NCBI GenBank assembly: GCA_031261805.1
Contig: JAISIX010000059.1
Coordinates: forward strand, 1-59,159
Source: Mediterranea sp.
Lineage (GTDB): Bacteria; Bacteroidota; Bacteroidia; Bacteroidales; Bacteroidaceae
DNA length: 59,159 nucleotides
Direction of reading: 5' to 3'
Shown one piece after another: positions 1-59,159 of the stretch. The position numbers and the translations under genes are program-made. The notes beneath the pieces are model-generated. The model ran no database searches and was not told the DNA's origin. It saw only the letters and a list, made by a program, of their open reading frames with translations. Every line of letters begins with the position of its first letter. Position 1 is the first letter of the stretch.

Positions 1-2643
1 TTCGGCTACATCTTCGTGGACAACATCAAGTCCAGGGAGGAGGCCTGCCAAATCATCGCCCACGAGCTGGGACATGGCCTCTTCACCCTCCGCCACACCT
101 TCGACTCCTTCTACGGGGGAGTGCTCAAGCAGGGCGACACCGACAACCTGATGGACTACTCCGACGGGACCTTCCTCGGCAAATGGCAGTGGGACATCAT
201 CGGCGCGCCGGCGATTTGGACAAGCCCGTTCGCGGCGGACGACAAGAGCGAGATGAACGTAAGCTATCACTTGGCCTTGTCACCTGATGGACGGTTCATG
301 GACCAGTTCTACCAAGACGGCAAGCAAGTAACGGTAAGGATGGTGATAGCCCCCCATTCGTTTGCCGTACGGAAGTTGAGGTACAAGGACGAGGATTATG
401 AATGGGACGCAAGCTCCTCGGATTTCGTCTCCACCTCGTCCGACAAGCACATCGCTTTCAAGGCCAGCAATACCAAGCCGGACAAGGTGAACATCTACAG
501 GGCATCCGGCGACCCCTGCGAGTACAACTACGCCCTCATCCCTTGGCAAGAGGGGAGTGACATAAACGGCATAAGCGCCGGCGGGGACACGAAATGGTTG
601 CGTTACCCCTATTCGGACCGTGACATCGTGTGCGCCATGAACGCCACGTTGGCCAACGACCGCCAGGAATGCGACGTGGAAGACATTGAGCGGGGCTACA
701 AGGAGTTGCGTGACAGCCTGGGCGTGGCCGGCCCCCAAGCCTTGGCCGCCACCGTGAACAGGGCCTGCCTCTCTTCCCTGCGGAAACTCACTTACGGGGA
801 GAAAGAAAGGCTGTTCACGGCCATCGCCGGACAGGAGACCATCAAGGAGGAGTCCGAGCTTGCCTTGCTACGCCTGATGCAATCCCTCGTCTCGTCGGAA
901 TACCAGAGCTTCTACCGGCTGTTGGAAAAGGATGGCAACCGGTTGTTGACGCACCTCGTCTCCGAGATGGACGATGCCTCACTCTTCTTCTGGCGTGACG
1001 GCGAGAACTACACGAACTTCATTGGGGCCTTGGCCATCATGTACCAGACCTCTCCGGAATCCATCGCGGAACGCTGGCCTACGAACGACGGGGACTATCT
1101 GGCACGGATAGTGAACCTCGAGGGCATGGATTGGCAAGAAGACCGTTTCAGCGGGATGTTCAGCTACCGGCACATGGAAGGGGAGTATGACGGCGGAAAG
1201 GTGACGGTCTACGATGTCTTCTCACTCAGCACGCCAAATCCGCGACCGGGCACCGCGAGCACTAAGTCGGAGAAATGGACAGTGATAGCCAAGCTGGATC
1301 CCCTCACCCCGATACTCGTGTCGGTGGACAGGATGCAGCTGCCCTTGGTGGAGACGGCCTTGGGAGAACCCATCACCGGCGGAAAATACTATGTCGTCCC
1401 GGCCATCTTCTTGGAGTACAACCAGGATAAGCTGGAGAACGACCGCATAAAGACGGCGGTGAACGTCTCCCTGGACGTGGCCACCATCGCGGCGAGCGGC
1501 GGAACGTTGCTGGCGGCAAAGGTCGCGTGGGCATCTCGGATATGGGCCTTGGCGGAAGTGGCGGGTGCCGTGGGCGACATCGGGCTGAACCTCACACCCC
1601 CAGCCGATGCCAACAGCGCGTTGGGCAAGGCGATAAACGCTTACAACCTCGGCATGGGCATCATCGGCCTGAAGAACGTGGGGAAGGGCATCGTACACTT
1701 CGCACAGACGTTGCCCGATGCGACCAAACAGCTGTTGGCCAAAAACCAGAGCTTGAGGAATGCCCTTGCCTCTGCCTATCTGAAGTACCGGGTGGAGATG
1801 ACACAGCTGCAGAACTCGGACGAATGGGGACGGCTGTCAGCCGTCGAGCAGAAACAGTTGCTCGACAAGGACGAGGAGATGAGGCTCTTGGCGGGGGTGG
1901 AGAAAGCCGACGAGAAACCCCTCGTGCTACCTCCAACAACTTCTTCGGAAACAACTAAATCAGTCAACCAGATAATTGACGCCATCAAGAACAAATCAGC
2001 GGGACTGGCCAAAAGGAAAGAAGAGATGAAAACGTTCTGCGAATCCCTTGATTCAAATGTGCTCAAGGTCCTGATGGAGAACAACATGGATGACTTCAAG
2101 AACTTGTTGGCAGAAATGGCCCAGACAAAGAACTCGTTTACAGGGTGTTCCTTTATACTCCAGAATATAGTTAACAAAGGAACTGATTTCATCAAAAGCA
2201 TAGAATCTTATAGCGCAAAGATACTTGATGACATGAATTTCATGACAGATATAAAACTGAAGCCAGCTCGGGGACATAGAGAGGGGCAAATGTTAGAGTA
2301 TAAGAGTTGGACCAAAAGTTCTTTCGACAAATATCTTCATGGTGACCAAGCTGTCGAGCAGATGAAAGCCTATATTCAATACGGCGATTTTATGTATATT
2401 GTAGATGGTGAGAAACTGGCAAAGGCTTTCTCGACTACGAAGGAAATAGAAACGTTCGTGAGGAAGAAGTTCCAAAATGTGTTTAAGAAGCATGCGGAGG
2501 AGTTTTATAGTTTGAACCCTGCGTTCTTTGGGAAATTTAAAAATGCAGATAAAACTTCCGTCGAAAGTTTAACCGAATTTGAAGAATTAGTAAAGGATAA
2601 ATCTTTTATAGAACAATTGTCAAATATAGTAAAAGTAGAATAA
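1..2643 (+). CDS. 5'-truncated large protein: zincin/metzincin-like peptidase motif, hydrophobic helical region and variable low-GC C-terminal domain; candidate polymorphic toxin with a restriction-endonuclease-fold tip
   Basis: Frame is open from base 1 (FGYIFVDNIK...). AHELGHGLFTLRH (HExxH plus third His) followed by NLMDY (Met-turn-like). Ala/Gly-rich hydrophobic stretch VATIAASGGTLLAAKVAW...LAEVAGAVGDIGL. Base composition turns AT-rich at about 1930. C-terminal TDIKL...LEYKSW fits a PD-(D/E)xK-like D...ExK pattern. Confidence 0.7.
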   Translation, partial: FGYIFVDNIKSREEACQIIAHELGHGLFTLRHTFDSFYGGVLKQGDTDNLMDYSDGTFLGKWQWDIIGAPAIWTSPFAADDKSEMNVSYHLALSPDGRFMDQFYQDGKQVTVRMVIAPHSFAVRKLRYKDEDYEWDASSSDFVSTSSDKHIAFKASNTKPDKVNIYRASGDPCEYNYALIPWQEGSDINGISAGGDTKWLRYPYSDRDIVCAMNATLANDRQECDVEDIERGYKELRDSLGVAGPQALAATVNRACLSSLRKLTYGEKERLFTAIAGQETIKEESELALLRLMQSLVSSEYQSFYRLLEKDGNRLLTHLVSEMDDASLFFWRDGENYTNFIGALAIMYQTSPESIAERWPTNDGDYLARIVNLEGMDWQEDRFSGMFSYRHMEGEYDGGKVTVYDVFSLSTPNPRPGTASTKSEKWTVIAKLDPLTPILVSVDRMQLPLVETALGEPITGGKYYVVPAIFLEYNQDKLENDRIKTAVNVSLDVATIAASGGTLLAAKVAWASRIWALAEVAGAVGDIGLNLTPPADANSALGKAINAYNLGMGIIGLKNVGKGIVHFAQTLPDATKQLLAKNQSLRNALASAYLKYRVEMTQLQNSDEWGRLSAVEQKQLLDKDEEMRLLAGVEKADEKPLVLPPTTSSETTKSVNQIIDAIKNKSAGLAKRKEEMKTFCESLDSNVLKVLMENNMDDFKNLLAEMAQTKNSFTGCSFILQNIVNKGTDFIKSIESYSAKILDDMNFMTDIKLKPARGHREGQMLEYKSWTKSSFDKYLHGDQAVEQMKAYIQYGDFMYIVDGEKLAKAFSTTKEIETFVRKKFQNVFKKHAEEFYSLNPAFFGKFKNADKTSVESLTEFEELVKDKSFIEQLSNIVKVE

Positions 2644-2644
2644 C

Positions 2645-3655
2645 ATGGTCAATATTATAATAAAGAAAGTGATGACTGACATTGAAAGCTACCAAATCCT
2701 GAGTAATAATAGCCTCATTGTCGTTAATGACAAAAATGAAATTAGTCTAAATAATATGAGTCTTGGGAAAGTGGAATTGGCAAGACATATATATGTATGT
2801 TCCACTGACATATTAATTGCAGAACTTCGCAATAGAACCGCTTATATTATTAGAGACTCAATGTTGCACCCTTTCCTTGGATTGGATTTTTCAGTTTCAA
2901 ATGTCATAAACAAGAAGATGCTTATTCTTTATAAAAGAGATAAACTTGGTCGCAAAACATACTATATATACGACTATGATGAGCATAGATTACTTAGAGA
3001 AATTAGCCGTTATATCAATTACTTATACAATGATTTTACATTTGGATATAATGAGACAGAAATATATGCTTATCGTATATCCACAGGTGATATTCAATGG
3101 CAATATTCCATCCAAGACTACCCTCGCTATATCGATAACTTTGAAGAACGTAATGCAGACATCAAGCAAATCCTTGGAGTCTATAAAGACATCCTTTGGG
3201 TACACGTTGGCGGCTTTCAGTTAATTGGTTTGGACATCCATACCGGCGAACGGAAACATTATGTAGAGGACATCTGGCTGGAAGATAAGAGCACTGATTT
3301 TTTGGACACTAAGTCTGGGATTTTAAGGTCATTATGTTATGACCACTACTATGAGTTCAATCTGAACTCTTTGCAGTTCATCAAGCAGGTGAAGATTGAC
3401 AATGGTTTGACTATTCGAGGAAGTAATAGCTACCCTGACGATAAATGCCTATACTTCTGTGGGCATTATAACAAGTCTACGCTACCCAACGCTTTCGGCA
3501 TCTTCGACACAGAGAAAGCCGAAATCGTGTGGTACGATACCCGAAAGCCGGATGGTGGTTATTTCTATAACCCTCCCCAGGCAAACGACAAACATTTGGC
3601 CATATTGGATGACAAGCATAACTTACTGATATACAATCGTGAAAAAGATGAATAA
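2645..3655 (+). CDS. Low-GC hypothetical protein, beta-propeller-like (PQQ-like repeats); putative immunity protein
   Basis: Starts 1 nt after the upstream stop codon. AT-rich like the toxin tip. No signal peptide. Blade-like motifs IYAYRISTGDIQWQY, LIGLDIHTGE, GIFDTEKAEIVW. Confidence 0.6.
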   Translation: MVNIIIKKVMTDIESYQILSNNSLIVVNDKNEISLNNMSLGKVELARHIYVCSTDILIAELRNRTAYIIRDSMLHPFLGLDFSVSNVINKKMLILYKRDKLGRKTYYIYDYDEHRLLREISRYINYLYNDFTFGYNETEIYAYRISTGDIQWQYSIQDYPRYIDNFEERNADIKQILGVYKDILWVHVGGFQLIGLDIHTGERKHYVEDIWLEDKSTDFLDTKSGILRSLCYDHYYEFNLNSLQFIKQVKIDNGLTIRGSNSYPDDKCLYFCGHYNKSTLPNAFGIFDTEKAEIVWYDTRKPDGGYFYNPPQANDKHLAILDDKHNLLIYNREKDE

Positions 3656-3668
3656 TACTTCAACAACA

Positions 3669-6600
3669 ATGGATATACGAAGAATAGTCTCAGGATTGGT
3701 GCTCTTTATGCTCCTCTCCCCTCTCTTCCTACATGCACAGTCGGCTGCGCCCACAATTCTCCAGAATGCGGCGCAATGTTTTACCACGATAGACCAGAAG
3801 AACAGTTATGCCGAAAGTCTAAATCAAGCGGTAATGAATGAAATGCCAGCAGGCTATCGCAAGACCATCAACAATATGGACGTGACGATAGCAATAAGCA
3901 CGGCCGAATACGAACAGGATTATGCTGTCTTTAGCGCCTTTCTCCGTATCCAGATACCTGGCGAGAATGGAAGGCTACTCTTCTTCGGAGCCGATGGACT
4001 AAAGATGGGCTATGACGGCAGCATTCTCGGCGACGCACGCTTAGCGTTGCTGGCCGATATTGACATCGTCCTCAACCCCAACATCACGCTCCGTCTAAAA
4101 GGAGACTTCAATAAAACGACCGGAGCACAGGCCTCCAACCTGACGTATGCCTCCATAGACTGCTCGGGATTGCGGGAGATAGGCCTGACGGCGGAGGTAG
4201 AGCTGTCGGACAAGCTTTGCAAGCCGGTGGACAAGGACGGCAAGGTGGTAGAAGGCAGTAAGGTCGTCGGCACTTTCCGCACGGTTCTGGAGAACTGGAA
4301 CGACCTTGTGGCGACCATCTCTTTCCCATCCTTTGCCATCAACGGCTTGGACGGGTTTATCTGGAACGTACAGAATGCCGTGGTAGACCTTAGCGACCTG
4401 CGCAACGGCGACGGATTCAACTTCCCCACCGGCTATGGCCCTTATATCCCGCAGGGGAACACGGCATTGTGGCGGGGCGTGTACGTGAAAGACCTCTCCG
4501 TGACCCTGCCCAAGCCTTTCAACGGGGATGGGCGAAGGGTGAGCTTCGCCGCCCACGACCTGCTGATTGACGAGAACGGGGTGACGGGACTCTTCACGGC
4601 CACCAACGTGCTGGCTTTCGACAAAGGGAACGCCTCGGGATGGTCGTTCTCCGTGAATGAGTTCGGGCTGGACATCCTGGCGAACCACCTGAATGGAGCC
4701 TCCTTCGCGGGTGAGATAGGCCTGCCCGTCTCCGACAAGTCGAGGCTGGGCTACCAAGGCTTGATCACCGCCGACAACCAATATATGCTGCAAGTGAATA
4801 CCACGGACACCCTCTCCTTCGACCTGCTACAAGCCAAGGCCGAATTGCTGCCCAACTCCTACGTGAAGCTGGCCGTGGCGGACGGGCAGTTCCGCCCCGA
4901 GGCATTGCTGCACGGACGCATGGGAGTGACGGCGAAAGTCGCCTCCCCAAAGGAGGACGGCAAGGAGATAGCGAAGTTCAAGGGCGTGGAGTTTCGTAGC
5001 CTGCACCTACAGACACAGAATCCATACCTCAGCGTGGAGTACCTTGGATACAAGGGGAGCGTGAACCTGCTGGGCCTGCCCGTCTCCGTGAGCGACATAG
5101 CCCTGACGACAGGCGGGAATACAGCCTCGCTGCACTTCAAGCTCAACCTAGCATTGATGAAGAACGACATGGGAGCCATGACAGCCCTCACCATTGGCGG
5201 ACGGATGGATGAGGGGAGCGGCCGCCAGCACTGGCGCTACGAGCAGACGAAGCTGGACGGCGTGCAGGTGGATGCCACCGTGGCCGGCACGTTCAAGCTC
5301 AAAGGTGAGCTGGAGATGCTGACCAATGAACCCACGTACGGCGATGGCTTCCGGGGCGAACTCAATGCCTCGTTCACCGACCGCAGCCCATTGAAGGGGC
5401 TGGGCATCCGTATGCGTGGGATGTTTGGCTACAAAGGGTTCCGCTACTGGTTTGTGGACGGCATCGCCACGCTCCCGGGCAGCGGGTTGCCGGTAGGCCC
5501 GGGATTCTTCCTCAACGGCTTCGGGGGCGGCATCACCTACCGGATGGCACCCGAGGGCATCGAAAAGGCTACGAGCCTCTCCTCCACCTCCATGAAATAC
5601 CGGCCCGATGAGAACCATTCGCTCGGCATCAAGGCCTCGGTGGCTTTCTGCGTGGCGAACAAGTCGATGGTCAACGGCGAGGCGAGCTTCGAGCTGTCGT
5701 TCAACAAGAAAGGTGGGCTTTCGTACGCCGGGTTCTACGGATTCGCCCGGATAGCCGCCGGAAACAAAAGCGCTGCCGGTTTCGAGAAAGAAGCGGCCGC
5801 GAAATACAGGGAGCAGGCGAAACGCGAGAGCGACTATATAGACAACCAGCAAGAGAAAGCGGAGACCCTCACCCGCTACAAACAATACGAGCCGCAGAAG
5901 GCAGCGGAAATCGCTGCGGGCAAGAGTGACGCCAGCCTCGGCAGCGGTGGATTGGCAGCCTGTGTAGGCATCCAGTACAACTTCGACGAGTCCTCGTTCC
6001 ATGCCAGCTTCGACCTCTACGCCAACCTTATCGGCGGCATCATCCGGGGCGTGGGGAGCAACAACCGCGCCGGATACGCCGTGCTACACATAGACCCCAA
6101 GGACTGGTATGTCTATATGGGTACCCCCACCGACCGGATTGGGCTACGCATGGGCTTCGGCAGCATCCTGAACGTGAAGACAGGCTCCTACATCATGGCC
6201 GGCACGCAGATTCCCGCCGCGGCGGGCGTACCCGAGCAGGTATCCTCCATCCTGGGATATACGCCGACCGACCTCGACTACATGGGTAGCCTCAACCAGA
6301 TAGGCACGGGCAAGGGCTTCGCCTTTGGCTCCAGCCTGAGCATCGACACCGGCGACCTCACCTTCCTTATCCTCTATGCCCGGTTCTCCGCCGGGATGGG
6401 CTTCGACATCATGCTCAAGGACTATGGGGAGGCACAATGCAAAGGACGCGACGGTGAGATAGGCATCAATGGCTGGTACGCCAACGGGCAAGCTTATGCC
6501 TACCTCTGCGGCGAGCTGGGCGTGAAGGTACACCTCTTCTTCATCAAGGCGAAGATACCCATCATCCGTGCCGGCATAGCGGCATTGATGCAGGCCAAGC

Positions 6601-8156
6601 TCCCCAACCCAAGCTCGTTCAAAGCCTACCTGGCCGTGCGGGCCAAGGTGCTGGGCATCATCAGCGTGAACTGCCGTTTCAAGATACTCATCGGTGAGGA
6701 CTGCCAGTTGGTGATCCCTGGTGGCAGCCCACTCGACATGGCGATGATTACCGACTTGGCACCGGAGGACAACGCGGGCGACGTGAGTGTCTTCGCCGCC
6801 CCGCAAGCCACGCTGCAGACGGCAGCCGGAAAGGCGTTTACCGTCAACGACGACCAAGGGGAGAAGACCTATCGGATCAACATCAAGGAGTTCAGCCTGA
6901 ACGATGGCCAGACAGACATCTCCGGCGGCCTGCGTTGGAATGATACGCACGATGCCGTCTCCTTCTACTCCGACGAGGTACTGCCACCCCAAAAAGAGGT
7001 GACGGCCACCGTTCGCGTGAACTTCGAGGAGCTGAAGAACGGGCATTGGAACGTGGTGTACACCGGTGGGCAGGAAGCTATTGAGAGCAAGACGGTACAC
7101 TTCCGCACAGGTGACGCCCCCAAAGACATCCCGCTGCAAAACGTGGAGTACGCCTATCCCGTGATAGGACAGAAATACTATCTGAAAGGTGAAAGCCAAC
7201 AGGGCTATATCCAGCTCAAACGTGGGCAGAGCTACCTCTTCCCCACCGACCTGAAGAACCAGATAGTGTACGAGGGTAAGTCGGGTGGACGACAAGCCAT
7301 CGACTTCCGGTACAATGAGTCGCGGAAGCGGATAGACTACATCGTTCCTGAGATAAAGAATGGCGAGGCTTATACCCTTACGGTAACTTCGTTGAGCGGT
7401 GGGACGGACAACCCCGTGACAGGCGATTCGGTCACCTCCGTGATCAGTAGTGGCGACGACGGCGACATAACCCTCGCGGGCAAACAGGCAGCCGCGGCTA
7501 CCCGTACGGACATCGGGAAGACGCTGCTCACCTACGACTTCACTGCCAGTCGTTACAACACCCTTGCCGAAAAGATACACGCGTTGAACAAAAAGAACCC
7601 CATAGCCACCTCCCTCTCCTCCAGCCTCCTCATGTTTGGCTACAGGATGGAAGGCATGGAGCCTTTCGACTTGGCCGACCTGACCGGCACGGAGCAGACC
7701 GCCCGCCAGCCACTGGTCGATGTACGTGCCACACTCGACGACGACTTCTACAAGAAGCACATCTATCCGCTCGTCTACGAGGGATATCCCATCGGCGGAC
7801 GTTTCCGTGTGACACGCACGGATGTGGACTCCATCGGCGTACCACCCGTCAAGGCACTTCCCTTACGCTCCGACTACCTAAGCGAGATTGAGGCGGGCAA
7901 CTACCGAGGCATCACCACCACCCTCTTCCCCTATCACTACAACCTGCCGGCCGTCTACTCGCAAGACTTCACCGACCTGCAGAGCCAAGTAGTCAATGCC
8001 TTGCTGGGCAAAGGAGGAGCCATGTACGACCGATTCCTGCTGGGTACCTATCCCTTTATCCTGCCGGGTAAGTACACCATACGGATGCAGTACGTGATGC
8101 CGGGTGGCATCAAAGGGACGGAGACCACGTTCGACTACGAGAATGCGATACAATAA
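3669..8156 (+). CDS. Large (~1495 aa) secreted beta-strand-rich hypothetical protein
   Basis: ORF track gives 3639..8156. ATG at 3669 yields a Sec signal (MDIRRIVSGLVLFMLLSPLFLHA|Q). Long run of amphipathic Gly-rich beta segments (e.g. YWFVDG, LNGFGGGITYRM) and an Ig-like C-terminal part. Confidence 0.75.
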   Translation: MDIRRIVSGLVLFMLLSPLFLHAQSAAPTILQNAAQCFTTIDQKNSYAESLNQAVMNEMPAGYRKTINNMDVTIAISTAEYEQDYAVFSAFLRIQIPGENGRLLFFGADGLKMGYDGSILGDARLALLADIDIVLNPNITLRLKGDFNKTTGAQASNLTYASIDCSGLREIGLTAEVELSDKLCKPVDKDGKVVEGSKVVGTFRTVLENWNDLVATISFPSFAINGLDGFIWNVQNAVVDLSDLRNGDGFNFPTGYGPYIPQGNTALWRGVYVKDLSVTLPKPFNGDGRRVSFAAHDLLIDENGVTGLFTATNVLAFDKGNASGWSFSVNEFGLDILANHLNGASFAGEIGLPVSDKSRLGYQGLITADNQYMLQVNTTDTLSFDLLQAKAELLPNSYVKLAVADGQFRPEALLHGRMGVTAKVASPKEDGKEIAKFKGVEFRSLHLQTQNPYLSVEYLGYKGSVNLLGLPVSVSDIALTTGGNTASLHFKLNLALMKNDMGAMTALTIGGRMDEGSGRQHWRYEQTKLDGVQVDATVAGTFKLKGELEMLTNEPTYGDGFRGELNASFTDRSPLKGLGIRMRGMFGYKGFRYWFVDGIATLPGSGLPVGPGFFLNGFGGGITYRMAPEGIEKATSLSSTSMKYRPDENHSLGIKASVAFCVANKSMVNGEASFELSFNKKGGLSYAGFYGFARIAAGNKSAAGFEKEAAAKYREQAKRESDYIDNQQEKAETLTRYKQYEPQKAAEIAAGKSDASLGSGGLAACVGIQYNFDESSFHASFDLYANLIGGIIRGVGSNNRAGYAVLHIDPKDWYVYMGTPTDRIGLRMGFGSILNVKTGSYIMAGTQIPAAAGVPEQVSSILGYTPTDLDYMGSLNQIGTGKGFAFGSSLSIDTGDLTFLILYARFSAGMGFDIMLKDYGEAQCKGRDGEIGINGWYANGQAYAYLCGELGVKVHLFFIKAKIPIIRAGIAALMQAKLPNPSSFKAYLAVRAKVLGIISVNCRFKILIGEDCQLVIPGGSPLDMAMITDLAPEDNAGDVSVFAAPQATLQTAAGKAFTVNDDQGEKTYRINIKEFSLNDGQTDISGGLRWNDTHDAVSFYSDEVLPPQKEVTATVRVNFEELKNGHWNVVYTGGQEAIESKTVHFRTGDAPKDIPLQNVEYAYPVIGQKYYLKGESQQGYIQLKRGQSYLFPTDLKNQIVYEGKSGGRQAIDFRYNESRKRIDYIVPEIKNGEAYTLTVTSLSGGTDNPVTGDSVTSVISSGDDGDITLAGKQAAAATRTDIGKTLLTYDFTASRYNTLAEKIHALNKKNPIATSLSSSLLMFGYRMEGMEPFDLADLTGTEQTARQPLVDVRATLDDDFYKKHIYPLVYEGYPIGGRFRVTRTDVDSIGVPPVKALPLRSDYLSEIEAGNYRGITTTLFPYHYNLPAVYSQDFTDLQSQVVNALLGKGGAMYDRFLLGTYPFILPGKYTIRMQYVMPGGIKGTETTFDYENAIQ

Positions 8157-8196
8157 TAAACAGAGAGAAAAAAACATATAAAAAAGAGAAAAGAAC

Positions 8197-9552
8197 ATGA
8201 GATTAAGGTCATTGATATGGATGGGAGCGAGCGTGATGTTGACGCTCGCCTCCTGCTACCAAGAGTCGCGCCTGCTGGTGCATGCCGACTTTGTGGTGAC
8301 GGTGGAAAACGACAATCACACCGCCCCCGTGCACGTCGCGCTGGAGAACACCAGTACCGGGGCGGACTTCTATGAATGGACGTTCGAGGGCGGCAGTCCC
8401 GCCACCTCTTCCGAGAAGACGCCTAAGGAGGTGGCATATAAGCAGGCGGGTAGTTACAAGGTGATGCTAAAGGCCTGGAACGACCACGAGCAGGATACCA
8501 AGGAGTACACGTTGCGGGTCGATTCGGCCGTCACCGTCTCTTTCGGCACGGAGATTGAAATGAACGACTTCGCCCCGGCCAAGGTACGCATTACCAACCA
8601 AACCCGGGGCGCTTCCACCTTCGTCTGGACGTTTGAGGGTGGCCAGCCGGAGGAGTCTGACGAGCCGCAACCGGGAGAGATTGCCTTTGACAAGCCAGGT
8701 GAGCATCGCATCACAGTGATGGCAAGCAATGGCGGGGAGACTTTTACGCTCTCGAAAAGCATCACTTTACGGCCGGCCCTGCAGCCTGATTTCGACATAG
8801 AGCCTACTTTCGACGACTTCGACTACGAGGTACCATTCACAGCATCGCTGGCCAACAAGACAGTGAGCGGACTGACTTACCGATGGGAGACGACGGGCGG
8901 CACCCTTGATGATGCCACGGCAGAACATCCAAGGTTAAGCATTACCACTCCCGGGACCTACACCGTGACTCTAACGGCCGAGAACGGGAAAGAGAGTAAA
9001 GAGGTACGTAAGGAGGTGACGGTGAAGGCCAACTCCAACCTCTATACGATGCGGGACGTGAAATTTGGCATCAAGTCGGCGGCAGGGAGCATCGGCGCCT
9101 TCTACTCATTGGACAAGCGGATGATAATCCCACAACCATCGAAAGGAGTCTCGGGAGAGATTGGAAAAGAAATCAGTCTCGTCTTCTTCGGCATTAACTT
9201 CTCCTTCGAGAAGTGCTACTTCACTTCGCCCGACCGTGCGACAGACGCTGGCTTCTACGCCATTCCAAACGCCACAAAGACCTACATCGTGAACACGTTG
9301 GAGCAATCGCCGTTGACATTTAGCGCAAGCGACTTCGACGCGATGGTGGACGACACGCCACTGAAGGGCTTGGATATAAAGACGAACGACAACCCGTCGG
9401 GCTGGTTTATCGCCAATCCTGTGCCACGTGTGGTGCTGTTTGAGACATCCGACGGGCGGCGGGGAGCCATCAAAATCAAGGCGTTCGTCTCCGAGCAGTC
9501 ACAATCGTACATACTGACCGACCTGAAATTCCAAAAGAGACAAGGACAATGA
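8197..9552 (+). CDS. PKD-domain lipoprotein (about three PKD repeats)
   Basis: Lipobox LASC at residue 20. PKD signatures YEWTFEGGSP, FVWTFEGGQP, YRWETTGG with G-Y/H-x-V/I-x-L motifs. C-terminal domain ends VLFETSDGRRGAIKIK. Confidence 0.85.
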   Translation: MRLRSLIWMGASVMLTLASCYQESRLLVHADFVVTVENDNHTAPVHVALENTSTGADFYEWTFEGGSPATSSEKTPKEVAYKQAGSYKVMLKAWNDHEQDTKEYTLRVDSAVTVSFGTEIEMNDFAPAKVRITNQTRGASTFVWTFEGGQPEESDEPQPGEIAFDKPGEHRITVMASNGGETFTLSKSITLRPALQPDFDIEPTFDDFDYEVPFTASLANKTVSGLTYRWETTGGTLDDATAEHPRLSITTPGTYTVTLTAENGKESKEVRKEVTVKANSNLYTMRDVKFGIKSAAGSIGAFYSLDKRMIIPQPSKGVSGEIGKEISLVFFGINFSFEKCYFTSPDRATDAGFYAIPNATKTYIVNTLEQSPLTFSASDFDAMVDDTPLKGLDIKTNDNPSGWFIANPVPRVVLFETSDGRRGAIKIKAFVSEQSQSYILTDLKFQKRQGQ

Positions 9553-11222
9553 AGAAACGAATATACCTGTTCACCGCTCTCCTCGCGTGGGGCGTCTCTT
9601 TCGCATATAGCCAACAAGTGGATATCGAAAACCTAAAAAACATCGGGAAGAACAAGCCCTTGACTGTCACGGGCGGACTGTCGGCCGGGAGCATCTTTTA
9701 CGACGGTAATGCACAGTCGGGACGCCAGCCATGGACCTATTACCTCAACGGGACGGTGAACTTCAACCTCTTCGGCATGATTAACCTGCCGTTCAGTCTG
9801 AACCTCACCAACCTGGGCAAGGATTTCTCCTACCCGTCAATGCCCAACCGATTTAGCCTGCACCCCACATACAAATGGGCCACGGCGCACATTGGCGACG
9901 TGGCAATGACGTTCTCGCCCTACACCCTCTCGGGCCACCAGTTTACAGGCGCCGGCGTGGAGCTTACCCCCGGCAAATGGAAAATCAGCGCCATGGGAGG
10001 ACGGTTGCTCAAGGAGGTGGCCTACGATGAAACCGCGCCCAGCATCACCCCTACCTACCGCCGTGTGGGCATGGGGGCCGACGTGCAGTATCTTGGCGAC
10101 CGCTTCTCGGTGGGGATGATTTACTTCGCCGCTAAGGACAAGGAGAACGCGATGATGCAAGAAGCGATGGACTCACTCGCCATCCGGCCCATGGAAAACC
10201 AAGCGTTGAGTTGGAACGTAGGCATCGACCTTGTAAAGAACCTGAGCCTGAAAGCCGAATATGCCCTTAGCCTGCTGAACATAGACACGCGGGCAAGCAA
10301 GCGTGTAACCTACCACTACCACGCCTTCAATGCCCAACTGAGCTACCAGTTGTGGAAGAACACCATCGGTGTGGGCTATGAGCGCATCGACCCCGGCTAC
10401 CGGACACTGGGAGCCTACTACTTCAATAATGATTATGAGAACCTGACGTTGAACTACGCCCGACCGTTCCTCAAGGATGACAAGGGCAGCGTGGCTGCCA
10501 GCTTCGGCGTGCAACGCGACAACCTCGACGGCAAGAAAGAGGAGACCTCACGGCGTTATGTGGGGTCGCTGAACCTCACCTACAACCCCACGGAGAACGT
10601 CCAGCTCTCGGCCAATTACTCCACCTTCCAGAACTACCGTAACTTGAAGTCACAGTTTGACTACATCAATGAGATGTCACCTTACGACAACATGGATACA
10701 CTGCGCTTTACGCAACTCTCACAGAATCTTGACTTCGCAGCAAATTACACCTTCAAGAAGACAAAACAGCAGCAACAAAGGCTTAGCCTGACGGTGAGCT
10801 ACCAAGAGTCTGCCGACCGCCAAGGGGGCATCTCCTTACCGGGCAACGTGTCGCGTTTCCTCAACTCGGCTTTGGGCTACGGGCTGCAACTCATTCCACA
10901 AGCCATTAGCCTCACCTCCTCGCTGAATGCCTCGTATTCCTACGCCTCGGTAGTGGAGTCGTACACCATCGGCCCGATGGTAGGCCTCACTGCCGCCTTC
11001 CTGAAAAAGCAACTGACGACCGACTTCTCTACCGCATACAATGTGAATGTCAACGCCGGCAGTGTGGCGGCCCGTGTGCTCAACCTGAGGCTGAACGCTG
11101 CTTACCGCATCAAAAAGCGGCATAACTTCAACGCGAATGTGGTGTGGCAGAACCGTGATATCAAAACCCGGGGGAAAACAGACGCGGTAACGACAACCGT
11201 GGCATACTCTTACAGCTTCTGA
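9549..11222 (+). CDS. Outer-membrane beta-barrel protein, hypothetical
   Basis: Signal peptide (…GVSFAYS|QQ). Alternating amphipathic strands throughout. C-terminal BAM-type motif AYSYSF. 4-nt ATGA overlap with the PKD gene. Confidence 0.8.
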   Translation: MKKRIYLFTALLAWGVSFAYSQQVDIENLKNIGKNKPLTVTGGLSAGSIFYDGNAQSGRQPWTYYLNGTVNFNLFGMINLPFSLNLTNLGKDFSYPSMPNRFSLHPTYKWATAHIGDVAMTFSPYTLSGHQFTGAGVELTPGKWKISAMGGRLLKEVAYDETAPSITPTYRRVGMGADVQYLGDRFSVGMIYFAAKDKENAMMQEAMDSLAIRPMENQALSWNVGIDLVKNLSLKAEYALSLLNIDTRASKRVTYHYHAFNAQLSYQLWKNTIGVGYERIDPGYRTLGAYYFNNDYENLTLNYARPFLKDDKGSVAASFGVQRDNLDGKKEETSRRYVGSLNLTYNPTENVQLSANYSTFQNYRNLKSQFDYINEMSPYDNMDTLRFTQLSQNLDFAANYTFKKTKQQQQRLSLTVSYQESADRQGGISLPGNVSRFLNSALGYGLQLIPQAISLTSSLNASYSYASVVESYTIGPMVGLTAAFLKKQLTTDFSTAYNVNVNAGSVAARVLNLRLNAAYRIKKRHNFNANVVWQNRDIKTRGKTDAVTTTVAYSYSF

Positions 11223-11233
11223 TTTATAAAAAC

Positions 11234-11299
11234 AAAAAAGGCTACTCTCACGAGCAGCCAATCTTGTTAACCTTAAATCTAATACTTATGAAAAAAACA
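11234..11299 (-). ncRNA. Putative small RNA, paralog copy 1 (resembles the multicopy Bacteroides FopS-type sRNA family)
   Basis: Near-identical core to 51274-51338 (cagccaatct(t)tgttaaccttaaatctaatact(t)atgaaaaa on +). Own promoter upstream and a GC hairpin (11240-11259) plus U-tract on the minus strand. Ends approximate. Confidence 0.7.
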
Positions 11300-11304
11300 C
11301 GTAG

Positions 11305-11335
11305 CAAAGGTACGAACTTCTATATAAGCAGCAAA
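11305..11335 (-). promoter_or_regulatory. Bacteroidetes sigma-A promoter (TTTG-N19-TACCTTTG) for sRNA copy 1
   Basis: + strand caaaggta at 11305-11312 and caaa at 11332-11335, 19-bp spacer. Confidence 0.75.
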
Positions 11336-11432
11336 TTATCAGTGCGAAAAGGGGGGATTTATAACACGGTTTAATAGAATCCGAAGAGGCTTAACAGTTC
11401 ATCACCACTGCATTAACACTTAACACATTCGT

Positions 11433-12320
11433 TCACATTCTTTTCTTCCAAAGCAGGTAGCTGATGACAATGTTCTGCCACAACACATAAGCCCCGGGAC
11501 CGATGGCCGAAAGAGGATTGAGGTAAGTATGCGCCATCCAGATGGCAAGGATGGTATTCTTCTGCCCCAGCGACTGACGCCCGCCGATGGGGTCACCATA
11601 AGCGAACCCGATACGCGCTCCGAGGAAGAACTGCAGGAGACAGGCCACCAGTGCACCTCCAGCGATAAGCAACTCGACGAGACCACTGCCCGGCTCGTTG
11701 ACAATGGCATTCACCGTCTGCGCCGTGACAATGACGATGGAGACGGCCCAAAGGTAGAAAGCCATGCCGCTGATACGTAGTAACTGGCCATGTACGGCAG
11801 GCAACAAGCGTTTCAGCGTCCACGCCGCTACGAAAGGGAGGATGAGTAACGGGAAGACCTTGCTTAGGATAAGGAGAAATGCATCCCAGAAGCGCAGGTC
11901 GGGCTGCGGTTCGACCAACGGGAAAAAGAGGGGAACAAGGATGGCTACTGCCAAGTTACTAAGCAGCGTATAGGTAGTAAGACTGGCAGCACTACCTCCT
12001 AGTTTGACGGTGGTGACGGCGGCAGCCGCAGCAGTGGGGCAGAGGATGCAAATCATCACCCCCTCGGCCACAATCTTATGGGTGGGTGCCAACAGCAAGT
12101 AGATGGCCAACGCGCCACCTATCTGCAGAAGCAGAAGCCATGCGTGATGCGGCTTGACTTTCAGCTCCCGTGGCGATACCCGGCAGAAGGTAAGCAGCAG
12201 CATCAGGAAGATGAGATATGCGGTGAGGAAAGAGAAGTGAACGAAAAAAGGATAACCCAAAGCGCCTATCAGTATAGCTATCGGCAGCGTCCAATTCTTC
12301 AGGAAACGAAGTAGAAACAT
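11433..12320 (-). CDS. Membrane transporter, bile acid:sodium symporter (SBF/BASS)-like
   Basis: About 9-10 hydrophobic segments. CPTAAAAAV and GQKNTILAIW motifs. Start placed at ATG 12320 (MFLLRFLKNW); track ORF runs to 12398. Confidence 0.8.
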   Translation of the reverse strand: MFLLRFLKNWTLPIAILIGALGYPFFVHFSFLTAYLIFLMLLLTFCRVSPRELKVKPHHAWLLLLQIGGALAIYLLLAPTHKIVAEGVMICILCPTAAAAAVTTVKLGGSAASLTTYTLLSNLAVAILVPLFFPLVEPQPDLRFWDAFLLILSKVFPLLILPFVAAWTLKRLLPAVHGQLLRISGMAFYLWAVSIVIVTAQTVNAIVNEPGSGLVELLIAGGALVACLLQFFLGARIGFAYGDPIGGRQSLGQKNTILAIWMAHTYLNPLSAIGPGAYVLWQNIVISYLLWKKRM

Positions 12321-12419
12321 ATCGGCATTTTCTGTTTTGGAGGGCAAAGTAACACAGTTTTTGTGGTAAATGCTATCAATCCGTCGAAAAAAACACAAAA
12401 CGGATAGGGAGAACAGCTG

Positions 12420-12428
12420 TTTTCCACA
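12420..12428 (+). promoter_or_regulatory. DnaA-box match (TTTTCCACA) in the amidase promoter
   Basis: Perfect TTWTNCACA match, 9 bp upstream of the TATTTTTG -7 element at 12438-12445. Confidence 0.35.
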
Positions 12429-12456
12429 AAATTCTACTATTTTTGCAGCACGTTAC

Positions 12457-13725
12457 ATGATGAAGTTGCACAGAGCATACATATTATATATAGTCGCCAT
12501 TGTCGGCCTGCTTCTCTCTTTCACACCTGCCGACAAGGTGTATGCTAAAGACTTCGTGGTGGTGATTGATGCCGGGCATGGCGGTCACGACCCCGGTGCC
12601 ATTGGGCGTGTGGCCAAAGAAAAGAACATCAACCTGAACGTGGCACTCAAATTAGGACAGCTTATCGAGAAGAATTGCTCCGACGTGAAGGTGATTTATA
12701 CCCGCAAAAAAGACGTCTTTATCCCTTTAGCTCAACGGGCCGACATTGCCAACGACGCGAAAGCCGACCTCTTTATATCCATCCACACGAACGCATTGGC
12801 CCAAAACCGTAAGGCAATGGGTGCCTCAACGTGGACGCTGGGTTTGGCCAAGTCGGAAGCCAACCTTGACGTGGCCAAACGGGAGAACTCCGTCATTCTT
12901 TACGAGCGCGACTATAAGACTCGGTACGCAGGCTTCGACCCCAACTCCGCCGAATCATATATCATCTTCGAGTTCATGCAGGACAAGTACATGAAGCAAA
13001 GCGTGCGTCTGGCATCGTTGGTGCAGAAAGAGTTCGGACGTACTTGTCGCCGCCCAGACCGAGGCGTACACCAAGCAGGTTTCTTAGTACTGAAAGCCAG
13101 CGCTATGCCGAGTATATTGGTAGAGCTGGGCTTTATCTCCACGCCAGTCGAGGAAACGTTCTTGACCTCCGAAGCGGGGGCCGAAACGATGGCGGGTGGC
13201 ATCTACCGTGCGTTCCTCGCCTACAAGAAGGAGCAAACTGCTACCTTGACAAGTGAAACGTCTGCGCCAGCCCCTGTCCCGACGCCAGCCCCTACTCCAC
13301 AGGATAGCGAGGCTACGGCCGAAAGACCCGACGTGCCTGACACCGTGCCGACGGAAGTGGAAGAGCCGGTAGCCAAGGAAACACCCATAGCTGACAAGCC
13401 CGTGCCGGCAAAAACAAAGACAAAAGCCGCAACGTCCAAGGCTACCTCAAGCACCGGGATAACATTTAAGATACAAATACTGGCTTCCGGCCAACTGTTG
13501 CCGAAAGGAGACAAACGCCTGAAGGGGCTATCGGACGTAAGCTACTACAAAGAGAAGGGGCTGTACAAATATACGTATGGCGCTTCAGCAGACTACAACC
13601 AGATATGGCGGCTTCGCCGCACCGTCGTAAGCAAGTTTAAGGATGCGTTTATCATCGCCTTCCGGGGAGAGGAGAAGATGGACATCCACAAAGCTATCGA
13701 CGAGTTTAAAAAACAGCAGAAATAA
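12457..13725 (+). CDS. amiA: N-acetylmuramoyl-L-alanine amidase (Amidase_3)
   Basis: VVIDAGHGGHDPG, EKNINL, FISIHTN, ILVELGF motifs. Pro/Ala/Thr linker and SPOR-like C-terminus. Start moved to the ATG downstream of the -7 promoter element. Confidence 0.9.
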   Translation: MMKLHRAYILYIVAIVGLLLSFTPADKVYAKDFVVVIDAGHGGHDPGAIGRVAKEKNINLNVALKLGQLIEKNCSDVKVIYTRKKDVFIPLAQRADIANDAKADLFISIHTNALAQNRKAMGASTWTLGLAKSEANLDVAKRENSVILYERDYKTRYAGFDPNSAESYIIFEFMQDKYMKQSVRLASLVQKEFGRTCRRPDRGVHQAGFLVLKASAMPSILVELGFISTPVEETFLTSEAGAETMAGGIYRAFLAYKKEQTATLTSETSAPAPVPTPAPTPQDSEATAERPDVPDTVPTEVEEPVAKETPIADKPVPAKTKTKAATSKATSSTGITFKIQILASGQLLPKGDKRLKGLSDVSYYKEKGLYKYTYGASADYNQIWRLRRTVVSKFKDAFIIAFRGEEKMDIHKAIDEFKKQQK

Positions 13726-13740
13726 AAGAATAATAGCAAA

Positions 13741-14634
13741 ATGAAGTACATCACAAAAGAAGTGAAGATTGGCATCGCCGGCATTATAGCGCTGTGCGTG
13801 CTCGTATATGGCATCAATTGGCTGAAAGGGATACACTTGTTTCAGCCCTCCAACTATTTCTTCGTCCAGTTCCACGACGTAAACGGACTCACCAAGTCAA
13901 GCCCCGTCTTTGCCGACGGCGTACGGGTGGGCATCGTACGCGACATCCAATACAACCCCGTCAAACCCGGCGATGTAGTAGTAGAGGTAGAGGTTGACAC
14001 GGACCTGCGCATCCCCAAAGGTAGCTCGGCCGAATTAGTATCCGAGCTGATGGGTGGTGTGCGCATGAACTTCTTGCTGGCTAACAATCCGCGAGAAAAG
14101 TATCTGCCTGGCGACACCATCGACGGTACGTTGAACAACGGTATGATGGCCAGCGTAGCCAAGCTGGTACCACAAATAGAGGTCATGCTACCTAAGCTTG
14201 ACTCCATCCTCACCTCCATGAACGCCATAGTGAGCGACAAAAGCATCCCAGCCACCCTACACTCCCTGCAAACGACAACGGCCAACTTGGCAGTAGCCAG
14301 CGCGCAACTGAAAGGAGTCATGAGCCACGACTTGCCACAACTCACCGGCAAGCTCAATGTGATAGGTGACAACTTCGTAGCCATCAGCGGAAACTTGAAA
14401 GGCATCGACTATGCCGCCATGCTGAAACAGGTAGACGAGACACTGGCTAACGTAAAATTGCTAACAGACAAGCTCAACAACAAAGATAACACCTTGGGGT
14501 TGCTCTTCAATGACCCAGGACTTTACAATAACCTCAATGCTACAACAGCCAATGCCGCCAGCTTGCTGGAAGACCTGAAAGCACATCCGAAACGTTATGT
14601 GCACTTCTCCTTGTTCGGCAAGAAAGATAAGTGA
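13741..14634 (+). CDS. MCE/MlaD family protein
   Basis: N-terminal TM, then GLTKSSPVFADGVRVGIV MCE motif and helical C-terminus ending HPKRYVHFSLFG. Confidence 0.9.
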   Translation: MKYITKEVKIGIAGIIALCVLVYGINWLKGIHLFQPSNYFFVQFHDVNGLTKSSPVFADGVRVGIVRDIQYNPVKPGDVVVEVEVDTDLRIPKGSSAELVSELMGGVRMNFLLANNPREKYLPGDTIDGTLNNGMMASVAKLVPQIEVMLPKLDSILTSMNAIVSDKSIPATLHSLQTTTANLAVASAQLKGVMSHDLPQLTGKLNVIGDNFVAISGNLKGIDYAAMLKQVDETLANVKLLTDKLNNKDNTLGLLFNDPGLYNNLNATTANAASLLEDLKAHPKRYVHFSLFGKKDK

Positions 14635-14983
14635 GAGAAGGACGCTATATAGATTCAATCTAAATAGCACCAAAGTTTTATCACGTTGCATTTTCCCTCA
14701 AAAGGACTATCTATAAATAGATAATGGGAAACATTCCCAAAGGAAGGCGGATACTTAATCCGCACTTTTTAATACAGGTAATGAATTATATATCAGGCTA
14801 TTATTAAAAGTCAAGTCCCCCTTATCAGGATGAAAGTGAACCTTTAGAGATAAGACACTGAAAGTAAGCGTTTTAATCTCAAGAAGGATAAAAACAAGCA
14901 AAATGGCATTTGTTTTTCTCAAATAAGATTGCCAATTTTGCAACGTAGAGATTTTGCTTAATAAACAATTGTATTGTATTCCT

Positions 14984-16396
14984 ATGACTGAATCTAATCA
15001 TGTTGTGTTGTGGAACCGCTGTCTTGCCATTATTAGAGACAATGTTCCTGAAACAACCTACAACACATGGTTTGCCCCTATTGTCCCATTAAAATATGAG
15101 GACAACGCTCTGTACATACAGGTACCCAGCCAGTTCTTCTACGAGATGTTGGAGGACAAGTTCGTGGACTTGATGCGTAAAACCCTATATAAAGTTATAG
15201 GTGAAGGCACCAACCTGATGTATAACGTGATGGTGGACAAGAGTTCGGTACCCAACCAGACCGTAAACCTGGAGGCCAGCAAGCGCTCTACTGCCGTGGG
15301 TAACAAAAGCATCTTTGGCGGCAACAAAGTGCCGGGCTTCTTGCAAGCCCCTGTAGCGCCGGAGCTTGACCCACACTTAAACCCCAATTACAATTTCGAA
15401 AACTTCATAGAAGGCTATAGCAACAAGCTGTCGCGTACGGTAGCCGTAGCCGTAGCCAAGGAACCGGGTGGAACAGCATTCAACCCCCTCTTCCTCTATG
15501 GTGCCTCTGGCGTAGGAAAGACACACTTGGCCAATGCCATCGGTACCAAAATAAAGGAGCTGTATCCCGAAAAGCGGGTACTCTATGTATCGGCACACCT
15601 CTTTCAGGTACAATACACCGACTCGGTGCGCAACAATACCACCAACGACTTCATCAACTTCTACCAAACCATTGATGTGCTTATCATTGATGACATACAG
15701 GAATTTGCCGGAGTGACGAAGACCCAGAATAACTTCTTCCATATCTTCAACCACTTGCACCAAAACGGCAAGCAACTCATCCTCACCTCCGACCGTGCAC
15801 CAGTGTTGCTTCAAGGCATCGAGGAACGGTTGCTCACCCGCTTCAAGTGGGGCATGGTAGCTGAGCTGGAGAAACCGACGGTAGAGCTTCGGAAGGATAT
15901 CCTGCGCAACAAGATCCATCGTGACGGTTTGCAGTTTCCGGCGGAGGTCATCGACTACATCGCCGAGAACGTGAACGAGAGCGTACGCGACCTTGAGGGA
16001 ATCGTCATCGCCATCATGGCCCGCTCTACTATATTTAATAAGGATATCGACCTTGACTTGGCACAGCACATCGTACACGGAGTGGTGAACAAGGAAACAA
16101 AGGCGGTAGGCATTGACGACATCTTGAATGCCGTCTGCCAGCATTTCAGCCTTGAGGTATCGGCCGTCCATACCAAGTCGCGGAAACGCGAGGTGGTGCA
16201 AGCGCGCCAAGTAGCGATGTACTTGGCACAGAAGAAGACCGGCTTCTCGACATCCAAGATTGGCAAGTTCATTGGCAATCGCGACCACGCCACCGTGATA
16301 CACGCCTGCAAGACCATCAAAAACCAGCTGGAAGTAGACAAAGCTTTCAAACAGGAGGTGCAGGAGATTGAAAACTCATTGGGCAAAAAGGGTTGA
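14984..16396 (+). CDS. dnaA: Chromosomal replication initiator DnaA
   Basis: [17 protein letters not shown] Walker A, LIIDDIQ Walker B, domain IV RQVAMYL...[14 protein letters not shown] at 14984. Confidence 0.98.
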
Positions 16397-16398
16397 GC

Positions 16399-17142
16399 TT
16401 ACCTTAAAAACCCTTGTTCACGCAGCACCTTCAGCAGGTTCTCCGACATGAATTCGTTGTCTTTCTTGGTATAGCGCACGTCCGTGAAGACTTGCGCCAA
16501 TGTCTCTTTGCGGTTTTCACTGACGAACCCTTTGCTCTCAGGCAGCGATTCCTTGTAAGCATACAATCGGTCGATGTCGGCCGGGGTGTAGTCGTGGTAG
16601 CGTTCCAGATGTACAGCAGCCTCCAACGGCAGCCGGTCTACCTGTTCAGGCATCTCAGCCGGGTATCCCACGGTGATGGTAGTGATGGGGAAAACAAGCT
16701 TGGGGAGTTCAAGCGCCTCGATAATCATCTGCGGATTGTAGGTGGTAGTACCTAAGTAGCAGATGCCCAGTCCCACCTCCTCAGCCAGCGTGCAGAAGGT
16801 TTGCGCCACCAGCAAGGTATCCATGGAGGCGTTGAGGAACGACATCAGGTTGTCGTATCCAGGCGTGGCTTTACGCTGCTCACACCACAGGCTGAAACGG
16901 TGGAAGTCGGCACAAAAGGTAAGGACTACAGGCGCACTCTTCACCATGGGCTGGTTAAAGTGCGCGGGCGAGAGCTTCTCCTTCATTTCGGCGTCGCGGG
17001 TGACGACAACACTATAGAGTTGCATCCCACCCAGCGTAGAAGCCCGGAAAGAAGCCTCAAGCAAATCATTTAACAAAAGCGGAGCTATCTCACGTACTTG
17101 GTAGCGGCGGACGCTCCTTCTGTTTTTCACATTCTCAAACAT
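16399..17142 (-). CDS. NADPH-dependent nitroreductase/flavin reductase (NfsA-like)
   Basis: RRSVRRY, Q-x-YSVVV, LGICYLG, RLP motifs. TATCTTTG promoter element at 17159-17166 (-). Confidence 0.9.
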   Translation of the reverse strand: MFENVKNRRSVRRYQVREIAPLLLNDLLEASFRASTLGGMQLYSVVVTRDAEMKEKLSPAHFNQPMVKSAPVVLTFCADFHRFSLWCEQRKATPGYDNLMSFLNASMDTLLVAQTFCTLAEEVGLGICYLGTTTYNPQMIIEALELPKLVFPITTITVGYPAEMPEQVDRLPLEAAVHLERYHDYTPADIDRLYAYKESLPESKGFVSENRKETLAQVFTDVRYTKKDNEFMSENLLKVLREQGFLR

Positions 17143-17323
17143 ATCTTCTTTTTGAGGACAAAGATAAGAAAGAATATGCTATTTTATCACACTATATATA
17201 AGTATAGTTTTCTTTTTGGAGAACATTAACCTTTGAACAAAATGCAAATTCAATTGTTTATCAGCATGTTATGTTCTTGAAGTGGAAAACTAACTTCTCA
17301 ATCATAACTTATTTCATTTTTCT

Positions 17324-17354
17324 TTTGATAAACCAAAAGATATGCTTAGCTTTG
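17324..17354 (+). promoter_or_regulatory. Sigma-A promoter for nrdJ (TTTG-N19-TAGCTTTG)
   Basis: tttg 17324-17327 and tagctttg 17347-17354. It overlaps the track's ATG at 17342, which supports a later start codon. Confidence 0.65.
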
Positions 17355-17431
17355 CAATCTCATTCGTTGCTGATAAGCAGAGTCTCTACAAACCGGAACT
17401 TATTAGTGACACTATAGATAATAATAGCATT

Positions 17432-19969
17432 GTGGAAAAGCAAATTTATTCTTATGACGAGGCTTTCGAAGAATCATTACGATACTTCCAAGGCGACGAG
17501 CTTGCGGCCCGTGTTTGGGTAAACAAGTATGCGGTAAAAGACTCTTTCGGACACATTTACGAGAAATCGCCCGAAGACATGCATTGGCGCATCGCCAATG
17601 AGGTAGCCCGTGTAGAAGCAAAGTATCCAAATCCATTGAGCGCACAAGAGTTGTTCGAGCTACTCGATCACTTCAGGTACATCGTTCCGCAAGGCAGCCC
17701 GATGACAGGCATTGGCAACGACTACCAAGTGGCCTCCCTGTCCAACTGCTTCGTGATTGGAGTAGATGGTTCGGCCGACTCATACGGCGCCATCATCAAG
17801 ATCGACGAGGAGCAGGTACAACTGATGAAACGCCGCGGCGGAGTGGGCCATGACCTTTCACACATCCGTCCCAAAGGCTCGCCAGTGAAGAACTCCGCAC
17901 TGACCTCCACCGGTTTGGTACCGTTCATGGAACGCTACTCCAACTCCACCCGCGAAGTGGCACAGGACGGCCGACGTGGGGCGCTGATGCTGAGCGTATC
18001 CATCAAGCATCCCGACTCCGAATCGTTTATCGACGCCAAGATGACCGAAGGCAAAGTAACAGGAGCCAACGTATCCGTGAAGCTGGACGACGCTTTTATG
18101 CAAGCCGCTATCGACGGCAAGCCCTACATGCAACAGTATCCCATCGACGCTACCGAACCTATTTACGGGAAGGAGATTGACGCCTCAGCCCTTTGGAAGA
18201 AGATTGTCCACAACGCATGGAAGTCGGCCGAGCCGGGCGTACTATTCTGGGACACCATCATCCGCGAGTCCGTGCCCGACTGCTATGCCGACCTCGGCTA
18301 CCGCACCGTCTCCACCAACCCTTGCGGTGAGATTCCCCTCTGCCCTTACGACTCTTGCCGTTTGCTGGCCATCAACCTCTATTCGTATGTGGTCAACCCC
18401 TTCAAGCCCGATGCCTATTTCGACTTCGACCTGTTCAAGAAGCATGTAGCCTTAGCACAACGCATCATGGACGACATCATCGATCTGGAGCTGGAAAAGA
18501 TTGAGCGCATCCAAGAGAAGATAGGCAACGACCCGGAAGACGAAGAGGTGAAACACACCGAGCGGCATCTATGGGAAAAGATATACAAGAAGAGCGGACA
18601 GGGCCGACGTACCGGCGTAGGCATCACCGCCGAGGGCGACATGCTGGCCGCATTAGGACTACGTTACGGCACCGAAGAGGCCACCTCTTTCTCCGAAGAG
18701 GTACACAAGATTGTGGCTCTCTGCGCCTACCGATCCTCCGTGGTGATGGCCAAAGAGCGTGGAGCCTTCGCCATCTACGACACTGAGCGCGAGAAAAACA
18801 ACCCCTTCATCCAGCGCTTGGCCGAGGCTGACCCCGAACTCTATAAGGAGATGAAGAAATATGGCCGTCGCAACATAGCCTGCCTCACCATTGCCCCTAC
18901 AGGCACCACCAGCCTGATGACGCAGACCACCTCGGGCATTGAACCGGTATTCCTGCCGGTGTACAAGCGCCGCCGCAAGGTGAACCCCAACGACACCAAC
19001 GTACATGTCGACTTCGTAGACGAGACGGGCGATGCCTTTGAGGAGTACATCGTGTTCCACCACAAGTTCGTGACATGGATGGAAGCCAATGGCTACAACC
19101 CTGCCAAGAAGTACACGCAAGAGGAGATTGACCAGATGGTGGAGAAGTCACCCTACTACAAAGCGACCTCCAACGATGTCGACTGGCTGATGAAGGTGAA
19201 GATGCAGGGCCGTATCCAGAAATGGGTAGACCACTCCATCAGCGTCACCATCAACCTGCCCAACGACGTAGATGAAGAGTTGGTAAACCGCCTCTATGTC
19301 GAAGCCTGGCGTTCCGGCTGCAAAGGATGCACCGTCTACCGCGACGGCTCCCGCTCGGGAGTACTCATCTCCACCAAGTCGGACAAGAAAGAGGAACTCC
19401 CCCCCTGCAAGCCGCCTACGGTAGTAGAGGTACGCCCCAAGGTACTGGAAGCCGACGTGGTGCGTTTCCAAAACAACAAGGAGAAGTGGGTAGCCTTTGT
19501 CGGCCTGTACGACGGCTATCCCTACGAGATATTCACCGGCTTGCAGGACGACGACGAAGGCATCCTCTTGCCCAAGAGCGTGGTGCGTGGACGCATCATC
19601 AAGAACGTGGACGAGGAGGGCAACAAGCGCTACGACTTCCAGTTCGAGAACAAACGCGGCTACAAGACCACCATCGAAGGCCTGTCGGAGAAGTTCAACA
19701 AGGAGTACTGGAACTATGCCAAGCTCATCTCCGGTGTGCTCCGCTATCGGATGCCTATTGAGCAAGTCATCAAGCTTGTCAGCTCGCTCCAACTCAATAG
19801 CGAGAGCATCAACACCTGGAAGAATGGCGTGGAACGTGCCCTGAAGAAGTACATCTTAGACGGAACAGCCGCGCAAGGAAAAACCTGCCCGAACTGTGGC
19901 AACGAAACGCTGGTTTACCAGGAAGGATGCCTACGTTGCACCACCTGCGGAGCTTCCCGTTGTGGCTAA
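17432..19969 (+). CDS. nrdJ: Class II (adenosylcobalamin-dependent) ribonucleotide reductase
   Basis: SNCFV, TNPCGEIPL, APTGTTS, GIEP, KGCTVYRDGSR and C-terminal CPNCG...CTTCG Zn ribbon. No beta-subunit gene nearby. GTG start at 17432 (track 17342). Confidence 0.93.
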   Translation: MEKQIYSYDEAFEESLRYFQGDELAARVWVNKYAVKDSFGHIYEKSPEDMHWRIANEVARVEAKYPNPLSAQELFELLDHFRYIVPQGSPMTGIGNDYQVASLSNCFVIGVDGSADSYGAIIKIDEEQVQLMKRRGGVGHDLSHIRPKGSPVKNSALTSTGLVPFMERYSNSTREVAQDGRRGALMLSVSIKHPDSESFIDAKMTEGKVTGANVSVKLDDAFMQAAIDGKPYMQQYPIDATEPIYGKEIDASALWKKIVHNAWKSAEPGVLFWDTIIRESVPDCYADLGYRTVSTNPCGEIPLCPYDSCRLLAINLYSYVVNPFKPDAYFDFDLFKKHVALAQRIMDDIIDLELEKIERIQEKIGNDPEDEEVKHTERHLWEKIYKKSGQGRRTGVGITAEGDMLAALGLRYGTEEATSFSEEVHKIVALCAYRSSVVMAKERGAFAIYDTEREKNNPFIQRLAEADPELYKEMKKYGRRNIACLTIAPTGTTSLMTQTTSGIEPVFLPVYKRRRKVNPNDTNVHVDFVDETGDAFEEYIVFHHKFVTWMEANGYNPAKKYTQEEIDQMVEKSPYYKATSNDVDWLMKVKMQGRIQKWVDHSISVTINLPNDVDEELVNRLYVEAWRSGCKGCTVYRDGSRSGVLISTKSDKKEELPPCKPPTVVEVRPKVLEADVVRFQNNKEKWVAFVGLYDGYPYEIFTGLQDDDEGILLPKSVVRGRIIKNVDEEGNKRYDFQFENKRGYKTTIEGLSEKFNKEYWNYAKLISGVLRYRMPIEQVIKLVSSLQLNSESINTWKNGVERALKKYILDGTAAQGKTCPNCGNETLVYQEGCLRCTTCGASRCG

Positions 19970-20002
19970 TCAGGTGAACGTAATGCCCCCCGGCAGATAA
20001 AC

Positions 20003-20046
20003 AAAGGGTAAAAGGAGAGGCCCCACCCCTCCTTTTACCCTTTTTT
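20003..20046 (+). terminator. Rho-independent terminator after nrdJ
   Basis: aaagggtaaaaggag...ctccttttacccttt stem followed by a T-run. Confidence 0.8.
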
Positions 20047-20097
20047 CTTCTTCGTTATGCTGATATTATTTGTACCTTTGTGCCAATTTATTAGAGT

Positions 20098-20625
20098 ATG
20101 ACAGAAAACAGAAGCTATTTGCAGAAATACGCCATGCACTTTGGCACATATATGGGAGTTTACTGGGTATTGAAGTTTATCCTGTTTCCGTTGGCATTCC
20201 GCATCCCGTTCTTCCAGTTCCTGTTTGTGGTGCTTACACTGGCGGTGCCTTTCATTGGCTATTTCTATGTGAAGATATACCGCGACAAGGTGTGTGGGGG
20301 TGCCATCAGCTTTGCCCACGCCGCTGTCTTTTGCACCATCATGTACGTCTCAGCCTCCTTGTTGGTGGCTGTTGCCCACTACGTTTACTTCCAGTTTATC
20401 GACCACGGGTTCTTGATAGACACCTTCAGCACCTATTGGGACCAGTTGATGACACAGATGCCAGCCCTGCTCGAGCATCAGGATAACGTGCGGATGCTGA
20501 TAGACGACTTCCGCAGCGCCAGCCCCATCGAAATCACCATGCGTTTGTTCTCGAGCGACATCTTTTGGGGGCTTGTCCTCATTGTCCCCACAGGGCTGAT
20601 GGTAATGAGGCGACCGAAACAGTAA
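20098..20625 (+). CDS. DUF4199-like membrane protein
   Basis: Four TM helices, YVYFQFIDHGF motif, usual Bacteroides context before a GT2. TACCTTTG at 20073-20080. Confidence 0.75.
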   Translation: MTENRSYLQKYAMHFGTYMGVYWVLKFILFPLAFRIPFFQFLFVVLTLAVPFIGYFYVKIYRDKVCGGAISFAHAAVFCTIMYVSASLLVAVAHYVYFQFIDHGFLIDTFSTYWDQLMTQMPALLEHQDNVRMLIDDFRSASPIEITMRLFSSDIFWGLVLIVPTGLMVMRRPKQ

Positions 20626-20646
20626 CTTTGTAGCATCATTAAGGAT

Positions 20647-21597
20647 ATGGATATATCAGTAGTCATCCCCTTGTACAACGAAGAAGAGTCGCTACCCGAA
20701 CTCTACGCTTGGATTGCGCGGGTGATGCAGGAAGGCGGGTTCTCTTACGAGGTCATCTTCGTCGACGATGGGAGCACCGACCGTTCGTGGGAGGTAGTGC
20801 AGCAGTTGCGCAGCGAGTCGGATAGAGTGAAAGGCATCAAGTTCCGCCGCAACTATGGCAAGTCGCCCGCCCTCTATTGCGGGTTTGCCGAGGCGCAAGG
20901 AGAGGTGGTCATCACCATGGATGCCGATTTGCAGGACAGTCCCGACGAGATTCCCGCCCTTTACCGGATGATTGTGGACGAAAAGCTCGACTTGGTGTCG
21001 GGCTGGAAGCAGAAACGCTACGACCCCCTTTCCAAGACCATCCCCACCAAACTCTTCAACGCCACCGCCCGCCGGGTATCGGGCATACACAACCTGCACG
21101 ACTTCAACTGCGGGCTGAAAGCTTACCGACGCGACGTGGTGAAAAACATCGAAGTGTACGGTGAGATGCACCGATACATCCCCTACTTGGCCAAGAATGC
21201 CGGGTTCAACCGCATCGGCGAGAAGGTGGTGCATCACCAAGCCCGCAAATACGGGCACACCAAGTTCGGATTCAACCGCTTCTTCAACGGTTACTTAGAC
21301 CTCATCACCCTTTGGTTCCTCTCCACCTTCGGCATCAAGCCGATGCACTTCTTCGGGCTGTTGGGGTCGCTGATGTTTCTCTTCGGACTGGTGGCTGTCA
21401 TCGCGGTAGGCGCCGGCAAGCTGTATGCCGTCTACCATGGGATGCACTACCGCTTAGTCACCGACTCGCCCTACTTCTACCTCGCCCTCACGGCGATGAT
21501 TATAGGTACGCAGCTATTTTTGGCAGGGTTCTTGGGCGAGCTGATTTCGCGCAACGCCCCCGACCGTAACAACTACCAGATAGAGACAAAAATATAA
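20647..21597 (+). CDS. Glycosyltransferase family 2 (ArnC/Dpm1-like polyprenol-phosphate GT)
   Basis: SVVIPLYNEEE, VDDGSTD, RNYGKS, MDADLQD, two C-terminal TMs. TAACTTTG element at 20623-20630 may be an internal promoter. Confidence 0.93.
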   Translation: MDISVVIPLYNEEESLPELYAWIARVMQEGGFSYEVIFVDDGSTDRSWEVVQQLRSESDRVKGIKFRRNYGKSPALYCGFAEAQGEVVITMDADLQDSPDEIPALYRMIVDEKLDLVSGWKQKRYDPLSKTIPTKLFNATARRVSGIHNLHDFNCGLKAYRRDVVKNIEVYGEMHRYIPYLAKNAGFNRIGEKVVHHQARKYGHTKFGFNRFFNGYLDLITLWFLSTFGIKPMHFFGLLGSLMFLFGLVAVIAVGAGKLYAVYHGMHYRLVTDSPYFYLALTAMIIGTQLFLAGFLGELISRNAPDRNNYQIETKI

Positions 21598-21627
21598 TCC
21601 GCTTACGACCCATTCAACAAAACGATT

Positions 21628-22179
21628 ATGAAACAACTACTCCGGTTCTTCTTGCTGCTCACCGTTATCGGCACCGCCATCGGCCTGCATAGCGCCTGTT
21701 CCGACGAGAGCGACTGCTCCATGGCCGGCCGGCCGATGATGTACTGCACGCTCAGGGCCGTCAACCCCGATGAGCAACGGGTGGTGAACGACACGCTCGA
21801 CTCACTCACCATCACCGCCCTCGGCACCGATTCCATCATACTCAACAACGAAAAGAAAGTGCAAAAGCTACAGCTCCCTTTGCGCTATAGCTCCGACACC
21901 ACCGTCTTCCTTTTCCGGTACGACCCCGTGCGCAACCCCAACGACGTAGACACCCTCTTCGTATTTCACAAGAACACCGCCTACTTCCAATCCATGGAGT
22001 GCGGATACCTGATGAAACAGAGCATACAAGGCGGACGCTTCGGCAACCGTGGCAATACCTCCGAGCGGATTGACTCCCTCCGCTTCAACAACAACAATAA
22101 AGAAGCCAACTCCAATGAAATTGAGAACCTGCAGATATTCTTCGTCTACCGTGACCGCACGCCCGCACCTATCGAGTAG
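21628..22179 (+). CDS. Conserved Bacteroidetes lipoprotein (DUF6452-like)
   Basis: Lipobox HSAC; LPLRY and FQSMECG motifs. Confidence 0.65.
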   Translation: MKQLLRFFLLLTVIGTAIGLHSACSDESDCSMAGRPMMYCTLRAVNPDEQRVVNDTLDSLTITALGTDSIILNNEKKVQKLQLPLRYSSDTTVFLFRYDPVRNPNDVDTLFVFHKNTAYFQSMECGYLMKQSIQGGRFGNRGNTSERIDSLRFNNNNKEANSNEIENLQIFFVYRDRTPAPIE

Positions 22180-22984
22180 GCTGCTCCCGACGATGCTCCT
22201 GCTACTGTTCTTCGGCCTCGGTCCCTTGGTCTGCGCGCAAGAGCAGCAGCCTCGGCAGGTACATAAGATAAGCAAGGAGGAGGCCGACCGAATACGGGCA
22301 GGCAAGGGCGAGAAGAAAAAAGAGAAGACGGTGGTGCCCGACACCATCCCCCTCTTCAACGGGCTGTATATAGGTCTCGACCTCTATGGGCCTGGGGCCA
22401 AGTTGCTGGGTAGCGACTTCGTGTCCGAGGAGGTGCAGGTAGCTGTCAACCTCAAGAACCGCTTCATCCCCACCCTCGAGCTGGGCATGGGAGGCACCGA
22501 TACTTGGAGCGAGACCGGCATCCACTACAAGACCAAGGCCACCCCGTACTTCCGCATCGGCGTGGACTACAACACCATGGCCAAGAAGAAGAACAAAGAG
22601 AGTTTCCTATACGCCGGACTGCGCTATGGCTTCAGCACCTTCAAGTACGACGTGGCCACCCTGCCCGTGAGCGACCCCATCTGGGGCGACAACTTTGGTA
22701 ACCCCGGCCTGACTGACGATATATGGAAAGGCAGCATCCCCTTCGACCATCCCGGCATGAAGGCTACCATGCACTGGCTTGAGATTGTGCTGGGCGTCAA
22801 GGTACGCATTCTGCGCAACTTCAACATGGGCTGGTCCATCCGCATGAAGTACAAGCTCAGCGCTTCCATCGGCGAGTATGGCGACCCATGGTATGTGCCG
22901 GGCTTCGGCAAATACAAATCGAACACAATGGGGCTGAGCTACTCCCTCATCTACAAACTACCCTTGCAAGGAAGGAGAAGATAA
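22115..22984 (+). CDS. Outer-membrane beta-barrel protein (DUF6048-like)
   Basis: Signal peptide, amphipathic strands, PWYVPGFG motif. Start uncertain (track GTG 22049; ATG 22115 chosen); overlaps the upstream gene. Confidence 0.65.
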   Translation: MKLRTCRYSSSTVTARPHLSSRLLPTMLLLLFFGLGPLVCAQEQQPRQVHKISKEEADRIRAGKGEKKKEKTVVPDTIPLFNGLYIGLDLYGPGAKLLGSDFVSEEVQVAVNLKNRFIPTLELGMGGTDTWSETGIHYKTKATPYFRIGVDYNTMAKKKNKESFLYAGLRYGFSTFKYDVATLPVSDPIWGDNFGNPGLTDDIWKGSIPFDHPGMKATMHWLEIVLGVKVRILRNFNMGWSIRMKYKLSASIGEYGDPWYVPGFGKYKSNTMGLSYSLIYKLPLQGRRR

Positions 22985-23566
22985 ATGTCAGGAATAGAGA
23001 TTTGGTTACTGGCGATAGGCTTGGCGATGGACTGCTTCGCCGTCTCCATCGCCAGCGGCATCATCATGCGGCGTTTCCGCTGGAGGCCGATGCTGACCAT
23101 GGCCTTTGCCTTCGGGTTGTTTCAGGCGGCAATGCCCTTTATCGGGTGGATGTTCGCCCGTTCGTTCAGCCACCTCATCGAGAGCGTGGACCATTGGCTG
23201 GCCTTCGGCATACTGGGTTTCCTCGGCGTGCGCATGATACGCGAGTCGATACGCGAGGAACAGGAGTGCCGCCTCTTCGACCCTACCCGCCTCCGGGTGA
23301 TACTGACCCTCGCCGTGGCTACCAGCATCGACGCATTGGCCGTGGGCATCTCGTTCGCCTTCCTTGGCGTGCAGCAATACACTGCCATCCTGCAACCGGT
23401 GGGCATCATCGGGTTGGTATCGTTCCTTCTCTCCCTGACGGGGCTGGTATTCGGTATCCGTTGCGGCAGTGGCATCGCCAAGCGCATCAAGGCCGAGCTG
23501 TGCGGAGGCGTGATATTAATCCTCATCGGAACAAAGATTCTCATTGAGCATCTGTTCTTTCAATAG
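22985..23566 (+). CDS. mntP: Manganese efflux pump MntP
   Basis: AIGLAMDCFAVS and VATSIDALAVG repeats; six TMs. Confidence 0.92.
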   Translation: MSGIEIWLLAIGLAMDCFAVSIASGIIMRRFRWRPMLTMAFAFGLFQAAMPFIGWMFARSFSHLIESVDHWLAFGILGFLGVRMIRESIREEQECRLFDPTRLRVILTLAVATSIDALAVGISFAFLGVQQYTAILQPVGIIGLVSFLLSLTGLVFGIRCGSGIAKRIKAELCGGVILILIGTKILIEHLFFQ

Positions 23567-23591
23567 TTAAGTAGTTAAAGTAGTAAGTTGT

Positions 23592-24587
23592 ATGAAAAAG
23601 AAAAGTTTCCTCTGGTTGGCTTTCCTTATCCTGGCAAGCATCTGGATCATCGCCCGCCACCAACGCAAAGAGAATTACAACACCATCACAGGCTTCGTCT
23701 TTGGCACGGTCTACAAAATCACCTACCAATGCAACGACAACCTGCAGACCGAGATAGAAGCTGAGTTGAAGCAGTTCAACAACTCCCTCTCTCCCTTCGA
23801 GAAGAACTCCATCATCAGCCGGGTGAACCGGAACGAAGAGGTGGTGGTCGACTCCTTCTTCCGCCGTTGCTTCGACCTCTCCATGGAGGTATCGAAAGAG
23901 ACCGGCGGAGCATTCGACATCACCGTAGCCCCATTAGTCAACGCCTGGGGGTTCGGCTTTAAGAAGGGACATTTCCCCGACTCGCTCACCGTAGACAGCC
24001 TGATGCAGTTCGTGGGTTACCAAAAGGTACACCTCACGCCCGACGGACATGTGGTAAAGCAAGACCCGCGCCTGATGCTCGACTGCAGTGCCGTGGCCAA
24101 AGGTTACGGCGTGGACGTGGTAGCCCAGTTGCTGGAGCGTAAGGGTATCCACAACTACATGGTCGACATTGGCGGCGAGGTGGTGGTACGGGGACACAAC
24201 CCCAAGGACGAGCTGTGGCGCATCGGTATTAACAAGCCCGTAGACGACTCCCTCTCCGTGAAGGAGGAACTACAGACCGTGCTCCAGCTCACCGACGTAG
24301 GCATGGCCACCTCGGGCAACTACCGCAACTTCTACTACCGCGATGGGAAGAAGTACGCCCATACCATCGACCCACACACCGGATACCCCGTGCAGCACAG
24401 CGTGCTCTCCTCCACCGTCATCGCCAAAGACTGCATGACGGCCGATGCCCTCGCTACCTCCTTCATGGTGATGGGCCTGCCCGCCGCCAAAGCCTTCTGC
24501 AAAGCCCACCCCGAAATCAGCGCCTACCTTATTTATGCCGACGATTCGGGCGCGCTCCAGACCTTTGCCACGAAGTCTTTAAATTAA
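23592..24587 (+). CDS. apbE: FAD:protein FMN transferase ApbE
   Basis: GAFDITVAPL, AVAKGYGVD, DIGGE, ATSGNYR, HTIDPHTGYP, ADALAT. Confidence 0.95.
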   Translation: MKKKSFLWLAFLILASIWIIARHQRKENYNTITGFVFGTVYKITYQCNDNLQTEIEAELKQFNNSLSPFEKNSIISRVNRNEEVVVDSFFRRCFDLSMEVSKETGGAFDITVAPLVNAWGFGFKKGHFPDSLTVDSLMQFVGYQKVHLTPDGHVVKQDPRLMLDCSAVAKGYGVDVVAQLLERKGIHNYMVDIGGEVVVRGHNPKDELWRIGINKPVDDSLSVKEELQTVLQLTDVGMATSGNYRNFYYRDGKKYAHTIDPHTGYPVQHSVLSSTVIAKDCMTADALATSFMVMGLPAAKAFCKAHPEISAYLIYADDSGALQTFATKSLN

Positions 24588-24806
24588 AAATTGAGAATTA
24601 AAAATTGAAAAATGATAGAGGGTGCCACTTCAAGGTTGAAGAGGGTGCCACTTCAAGGTTGAAGAGGGTGCCACTCCAAGGTTAGAAGAGGGTGCCACTC
24701 CAAGGTTGAAGAGGGTGCCACTTCAAGGTTAGAAGAGGGTGCCACTCCAAGGTTGAAGCGTCCCCCTCTTCCATTTTTTAATTTTTAATTTTTAATTCTC
24801 AATTTT
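24587..24806. repeat. 20-bp inverted repeat built from AT-rich heptamers, bracketing the tandem array
   Basis: aaaattgagaattaaaaatt (24587-24606) is the exact reverse complement of 24787-24806. The right arm overlaps the last codons and stop of the HTCS gene. Confidence 0.85.
24618..24757. repeat. Tandem array, 6 x 23-24 bp (gagggtgccactYcaaggtt[a]gaa)
   Basis: Units start at 24618, 24641, 24664, 24688, 24711 and 24735. No spacers between units. Confidence 0.95.
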
Positions 24807-27800
24807 CCTAAACTCGCTGGGTGGCACGCCGTACATCTCCTTGAAGGCAGTAGAAAAGTAGGCCACGTTGGCGAAGCCGGTCATGATGGCCACTTCGGTG
24901 ATGTTGTGGTGTTTCTCGGCCAGTAGGTTGGCGGCTTGGCGCAGGCGGGTATTACGGATGAAGTCGCGGGTGGACTGGTTGGTCAGCTCCTTGAGCTTGC
25001 GGTGCAGGTGCACGCGGCTGATACCTACATCGGAAGCTATCATCTCCACGCTGAGGGCAGGGTTGCTAATATTCGCGTTGATAACATTCATCACTCGTTC
25101 CAGCAGCTTCTCGTCGGGCGACTTCAGTTGCATGGGCTGTACCTTGTCGGCCTGCGTCTGGTTGCCACTGAAAGTGTTGCGCAGGCGCTCGCGCTGGAGA
25201 ATGAGGTTCTCCGCCGTTTTCTTCAGGATGTCAATGTTGAACGGCTTCACCAAGTAGGCATCCGCTCCGGTGTTCAGCCCCTCCAAGTTGTTGACTTCGC
25301 TGGCACGGGCGGTAAGCAGTACCACGGGGATGTGGTTGATGTTGACGTTCTGCCGTATCTTCCGGCAGAGGGTAAGACCATCCATCTCGGGCATCATGAT
25401 ATCGGAGATGATGAGGTCGGGCGCCTTCTTCAGGATGAGGTTGAGCGCCTCCCGGCCATTGGTGCTTTCCACGGTATGAAACTTATCGGCCAGCTCCCGG
25501 CAGATGTACTTCCTTATCTCTTCGTCATCTTCCACCACCAGCACCCGATGTTTGGTCTTGGCGTGCGGTTTGTCCGCCTTCTCCTCCTCAACCGCAGGGA
25601 TGCCCATGGGCGACGCAAGAAGCGTGGCGTGTGGAGCGGGTAGCGGCTCGGCTGTCGGTTCTTCTATCTCTTCGGGCTGCAGATGGGCGTTGCCCAAGGG
25701 CAGGCGGATGGTGAAATGACAACCGGCACGTCCTTCGTTGTTGGCCACGCCGATGGTACCATGATGCAGCTCCACCAGTGAACGGGTGAGGTGGAGGCCG
25801 ATGCCGGTACCCATGCCCGAGCTGTTCACCTGGTTGCGTACTTGGTAGAAGCGGTCGAAGATGTGACCTATCTCCTGCTCGTCGATGCCGATGCCGCTGT
25901 CTTCCACCTCTATCTCCACGCAGTGTCGCAACGGGCCGTGGAGGGCCTCATCGTCTACCCGGCGCAGGCGGAGGGTGATGCTTCCTTTCTCGGGCGTGTA
26001 CTTGAAAGCGTTGGAGAGCACGTTGAGCACAACCTTGTCGAAATTCTTGGGGTCCATCCACACCGACAGTTCCTCTATCTCGGGAGCGTAACTGAAGGTG
26101 ATGTCCTTGACGCGTGACTGGTACTCGAAGGTGCCGCACAACTCACGCACGAAGCCTACTATCTCCACCTCACGGAACTTCAGGCGCATCTGCCCCTTGT
26201 CTATCTTGCGCATGTCCATCAGTTGGTTCACCAAGGCAAGCAGACGCTCGGCATTGCGGTAGATGATACGGTACACCTTCTGCCGGGCTGGGTCTCCGTC
26301 GGCAGCCATCAGCTTTTGCAGAGGGGTGATGATCAACGTCATGGGGGTGCGTATCTCGTGCGAGATGTTGATGAAGAACTGTAGCTTGGCCTCGCCCAGC
26401 TGTTCCTGGTGCACATGCTCCATCAGCTCCTGCCGCACACGGTAGCGGTGGCGCACCTGCAGGATAATGGCATACACGAGAGCGATACCGAGCAGCAGGT
26501 AGGCCCAGTTGGCCCATGCCGAGGCATACCAGGCAGGGCGGATGACGATGGTCACCGTCCGCACGTCGGAATAGGAAGTGTAATCTTTGGCCCGCACGCT
26601 GAAACGGTAATCGCCCGGCGAGAGGTCGCTGAAGGATACCCTGTTGATGCCCGGGCGAAGCGTCACCCAACGGTCGTCGTTGAGGGTGTACATATAGGTG
26701 ATGCGCTCGGGGTTGCCAAACTCCATGGAGGAGAACTCGATGCTGAAGGAGTTGTCGTTGTGCGAGAGGTAGAAGCGGTCGGCATCCATGATGAAACGGT
26801 CGATAATCTCCTCGCGTCCGGATGTCATCCCTTTCTTCACACTCCGGTTGTGTAGGTAGAAGCCGGTGATATGTATGTCGGGCTGCTGCACGATGTCGGA
26901 AATCTCAAGCGGGTTGAAGTAGGTCACCCCGTTCACGCCACCGAAGAATATCTCGCCGTTCTTGTCCGTGCAGACGGCTCCCTTGCTGAACTCATTGCCC
27001 TGCAGCCCGTCGTTGGCGTAGTAGCAGACGAAGTTCTGCCGCAAGGGGTTGAAGCGCGCCACGCCATAGTTAGTGCTCAGCCACAGTTCCTTGTTCTTAT
27101 CGCCGGCAATGGCGCAGATGGTATTGTTGGGTAGCCCCTCGCGAGTGGTGTACCCACGCGTGGCGCCGGTGTGGATGTCGAGGCATTTCAACCCTTCGGA
27201 GGTACCCACCCATAGGTGGTTCTCGTCGTCGGCATAGAGGGAGTACACCACCATCCCTCCGAACAGCAGGTTGCTACGGTAGGTAGAGGCGAAATCCATG
27301 GTGCGGGTGTCGAGACAGGTCAGCCCACTGTAAGAGCCGATGTATAGCTTCCCGTCGGGGGTGTATAGCAAGCTGGTGAGCCAGAGGCTGGGCAGGACAT
27401 TGGCATCCTTGGGATACTGCACGCCATTCTCGGCGCCGGGACAGTGCACGATATGTCCCGTGCTCAGGTTCATGCGATACAGCCCGTAGCCCATGGTGGC
27501 AATCCAGAGGTTGCCCTCACCGTCTTCGGCAAAGCTGTACACCCGCATGTTGCTACGTCCGCTACCGTCGGGCAGGCTGATGTAGCGGCAACGGCCGGTG
27601 CGCGGGTCGAGCTGTGCCATGCCCTGCATGTACGAGCCTATCCAAAGGTTCTGTTGGGAATCCTCGTACACACACATGATGGTAGCGGGTACCGAGGTGG
27701 GAACTTTGCTATGCTCGTAATGGGTCAGTAGTTCGCCGCCGGGGCCGATATGGTACAGCCCGTCATTGTCCGTCCCCACCCAAAGCGTACCGGCATGGTC

Positions 27801-28877
27801 CTTGCAGACAGACATCACGCAGTTGGAACCGATGATGTTCTGCTGCGCCGACTTATAGCCGAGGTACCTGAAGGCGTTGGTGATGGCCGGCAACACCATT
27901 ACCCCCTTCTGGAAGAAGCCAAGCCAGAGATTGCCCATGCGGTCCTTCATGATGGCGTGTAGCTTGGCTTTGTTGAGGTCGAAAGTGGTGATATTCAGCT
28001 CGGCCTCCTCGATGCGTTGATGGCGGATGTTGTACACCTTCATGCCATTACCGTCGGTGCCTATGTAAATCTCGTCGGGCGCCACGTAACAGAGCGACTT
28101 CACGGGCAGCTCGGGATTGGCAGGATAAGGCACGGGGATGCACTCCGCCTGCCTGAAGTCGTACCGGTACAGCCCACTACCCAATATGCCGATATAGACA
28201 TGCCCCTCGTCGTCCTCGCAGAGGCTGGAGATGTTGTTGCCGTCCACGTCGCTGAAGAAGTTGCGTACGTGCCGGCTACGGTCCACGCGAAACAGCCCTT
28301 TGTCACCCGTACCCACCCACAGGCTGCCACGCTTATCCTCGTGCAGCAGGTTAATGATGGAGCTGGGCACGATGCCGTCGGCCTGCCGGGCCTCCAGACT
28401 TCCGTCGGCCCGTTGCGCCAAGCGAAAGATGCCCCGCCCGGCGGTACCCACCAGCACCTCGCCACCTTTCCTTTCGACCATGGACGATACATTGACGCTG
28501 ATGGTGTCGCCCCGTTGGGTTATCAGGGGGATGGTACAGAAGCGGTCGGTGGCGGGGTCGTAACTTTGCAGGCCGCTCAGCGTGCCTACGAAGCAACGGC
28601 CTTGACTATCCTCGAAAAGGAAGCGCACGTAGTTGTTCAACAGGGAGTAGGGGTCATCCTTGTCGTGCTTGTAAAGGGTGAACTTAGCGCCGTCGTAGCG
28701 GTTAAGCCCATCCTCGGTGGCTATCCAGATGATGCCGTTGCAGTCTTGGTACACAGAGTTGATCATGCTGCTTGACAGGTCGTTGTCGACAGTGAACATG
28801 CGTCCCGCCTGCCCGAGACAGAGGGTGGGGACAAGTGTGCAGCACAGTAGAAATAGCAAAGATTTAATGTTTCTCAT
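24792..28877 (-). CDS. Hybrid two-component sensor/regulator (propeller, Y_Y_Y, HisKA, HATPase, REC, AraC)
   Basis: Repeated WIAT/WVGT-x-x-GL blades, FFINISHEIRTP, GTGIGL, DIMMPEMDG, YFSTAFK. ATG 28877 with signal peptide (track 29045). Confidence 0.96.
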   Translation of the reverse strand: MRNIKSLLFLLCCTLVPTLCLGQAGRMFTVDNDLSSSMINSVYQDCNGIIWIATEDGLNRYDGAKFTLYKHDKDDPYSLLNNYVRFLFEDSQGRCFVGTLSGLQSYDPATDRFCTIPLITQRGDTISVNVSSMVERKGGEVLVGTAGRGIFRLAQRADGSLEARQADGIVPSSIINLLHEDKRGSLWVGTGDKGLFRVDRSRHVRNFFSDVDGNNISSLCEDDEGHVYIGILGSGLYRYDFRQAECIPVPYPANPELPVKSLCYVAPDEIYIGTDGNGMKVYNIRHQRIEEAELNITTFDLNKAKLHAIMKDRMGNLWLGFFQKGVMVLPAITNAFRYLGYKSAQQNIIGSNCVMSVCKDHAGTLWVGTDNDGLYHIGPGGELLTHYEHSKVPTSVPATIMCVYEDSQQNLWIGSYMQGMAQLDPRTGRCRYISLPDGSGRSNMRVYSFAEDGEGNLWIATMGYGLYRMNLSTGHIVHCPGAENGVQYPKDANVLPSLWLTSLLYTPDGKLYIGSYSGLTCLDTRTMDFASTYRSNLLFGGMVVYSLYADDENHLWVGTSEGLKCLDIHTGATRGYTTREGLPNNTICAIAGDKNKELWLSTNYGVARFNPLRQNFVCYYANDGLQGNEFSKGAVCTDKNGEIFFGGVNGVTYFNPLEISDIVQQPDIHITGFYLHNRSVKKGMTSGREEIIDRFIMDADRFYLSHNDNSFSIEFSSMEFGNPERITYMYTLNDDRWVTLRPGINRVSFSDLSPGDYRFSVRAKDYTSYSDVRTVTIVIRPAWYASAWANWAYLLLGIALVYAIILQVRHRYRVRQELMEHVHQEQLGEAKLQFFINISHEIRTPMTLIITPLQKLMAADGDPARQKVYRIIYRNAERLLALVNQLMDMRKIDKGQMRLKFREVEIVGFVRELCGTFEYQSRVKDITFSYAPEIEELSVWMDPKNFDKVVLNVLSNAFKYTPEKGSITLRLRRVDDEALHGPLRHCVEIEVEDSGIGIDEQEIGHIFDRFYQVRNQVNSSGMGTGIGLHLTRSLVELHHGTIGVANNEGRAGCHFTIRLPLGNAHLQPEEIEEPTAEPLPAPHATLLASPMGIPAVEEEKADKPHAKTKHRVLVVEDDEEIRKYICRELADKFHTVESTNGREALNLILKKAPDLIISDIMMPEMDGLTLCRKIRQNVNINHIPVVLLTARASEVNNLEGLNTGADAYLVKPFNIDILKKTAENLILQRERLRNTFSGNQTQADKVQPMQLKSPDEKLLERVMNVINANISNPALSVEMIASDVGISRVHLHRKLKELTNQSTRDFIRNTRLRQAANLLAEKHHNITEVAIMTGFANVAYFSTAFKEMYGVPPSEFRKIEN

Positions 28878-29080
28878 TGTAGCGCGTTTATGCGGCAAAT
28901 ATACGATATTCACTACAAACTTACACTCATTCGTCGGGATTATTATCCTTTCACTTAAAAGGATCTCTACGGAGAGGCTTTCTGAAGCGGTTTCCCTGCA
29001 AGAAGCTGGTTTATCCCAACTAAAAGCGTATCTTTGCCCTATCAATGTACGCAGTAGGTCACCTAAAGACAGAAGAACTT

Positions 29081-30790
29081 ATGGCAGCAGTAAAAGGAAT
29101 CCCCTATGGCATGTCTCATTTCGAGGGCGTCATCACACAGAACTGTTACTACGTGGACAAGTCCATGTATATCCCCTTGTTGGAGCAACAATCCAATTAC
29201 CTTATCTTTATCCGTCCCCGACGGTTCGGAAAGAGCTTGCTGCTCAGCATGCTCCGCTCCTACTACGACCTTTTAGAGAAAGAGAACTTCCAAAAACTCT
29301 TTGGACAACTCTGGATAGGCCAACATCCCACCCCTTTGCAAGGCACTTTCCAGATGTTGCACCTCGACTTCTCCAAGATAGGCGGCGACATAAACAGTCT
29401 GGCCGAACGCTTCGACTCGTACTGCGCCATACAGCTGGATGGATTCTTGAGCCGCTACCGTCCCTACTACAGCGACGAGTTTGCCCAACGCTTCAGGGCG
29501 GAGAAGAAAGGCATTGAGAAACTACACCTTCTGGATGCGGAAGCGCATAGAGAAGGCTATCCCCTCTACCTTATCATCGACGAGTACGATAACTTCACCA
29601 ACGTAGTGCTCAACGAGCAAGGGCACGAACTCTACCACGCCAGCGGCTTCTACCGCGATGCCTTCAAGAACTACAAGGGCATGTTCGAGCGCATCTTCAT
29701 GATAGGTGTCAGCCCCGTGACGCTCGACGACCTCTCCAGTGGCTTCAACATCGGCTGGAACATCAGCACCAGCCCACTGTTCAACCAGATGCTGGGCTTC
29801 TCCGAGGAGGAGGTGCGCACCATGTTCCGCTACTATCAAGACGCGGGAAAGCTGAAAGGCGACGTGGAAGCGATGATTGAGGAGATGAAGCCGTGGTACG
29901 ACAACTATTGCTTCGCCGTGGAGAGCCTGAAGACCGACCCGAAGATGTTCAACAGCGACATGGTGCTGCACTACCTGCAAACCCGCCTAACGCTCGGAGC
30001 AGCCCCCCGGGGGATGGTGGACCCCAATACCCGCACGGACTACAACAAGATGAAACGCCTCATCCGGCTCGACCAGCTGGACGGCGACCGCAAGGGCGTT
30101 CTTCGCCGCATCGCCACAGAGGGACAGATTGTCACCAACCTGCTCGACACCTTCCCCGCCGAACACTTGGCAAGGCCCGGGATATTCCCCAGCCTACTGT
30201 TCTACTACGGTATGCTCACCATCGTAGGAACGAGGGGCAGCCTCCTCCGACTGGGTATCCCCAACAACAATGTACGCAAGCAATACTACGAGTATATCTT
30301 GGAAGAGTACCAAGAACAACGCTATCTCAACCTCACCGACTTGGAACTTCTCTTCACCGACATGGCGTTCGATGGGCAGTGGCAACCCGCCCTCGAGTTT
30401 GTAGCCAAGGCCTACAAGGAGAACTCATCCGTACGCAGCGCCATAGAGGGAGAAAGGAACATACAGGGCTTCTTCACCGCCTACCTCAGCGTGAATGCCT
30501 ACTACCTCATCGCCCCCGAGCTGGAGCTGAACCACGGTTTCTGCGACATGTTCCTCATGCCCGACCGTGGACGATACGCCGAGGTGGAGCATAGCTACAT
30601 CCTGGAGCTGAAATACCTGTCGAAAGAGAAGTTCGAGGCGGAGGCCACCCGTCAATGGGAGGAGGCCGTGACGCAAATCCACGGCTATGCCGAAAGCCCC
30701 CGCGTACGCCAACTCTGCCAAAGCACACAGCTACACCTCATCGTGATGCAGTTCTGCGGATGGGAGCTGGCGCGGATGGAGGAGGTATAA
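29081..30790 (+). CDS. AAA-ATPase-like protein with C-terminal PD-(D/E)xK nuclease domain (common Bacteroidales paralog family)
   Basis: YYVDKS, RPRRFGKSL Walker A, IIDEYD Walker B, C-terminal GFCDMFL...YILELKY. TATCTTTG at 29029-29036. Confidence 0.9.
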   Translation: MAAVKGIPYGMSHFEGVITQNCYYVDKSMYIPLLEQQSNYLIFIRPRRFGKSLLLSMLRSYYDLLEKENFQKLFGQLWIGQHPTPLQGTFQMLHLDFSKIGGDINSLAERFDSYCAIQLDGFLSRYRPYYSDEFAQRFRAEKKGIEKLHLLDAEAHREGYPLYLIIDEYDNFTNVVLNEQGHELYHASGFYRDAFKNYKGMFERIFMIGVSPVTLDDLSSGFNIGWNISTSPLFNQMLGFSEEEVRTMFRYYQDAGKLKGDVEAMIEEMKPWYDNYCFAVESLKTDPKMFNSDMVLHYLQTRLTLGAAPRGMVDPNTRTDYNKMKRLIRLDQLDGDRKGVLRRIATEGQIVTNLLDTFPAEHLARPGIFPSLLFYYGMLTIVGTRGSLLRLGIPNNNVRKQYYEYILEEYQEQRYLNLTDLELLFTDMAFDGQWQPALEFVAKAYKENSSVRSAIEGERNIQGFFTAYLSVNAYYLIAPELELNHGFCDMFLMPDRGRYAEVEHSYILELKYLSKEKFEAEATRQWEEAVTQIHGYAESPRVRQLCQSTQLHLIVMQFCGWELARMEEV

Positions 30791-30887
30791 GGAGTATTTT
30801 TTACCTGTTCGAAGTAAGTAATTTGCCACGGTCGGTTGTCTTACGTACGGAACAAAAGCTGATATATCTTTTAAACCAACAAATATA

Positions 30888-33173
30888 ATGAAGTTAAAGA
30901 CTCTTTTCTTCGCATGTCTGGGAACGGCTTTCGCACTGGGTGCCTGCACGGGCGGCAACACCGGGACGGAAGATTACGCTTCCTACGTCAACCCCTTTAT
31001 CGGCACCGGCGGGCACGGGCATACCTTTCCCGGACCGGTAGTGCCCCACGGCATGATTCAGCCCAGCCCCGACACCCGCATCGACGGATGGGACGCCTGC
31101 TCGGGCTACTACTACGCCGACACCACCCTTAACGGATTCTCGCACACACATGTGAGTGGCACCGGCTGCTGCGACTATGGCGACGTGCTACTGATGCCCA
31201 CCGTAGGCAAGCAGACCTACCAGACCACCGACCCCGCCAGCCAACAGCTGGCCTATGCCTCTGCCTTCAGCCACCAGAACGAGACGGCCGAGCCGGGCTA
31301 CTACTCCGTCCTGCTCGACCGCTACGGCGTGAAGGCTGAACTGACAGCCGCCAAGCGGGGCGCCCTGCACCGCTACACCTTCCCACAAAGCGACGAAGCA
31401 GGTTTCATCCTCGACCTGGACTATAGCCTGCAACGGCAGACCAACTCGGAAATGGAAATCCAAGTGCTAAGCGACACCGAACTCTGCGGACATAAGAAGA
31501 CAGCCTACTGGGCCTTCGAACAGCCCATCAACTTCTACGCCAAGTTCTCACACCCCTTCACCTGCACGCTCGTGACGGACTCCGTAACGATGGACAACGG
31601 CCAACGCCTACCCCAATGCAAGGCGTTGCTGCATTTCAAAACCAACAAGGACGAAGAGGTTCTCGTCAAGGTAGGCGTCTCGGCTGTCGACGTAGACGGT
31701 GCCCGCCGCAACGTGGAGAGCGACATCCCCAACTGGGACTTCGACCTCCTGCGCCAAGAGGCACGTGCCGACTGGAACCAATACCTGTCGAAAATAGACA
31801 TCACCACCACCGACCGTCCCGACAAAGAGACGTTCTACACCGCCCTCTACCATACCGGCATCAGCCCCTACCTCTTCACCGATGCCGACGGACGCTACCT
31901 CGGCATGGACCTGAAGACACACCAAGGCGACACGCAAAAGCCCATCTACACCGTCTTCTCACTGTGGGATACCTTCCGCGCCTTCCACCCGCTGATGACC
32001 ATCATCGACCCCAAGCGCAACGAGCAATACATACAGTCGCTCATCCTCAAAGCTGAAGAGGGCGGCATCTTGCCCAAATGGGAGCTGGCCGCCAACTATA
32101 CCGGCACCATGATAGGCTACCACGCCGTACCCATCATCGTAGACGCTTACATGAAAGGCTATCGCGACTTCGACGTGCAAGCCGCCTACAAAGCCTGCCT
32201 GCGCACCGCCGAGTACGACACGGCCGGCATACACTGCCCACGCCCCGTGCTACCCTACCTCATGCCACAGGCCAAGTACTACAAGAACACGTTGGGCTAC
32301 ATCCCCTGCGACCGCGAGAATGAGTCGGTGGCCAAAGCATTGGAGTATGCCTACGACGACTGGTGTATCAGCGCCTTCGCCCAAGAGCTGGGCCAGACAG
32401 AGACACAGCATAAATACGAACGCTTCAGCAAAGCCTACCAGCTCTACTTCGACAAGTCCACCCGCTTCATGCGCGGCCTCGACTCGAAAGGCAACTGGCG
32501 CACCCCCTTCGACCCCCGCTCGTCCAACCATCGCGAAGACGACTACTGCGAAGGAACAGCTTGGCAATGGACTTGGTTCGTGCCGCACGACGTACCGGGA
32601 CTGGTCGACCTCATGGGAGGCGAAGAGGCCTTCGTATCGAAACTCGACTCACTCTTCACCGCCAACTCCGAGGTGGAAGGCAAGTCTACCTCGGCCGACA
32701 TCAGCGGCCTGATAGGACAGTATGCCCACGGCAACGAGCCAAGCCACCACATCATCTACCTATACAACTACGTGAACCGCCCGTGGCAGACGCAGGAACT
32801 GGCCGACAGCGTGTTCCGCAGCCAGTACAGCAACACTGTCGACGGCCTGTCGGGTAACGAAGACTGTGGGCAGATGTCAGCTTGGTACGTCCTTAGCTCC
32901 ATGGGCTTCTACCAAGTATGCCCGGGCAAACCAGTGTACGCCATCGGCCGCCCCGAGTTCGATAAAGCCGTGGTCAATCTGCCCGACGGGAAAAAGTTCA
33001 CCGTCGTGGCCCGGAACAACTCCAAGAAGAACAAGTACATCGAGAGCGCCACACTCAACGGCCAGCCGCTCAACGTGCCCTTCTTCAACCATAGCGACAT
33101 CGTGAACGGCGGAACGCTGGAACTCACCATGACCGACCACCCCACTCGGTGGGGTGTGACGGCCCACCAGTAA
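30888..33173 (+). CDS. GH92 alpha-mannosidase, lipoprotein
   Basis: Lipobox LGAC, YVNPFIGTGGHGHTFPG, SLWDTFR, YAHGNEPSHH, GNEDCGQMSAWYV. Confidence 0.95.
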   Translation: MKLKTLFFACLGTAFALGACTGGNTGTEDYASYVNPFIGTGGHGHTFPGPVVPHGMIQPSPDTRIDGWDACSGYYYADTTLNGFSHTHVSGTGCCDYGDVLLMPTVGKQTYQTTDPASQQLAYASAFSHQNETAEPGYYSVLLDRYGVKAELTAAKRGALHRYTFPQSDEAGFILDLDYSLQRQTNSEMEIQVLSDTELCGHKKTAYWAFEQPINFYAKFSHPFTCTLVTDSVTMDNGQRLPQCKALLHFKTNKDEEVLVKVGVSAVDVDGARRNVESDIPNWDFDLLRQEARADWNQYLSKIDITTTDRPDKETFYTALYHTGISPYLFTDADGRYLGMDLKTHQGDTQKPIYTVFSLWDTFRAFHPLMTIIDPKRNEQYIQSLILKAEEGGILPKWELAANYTGTMIGYHAVPIIVDAYMKGYRDFDVQAAYKACLRTAEYDTAGIHCPRPVLPYLMPQAKYYKNTLGYIPCDRENESVAKALEYAYDDWCISAFAQELGQTETQHKYERFSKAYQLYFDKSTRFMRGLDSKGNWRTPFDPRSSNHREDDYCEGTAWQWTWFVPHDVPGLVDLMGGEEAFVSKLDSLFTANSEVEGKSTSADISGLIGQYAHGNEPSHHIIYLYNYVNRPWQTQELADSVFRSQYSNTVDGLSGNEDCGQMSAWYVLSSMGFYQVCPGKPVYAIGRPEFDKAVVNLPDGKKFTVVARNNSKKNKYIESATLNGQPLNVPFFNHSDIVNGGTLELTMTDHPTRWGVTAHQ

Positions 33174-33186
33174 AAGCCTGCGTTTG

Positions 33187-33228
33187 AAGCGCGCCCGGCT
33201 ACTCAGCAAGGAGTAGTCGGGCGCGCTT
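33187..33228. terminator. Strong hairpin between convergent GH92 and the 33242 gene
   Basis: aagcgcgcccggctactc...gagtagtcgggcgcgctt, an 18-bp stem with one G-U pair. Confidence 0.8.
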
Positions 33229-33241
33229 ATTATTTTGGAGG

Positions 33242-33739
33242 TTATTCTCTACCTAACAGAAAAGGATTTCGGATGTATGGATAGTGCGCCTTATCGAAAG
33301 GTATGTGGTACGATTTGCTGTTAACGTCTATCCAAATCGAATCGTCTCTCTCTTTATTGTAGCCCCAGTCAATACCAAGCAGCTGATACTCATTATAGGC
33401 ATCAATATCAGCCGAAGGAAGAAACGCTATGGAATCATGTAGTATGGTCAGCTCCATCGCTTTCTTTTCCGGGTAATACACTCGACAGAAAATCGGATAT
33501 TTTCTAACGGTATCAATGCTCATCGTTTTGCAGTTGTACTGTTCTATAAGACTCAAGATGCTTTCTTTGCTCTTCCACTTAGTGTTCAAGATAACAATGT
33601 TTTCTCGTTTTTGTCCTCTGACTGAAACATCCGCATTGGGCATGGGATAGATACGCATGGGCCTACATGCGTCAATGATGTTGGAGATAAGCCACACGAC
33701 AACCAAAAGGCTGATAAATACTCCTGTTAGTTTTTTCAT
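33242..33739 (-). CDS. Low-GC hypothetical membrane-anchored/lipoprotein; putative immunity partner
   Basis: Starts 2 nt after the TssD-fusion stop. N-terminal hydrophobic segment ending ...IIDAC. AT-rich. Confidence 0.55.
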   Translation of the reverse strand: MKKLTGVFISLLVVVWLISNIIDACRPMRIYPMPNADVSVRGQKRENIVILNTKWKSKESILSLIEQYNCKTMSIDTVRKYPIFCRVYYPEKKAMELTILHDSIAFLPSADIDAYNEYQLLGIDWGYNKERDDSIWIDVNSKSYHIPFDKAHYPYIRNPFLLGRE

Positions 33740-33741
33740 AG

Positions 33742-35223
33742 TTAGAAATGCTCATTTTCGACGTGAAAGGAGTAATTCATCTTTGTCAGAAAAGGTCTAT
33801 ATCCACGAACGTGTTGCAACACATACCACGCTCGGAACCCAGCCGCATAACCATATCCACAATCCACGTCTTTCTCGTCTAAGCCGTAATGGTCATAAAT
33901 CTCTATGTGGAATGCTGCATTATAGGTATGACTTGAGGTCAACTCAAAATGGTCAATGTAGACAACGTATGCAGACGTATCGTCTACCGTTATCTTCATT
34001 CCATTGAGATAGTCGTCTGGAATCTTATTGAATTTAACGCGTGTAGACCTCAGTTTTCCTGTCAATATCTCTATCTTATTAAGGTCACCATTGTTATCTC
34101 TCAATAATAGATTGAGAGTCTTCATAACGCCATTGTTGCCGTATATAAACTCTTTCAACGTTTCATGCTCAGACAGCATCTTATCCATGTATCCACTTGA
34201 ATAGGTGGTGCCTGTATTTTCTCTGAAATGACTTACGACTCGTTGGGCATTATCATTCCCCTTTACTAAAGCAAATGCGCTGGTCAAGTAGATTAAATCA
34301 GCGAACAGCGCATCGTCTGTTGAATCAAGTTGCACTGCAAAGAGCTTATTTATCGCTAAAAGTTCTTCGGGCGTTTTGTCTGCATACATCATGTCTTCAG
34401 CTTTTTGCCCCATTGCGTCTCTCCCTGCCCAATTGGTAGAACGTGCGAAAATTCGGGGCACTCCCCATCTCTCCACTCTCGTCTTTACGCTCACCCGCTC
34501 TGTAGTTCTCAGCAAATAGGGCATAACGGTAATCTCCTTACCCGCCCATTCAACTTTCATCAGCAGCTTGAGCGTTTCGCCCTCTTGCTTTTGTAACTCT
34601 TCCTTGCCATCTACCTTGACAATCCACTTTACATGCTGGGGTTTATCAAAGGGGACATTCATGTTGTAGCCGGATACTTTGTACTCATACTCCACGCCTA
34701 CTACGGCTTTTATCTCGCCATCGACTGCCGTCACCAATGGCTGGGGCGGCGCGATTGGTCTGGCATGGAACTCTTCGTTGACAGGTTGGTATTTCTGCCA
34801 GCAAACGCTATGCACCTCTTCCCAACGGCGATCCAGCCGGACCTTTCGCCCGATGTCCAGTCGCGTAGGACTGATGGCAATTGTTGTGGTCATAGGCTCC
34901 CACGGATATAGGCTCATGTCCATCCGTTCGCCATAAGTGTAGATGTAGGCTTCGCCGAAGTCGATACGGCGTACCAGCTCATCTTCGTTTCCACGGAGAA
35001 AGTCGAGGTGACCTTGCGTTGAGGGCACTTCTTTAAGCAGCATCTGCCGCAATATGGGGTTGTCGTCTGTCGATTCAATTTCTAATAAGATATCTCCGCC
35101 CAACACTCCTGTAATGGGTCGTCCTTTCTTGTCTGTTTGGATGTTGAATCCGTATTTCATACGGAGTACTTCACATTCTGTACCACATAGGGTCAAAATT
35201 ACTCGGGTTGGTGACATGAACAT
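33742..35223 (-). CDS. TssD (Bacteroidetes Hcp-like tube) domain fused to an Ig-like linker and a DUF3289-like C-terminal domain; putative T6SS-type effector
   Basis: N-terminal CEVLRMKYGFNIQTDKKGRP..VLGGDILLEIESTDD matches the TssD pattern. C-terminal IYDHYGLD and FRAWYVLQH motifs recall DUF3289. GC falls toward the C-terminus. Confidence 0.7.
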   Translation of the reverse strand: MFMSPTRVILTLCGTECEVLRMKYGFNIQTDKKGRPITGVLGGDILLEIESTDDNPILRQMLLKEVPSTQGHLDFLRGNEDELVRRIDFGEAYIYTYGERMDMSLYPWEPMTTTIAISPTRLDIGRKVRLDRRWEEVHSVCWQKYQPVNEEFHARPIAPPQPLVTAVDGEIKAVVGVEYEYKVSGYNMNVPFDKPQHVKWIVKVDGKEELQKQEGETLKLLMKVEWAGKEITVMPYLLRTTERVSVKTRVERWGVPRIFARSTNWAGRDAMGQKAEDMMYADKTPEELLAINKLFAVQLDSTDDALFADLIYLTSAFALVKGNDNAQRVVSHFRENTGTTYSSGYMDKMLSEHETLKEFIYGNNGVMKTLNLLLRDNNGDLNKIEILTGKLRSTRVKFNKIPDDYLNGMKITVDDTSAYVVYIDHFELTSSHTYNAAFHIEIYDHYGLDEKDVDCGYGYAAGFRAWYVLQHVRGYRPFLTKMNYSFHVENEHF

Positions 35224-35783
35224 TCGCTTTAGGTTAAACTTCTATGATTGAAAATCGTGGGTAAAAGTAGCCTTTTTATCGATATATACAATATATTTAG
35301 CCATAAAAATGATGAATTAATTCACAATCTATCTTTCGAGTACATGGTTGACTACTCCAAAGTAATGGGAGAGACATCCAGACAAAAAAGCAGATTGTAA
35401 ATATTCATAATGTATTCACACACTTCCTCTTTAGCCTTTTCAAGCGAGCGAATATTACCCTGTGGCGGGAGCATTTTTTCGCCCCAGCGAAAATCCCGAA
35501 AATAATAATGCCTGAAATACAAGCATTTGAATAGAAAAAGAGTAGTATACCTTGCTTTGCGAAGAAGGTGAGGCCACATAGATACTATCAGACAGATTGT
35601 CACGTTTTATAACCGTTCGTTTTATGATGATAGAAAGTATCCTACGAGGGCTGTAGTTGAGAATAACGTTGCAAACCGAACACAATCATTCGGTCACAAA
35701 TTGGAGTTCAGGGGGAAATGAAGAATAGGTAGTGAGGGGGAGCAGTAAATAGGAGGTTAGCGGGGAAGTATGTTCAGACATAG

Positions 35784-36527
35784 CTATCGCTTAGCCTCTA
35801 TCGTATAACGGAAACTATCCGCTCGATAATACCCGATGTTATACTCTACGGGGATGTCGTTTCCGTCGTACACAAACCGTTTCCTTATTAATATAGGGTC
35901 GTTGGCATCTATCTCCAACTTCTCGGCAATGAAGCCACCGGCCAAGCGGGCGGATATCTCCTCCTTACTGGTCTTCACCACAATCTGGTACTGTTCTTCC
36001 AGCATCTCGTACAGCGGCCGCGTAAAATCCTCCTCACCCGTCATAGGAATGCTGGGGTTGAAATAAGAGATGAAGTAGACAAAAGGATACTCCTTCTTTC
36101 CCCTGACACGCTCCAACACCACGCAGCGCACGTCGGTAGTGGCCGACAAATTGAAGAAGGAGGCAATCTCCTCGGAAGGATGTTTCAGCGTGACGTGCAG
36201 CTCGAAGTTACGTATCTCAACGCCCAGCATCTTCATCTCCTGCGAGAAGCTAAGCCAGTTCTGCACCCCACTCACGATGCCCTTTCGGGCAACCTTCGTG
36301 CCAAACCCCTTCTTCCGAATCAACAATCCCTCGAACACCAACTTGTTAATGGCTTGGCGCAAGGTATTCCGAGAGATATGCAATTGTTCAGACAATTCAA
36401 CCTCGTTAGGAAGCAGCTTCCCATTCTTATACTCCTCATCTTCTATCAGTTGCCGGAGAATCTCTTCGGCCTGTATATGAAGAGGTTTATCACTATCATG
36501 GTCTATTTTCATATCGTTATCATCCAT
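35784..36527 (-). CDS. GntR/HutC-family regulator with UTRA domain
   Basis: LPNEVELSEQLHISRNTLRQAI...KKGFGT winged HTH; UTRA C-terminus (SFSQEM, YYRADSF). Confidence 0.93.
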   Translation of the reverse strand: MDDNDMKIDHDSDKPLHIQAEEILRQLIEDEEYKNGKLLPNEVELSEQLHISRNTLRQAINKLVFEGLLIRKKGFGTKVARKGIVSGVQNWLSFSQEMKMLGVEIRNFELHVTLKHPSEEIASFFNLSATTDVRCVVLERVRGKKEYPFVYFISYFNPSIPMTGEEDFTRPLYEMLEEQYQIVVKTSKEEISARLAGGFIAEKLEIDANDPILIRKRFVYDGNDIPVEYNIGYYRADSFRYTIEAKR

Positions 36528-36537
36528 TTAGAGAGGG

Positions 36538-36628
36538 CAAATATAAGATTAACACAAAAAAAAAGCAAGTTTTGCTTGGAATAAAAAGAAAAGCCATATA
36601 TTTGCACAATACTTATATGTATGAACAT
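36538..36628. promoter_or_regulatory. Divergent -7 promoter elements and a candidate GntR operator
   Basis: caaatata 36538-36545 (TATATTTG on -), TATATTTG 36597-36604 (+), palindrome ATGT-ATGA-ACAT at 36617-36628 just downstream of the + promoter. Confidence 0.55.
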
Positions 36629-36645
36629 TATAAACCATCAGCTAT

Positions 36646-38379
36646 ATGAAAAAAGCTAATTACGATAAGTTTCCATCCACTCCCCTCACCGGAAAGATAA
36701 CGCAAGGCTGGGAGCCAATTCTCACTCTATTGAAGGAGAAGGCAGGTACCAAGCAGGTGTTGGCCATAGACCTCTATACCGGCGTTTATGAAGAAGAGGT
36801 GCAGGAAGCCTTCTCCAAAGCTTATAAAGGAAGGGTTATCGACACACGCGACCTGATGAAGCCTGAGCCAGCCATCCGCCAGCTGACAGAACGCTTCATG
36901 ACGGACGATGTCCTATTTGGTTATGTGACGAACTTGCGGCTATCCGATTACTTCGACCCCGACAAGCTGGCCAAGGCACGCCGAGAGCTTAGCGAAACCA
37001 AAGAGAGCGTCATTGTAATAGGGACCGGCGCGGCACTTGTTGCCCCCCAAGACGACACACTGCTGGTCTATGCCGACATGGCCCGCTGGGAGATACAGCA
37101 ACGCTTCCGCCGCCACGAGGTGAAGGCACTGGGCATCGACAACAGGACCGAAGCCGTCAGCCTGCAATACAAGCGGGGATACTTCAACGACTGGAGAATA
37201 TGCGACCGTCACAAGGAGAGCCTCTTCGGGCGAGTGGACTTCTGGCTCGACACCCACCTGCCCGGCCAACCTAAGCTGATAGACAAGGAGACCTTCTTCC
37301 GTGGCATGGAAGCCACGGCACAGACGCCCTTCCGCGTAGTGCCCTTCTTCGACCCCGCCCCATGGGGTGGCCAGTGGATGAAAGAGGTATGCGACCTCGA
37401 CCCCAAGAACGCCAACTACGGATGGTGCTTCGACTGCGTGCCCGAAGAGAACAGCCTTTACTTCGACGTGAACGGCATACGTTTCGAGCTGCCCTCCATC
37501 GACTTGGTGCTACTCAAGAGCCGGGAGCTGCTGGGCGAACCCGTGGAAGCGCGTTTCGGCAAGGAGTTTCCCATCCGTTTCGACTTCCTCGACACCATGG
37601 GAGGCGGGAACCTCAGCCTGCAGGTGCATCCCACCACACAGTTTATCCGCGAGAACTTCGGAATGCAGTACACGCAGGACGAGAGCTATTATATGGTAGA
37701 CGCGGGCGAAGACGCGAAGGTCTACCTCGGCCTCAAAAGAGGGGTCGACCCACAAGCGATGATAGACGACCTGCGGAAAGCCGAGCGCGGCGAACTGGTG
37801 TTCGACACGGAGAAATACGTCAATAAGATTCCCACACGCAAGCACGACCACTTCCTTATCCCCGGCGGAACGGTTCATTGCTCGGGAGCCAACAGCATGG
37901 TGCTGGAAATCAGCTCCACGCCCAACATCTTCACCTTCAAGCTATGGGACTGGCAACGGATGGGTTTGGACGGCAAGCCGCGCCCCATCAACGTGGAGCG
38001 GGGCAAGAGCGTCATCGACTGGAAACGGGACACCGACTACGTGGAGGCCAACCTGCGCAACCACTTCACCACCATAGCCCAAGGCGACGGTTGGACGGAA
38101 GAGCGTACCGGCTTGCATCCCAACGAATTTATAGAGACCCGACGCCACCGCTTCAACGTGCCGGTGACGCACCACACCAACCAGAGCGTCAACGTGCTCA
38201 ACCTCTTGGAAGGCGAGGAAGCGATTGTAGAAAGCCCTACCCACGCCTTCGCCCCTTTCACGGTGCACTATGCCGAGACATTCATCGTGCCTGCCTGCGT
38301 GAAAGAGTACACCATCCGTCCACACGGTCCATCGGCAGGGAAAGAGTGCGTGACCATCAAGGCATACGTACGGTTCTAA
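36646..38379 (+). CDS. Class I mannose-6-phosphate isomerase-like cupin with N-terminal extension
   Basis: PWGGQWMK, FPIRFDFLD, NLSLQVHP, QDESYY, IPGGTVH, VLEIS. Confidence 0.85.
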   Translation: MKKANYDKFPSTPLTGKITQGWEPILTLLKEKAGTKQVLAIDLYTGVYEEEVQEAFSKAYKGRVIDTRDLMKPEPAIRQLTERFMTDDVLFGYVTNLRLSDYFDPDKLAKARRELSETKESVIVIGTGAALVAPQDDTLLVYADMARWEIQQRFRRHEVKALGIDNRTEAVSLQYKRGYFNDWRICDRHKESLFGRVDFWLDTHLPGQPKLIDKETFFRGMEATAQTPFRVVPFFDPAPWGGQWMKEVCDLDPKNANYGWCFDCVPEENSLYFDVNGIRFELPSIDLVLLKSRELLGEPVEARFGKEFPIRFDFLDTMGGGNLSLQVHPTTQFIRENFGMQYTQDESYYMVDAGEDAKVYLGLKRGVDPQAMIDDLRKAERGELVFDTEKYVNKIPTRKHDHFLIPGGTVHCSGANSMVLEISSTPNIFTFKLWDWQRMGLDGKPRPINVERGKSVIDWKRDTDYVEANLRNHFTTIAQGDGWTEERTGLHPNEFIETRRHRFNVPVTHHTNQSVNVLNLLEGEEAIVESPTHAFAPFTVHYAETFIVPACVKEYTIRPHGPSAGKECVTIKAYVRF

Positions 38380-38425
38380 GAGAAAAACGATATTTTATTA
38401 ATCCTATAATGCACCTATTCAAACC

Positions 38426-39529
38426 ATGTATGAACAAGATGAACGTATCGTGATGACACTGGACGCGGGAGGCACCAACTTCATGTTCTCCGCCATGCAA
38501 GGTTGCCGCGAAATCATCAGCCCCCTCTGCCTGCCGGCCGCGCCCGACGACTTGGAATGCTGCCTCGCCACGCTGGTAGAAGGGTTTCTGGCGGTAGAGA
38601 GGCAACTGCCCAAGCTTCCCGTAGCCATCAGCTTCGCCTTTCCCGGCCCGGCCGACTACGCCCACGGCATCATCGGCGACCTGCCCAACTTTCCCGTCTT
38701 CCGGGGAGGTGTAGCGCTGGGGCCGTACTTAGAGGGGCAGTTTGGCATCCCCACCTTTATCAACAACGATGGCAACCTCTTCGCTTACGGCGAGGCCATC
38801 GAAGGCGCGCTACCCGCGGTGAACAGAGCCTTGCGGGAAGCCGGTTGCAGCCGACAGTACCACAACCTGCTGGGCATCACGCTGGGCACGGGCTTCGGCG
38901 CGGGGGTAGTCGTCGACCGTCACTTGCTGACGGGCGACAACGGTTGCGGCGGCGACGTATGGCTGATGCGCAACAAGAGGTATCCCGAGATGATAGCCGA
39001 AGAGAGCGTCAGCATACGGGCCGTGCGCCGGATGTACGGAGAGCGGAGCCAAACCGACGCCTCCCATCTCTCGCCCAAAGACATTTTCGACATAGCCGAG
39101 GGGACCAAGGCAGGCGACCGCCCGGCCGCTATCCAAGCCTTTGCCGAGCTGGGCGAGATGGCCGGCGACGCCATCATCCGTGCCCTGAACATCGTCGACG
39201 GCCTGGTAGTCATCGGCGGCGGGGTGGCGGGAGCCGCCAAGTACATCCTGCCCGGCATGACGGCAGAGATGCGCCGAACAGTAACCACCTTCGCCGGCGA
39301 CACGTTCCCTTGCCTCCAGATGGAGGTCTTCGACCTCACCGACGAGCAGCAACGGGATGAGTTCCTGACCGAGAAAGAGACCACGGTCAGCATCCCCCAC
39401 TCCGACAAGCAAGCGACCTACCTCCGGCGGAAGAAAACGGGCATCACCCTCTCCTCCCTGGGAGCCAGCAAGGCCATCGCCATCGGGGCGTATGCCTTTG
39501 CCTTAAACGAACTCAATAAACAATCCTAA
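38426..39529 (+). CDS. ROK family sugar kinase
   Basis: LDAGGTN, AFPGP, INNDGN, TLGTGFGAG. Confidence 0.9.
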   Translation: MYEQDERIVMTLDAGGTNFMFSAMQGCREIISPLCLPAAPDDLECCLATLVEGFLAVERQLPKLPVAISFAFPGPADYAHGIIGDLPNFPVFRGGVALGPYLEGQFGIPTFINNDGNLFAYGEAIEGALPAVNRALREAGCSRQYHNLLGITLGTGFGAGVVVDRHLLTGDNGCGGDVWLMRNKRYPEMIAEESVSIRAVRRMYGERSQTDASHLSPKDIFDIAEGTKAGDRPAAIQAFAELGEMAGDAIIRALNIVDGLVVIGGGVAGAAKYILPGMTAEMRRTVTTFAGDTFPCLQMEVFDLTDEQQRDEFLTEKETTVSIPHSDKQATYLRRKKTGITLSSLGASKAIAIGAYAFALNELNKQS

Positions 39530-39542
39530 TAAACAACATCTC

Positions 39543-42500
39543 ATGGAACAATCTAATCTATCGAATGCGCCACGTGCCCTCCGACCCAACGGAAAGGCAA
39601 TCGCTCATCGGCTGCTGAAAGCCGTCCTGCTGATAGCCTGCTTGAGCATCACCAGCCTCGGGCTGCAAGCTCAATCGCCAACCATCACCGTCAAAGGGAA
39701 AGTAACGGCCGACGCGGAGCCGGTCATCGGCGCCACCATCCAAGTGAAGGGAGCCTCAACGGGCACCGTCACGGACATTGACGGTAACTTCTCCATCAAT
39801 GTATCGCCACAGGCTACGTTGACCTTCTCCTACGTAGGCTACACCACACAAGAAGTCCGCGTGAACGGACGGCACGTACTGGACGTGATCCTCCATTCCG
39901 ACGTAGTGGCCCTCAGCGATGTAGTGGTAGTGGGCTACGGCGTACAGAAGAAAATAAACCTGACCGGCGCGGTAGCCTCCGTCAACTCACAAGAGCTGGA
40001 CGGCAAGCCGGTGGCCAACGTGCTGGAGGCCATGCAAGGCACCACCCCGGGGCTGATTATCCAAGAAGGCTCGTCCAACCCCGGAACCCCGCCCTCCATC
40101 AACATCCGTGGCCTCAACACGATGAACAACAACGACCCGCTGGTCATCATCGACGGCATCGAGGGGTCGTTGGGCAACCTCAACCCGGCCGACATTGACC
40201 AGATTTCCATTCTGAAGGACGCCTCTTCCACCGCCATCTACGGCTCACGGGCCTCCAACGGCGTAGTGCTCGTCACCACCAAGAAAGGGAAAGCCGGCAA
40301 GACGGAGGTATCCTACGACTTCATGTACGGCCTGCAACAACCCACCTCGTTGCCCAACATCGCCGACTCCTGGGTCTATGCCGAGCTATACAACGAGGCT
40401 GCCGTCAACTCCGGACGCTCCACCAAGTTCACCGCCGAGCAGATAGCCGGCTTCAAGCAGAACGGGCCGAACGTGAAATGGATAGACGAGCTGTACAAGA
40501 GCGTGGCCCCGCAGAGTTCGCACAACGTCTCCATGACGGGAGGCAACGACCGCCTCTCCTACCTTGCCTCCGTGGGCTACGTGGACCAGAACAGTATGTT
40601 CGAAGGTCCCGACTACGGCTACAAGCGTTACAACGCCCGCCTCAACGTGAGCCACAAGGTGACGGACAACTTCACGCTGACCCTCACCTCGCAGTTCGCC
40701 CGCAACGACATCAAGGAACATGCCTACTGGACCGACTGGATCATTGAGCAGGCCAACCGTATGCCACCCATCTACGACATCAAGAACGCCGACGGCACCT
40801 ACACCTATCCCTCGGGCAGCAACTCCAACAGCCTGCAACGCCTTGAGCAGGGAGGCTACCGCCAGAACGTCAACGACGAGCTGCTGGGCACCCTGAAGGC
40901 CGAGTGGGAACTCTTCAAAGGCTTCAAGCTGGTGGGCAGCGCCGGCGGACGGGTGTGGAACAACGCCCAGCACGAGAACCGCAAAGCCTTCGAGGGGACG
41001 GGCGACAGTGAGAACCACATCGCCGAGACCTTCTACCGCTCGCGCAACGTCACCACCAACCTGATGGTGACCTACAACACCCAGATAGGCAAGCATGCCA
41101 TAGGCGCGCTGATAGGCTACTCCTACGAGGGCTTCCACGAGAAGCAGTTCTCCACCACACGCATCACCGACGACTCCAAGTACGACATCTTCGTGGGGTC
41201 GCTGAGCGGCGACAACGTGAGCAACAGCGGCTCGGCCAGCGACTGGGCCATCTACTCGGGCTTTGCCAGGGCCACTTACAACTACGACGAGAAGTACCTC
41301 CTGGAGTTCAACATCCGCAACGACTACTCCTCCTACTTCGCCAAGGGCAACCGCTCGGGCATCTTCCCCTCCTTCTCCGCCGGCTGGCGCATGTCCGAGG
41401 AGAAGTTCTGGGACAACCTCAAGCCCTACATTCCCTCCTTCAAGCTCAGAGGCTCGTGGGGCTGGGTGGGCAACAACCGCATCGGTGCCTACCAGTACAT
41501 GCAAGCCGTGTCGGTGACCAACGGCATCAGCTTCGGCGACAAGCTCGCCTCCACGGCTATCTTCGGCAACCAGAAGAGCGACGGGAGCTATGCCGCCGCC
41601 AACCCCGACCTGAAGTGGGAGACCACCCGCATGGCCGACATCGGCTTCGACCTCGGCTTGCTCAACAACGACCTCAACGTCAGCTTCGACTACTTCAACA
41701 ACCACACAAAGAACATCCTCGTCAACCTCCCCGTACCCGGACTCTTCGGCAACGGGGCACCCATCCAAAACGCCGGTGTGGTAGGCACCAACGGTTGGGA
41801 GCTGGCCATCAACTACCGCCTGAAGACAGGAGCGGTCACCCACCGCTTCGCCGGCAACCTCTCCGACTCGCGCAACAAGGTGCTCGACAACCACGGCGAG
41901 GAGACCATCAACGGTTCCGACGTGCAGACCATCATCAAGGAGGGCTACCCGCTCAACTCCTACTACGCCTACCGCTGGGACGGATTCTTCAACACCCAAG
42001 CCGAATGTGACAAAGGCCCGCACCTGGACGGCATCACCCCCAAGCCCGGCGACATACGCTACATCGACAAGAACGGCGACGGTGTCATCAAGGAGGACGA
42101 CGACCGCTTCGTGGTGGGCAACGACTTCCCCCGCTACACCTTCGGCTTCACCTACGGCCTCGACTACCACGGGTTCGATTTCTCCATGATGTGGCAGGGC
42201 GTAGGCAAGCGCGACAAGTGGATGCGCGGCGAGTCGGTAGAGGCCTTCCACAACAACAACGAAGGTCCCATACTCGACTTCCACCTCGACCGCTGGACAC
42301 CCACCCACACCGATGCCACCTACCCGAGGCTCACCATGGGGTCCGAATCGGCCAACAACGCCGCCAAGTCCAACTTCTGGATACAGAACGCCGCTTACCT
42401 GCGCCTGAAGAACGTGCAGATAGGCTACACCTTCCCCGAGAAGTGGATGCACCACTTGAGCATTCATCACCTCCGCGTCTTCGTGAGCGGACAGAACCTG

Positions 42501-42614
42501 CTCACCTTCGACAAGATGAAAGGTGGATACGACCCCGAATACACCGGCGACGGCAGCGGACGAGCCTATGCCGTGGCCAAGGTCTACTCCTTCGGATTGA
42601 ATGTTAAATTTTAA
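39543..42614 (+). CDS. susC: SusC/RagA TonB-dependent transporter
   Basis: GTVTDIDGNF, VVVGYGVQKK, ILKDASSTAIYGSRASNGVVLVTTK, NPDLKWET, YLRLKN, terminal GLNVKF. Confidence 0.97.
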   Translation: MEQSNLSNAPRALRPNGKAIAHRLLKAVLLIACLSITSLGLQAQSPTITVKGKVTADAEPVIGATIQVKGASTGTVTDIDGNFSINVSPQATLTFSYVGYTTQEVRVNGRHVLDVILHSDVVALSDVVVVGYGVQKKINLTGAVASVNSQELDGKPVANVLEAMQGTTPGLIIQEGSSNPGTPPSINIRGLNTMNNNDPLVIIDGIEGSLGNLNPADIDQISILKDASSTAIYGSRASNGVVLVTTKKGKAGKTEVSYDFMYGLQQPTSLPNIADSWVYAELYNEAAVNSGRSTKFTAEQIAGFKQNGPNVKWIDELYKSVAPQSSHNVSMTGGNDRLSYLASVGYVDQNSMFEGPDYGYKRYNARLNVSHKVTDNFTLTLTSQFARNDIKEHAYWTDWIIEQANRMPPIYDIKNADGTYTYPSGSNSNSLQRLEQGGYRQNVNDELLGTLKAEWELFKGFKLVGSAGGRVWNNAQHENRKAFEGTGDSENHIAETFYRSRNVTTNLMVTYNTQIGKHAIGALIGYSYEGFHEKQFSTTRITDDSKYDIFVGSLSGDNVSNSGSASDWAIYSGFARATYNYDEKYLLEFNIRNDYSSYFAKGNRSGIFPSFSAGWRMSEEKFWDNLKPYIPSFKLRGSWGWVGNNRIGAYQYMQAVSVTNGISFGDKLASTAIFGNQKSDGSYAAANPDLKWETTRMADIGFDLGLLNNDLNVSFDYFNNHTKNILVNLPVPGLFGNGAPIQNAGVVGTNGWELAINYRLKTGAVTHRFAGNLSDSRNKVLDNHGEETINGSDVQTIIKEGYPLNSYYAYRWDGFFNTQAECDKGPHLDGITPKPGDIRYIDKNGDGVIKEDDDRFVVGNDFPRYTFGFTYGLDYHGFDFSMMWQGVGKRDKWMRGESVEAFHNNNEGPILDFHLDRWTPTHTDATYPRLTMGSESANNAAKSNFWIQNAAYLRLKNVQIGYTFPEKWMHHLSIHHLRVFVSGQNLLTFDKMKGGYDPEYTGDGSGRAYAVAKVYSFGLNVKF

Positions 42615-42625
42615 ACCACACCGCA

Positions 42626-44227
42626 ATGAAAGCAATACTGAAAAGCCTTATACTCTCGGCTACCCTCGCCGTAGGCACCGCCTCTTGCATCGGACTCGAC
42701 ACGACGCCTTACGACCGCGAAGTCGACCTCGACTTCTGGAATGACCCCGACGCGGCCCTCGAGGCGCTGAACACCTGCTACACCTACCTGCCCAGCATGG
42801 AGGAGGTGATGTATAGCGACGCCGCCACCGACAACGCCTATACCAAAGCGCCCAACGACTACACCGAAAGCATCGGCAACAGCTCCTACTCCACCGCCAA
42901 CAGCTACGTGCTGAAGATATGGAACAACTACTACGCCGGCATACGGGCCTGCAACGAGATGCTGGACAACATCGACAAGGTGCCCTCCCTCACCACCGAC
43001 CTAAAGAACCGCTACACCGGCGAGGCCAAGGTGCTACGCGCCTACTTCTACTACCAGCTCTACAGCCGCTTCGGCGACGTGCCCTACATCGACCACGTCA
43101 TCTCCATCGCCGAGAGCCAGAGCATCGCCCGCACCCCCAAGGCGACGGTGGAGCAGAACATACTGGCCGACCTCGACGAGGTGCTCACCGGCAACTACCT
43201 GCCGGCCTCCTACGGTGCCGACGACAAGGGACGTGTGACCCGCTGGGCCGCCCAAGCCATCAAGGCCAAGATCTACCTCTTCGACGGCAACTGGCCGCAG
43301 GTAGAGAGCGTGACCAAGACCCTCATGAACGAAGGCGGCTTCGCCCTCTTCCCCAGCTACTCCGGCCTGTTCGAGATAGCCAACGAAGGCAACTCGGAAG
43401 TCATCCTCGACACGCAGTACCGCCCCGTGAGCCGCGAGCAGAACCTGATGTATGCCTTCGTGCCCCCCTCGCTGGGCGGCTACTCACAGCTCTCGCCCCT
43501 GCAGGAGCTGGTGGACAGCTACCTCATGATTGACGGCACCACCATCACGCAAAGCGGCACCTCGTACGACAAGAACCACCCCTACGACAACCGCGACCCA
43601 CGCCTGAAAGCCACCGTCATCTATACCGGCAACTCCTACACGCTGGCCGACGGCACGGAAGCCGTCATCGACTGCACTCCGGGTGCCGAGAAGGATGGAT
43701 ACGGATACTCCTCCGACTGCACCGCCACCGGCTACTACATCAAGAAGTACTGGGACAACACCTACCGCCTCACCCTACAGTCGGGCCTCAACCCCATCCT
43801 GATACGCTACGCCGACATCCTGCTGATGAACGCCGAGGCACACGCCGAGCAAGGCACGCTCGACGCCACGGTATGGGATGCCACCATTAGGCCCATCCGC
43901 CAGCGCGCCGGCTTCACAGCGGCCTCTGCCCTCGACTTCCCCACCGGAGCCTCGCAGGAGCAGCTCATCCAGACCGTACGCAACGAACGCCGCTCGGAGT
44001 TGGCCCTCGAAGGCGGCCGCCGCGAGGACATCATACGCTGGCGCACGGCCGAGCAAGTGCTCAAGGGCTGGTGCCACGGCTTCAAGATATATGGGGACAC
44101 GGATCCCGACGGCAGTTACCTGCAGATAGAGGAGCGCAAATTCGACCCCGCCAAGCACTACCTGTGGCCCATCCCGCAGACAGAGCGCGACCTGAACCAT
44201 AACCTCACGCAGAACCCCAACTGGTGA
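42626..44227 (+). CDS. susD: SusD/RagB glycan-binding lipoprotein
   Basis: Lipobox TASC, RAYFYY..FGDVPY, RYADILLMNAEA, ERRSELALEG, LWPIP..E...NLTQNPNW. Confidence 0.96.
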   Translation: MKAILKSLILSATLAVGTASCIGLDTTPYDREVDLDFWNDPDAALEALNTCYTYLPSMEEVMYSDAATDNAYTKAPNDYTESIGNSSYSTANSYVLKIWNNYYAGIRACNEMLDNIDKVPSLTTDLKNRYTGEAKVLRAYFYYQLYSRFGDVPYIDHVISIAESQSIARTPKATVEQNILADLDEVLTGNYLPASYGADDKGRVTRWAAQAIKAKIYLFDGNWPQVESVTKTLMNEGGFALFPSYSGLFEIANEGNSEVILDTQYRPVSREQNLMYAFVPPSLGGYSQLSPLQELVDSYLMIDGTTITQSGTSYDKNHPYDNRDPRLKATVIYTGNSYTLADGTEAVIDCTPGAEKDGYGYSSDCTATGYYIKKYWDNTYRLTLQSGLNPILIRYADILLMNAEAHAEQGTLDATVWDATIRPIRQRAGFTAASALDFPTGASQEQLIQTVRNERRSELALEGGRREDIIRWRTAEQVLKGWCHGFKIYGDTDPDGSYLQIEERKFDPAKHYLWPIPQTERDLNHNLTQNPNW

Positions 44228-44260
44228 TGCCATCCTACAACGATTTAAACAAGAACCATT

Positions 44261-45397
44261 ATGAAAAAGATAATCGGAATATACGCGCTGCTGCTACTGG
44301 CCCTCACCGGCTGCCAGAAAGACTATAAGCTGAACTCGAGCTTCAGCGTGCCCACGCAGCTCAACTCGCCCGCACCCGTGCAGCTGGACGTCACCTCGAC
44401 CAACCTCATCACCCTGTCGTGGACAGGCGGCGGTGCCGACGACGGCGGTATCGTGCTCTACAACGTCCTCTTCGACAAGCAAGGAGGCGACTTCTCCAAC
44501 CCCTTGGCCACCATGAAGAGCGACCAAGGCGGACTGCCCCAGCTCTCGCTCACCCAAGCCGCCCTCAACACATTGGCGCGCAACGCCGGCATACACCCCG
44601 ACGAGACGGGCACCCTGCAATGGACCGTCACCGCCGCCCGTGGCGGAGTGACACGCCCTTGCGACCAAGTAGCCACGCTCACCCTCACCCGGGGCGACGG
44701 CATTGACAACATCCCCACGCAGCTCTACCTCGAAGGCACGGCCGCCGAGACGTCCGGACAAGCCTTCCGGCAGGTGAGCGACGGCGTGTTCCAAATCTAC
44801 ACCCGGCTCACCGACGGCGACATCACCTTCAAGTCGGCCACCACAGGCGATGCCTTCGACTACTACGTAGACCCCGAGGGCAAGCTGACCGAGGGCGAAG
44901 GCAACACCACCGTCACCACCTCGGGCAACAACGTAGCCCGCCTGACCGTGGACTTCAACACCATGCAGATGACCCGTGACGTCATCAACCCGGCCGTGCG
45001 CTGCATCTGGGGAGCCACCTATGCCAACATCGCCGTGCTCAACTACATCGGAGACGGGAAGTTCCAAGGCGACGGCGACATCGTATTCTACGGTCCCGGC
45101 CGACCGGGCACACCCGACTGGTGCGGTTGGGTAGAGGAGCGTTACTACTTCATTGCCAACGTGAACGGCACCGACCTATGCTGGGGACGAGGTGACGACG
45201 TGAGCGCCGAACGTCCCGTAGGCGGCGAGCCGGCCTCCTTCTATGCCCTGTACGAATCCCCTTGGACATCAAAGACGCAGTGGGACCACCTCTGGAAGAT
45301 GAAGGGCACACTCGACGAGACCCACGCCACCATTACCATCGACACCAATGCCGACGGACTGATGATACACACCTTTACCAACGTCACGCCCCTCTAA
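44261..45397 (+). CDS. SusE-like surface glycan-binding lipoprotein
   Basis: Lipobox LTGC, SusE N-terminal pattern (LSW...VLYNVLFD...FSNP), position after susD. Confidence 0.8.
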   Translation: MKKIIGIYALLLLALTGCQKDYKLNSSFSVPTQLNSPAPVQLDVTSTNLITLSWTGGGADDGGIVLYNVLFDKQGGDFSNPLATMKSDQGGLPQLSLTQAALNTLARNAGIHPDETGTLQWTVTAARGGVTRPCDQVATLTLTRGDGIDNIPTQLYLEGTAAETSGQAFRQVSDGVFQIYTRLTDGDITFKSATTGDAFDYYVDPEGKLTEGEGNTTVTTSGNNVARLTVDFNTMQMTRDVINPAVRCIWGATYANIAVLNYIGDGKFQGDGDIVFYGPGRPGTPDWCGWVEERYYFIANVNGTDLCWGRGDDVSAERPVGGEPASFYALYESPWTSKTQWDHLWKMKGTLDETHATITIDTNADGLMIHTFTNVTPL

Positions 45398-45409
45398 ACC
45401 CTAACGACA

Positions 45410-46648
45410 ATGAATATACGCAGAACCATCGGAATGTTGCTCCCGGCACTGCTCATCTCCTGCACCGGAGACGCCGAGGAGAAGTACGTACCTCCCACCA
45501 CGCCCGCCACCCCCACGGAGCCGGACGTGGTGGTCTACCACGAGCGGGCCAAGGCACAGTTCGACCTGATAAACCAATACTACCAGGTACGGACAGGCGC
45601 CACCACCGGCTTCTACAACGAGAACTACCCCAAGCAGGCGAGCGACAACGCCGCCTCCTTCCTGTGGCCCTACGACGGGCTGGTGTCCGGCGTAGCCACG
45701 CTACAGGCGTTGGGCTACAACGTGGACTACACCGCCTTCGTGGCCCGGTTCGACCGCTACTACCGCCCCTCGGCCGGTAGCGTGAACATCGGCGGCTACG
45801 GCTCGCAGACCGATGGCACGCAAGGCGGGGGCACCCGCTACTACGACGACAACTCCATCGTGGGCATCGACCTGGTGGAAGCCTACAACCTGACCAAGGA
45901 CAACACCTACCTGGCGAAAGCCAAACAGGTGGTGACGTTCCTCAAGTCGGGCGAGGACGATACCTTCGGTGGAGGCCTGTGGTGGGACGAGGACGAGAAG
46001 AACCAGGCAGGCAACGGCAACTCCAACAAGCCGGCCTGCGCCAACGGCTTCGCCACCCTCTTCCTGCTGGAGTACTACGCCGTATGCCCACAGAGCGAGA
46101 AAGCTGACGTGCTGGCCTTTGCCAAGCGGCTGTACAGCTGGCTGAAAACCAACCTGCGCGACCCGGCCGATGGCTGCTACTGGAACGACAAGCAAGCCGA
46201 CGGCAGCATCAACCAGACGAAGTGGACCTACAACAGCGGGGCGATGATAGCCAGCGGCGTGCGCCTCTACCGCTATACCAGCGAACAGGCCTATCTCGAC
46301 GACGCCATCGCCTCGGCCACGGGAGCCTACAGCTACTTCGTGCGGCCGGCGGGCAGCCTCGCGCTGGCTTACCCCAACCACGACCCTTGGTTCACCATCA
46401 AGCTAGTCAAGGCATTCATCGACTTGGTGCCTTACTACAAGGCAGCAAGTGGATACGTCGACACGTTCGCCAACTACCTCAACTACGCCTACGATCACGC
46501 CCGCTCCAGCAACGGACTCTTCTACGAAGACTGGACGGGCACGAACGCCAACCCCAGCCGCTCGGCACAGCTACTGATGCAGGACGCGGCGCTTGAGTCA
46601 TTGGGAGTTATCGCCCTCTATAAGGGCGAAAGCGCCACAAAGGAGTGA
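45410..46648 (+). CDS. GH76 endo-alpha-1,6-mannanase-like lipoprotein
   Basis: Lipobox LISC, catalytic YYDDN, GGGLWW, WTYNSG. Confidence 0.9.
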   Translation: MNIRRTIGMLLPALLISCTGDAEEKYVPPTTPATPTEPDVVVYHERAKAQFDLINQYYQVRTGATTGFYNENYPKQASDNAASFLWPYDGLVSGVATLQALGYNVDYTAFVARFDRYYRPSAGSVNIGGYGSQTDGTQGGGTRYYDDNSIVGIDLVEAYNLTKDNTYLAKAKQVVTFLKSGEDDTFGGGLWWDEDEKNQAGNGNSNKPACANGFATLFLLEYYAVCPQSEKADVLAFAKRLYSWLKTNLRDPADGCYWNDKQADGSINQTKWTYNSGAMIASGVRLYRYTSEQAYLDDAIASATGAYSYFVRPAGSLALAYPNHDPWFTIKLVKAFIDLVPYYKAASGYVDTFANYLNYAYDHARSSNGLFYEDWTGTNANPSRSAQLLMQDAALESLGVIALYKGESATKE

Positions 46649-46671
46649 AGCGGAAAAGCCAATAGGTTGGT

Positions 46672-46850
46672 AGAAGCATCTTCTATCGACTGACAGAAGT
46701 GTCCTTACCCCTGGGGGTGAGGCACCTTCTATCGACCGAGTGAGGCATCTTCTATCGACCAGTTGAGGTACCTTCTATCGACCAGTTGAGGCACCTTCTA
46801 TCGACCAGTTGAGGCACCCTCTACAAGTAAGGTGAGACACCCTCTATAAA
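46672..46850. repeat. Tandem array with 23-bp period (tgaggcaccttctatcgaccagt): 4 well-conserved units plus about 4 degenerate ones
   Basis: Good units at 46718, 46741, 46764 and 46787; degenerate in-register units at 46672, 46695, 46810 and 46833. Confidence 0.9.
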
Positions 46851-46853
46851 ACA

Positions 46854-49259
46854 ATGGAAAGAATGATGAATAACAAAGTAAAGAGAAACAAGATACAAAG
46901 GGTAGGTATCCTACTCGCCTTGGCAGCCCTGACCGGCTGCCAAGCCCCCAAGGAGGCCGACCTCACGGCGTACGTCAACCCCAACATCGGCACCGTGCAC
47001 AGCCGCTGGTTCTTCTACACACCGGCGGCCGCGCCCTTCGGCATGGCCAAGCTGGCCCCCTCCACCAACGGCACATACGGCAACAAGCAAGGCTGGGAGG
47101 CCGTGGGGTACGACGACCGGCAGACCTCCATCGACGGTTTCCCCTGCCTGCACGAGTTCCAGGTGGGAGGCATCGCCCTGATGCCCACCACCGGAGAGGT
47201 GAAGACCACGCCGGGTACGCTCGAGGACCCCGACGGTGGCTTTCGCTCCCGCTTCGACAAAAAAGACGAGACGGCACACCCGGGATACTACTCGGTGCTG
47301 CTGAAGGACTACGGCGTGAAGGCGGAGCTGACGGCCACGGCACGCGTGGGCTTCCAGCGCTACACCTTCCCACAGTCGGACCAGGCGCATATCCTCTTCA
47401 ACATCGGCAACCGGCAAGGCGAAAGCGGAGCCGTGCGCGACGCCTACATCCGGCAGGCGGACAGCCAAACCGTGGAGGGCTACGTGGTGACCGAACCCGA
47501 ATACGTAAAAAAGTACCAGGCGGGAGCGTCGGTGTCCATGTACTTCTACGCCAAGCTTGACAAGGCGCCCGAATCGGCCGACGTGTTCTACCAAGACAGT
47601 ACGCTGACGGCCGGCAGGGAGATAAAAGGGCCGGGGGCCATCCTCTGCCTCAACTACCGCACCACCAAGGACGAAACCGTCAACGTGAAAATCGGACTGT
47701 CGTACACCTCCATCGCCAACGCCAAGCTGAACCTCGAGACAGAGGCCCGGACGCTGACCTTCGACGAGGCCTGCCGCGCCACGAAGGCGAAGTGGAACGA
47801 GGGGCTGAACCGCATCCGCGTATCGGGCGGACGGGAGACGGACAAGGTGAAGTTCTACACCGGCCTCTACCACGCCCTGCTGGGACGCGGGCTGGCCAGC
47901 GACGTGAACGGCGCTTACCCCAAGAACGACGGCACCATCGGGCAAATCCCGCTCGACAAGGAGGGCAAGCCACGCTTCAACCACTACAACACCGACGCGA
48001 TATGGGGTGGCTACTGGAACCTGACGCAGCTGTGGGCGCTGGCCTATCCGGAGTACTACAACGACTTCGTCAACAGCCAACTGCTGGTGTACAAAGACGC
48101 CAGATGGCTGGGCGACGGCATAGCCGCCAGCCGCTACGTGTCGGGTGTGGGCACCAACATGGTGAGCATCGCGCTGGCCGGGGCCTACAACAGCGGCATC
48201 CGGGGGTACGACGTGCAGACGGCCTACCAAGCGGCCCTGAAGAACGAGCTGGGCTGGCAGGGACGCATCGAAGGAGCCGGCAAGATGGACGTGAAGCAGT
48301 TCATCGACAAGGGATACGTGCCGTACGAGAACACCCAGTTCTTCGGCACCCATGCCGGCGGGTCGAGCTTCTCGGTGTCGCACACGCTGGAGTACTGCTT
48401 CAGCGCCTACGCCGTGGCGCAATGGGCCAAGGCACTGGGACACACGGCGGACTACGAGCAGCTGATGAAGCTCTCCGACGGCTGGGAGCAACTGTTCGAC
48501 GACACGCTGAAGATGATTCGCCCACGGGTACCCGACGGAGCGTTCATCGACCACTTCAACCCGCTGGAGTCGTGGCGGGGCTTCCAAGAGGGCAACGCCA
48601 TGCAGTACACCTTCTTCGTGCCCGAGAACCCGGCACGCCTGATAGCCAGGATGGGACAGGCGGAGTTCAACCACCGGCTGGACTCCATCTTCACCGAGGC
48701 CCGCAAGTCGGTGTTCGGCGGCGGGAAGGAGAGCGACGCCTTTGCCGGCATCCAAAGCCCTTACAACCACGGCAACCAGCCCAGCCTGCACATCCCCTGG
48801 CTGTTCAACTTCTCCGGCAAGCCATACCTCACGCAGAAGTGGACACGGCTCATCTGCGATGAGTTCTACGGCACCACCCCCGAGCATGGCTATGGCTACG
48901 GACAGGACGAGGACCAAGGACAGCTGGGGGCCTGGTACGTGATGGCGGCCATGGGCTTGTTCGACGTGCAAGGCGGTGCCTGCGCCCGGCCCACGTTCCA
49001 GATAGGCAGCCCGCTCTTCGACCGCATAGAGATAAAGCTCAACCCGATGAACGCCACGGGCCGTACCTTGGTGATAGAGGCGGCCGGCAACACGCCCGAC
49101 GCCTACTACGTGCAGTCGGCCACCTGGAACGGCAAGCCGTGGGACCAATGCTGGCTCTACCGCGACGAGCTGTACAAAGGGGGGACGCTACGACTGACCA
49201 TGGGCAAACGACCCAACGAGACGTGGGGAGCCACTACCCCACCCCCGGTATCGGACTAA
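46854..49259 (+). CDS. GH92 alpha-mannosidase, lipoprotein
   Basis: Lipobox LTGC, YVNPNIGT, PGYYSV, FYTGLYH, YNHGNQP, QDEDQGQLGAWYV. Confidence 0.93.
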   Translation: MERMMNNKVKRNKIQRVGILLALAALTGCQAPKEADLTAYVNPNIGTVHSRWFFYTPAAAPFGMAKLAPSTNGTYGNKQGWEAVGYDDRQTSIDGFPCLHEFQVGGIALMPTTGEVKTTPGTLEDPDGGFRSRFDKKDETAHPGYYSVLLKDYGVKAELTATARVGFQRYTFPQSDQAHILFNIGNRQGESGAVRDAYIRQADSQTVEGYVVTEPEYVKKYQAGASVSMYFYAKLDKAPESADVFYQDSTLTAGREIKGPGAILCLNYRTTKDETVNVKIGLSYTSIANAKLNLETEARTLTFDEACRATKAKWNEGLNRIRVSGGRETDKVKFYTGLYHALLGRGLASDVNGAYPKNDGTIGQIPLDKEGKPRFNHYNTDAIWGGYWNLTQLWALAYPEYYNDFVNSQLLVYKDARWLGDGIAASRYVSGVGTNMVSIALAGAYNSGIRGYDVQTAYQAALKNELGWQGRIEGAGKMDVKQFIDKGYVPYENTQFFGTHAGGSSFSVSHTLEYCFSAYAVAQWAKALGHTADYEQLMKLSDGWEQLFDDTLKMIRPRVPDGAFIDHFNPLESWRGFQEGNAMQYTFFVPENPARLIARMGQAEFNHRLDSIFTEARKSVFGGGKESDAFAGIQSPYNHGNQPSLHIPWLFNFSGKPYLTQKWTRLICDEFYGTTPEHGYGYGQDEDQGQLGAWYVMAAMGLFDVQGGACARPTFQIGSPLFDRIEIKLNPMNATGRTLVIEAAGNTPDAYYVQSATWNGKPWDQCWLYRDELYKGGTLRLTMGKRPNETWGATTPPPVSD

Positions 49260-49274
49260 AACAAGGAGGCACGC

Positions 49275-50438
49275 ATGAAAAAGAGACATTCGATAACTGC
49301 CCTGATGCCCGTATTGTTCGGGTTCTTCATCATGGGCTTCTGCGACATCGTCGGCATCTCGTCGGACTATGTACAACGCGCCTTCCAGTGGTCGTCGGGC
49401 ATGACGGGCTTCGTGCCTTCGCTCGTGTTCATCTGGTTCCTGTTCCTGGGCATCCCCGTCGGCAACCGGATGAACCGATGGGGGCGCAAGAACACCGTAC
49501 TACTCAGCATGGGCATCACGGTGGTGGGCATGTTGCTGCCACTGCTGGCCTACAATAGCGCCACCTGCATGGCCGCCTACGCCCTGCTGGGGATAGGCAA
49601 CGCCATCCTCCAGGTATCGCTCAACCCGCTACTGAGCAACGTGGTGACCAACCAACGCCTGCTCACCAGCAGCCTCACCGCCGGGCAGGTCATCAAGGCG
49701 GTATCGTCGCTGCTGGGACCCGAAATCGTGATGCTGGCCGTGTCGCACTACGGCGAGGAGCATTGGTACTACTGCTTCCCCATCCTCGGCGGCATCACCT
49801 TGCTCTCGGCATTATGGCTGGTGCTAAGCCCCATCAGGCGGGAAGAGGCCTCCAACCCTTCGCAGGCCATCTCGATAGGCGACACGTTCGGCTTACTGAA
49901 AGACCGCACCATCCTGCTCCTGTTCCTGGGCATCTTCTTCATCGTAGGTGTCGACGTGGCCACCAACTTTATCAGCTCCAAGCTGATGGCCGCACGCTTC
50001 GGATGGACGGAGGCGGAAGTGAAGTTCGCACCGCAGGTCTACTTCTTGAGCCGCACCGTAGGGGCTTTGCTGGGCGCTTTCCTACTCACCCGCCTCTCCT
50101 CCATCAAGTACTTTCAGGTCAACATCCTCGCCTGCATAGCCTCGCTGCTGGCATTGGCCTTCGTGGAGAATAGCATCGCCAACTTAGCCTGCATCGGCGG
50201 CGTAGGCTTCTTCGCCTCCTCCGTATTCTCCATCATCTACGCCATGGCCCTACAGGCTAAGCCACGGAAGGCCAACCAAATATCCGGGCTGATGATTACG
50301 GCCGTGGCCGGCGGAGGTGTCGTGACCCCTGTACTGGGATTCGCCATTGGAGCCATCGGCATCGTAGGCGGAGTGTATGTAGTATTGGCTTGCGTGCTCT
50401 ACCTCACGTATTGCGCGTTCGGGGTGCGGCTGGAGTAA
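49275..50438 (+). CDS. MFS sugar transporter (FucP/GluP-like)
   Basis: About 12 TMs, GRKNTV, GNAILQVSLNPLL, SGLMITAVAGG. Confidence 0.9.
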   Translation: MKKRHSITALMPVLFGFFIMGFCDIVGISSDYVQRAFQWSSGMTGFVPSLVFIWFLFLGIPVGNRMNRWGRKNTVLLSMGITVVGMLLPLLAYNSATCMAAYALLGIGNAILQVSLNPLLSNVVTNQRLLTSSLTAGQVIKAVSSLLGPEIVMLAVSHYGEEHWYYCFPILGGITLLSALWLVLSPIRREEASNPSQAISIGDTFGLLKDRTILLLFLGIFFIVGVDVATNFISSKLMAARFGWTEAEVKFAPQVYFLSRTVGALLGAFLLTRLSSIKYFQVNILACIASLLALAFVENSIANLACIGGVGFFASSVFSIIYAMALQAKPRKANQISGLMITAVAGGGVVTPVLGFAIGAIGIVGGVYVVLACVLYLTYCAFGVRLE

Positions 50439-50462
50439 ACAGGTTCGACTTCAGAGGCTATC

Positions 50463-50524
50463 ATACAGAGATTCCCACCGATTATTGTCTCATGCAGACT
50501 AATAATCGGTGGGAATCTCTGTAT
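50463..50524. terminator. 24-bp perfect inverted repeat between convergent genes
   Basis: atacagagattcccaccgattatt (50463-50486) pairs with aataatcggtgggaatctctgtat (50501-50524). Confidence 0.8.
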
Positions 50525-50551
50525 ATTATTGGCGATAGTGACCGCCCCCGG

Positions 50552-51181
50552 CTACAGTTCCAGCTTCTTTGTCACGAACTCCTCGATGAAGCGGATGGTG
50601 CCGTCGATGCCCAAACAGGAGGAGTCGATGCAGAGGTGGTAGGTGGAGGCTGCCCCCCACGTATTGTAGCTATAATAATTGTAATACTCGGAACGTTGCT
50701 TGTCGGCCTTCTCTATCATCCCTTCGGCTACCTCGGCGGTGATGGAGTGCATCTTCTGCAGGCGAGCCACACGGTCTTCCTTGGTAGAGGAGATGAAGAT
50801 GTTGACGCAGCGGGGATGCTCGCGCAGGATGTAGTCGGCACAACGCCCTACGAAGAGGCACGACTTCTCCGCGGCCAAACGGCGGATGACATCGCTCTGC
50901 ACCTTAAACAACGCGTCATTGCTCAAACAGTTGGTGGAAGAGATGGCTCCCTCGCTGATGAATGGGAAGCGCAGGCCGAAGAGGCCGCTCATAATCCCTT
51001 GCGAGGCTTTCTCGTCGGCTTTCTCGAAGAACTCTCGGCAAAGCCCACTGTCTTCGGACGCCAGGTTTATCAACTCTTTATCATAGAAATCAATGCCCAG
51101 ACGGGCGGCCAGCTTCTCGCCTATCTCTCGGCCGCCGCTACCCAGCTGACGGCCAATGTTGATAACATAATGACCATTCAT
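50552..51181 (-). CDS. Cytidylate kinase-like family protein
   Basis: INIGRQLGSGGREIG, FVGRCADYIL, YHLCIDSS. Confidence 0.88.
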   Translation of the reverse strand: MNGHYVINIGRQLGSGGREIGEKLAARLGIDFYDKELINLASEDSGLCREFFEKADEKASQGIMSGLFGLRFPFISEGAISSTNCLSNDALFKVQSDVIRRLAAEKSCLFVGRCADYILREHPRCVNIFISSTKEDRVARLQKMHSITAEVAEGMIEKADKQRSEYYNYYSYNTWGAASTYHLCIDSSCLGIDGTIRFIEEFVTKKLEL

Positions 51182-51273
51182 CGTTACTTGTTTTTATGGA
51201 TTGGGGGAGCAAACTTACGGATTATTTCTGAGAACGTCAATATCCTTCCGTCCCTAATTTGACGTAGGGGCAT

Positions 51274-51338
51274 AAAAAAAGGCTATCTTCCCAGACAGCC
51301 AATCTTTGTTAACCTTAAATCTAATACTATGAAAAACA
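51274..51338 (-). ncRNA. Putative small RNA, paralog copy 2 (FopS-like)
   Basis: Shares its core with 11234-11299. Hairpin 51281-51300 plus U-tract on the minus strand. Ends approximate. Confidence 0.7.
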
Positions 51339-51343
51339 CAGTG

Positions 51344-51407
51344 CAAAGATACGGACTTTCGGCAACTCTCCAAACTTATCGCCCTAAAAAGTATGTTTTA
51401 TAACATC
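51344..51407 (-). promoter_or_regulatory. Promoter TTTG-N19-TATCTTTG plus upstream Cur/BT4338-like palindrome TATGTTTTATAACATC
   Basis: caaagata 51344-51351, caaa 51371-51374, palindrome at 51392-51407. Confidence 0.6.
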
Positions 51408-51469
51408 GTTTAGCGATTTACCCCGTCGCTTAACAGATAAGGCTATTCCGTTAACATTTCACTGCATCC

Positions 51470-52276
51470 TTAAACCTTTCCCGTAGGGAGCTTGCCTCCA
51501 GCCAAGGTTTGCCCCGCTTCACTTACCTCTACCTCACGCACCTTGCGCAACAGGTCGGAAGCGAAGATGAAGTTGTTCAGCCGCTCGTTGGATGAGGTGA
51601 AGACATCGTCCTTGGTGCCTTCCCACTCCTTGTGCCCCTCGTAGATGTAGATGACCTTCTCGCCAATGCCCATCACGGAGTTCATATCGTGTGTATTGAT
51701 GATGGTGGTCATGTTGTACTCGTGGGTGATGTCGTGTATCAACTCGTCAATCACCAGCGACGTTTTGGGGTCGAGACCGGAGTTTGGCTCGTCGCAAAAG
51801 AGGTATTGGGGATTCAGGGCGATGGCACGGGCAATGGCCACACGCTTCTGCATACCGCCGCTTATCTCGCCGGGGTACTTGTCCTGCGCCTCGACAAGGT
51901 TCACACGATCGAGACAGAAGAGGGCACGCTTCGTCCGATCACGAAGGTTGTCGTTGCTGAACATATTGAGGGGGAACATCACGTTCTCCAGCACGGTCAT
52001 CGAGTCGAAGAGGGCCGCACTCTGGAATATCATGCCCATCTCGCTCCGCAGTGTCTTCCGCACCTTTTTGTCCATGCACACAAAGTCACGCCCATCGTAC
52101 AGCACATTGCCCTGTTCGGGGGTAAGCAAACCTACGATGCACTTCATCAGCACCGTCTTGCCCGAGCCGCTCTGCCCGATGATGAGGTTCGTCTTGCCAT
52201 TCTCGAAAGTGGCGTTGATGTCTTCGAGCACTGTCTTGTCCTCGAAGGACTTATATAGGTCTTTTATTTCAATCAT
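51470..52276 (-). CDS. ABC transporter ATPase, MlaF-like
   Basis: GQSGSGKT, FQSAALFDS, ISGGMQKRVAIARA, CDEPNSGLDP; coupled to an MlaE-like gene. Confidence 0.9.
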   Translation of the reverse strand: MIEIKDLYKSFEDKTVLEDINATFENGKTNLIIGQSGSGKTVLMKCIVGLLTPEQGNVLYDGRDFVCMDKKVRKTLRSEMGMIFQSAALFDSMTVLENVMFPLNMFSNDNLRDRTKRALFCLDRVNLVEAQDKYPGEISGGMQKRVAIARAIALNPQYLFCDEPNSGLDPKTSLVIDELIHDITHEYNMTTIINTHDMNSVMGIGEKVIYIYEGHKEWEGTKDDVFTSSNERLNNFIFASDLLRKVREVEVSEAGQTLAGGKLPTGKV

Positions 52277-53016
52277 CCCATCAAGAGTTTAGTCAATACA
52301 AGGTCGGCAAAGAGAATGAGTACGCTACTGCACACCACCGCGTCGGTCGATGCCTTGCCCACGGCGATGGAACCTCCATCTACCGTATAGCCGAAGAAGG
52401 CCGCCACGCTGGAGATGATGAAGGCGAAGAAGAGCGACTTGATGATGCCTGCCCACACAAACCACTCCACAAACATGTACTGGAGTCCACCCTCCAAATC
52501 GACAGCGTTCATGATGCCCACAAACCAGCAGGTACAGAAGGCACCGATGATACCGGCAAAGATACTGAACGTGACGAGGATGGGGATGACGGTGATCATG
52601 GCCGTAATCTTGGGCAGTATGAGGTAGCAGGCCGAGTTGATGCCCATAATCTCGAGGGCGTCAATCTGCTGTGTCACCCGCATCGTACCCAGCTCGGAGG
52701 CGATATTGGAGCCTACCTTACCCGCCAAGATAAGACACATGATAGAGGAGGAGAACTCAAGCAACATGATTTCGCGCGTAACGTATCCCACCGTCCAACG
52801 GGGCATCCACGGGCTTTCAATGTTCAACTTGATTTGAATGGTTATTACGGCACCGATAAAGAAAGAAATCAGTAGCACGATGCCAATAGAGTTGACACCC
52901 AACTGCTCCATCTCCTTGAGGTACTGCCGGAAGAACATACGCATCCGCTCTGGGCGGGCGAAGGTACGTCCCATCAGCATGAAATACCGGCCGAGGGTTC
53001 TTAAAGCTTTTATCAT
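52273..53016 (-). CDS. MlaE-family ABC permease
   Basis: AGKVGSNIASELGTMRVTQQIDALEIMG, VGKASTDAVV. Confidence 0.92.
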   Translation of the reverse strand: MIKALRTLGRYFMLMGRTFARPERMRMFFRQYLKEMEQLGVNSIGIVLLISFFIGAVITIQIKLNIESPWMPRWTVGYVTREIMLLEFSSSIMCLILAGKVGSNIASELGTMRVTQQIDALEIMGINSACYLILPKITAMITVIPILVTFSIFAGIIGAFCTCWFVGIMNAVDLEGGLQYMFVEWFVWAGIIKSLFFAFIISSVAAFFGYTVDGGSIAVGKASTDAVVCSSVLILFADLVLTKLLMG

Positions 53017-53035
53017 AACTCACATTATTTGGCTG

Positions 53036-53072
53036 CAAATGTAACTCTTTTCGGCCTATTTTCGTACATTTG
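53036..53072. promoter_or_regulatory. Back-to-back TACATTTG -7 elements for divergent mlaE and lptB
   Basis: caaatgta 53036-53043 and tacatttg 53065-53072. Confidence 0.6.
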
Positions 53073-53090
53073 CCGCAAATAAAGAACGGT

Positions 53091-53852
53091 ATGGAAGATA
53101 ACAGGATGGTGCTTCGCACCGAGAACTTGGTTAAGAAATATGGTAAGCGAACAGTCGTCAGCCATGTCTCCATCGACGTGAAACAGGGGGAGATAGTAGG
53201 ATTGCTCGGGCCGAACGGTGCCGGCAAGACCACCTCTTTCTACATGACCGTGGGATTGATTACCCCCAACGAGGGGCGTATCTTCCTCAACGACTTGGAG
53301 ATAACCAAATACCCTGTCTACAAACGGGCACAGACGGGTATCGGCTATTTGGCCCAAGAGGCCTCTGTCTTCCGCCAGATGAGCGTGGAGGACAACATTG
53401 CCTCTGTGCTCGAGATGACCAACAAGCCTAAAGAATACCAGAAAGAGAAGTTGGAAAGCCTCATTGCCGAGTTCCGCCTCGAGAAGGTGCGCAAGAACAA
53501 AGGCAACCAGCTATCGGGAGGCGAACGCCGACGTACGGAGATAGCCCGTTGCCTTGCTATCGACCCGAAATTCATCATGCTCGACGAGCCGTTTGCCGGG
53601 GTCGACCCTATCGCCGTAGAGGACATCCAGCAGATAGTCTGGAAGCTGAAGGACAAAAACATCGGCATCCTCATCACCGACCACAACGTGCAAGAGACGC
53701 TTAGCATTACCGACCGCGCCTACCTGCTCTTCGAAGGCAAAATCCTCTTCCAAGGCACACCCGAGGAACTGGCCGAGAACCAGATTGTACGCGAGAAGTA
53801 CCTGAGTAACAGCTTCGTGCTGCGCCGCAAGGACTTCCAGCTGGAGAAATAA
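53091..53852 (+). CDS. lptB: LPS export ABC ATPase LptB
   Basis: [48 protein letters not shown]. Confidence 0.95.
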
Positions 53853-53868
53853 CATTCACACTCCTCTA

Positions 53869-53952
53869 ATAGAATACACAGAACCCCACCAAGTTCTCCT
53901 TCAACAGCATCACGCCGTAAAAGGGAACTTGGTGGGGTTCTGTGTATTCTAT
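53869..53952. repeat. 28-bp perfect inverted repeat (28-nt loop) between convergent lptB and der; likely bidirectional terminator or REP-like element
   Basis: atagaatacacagaaccccaccaagttc (53869-53896) pairs with gaacttggtggggttctgtgtattctat (53925-53952). Confidence 0.85.
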
Positions 53953-53971
53953 AGAGGGGAAGCCTTCAGCC

Positions 53972-55285
53972 TTACTTCTGCCTGATGAAGATATTAATCG
54001 GCGTACCCGTGAGTTGCCACTTCTCGCGCATCTTGTTCTCCAGGAAACGTTTATACGGTTCCTTCACGTATTGCGGCAGGTTGGCGAAGTAAACGAACGA
54101 CGGCACTTGCGTATTGGGCAACTGGGTGATGTACTTTATCTTGATGTACTTACCCTTGTTCGATGGGGGCGGATAAGCCTCTATCAGCGGAAGCATCTCC
54201 TCGTTCAAGCGGGCGGTGGGAATCTTCATCGTCTTATTCTCGTACACGGCACGGGCCTCTTCAAGCACCTTCAGGATGCGTTGCTTGGTCAGTGCCGAGG
54301 CGAAGATGATGGGGAAATCGACAAAGGGAGCGAAGCGGGAACGAACAGCGTCTTCGAAGGTTTTCATCACCTTCACCGTCTTGTCGGGCACCAAGTCCCA
54401 TTTGTTCACTACCACCACGATGCCCTTTTGGTTGCGCTGTATCAGCGAGAAGATGTTCAGGTCCTGGCTCTCGATGCCACGAGTGGCGTCAAGCATCAGG
54501 ATACATACATCGGCATTCTCAATAGCTCGGATGGAACGCACCACGGAGTAGTACTCCAAGTCCTCGTTCACCTTGTTTTTCTTACGAATACCGGCGGTGT
54601 CGACCAAGTAGAAGTCGAAACCGAACTTATTGTAACGAGTATAGATAGAATCGCGCGTGGTACCGGCAATCTCCGTCACGATGTTACGGTCCTCGCCAAT
54701 GAAGGCGTTGACGATGGACGACTTGCCTGCATTGGGTCGGCCTACCACGGCAAAGCGTGGGATGTCATCGTCGAGTATCTCGGCGTTCTCCTTGCTGAAC
54801 TTACTCACGATGAGGTCCATCAGGTCGCCCGTGCCACTACCCGACACAGCCGAGATGCAGTTCGGGTCGCCCAAGCCCAGCTTGTAGAACTCGGCAGCGT
54901 TGTACTGCAGGTCGTAGTTGTCGGTCTTGTTAGCCACCACTATCACCGGCCTGTTGGCCCGGCGCAGGATGGTAGCCACTTGCGCGTCGAGGTCCGTCAG
55001 CCCATTCATCACATCCACCACAAAGAGGATGACATCGGCCTCCTCCACCGCCAGCAACACCTGCTTACGGATTTCTTCTTCAAACACATCGTCCGAGTTC
55101 ACCACCCAGCCGCCGGTGTCGACAATGGAGAACTCCCGTCCCAGCCATTCCGTCTTACCGTACTGTCGGTCGCGGGTGGTACCCGCCTCCTCGTTCACGA
55201 TGGCCCGGCGCGTCTGCGTCAGGCGGTTGAACAGGGTCGACTTGCCTACATTGGGGCGTCCTACTATCGCAACTAAATTACCCAT
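53972..55285 (-). CDS. der: Ribosome biogenesis GTPase Der
   Basis: Two G domains ([23 protein letters not shown] twice) and a KH-like C-terminus. Confidence 0.97.
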
Positions 55286-55339
55286 AATCTCTTCAATACA
55301 TGTTTTAATGACGACACTCGCCGTCGCATGAATACATTC

Positions 55340-56221
55340 TTAATCCAACTGGTAGCCGAAGTGGCGGAGTTCGCGGTCCGAGCTACGCCAGTCCTTGTCT
55401 ACCTTCACATAGGTCTCCAGGAAGATGGTCTTCCCGAAGAAACGCTCCAAGGCACGGCGCGCCTCCGTGGCCACCTTCTTCAACGCCTTGCCTTGCTTAC
55501 CGATGATGATTCCCTTCTGCGAGTCGCGTTCCACGTAGATGACCGCCCGGATGACGATTTTCTTCGCCTCCTCCTTGAACTGCTCCACGCCCACCTCTAC
55601 CGAATAAGGAATCTCCTTGTCGTAATAGAGCAGGATTTTCTCACGAATAATCTCGGTAACGAAGAAACGCGCCGGCTTGTCCGTCCACTGGTCTTTGCCA
55701 AAATAGGGAGGCGAATCGGGGAGCAACGTTTGGATACGCTTCATCACATAGTCAACGTTAAACTTCGACTGTGCCGAGATGGGGATGATTTCCGCTTGCG
55801 GGATTTTCGCTTTCCACTCTTCCACCAAAGCCGTGAGCTTCTCCTGGTCGGTCAGGTCAATCTTGTTGATAAGCAACAGGATGGGCACCGTGAGGTGCTT
55901 TACCTTTTCCATGAAGTCGTTGTTCTTGTCGGGCGTCTCCACCACATCGGTCACATAAAGCAAGACATCGGCATCCACCAAAGCGGAGGTCGAGAAGTTC
56001 AGCATAGACTCTTGTAGCTTATAGTTGGGCTTGAGTACCCCCGGCGTATCGGAGAAGACAATCTGCATCTCCTCCGTATTATAGATACCCATGATACGGT
56101 GGCGGGTAGTCTGCGCCTTAAAGGTCGCTATCGAAATCCGCTCGCCCACCAAGGCGTTCATCAAGGTCGACTTCCCCACGTTGGGATTCCCTACGATATT
56201 CACAAAACCAGCTTTATGCAT
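55340..56221 (-). CDS. era: GTPase Era
   Basis: GNPNVGKST, QTTR, DTPG, NKID, KH domain GIIIGKQG. Confidence 0.97.
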   Translation of the reverse strand: MHKAGFVNIVGNPNVGKSTLMNALVGERISIATFKAQTTRHRIMGIYNTEEMQIVFSDTPGVLKPNYKLQESMLNFSTSALVDADVLLYVTDVVETPDKNNDFMEKVKHLTVPILLLINKIDLTDQEKLTALVEEWKAKIPQAEIIPISAQSKFNVDYVMKRIQTLLPDSPPYFGKDQWTDKPARFFVTEIIREKILLYYDKEIPYSVEVGVEQFKEEAKKIVIRAVIYVERDSQKGIIIGKQGKALKKVATEARRALERFFGKTIFLETYVKVDKDWRSSDRELRHFGYQLD

Positions 56222-56245
56222 CTCTTTATTTTATTTTGAGTGGAC

Positions 56246-56280
56246 AAAAAAACGCATCGAATCGAGATAGGATGCGTTTT
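56246..56280 (-). terminator. Terminator-like hairpin between fabH and era
   Basis: aaaacgcatc...gatgcgtttt stem with an A-run on + (U-tract on -). Confidence 0.6.
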
Positions 56281-56304
56281 CAAGTCTTTATGATTATTCG
56301 TCCA

Positions 56305-57312
56305 TTATGACTCTTTCTTTCCGTCATATCCCCACTTCACATAAACCGCGCCCCAAGTAAAACCGGCGCCAAAAGCCGTGAAGATGATATTGTCGCCTTT
56401 CTTCAGTTTGTCTTCAAAATCCCAAATACAAAGGGGAAGCGTACCTGCGCTGGTGTTGCCGAAGCGCTGTATGTCGACCAGCATCTTCTCCATAGGCACC
56501 TCCATGCGATGCGCCACAGCCTCAATGATACGAATGTTGGCTTGGTGAGGTACAATCCAATCGATACTATCTTTCGTCAGTCCATTCTTCTCCGCAATGG
56601 CCGCCGACACGTCCGACATGTTGGAAACGGCGTATTTGAACACCGTACGTCCCTCTTGGTGAAGGTAGTGCATCTTGTTGTAGACGGTGAAGTCGGAAGC
56701 CGGGCAAACCGAACCACCCGCCTTCATGTGCAGGAAGGGCAAGCCCTTTCCATCCGTCCGAAGAATAGAATCCATGATACCCACGTCCTCGGTAGTCGGC
56801 TCCACCATGAACGCGGCGGCACCATCGCCAAAGATAGGGCAGGTGGCACGGTCGGTGTAGTCTACGATAGACGACATCTTATCGGCCCCCACTATAATAA
56901 TCTTCTTGTACCTACCGGAACGGATGAAGTTGGCAGCCACTTCCATCAAATACAGAAATCCGCTACATGCGGCCTGCAAGTCGAAAGCGAACGCATTCTT
57001 CAACCCCAGCTTATCGCAAAGGATAGAGGCGGTAGAGGGGAAAGGATAATCCGGGGTGGTGGTAGCTACTACCACCAAGTCGATGTCATCAGGGTTAGCC
57101 CCGGTCTTTTTCATCAACTGTTTGGCGGCCTTGCGTGCCAGATAAGAAGTGCCCAATCCCTCTTCATTGAGGATATGGCGCTCTTTCACCCCGATACGGG
57201 TCATAATCCATTCGTCGTTGGTATCTACCATCTTTGATATCTCGTCGTTCGTCAAGATATAGTCGGGTATATAGCCACCTACGCCTGTGATTACAGCATT
57301 TATTTTATCCAT
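56305..57312 (-). CDS. fabH: Beta-ketoacyl-ACP synthase III
   Basis: [34 protein letters not shown]. Confidence 0.96.
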
Positions 57313-57394
57313 CAAAATCTAATTTTACAATATTCCTAATACCTAAAGCAGCCGGAGAGCTTACGCCCCCAGGCTGTTTTTAGTATAGCTGCAC

Positions 57395-57580
57395 TTAGAC
57401 AGCTGCTTCTTTCTCAATCGCAAGCTTACCGCGATAGTAGCCACAGGCACCACATACAGTGTGGTAAACGTGCCATTCTCCACAGTTCGGGCAGATAGCC
57501 AGTGTAGGCGCTACTGCCTTATCGTGGGTTCTTCTCTTCGCGGTTCTCGTCTTCGATTGTCTTCTCTTAGGATGTGCCAT
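57395..57580 (-). CDS. rpmF: 50S ribosomal protein L32
   Basis: MAHPKRRQSKTRTAKRR, CPNCG...CGACGYYRG. Confidence 0.97.
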   Translation of the reverse strand: MAHPKRRQSKTRTAKRRTHDKAVAPTLAICPNCGEWHVYHTVCGACGYYRGKLAIEKEAAV

Positions 57581-57594
57581 TTTCTTTTAAACTT

Positions 57595-58176
57595 TTAATT
57601 ATTATCTAATATTTTCTTCAATTCATTCCAACGCGGATCCATTTGTTCGGTACCCTCGTCGGCATCCATCTCCATGCCGCCTCCCATGTCAAAGCCATCA
57701 TCTCCTTCATCCTCATTCGCATTCGTCTTCAGATGTTTGCTCAACTTGCCGGTCATGGCTTTGTTGCACTTGCCCGGGGCATGCACATGCTTCATGGGGA
57801 TGGAAAGGGCTATGAACTCATACATAAACCAAGCCACGTTGATAGCTCCTTCCGCCTCAGGAATCACGATAAGGTTATCTTTCTCCTCAGCGTATTCACG
57901 TCCAAACTTCACTCTCAACTTATCTGTCGAGGTGACAGACAGTTCCATATCGTCCAAGCATCGGTCACAGGGTACATATACTATGCCTTCTGTCTGAAAG
58001 TTCAGTTCAAAAGCACCAGCTGTACGCTTCACGTTCAATGTGACGTTCACTTTGCCCCGTTGTACCTCGGGACCATCAATATGTGTGAAATAAAGGTTAT
58101 CCAGCACAAACTCGTACGTAGCCGAATCTGCCTGCATTCCTTTTAGGTCAATATTATATGCGTCAAACTTTCCCAA
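57595..58176 (-). CDS. yceD: DUF177/YceD family protein
   Basis: PCDRCL, DPRWNELKK; conserved position upstream of rpmF. Confidence 0.9.
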   Translation of the reverse strand: MGKFDAYNIDLKGMQADSATYEFVLDNLYFTHIDGPEVQRGKVNVTLNVKRTAGAFELNFQTEGIVYVPCDRCLDDMELSVTSTDKLRVKFGREYAEEKDNLIVIPEAEGAINVAWFMYEFIALSIPMKHVHAPGKCNKAMTGKLSKHLKTNANEDEGDDGFDMGGGMEMDADEGTEQMDPRWNELKKILDNN

Positions 58177-58313
58177 AGCTTTTCCTTTCTAAACGTTAGG
58201 TTACAATTCGGGCGACAAAGATACAAATAAATATCCTCACCGCATACTGTTTGCTTGCAAATATTCAGTAAATAGGTTCATGTTAGGTTGTTTTAGGAGA
58301 ATATTGGAGAAGG

Positions 58314-58736
58314 TCACTTCCTATTGAATATCAAGTCTAATCCTTGTTGACGGTAGTATTCAAAGCGGCGGTCGCTCGAGATAAGCGGCAAGTGTTCTGT
58401 CATGGCATGAGCAATTATAACATGGTCCGATGGATCTTTATGACCATCAGCCTCATTCACTCGCAGACACGAATAGGTTATCAAATGCTCCTCCCTCAGA
58501 GGAAGTATCTTGATGAAGTAATCCTTCTCTATGGAGCGAACCAATTCTTCGGCCGACTTCCATAACTTTGACCCCAATCTTTTATTGCGATAAAGGAGTA
58601 TCAACTCACGAATAGACTCCACACTCATATACAACTGCGTATCCCATTCATCCAATATAGCCAACACATCTCTACTCAGTGAATCTCTGTCCATTGCTAC
58701 ATAGACAAAGATGTTTGTGTCGATAAGATACCGCAT
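58314..58736 (-). CDS. PIN-domain (VapC-like) toxin
   Basis: YLIDTNIF, SVESIRE, HKDPSDHVIIAHA, LISSDRRF. Confidence 0.9.
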   Translation of the reverse strand: MRYLIDTNIFVYVAMDRDSLSRDVLAILDEWDTQLYMSVESIRELILLYRNKRLGSKLWKSAEELVRSIEKDYFIKILPLREEHLITYSCLRVNEADGHKDPSDHVIIAHAMTEHLPLISSDRRFEYYRQQGLDLIFNRK

Positions 58737-58738
58737 AA

Positions 58739-58915
58739 TCAATGATCAAATTCAAAGATAGATGGATCGTACACCACCAAATGCCCCTGTAAGCGCATAG
58801 CAGCTTCAAGAGTTTTACTGATTCCTTTCTTCTTTGCCGCCCTTGCCACACTTCTGGCAAAAGCTCTTTCTTCTTTCGTTGCCCTTGTGGCGGGCTTTTC
58901 TTTTGTTGTCTTCAT
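58739..58915 (-). CDS. 58-aa ORF absent from the ORF track; putative antitoxin
   Basis: Hand translation: MKTTKEKPATRATKEERAFARSVARAAKKKGISKTLEAAMRLQGHLVVYDPSIFEFDH*. Its stop lies 2 nt before the PIN ATG. Confidence 0.65.
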   Translation of the reverse strand: MKTTKEKPATRATKEERAFARSVARAAKKKGISKTLEAAMRLQGHLVVYDPSIFEFDH

Positions 58916-59053
58916 CACGTCTATGTTTTAGGGGTTAATACAAATACAAAGATAAGACTTTATGCCGAATATCCATACCCCACATCGCAGAAAGCAAGGA
59001 GGGAGGTTATACCGGCTGCGAGCTGACTATCCCTATACCCCCAAACGCAAGAA

Positions 59054-59087
59054 GCCCCGCCCGCGGATTTGACTCCACAGGCGGGGC
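59054..59087 (-). terminator. rRNA operon terminator hairpin
   Basis: gccccgcc...ggcggggc stem directly downstream of the 5S rRNA. Confidence 0.65.
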
Positions 59088-59097
59088 GTTCCCTAAA

Positions 59098-59159
59098 GAC
59101 GGCGGCTACCTACTCTCCCACTGTTACGCAGTACCATCGGCGTGGCGGGGCTTAACTTC
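59098..59159 (-). rRNA. rrf: 5S rRNA, 3' portion (truncated at window edge)
   Basis: ggcggctacctactctccc...gcagtaccatcggcg...ggcttaacttc is the reverse complement of conserved 5S sequence. Confidence 0.95.

Follow-up and report, generated by a model that had tools for sequence, protein, structure and literature searches.

TANFOR toxins and the layout of the locus

TANFOR-domain toxins, among them the BaCT toxins with their BaCTic immunity proteins, were introduced by Jana, Salomon and Bosis in 2020 (PMC7073777). BaCT proteins are defined by Mg-dependent DNase activity and toxicity in E. coli, and BaCTic proteins, of which WP_035620349.1 is the tested one, by binding and neutralising their toxin (PMC7073777). 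Listed TANFOR-positive bacteria include strains of Flavobacterium johnsoniae and Niastella yeongjuensis (PMC7073777). The neighbourhoods of TANFOR genes are enriched in PKD, Fn3 and T9SS-tagged genes, and a T9SS is encoded in more than 95% of the genomes with TANFOR toxins, as a correlate and not as part of the definition; in this paper, the only one found on these toxins, the T9SS was put forward as a hypothetical exit route (PMC7073777). Selected passages of Zhang 2012 (PMC3482391) do not mention FN3 or PKD.

We analysed a window of 59,159 nt (the whole stretch of DNA under study) from a termite-gut Bacteroidales genome (G000, 83.5% complete). As previously described, its left end carries five tightly spaced ORFs on the plus strand, all judged real: genes A (1-2643; 880 aa visible), B (2645-3655; 336 aa), C (3669-8156; 1,495 aa from the ATG, or 1,505 aa from a GTG at 3639), D (8197-9552; 451 aa) and E (9549-11222; 557 aa, ending in AYSYSF). 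The gaps are 1 nt (A/B), 13 nt (B/C) and 40 nt (C/D), and D and E overlap by 4 nt. Since the window starts where its contig (C146) starts, gene A is open at this end and part of the locus lies further to the left, as had been noted. An exact-pattern scan of the metagenome contigs gave no match for the missing 5' part, and none of the Logan contigs of X1 bridged the junction near 11273-11293. A chimeric contig was considered and rejected: depths agree (8.5 vs 10.4), and both carrier 5' ends lie on two other host contigs. Genes A, C and E have no Pfam or NCBIfam match at E<=0.1.

The locus shares with the TANFOR/BaCT systems a carrier with a probable TANFOR-like N-domain and Fn3 parts, a variable C-terminal toxin, a likely immunity gene of about 340 aa downstream and a PKD neighbour. 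In contrast, E, C and the zincin are undescribed there, the words "barrel" and "peptidase" being absent from the main text (PMC7073777), and neither T9SS markers nor Fn3 or SprB/CTD neighbours were found in G000. The toxin class as such is already known, because A belongs to the TANFOR class and its tip to BaCT, and B fits the BaCTic type, a point that the preliminary description had missed.

Carrier toxin A and the likely immunity gene B

What is visible of gene A (1-2643) corresponds to the 3' half of a carrier toxin of the TANFOR class, as judged from matches to carriers of genome G793 and of Niastella. The G793 carrier aligns from its residue 851 with A 1-82 (58.5%) and also matches, at 68-69%, TANFOR-like 5' ends on two other G000 contigs (C38 and C21); in the alignment of A 1-93 with the Niastella carrier, identity is 38%. 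Judged by these alignments, full-length A would comprise about 1,730 aa, with about 850 N-terminal aa off the contig, and we infer its link to TANFOR 5' ends via the G793 carrier; in none of the assemblies read is A physically bridged to such an end. Both 5' pieces are truncated and have no TIGR02542 match; a profile of related carriers matches them (E 4e-25). TIGR02542 is matched by 7/17 related carriers, at best with 37 bits vs a cut-off of 67. The C38 piece appears to begin with a Sec signal peptide (basic start, hydrophobic stretch, cleavage before QTYPV; called by eye). The carrier seems to be present in G000 in about three near-identical copies, as indicated by two 5' ends (98% identical), a depth of 23 vs about 9 on the flank, and a branch after the zincin.

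The zincin-like metallopeptidase motif reported earlier in A is indeed present: HELGH (residues 21-25) and NLMDY (residues 49-53) span positions 61-159 and mark a candidate release peptidase. HExxH was seen in all 15 related carriers inspected; no zincin match was seen in one relative, L114. The pre-tip region (271-1842, A 91-614) is common to carriers with other tips, being 34% identical to L114, which beyond this region runs into an unrelated tip. Altogether, 16 carrier tips fell into 14 clusters, and GC3 drops along A from 0.81 (residues 1-640) to 0.45 (641-880), followed by 0.41 in B (genome median 0.73, 5th percentile 0.48). This bears out the variable toxin tip that had been proposed, as the C-terminus is not invariant among homologous loci. 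The GC shift and the tip diversity point to an exchange of tips together with their immunity genes in the form of low-GC cassettes.

The tip itself (1957-2640, plus strand) is a PD-(D/E)xK nuclease domain of the BaCT family with E766 and K768. It matches the published BaCT member WP_067145672.1 with a pairwise E of 2e-8, and it shares the conserved D...(D/E)xK of the listed BaCT domains. A profile seeded on the same protein gave A 118.8 bits, and the highest score among 200 shuffles was 14.9; as A was part of the search that supplied its candidate pool, this profile carries a circularity of which the pairwise value is free. A word-based homologue search with the tip returned the tip only, and the profile search succeeded. 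From the ExK motif to the C-terminus there are 114 aa in A and 117 in the tested BaCT protein, and the tip of A likely cuts DNA.

Gene B (2645-3655, plus strand) starts 1 nt downstream of A, well within the 50 bp that define the position of BaCTic genes. It is propeller-like, has no evident signal peptide and gives a weak PQQ_2 match. Relatives of B sit behind BaCT-like tips in G793, G662 (twice) and G319; B is 23-39% identical to the genes behind three of these tips and 25% identical to the gene behind the fourth. In 18 rows of the published material, BaCT neighbours measure 302-390 aa, one of them annotated as PQQ_DH-like (PMC7073777). B is thus likely a BaCTic-type immunity gene, in keeping with the earlier view of a polymorphic toxin with an adjoining immunity-like gene.

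The predicted barrel, gene C and their partners in other genomes

Gene C (3669-8156, plus strand) encodes a beta-sheet protein with a signal peptide. An AF2 model of 1,100 aa (pLDDT 80, pTM 0.45, 59% strand) predicts a long amphipathic beta-meander, with Ig-like parts further along the chain; fold searches with C returned only generic sheet matches and no close solved fold. With DUF6603 and repeating beta-groove proteins also in view, C gave no Pfam match (PF20248), and an Atlas cluster at 0.92 carries this domain on 16% of its members. Homology of C to the middle domain of the carrier is unsupported (hhalign probability 0.6%). Gene D (8197-9552, plus strand) is an accessory triple-PKD lipoprotein (PF00801 x3, E 4.5e-22) with a lipobox-like LASC.

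Gene E (9549-11222, plus strand) encodes a predicted outer-membrane barrel without plug domain. Its AF2 model (pLDDT 87, pTM 0.75) has about 26 strands over residues 38-556 and no periplasmic domain. The best solved match is MtrB (6r2q_B; Z 21.2, rmsd 5.3 A over 465 residues, TM 0.55), which likewise has a 26-strand fold with an empty lumen requiring a partner. However, identity is only 11%, and ushers and SprA score against the model too, so the MtrB match is generic. MtrB/PioB porin-cytochrome conduits are recognised by their sequence family and an adjacent multihaem cytochrome; E shows the likeness in fold only, and no cytochrome match was found on A-E. In its plan the locus resembles CdiB-CdiA-CdiI and the ushers (PapC, FimD), with a dedicated barrel, a large cargo, an N-terminal address domain, a variable tip and an immunity gene. 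Omp85/CdiB proteins, in contrast, are 16-strand barrels with POTRA domains, whereas E has neither POTRA nor plug, and the cargo gave no haemagglutinin or RHS match. The conserved barrel and the giant beta protein fit none of the T6SS, CdiB and RHS types, as the preliminary description had maintained.

The distribution of these genes was followed in one draw of 400 genomes of the order, in which kin are not independent. The TANFOR N-domain was found in 60/78 barrel-positive vs 8/322 barrel-negative genomes, and of 53 genomes in which the N-domain match is strong, 50 possess the barrel. An N-domain with no barrel detected occurs in 8 genomes, and a barrel with no N-domain in 18. Among 63 barrel loci fetched, the choice of which was biased, the barrel lies directly upstream of an N-domain gene in 35, an Fn3 partner is present in 51, and 6 have a fusion of N-domain and C that contains no zincin. 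Barrel, C and Fn3 partner form a conserved module, for which a literature search outside the subscription journals returned no report. The genes tracking the TANFOR domain can be named as the barrel, C and the Fn3 protein, all unannotated. The earlier description had proposed to test whether the barrel always co-occurs with the peptidase-toxin. By its own criteria its interpretation is partly refuted, since a TANFOR-zincin carrier occurs in 18/63 barrel loci, a zincin-free TANFOR giant in 31/63 and the PKD lipoprotein in only 7/63. What accompanies the barrel constantly is the TANFOR N-domain rather than the toxin.

We therefore regard E as a candidate translocon or anchor for proteins with a TANFOR N-domain. 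A complex prediction for the G793 pair of barrel and N-domain scored 0.27 vs a mark of 0.32, and we count it neither for nor against such an interaction. If the barrel acts as an anchor only, barrel, C and Fn3 protein might constitute a surface adhesin or lattice, on which the carrier docks by its TANFOR domain while crossing the membrane by another route such as vesicles or lysis. MtrB, the best structural match, is a sheath (for MtrA) and no translocon, and the four zincin-free giants that were scanned have only Ig-like Pfam matches, both of which speak for such a lattice. Nevertheless, we consider it improbable: the MtrB match is unspecific, and an anchor leaves unexplained how partners of 1,600-2,500 aa without detected CTD reach the surface.

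Possible export routes in a host without detected T9SS

In G000, SprA, GldK, GldM, GldN, PorP and the type A and type B CTDs all stayed below cut-off, with positive controls detected each time. Nor was SprA detected in any of the 18 closest relatives within the genus (DnaA identity 85-90%; 15 of them at least 90% complete), and no type A or B CTD (TIGR04183, TIGR04131) was found on A-E. The T9SS correlate of TANFOR toxins was thus not found in this host, with 83.5% of the genome covered. Because the T9SS, the published guess for these toxins, was not found, E is the likely exporter, and we see about an even chance that the locus encodes a TANFOR polymorphic toxin with a BaCT tip for which the predicted barrel E is a dedicated outer-membrane exporter of TANFOR-domain proteins.

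According to this proposal, C, E and the carriers (signal peptides) and D (lipobox) would enter the periplasm by Sec. E would provide a wide unplugged pore, as its predicted fold suggests, and the TANFOR N-domain of about 250 aa may be the address engaging E, in view of co-occurrence and adjacency. C could serve as scaffold or conduit. In zincin-free loci the N-domain sits on C, as the fusions show, and in toxin loci the two are split, with Fn3, stalk, zincin and tip placed behind the N-domain. The candidate zincin may free the tip by cleavage. Going by the tested BaCT/BaCTic pair, to which they are homologous, the tip would then degrade the DNA of a neighbour and B would protect the producing cell by neutralising it. 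Tentatively, and at somewhat less than even odds, one may go further and propose a hitherto undescribed secretion system of the Bacteroidota in which a family of 26-strand barrels exports TANFOR-addressed giants without recourse to the T9SS, be they polymorphic toxins or surface proteins that lack a zincin, with G000 as a natural T9SS-null carrier that runs several toxin carriers on one barrel. If the barrel exports, this route would be open to roughly one in five of the sampled Bacteroidales genomes (78/400).

Counting against E as exporter, the Fn3 and SprB/CTD partners were not found in G000, and the module occurs in only 2/250 genomes of the host's mostly T9SS-less genus; nor does a barrel fold by itself demonstrate a function. 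The partners could lie in the missing 16.5% of G000, for example behind unassembled carrier copies. These observations would suit a T9SS that exports the toxin via a CTD-tagged SprB-repeat partner, with the barrel acting at the surface, much like PorV or PorP/SprF, as a cognate anchor or shuttle, and with the present locus as an orphan nearing loss. Like the export considered here, the T9SS (SprA, GldKLMN, CTD cargo) works in two steps in Bacteroidota, and a T9SS-tagged SprB/CTD partner is present in 18/18 other zincin-toxin loci, in line with the enrichment table in PMC7073777. In G151, the second module genome of the genus and likewise without T9SS markers, the barrel is reduced to its last ~47 codons. 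We rate this account as rather unlikely. SprA does occur in 122/122 module-positive genomes tested, but also in 84/85 of an unselected draw of the order; because of this baseline the co-occurrence is weak evidence, and we dropped it. The T9SS correlation thus does not exceed the background of the order, and an intact locus was found in a T9SS-less clade. Moreover, a SprB-type partner was seen in only 27/63 barrel loci, being missing, within the stretches fetched, from most zincin-free three-gene loci, and in Niastella neither the barrel nor the C, Fn3 and carrier proteins are reported to bear a CTD. E itself has no PorP-family match and, with 557 aa, is far below SprA size.

The state of the locus in G000, the only T9SS-less genome found with an intact module, also speaks against an orphan nearing loss and is compatible with export by E. 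Besides the multiplied carrier, every ORF is full length, without sign of decay. Conserved columns are retained at 0.98 in E (median 0.98) and at 0.964 in C (median 0.978). GC3 is host-like (0.72-0.76), a composition that could also stem from a GC-rich donor.

The toxin carrier and its probable immunity gene

The window covers the first 59 kb of C146, a contig of the host assembly (G000; 3.44 Mb, 268 contigs, 83.5% complete), and 94% of sampled words are present in a single termite-gut run, which may be the source. An ORF and sequence check of the window bore out the five ORFs of the preliminary description with their spacing and motifs: A (3' part of the toxin carrier), B (immunity-like), C (giant beta protein), D (PKD lipoprotein) and E (barrel), followed downstream by housekeeping-type genes. 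GC content is 55-59% in A 1-640, C, D and E, and 37-38% in the A tip and B.

The toxin is an additional member of the known TANFOR class. Niastella yeongjuensis holds a relative of C, in the gene order PKD lipoprotein, barrel, C, Fn3-type protein, protein tagged with a type IX secretion system (T9SS) C-terminal sorting domain (CTD), and large carrier. This carrier gives a weak TIGR02542 TANFOR match and has the HExGH motif in common with A (38% over 93 aa); Jana et al. (PMC7073777) list the strain among their TANFOR genomes.

In the host, two contigs, C38 and C21, break off within TANFOR-like 5' ends that are 98% identical to each other. Genome G793 encodes a carrier that matches these ends at 68-69% and, from its residue 851, A 1-82 at 58.5%, so that about 730 middle residues of the host carrier are unassembled. 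Depth is 23 on the carrier 5' end versus about 9 on the flank, a third upstream branch is present, and a branch departs from the window at base 258. Our interpretation is that there are about three nearly identical carriers that differ in their 3' parts; the summed depth can include other strains. Directly 5' of one TANFOR 5' end (L110, G000:C38, 387-1805) lies a 472-aa ORF that resembles a lipoprotein gene and weakly matches Fib_succ_major, and two small adjoining ORFs at G000:C21 5250-5940 are presumably akin to a HigB/HigA-type toxin-antitoxin pair.

The A tip is homologous to BaCT, a DNase toxin family. A profile built from it and four relatives matched 419 proteins at E<=0.001; ten were looked up, two of these had accessions, and one (P0265) is WP_067145672.1, entered as BaCT in Supplement 3 of PMC7073777. 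Pairwise, the A tip and this protein share 25% (E 2e-8), and A scores 118.8 bits with a profile seeded on WP_067145672.1 without A, the best of 200 shuffles reaching 14.9. In A, 114 residues separate the ExK motif from the C-terminus, compared with 117 in the BaCT toxin tested by Jana et al. (PMC7073777). B starts 1 nt after A, and its relatives stand behind BaCT-like tips in other loci. Taken alone, the assignment of A and B as toxin and immunity protein is highly probable.

Carrier L114 (1961-6002; N-domain, i.e. TANFOR N-terminal domain, and Fn3, no zincin seen) shares A 91-614 and then ends in a tip resembling that of a G851 carrier (37%), in a separate 168-aa frame just past a stop. A contig of sequencing run X1 over the A end and B start (window 2566-3072; depth 17.8, 5 differences) suggests a second immunity-gene copy in the sample. 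In loci L090 and L010 (G793:C65), an array behind the main toxin consists of orphan fragments of carriers and of small genes that recur; one BaCT-like tip in this array is accompanied by a B-like gene (36% and 39%).

Barrel loci and predicted folds

In a single sample of 400 genomes from the order, the barrel matched in 78 and the N-domain part of the carrier profile, among the matches listed, in 68, with Fn3-only matches removed by hand and 12 weak matches left out. Among the matches listed, 60 genomes have both, 18 the barrel only and 8 the N-domain only; kinship among the genomes inflates any test of this association.

From 66 fetched locus groups, 63 with a well-covered barrel were kept and 3 dropped. 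An N-domain gene and an Fn3 partner each occur in 51 of the 63, a clear C and an SprB/CTD-type gene each in 27, and a PKD lipoprotein in 7, and the barrel stands immediately 5' of the N-domain gene in 35; these counts are biased, since about 40 loci were chosen with N-domain coordinates already known. Among the first 23, chosen without such knowledge, 18 have an N-domain gene; of the remaining five, three represent second barrel copies, their genomes also having a fuller locus.

The barrel had been tied to a zincin toxin with variable C-termini. The variation was confirmed (14 tip clusters among 16 carriers compared), but 31 of the 63 loci (layout 2) encode a zincin-free N-domain giant of 1,600-2,600 aa, mostly adjoining the Fn3 gene. 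This giant is clearly fused to C in 6 loci, about a dozen more having short C-like matches only; a Pfam scan of four such giants gave Ig-like matches only. In layout 1 (18 loci) the N-domain heads a zincin-toxin carrier, C is separate or outside the fetched stretch, and all 18 have an SprB/CTD-type gene. L108 (G853:C24) and L109 (G940:C15) show a third layout, a divergent barrel and then two tandem TANFOR-like proteins of 1,370-1,410 aa, each with a ~288-aa gene behind it.

In the AlphaFold2 model, E forms a barrel with about 26 strands and no plug domain (pLDDT 87). The best solved match to the model, MtrB (Z 21.2, rmsd 5.3, 465 aligned, 11% identity), outranks porins, SprA and ushers. The barrel family (2,486 of 7,998 candidates) carries no name, DUF6029 being the nearest named Atlas family (0.93). 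For C (first 1,100 mature residues) the model, of moderate confidence (pTM 0.45), has 59% strand and 43 long strands with one hydrophobic face; structure searches found no specific solved fold match. According to our proposal, E would translocate N-domain cargo, C would serve as scaffold or conduit, the zincin would release the tip and B would protect. We give dedicated export by the barrel about an even chance; that the barrel acts as an anchor only is quite improbable. The literature searches made turned up no account of such an export module.

Barrels of the f31 genome family (L030, L032, L033, L034, L036, L038, L042) are about 815 aa long, with a ~250-aa C-terminal extension. Supplement 3 of PMC7073777 contains BaCT neighbours of 810-815 aa, which may be barrels of this type.

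Type IX secretion and the state of the locus

In the host assembly, SprA, GldK, GldM, GldN, PorP and both CTD models gave no match over cut-off, while control genomes matched each search; sub-threshold matches were GldK-like (78 bits) and PorP-like (20 bits). SprA is over cut-off in 26 of 120 genus genomes and in none of the 18 members closest by DnaA (ranking and count taken as one genome draw, from equal n and handle order), and the T9SS absence is therefore likely real.

If toxin export depended on T9SS, the host locus would be orphaned, a reading that we consider rather unlikely. SprA occurs in all 122 module-positive genomes tested (module: barrel, C and Fn3 partner), but as 84 of 85 unselected genomes have it too, this correlation is of little weight. 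Counted for a live locus are full-length ORFs, conserved columns retained at family-typical rates, host-like GC3, the low-GC tip cassette and multiple carrier copies. Counted against it are the Fn3 and SprB/CTD partners, neither found in the host assembly, and the finding of the barrel in only 2 of 250 genus members, the host and G151. Under dedicated export by the barrel, the host is a natural T9SS-less case for the export module.

In G151 (L112, G151:C143 10116-10256), where the same model searches found no T9SS markers, only the last ~47 barrel codons remain amid unrelated genes, 70-79% identical to E; it resembles the trace that a deletion of the module would leave. Elsewhere in the window, positions 36646-50438 hold a long series of co-oriented + strand ORFs (367-1023 aa, GC 58-64%).
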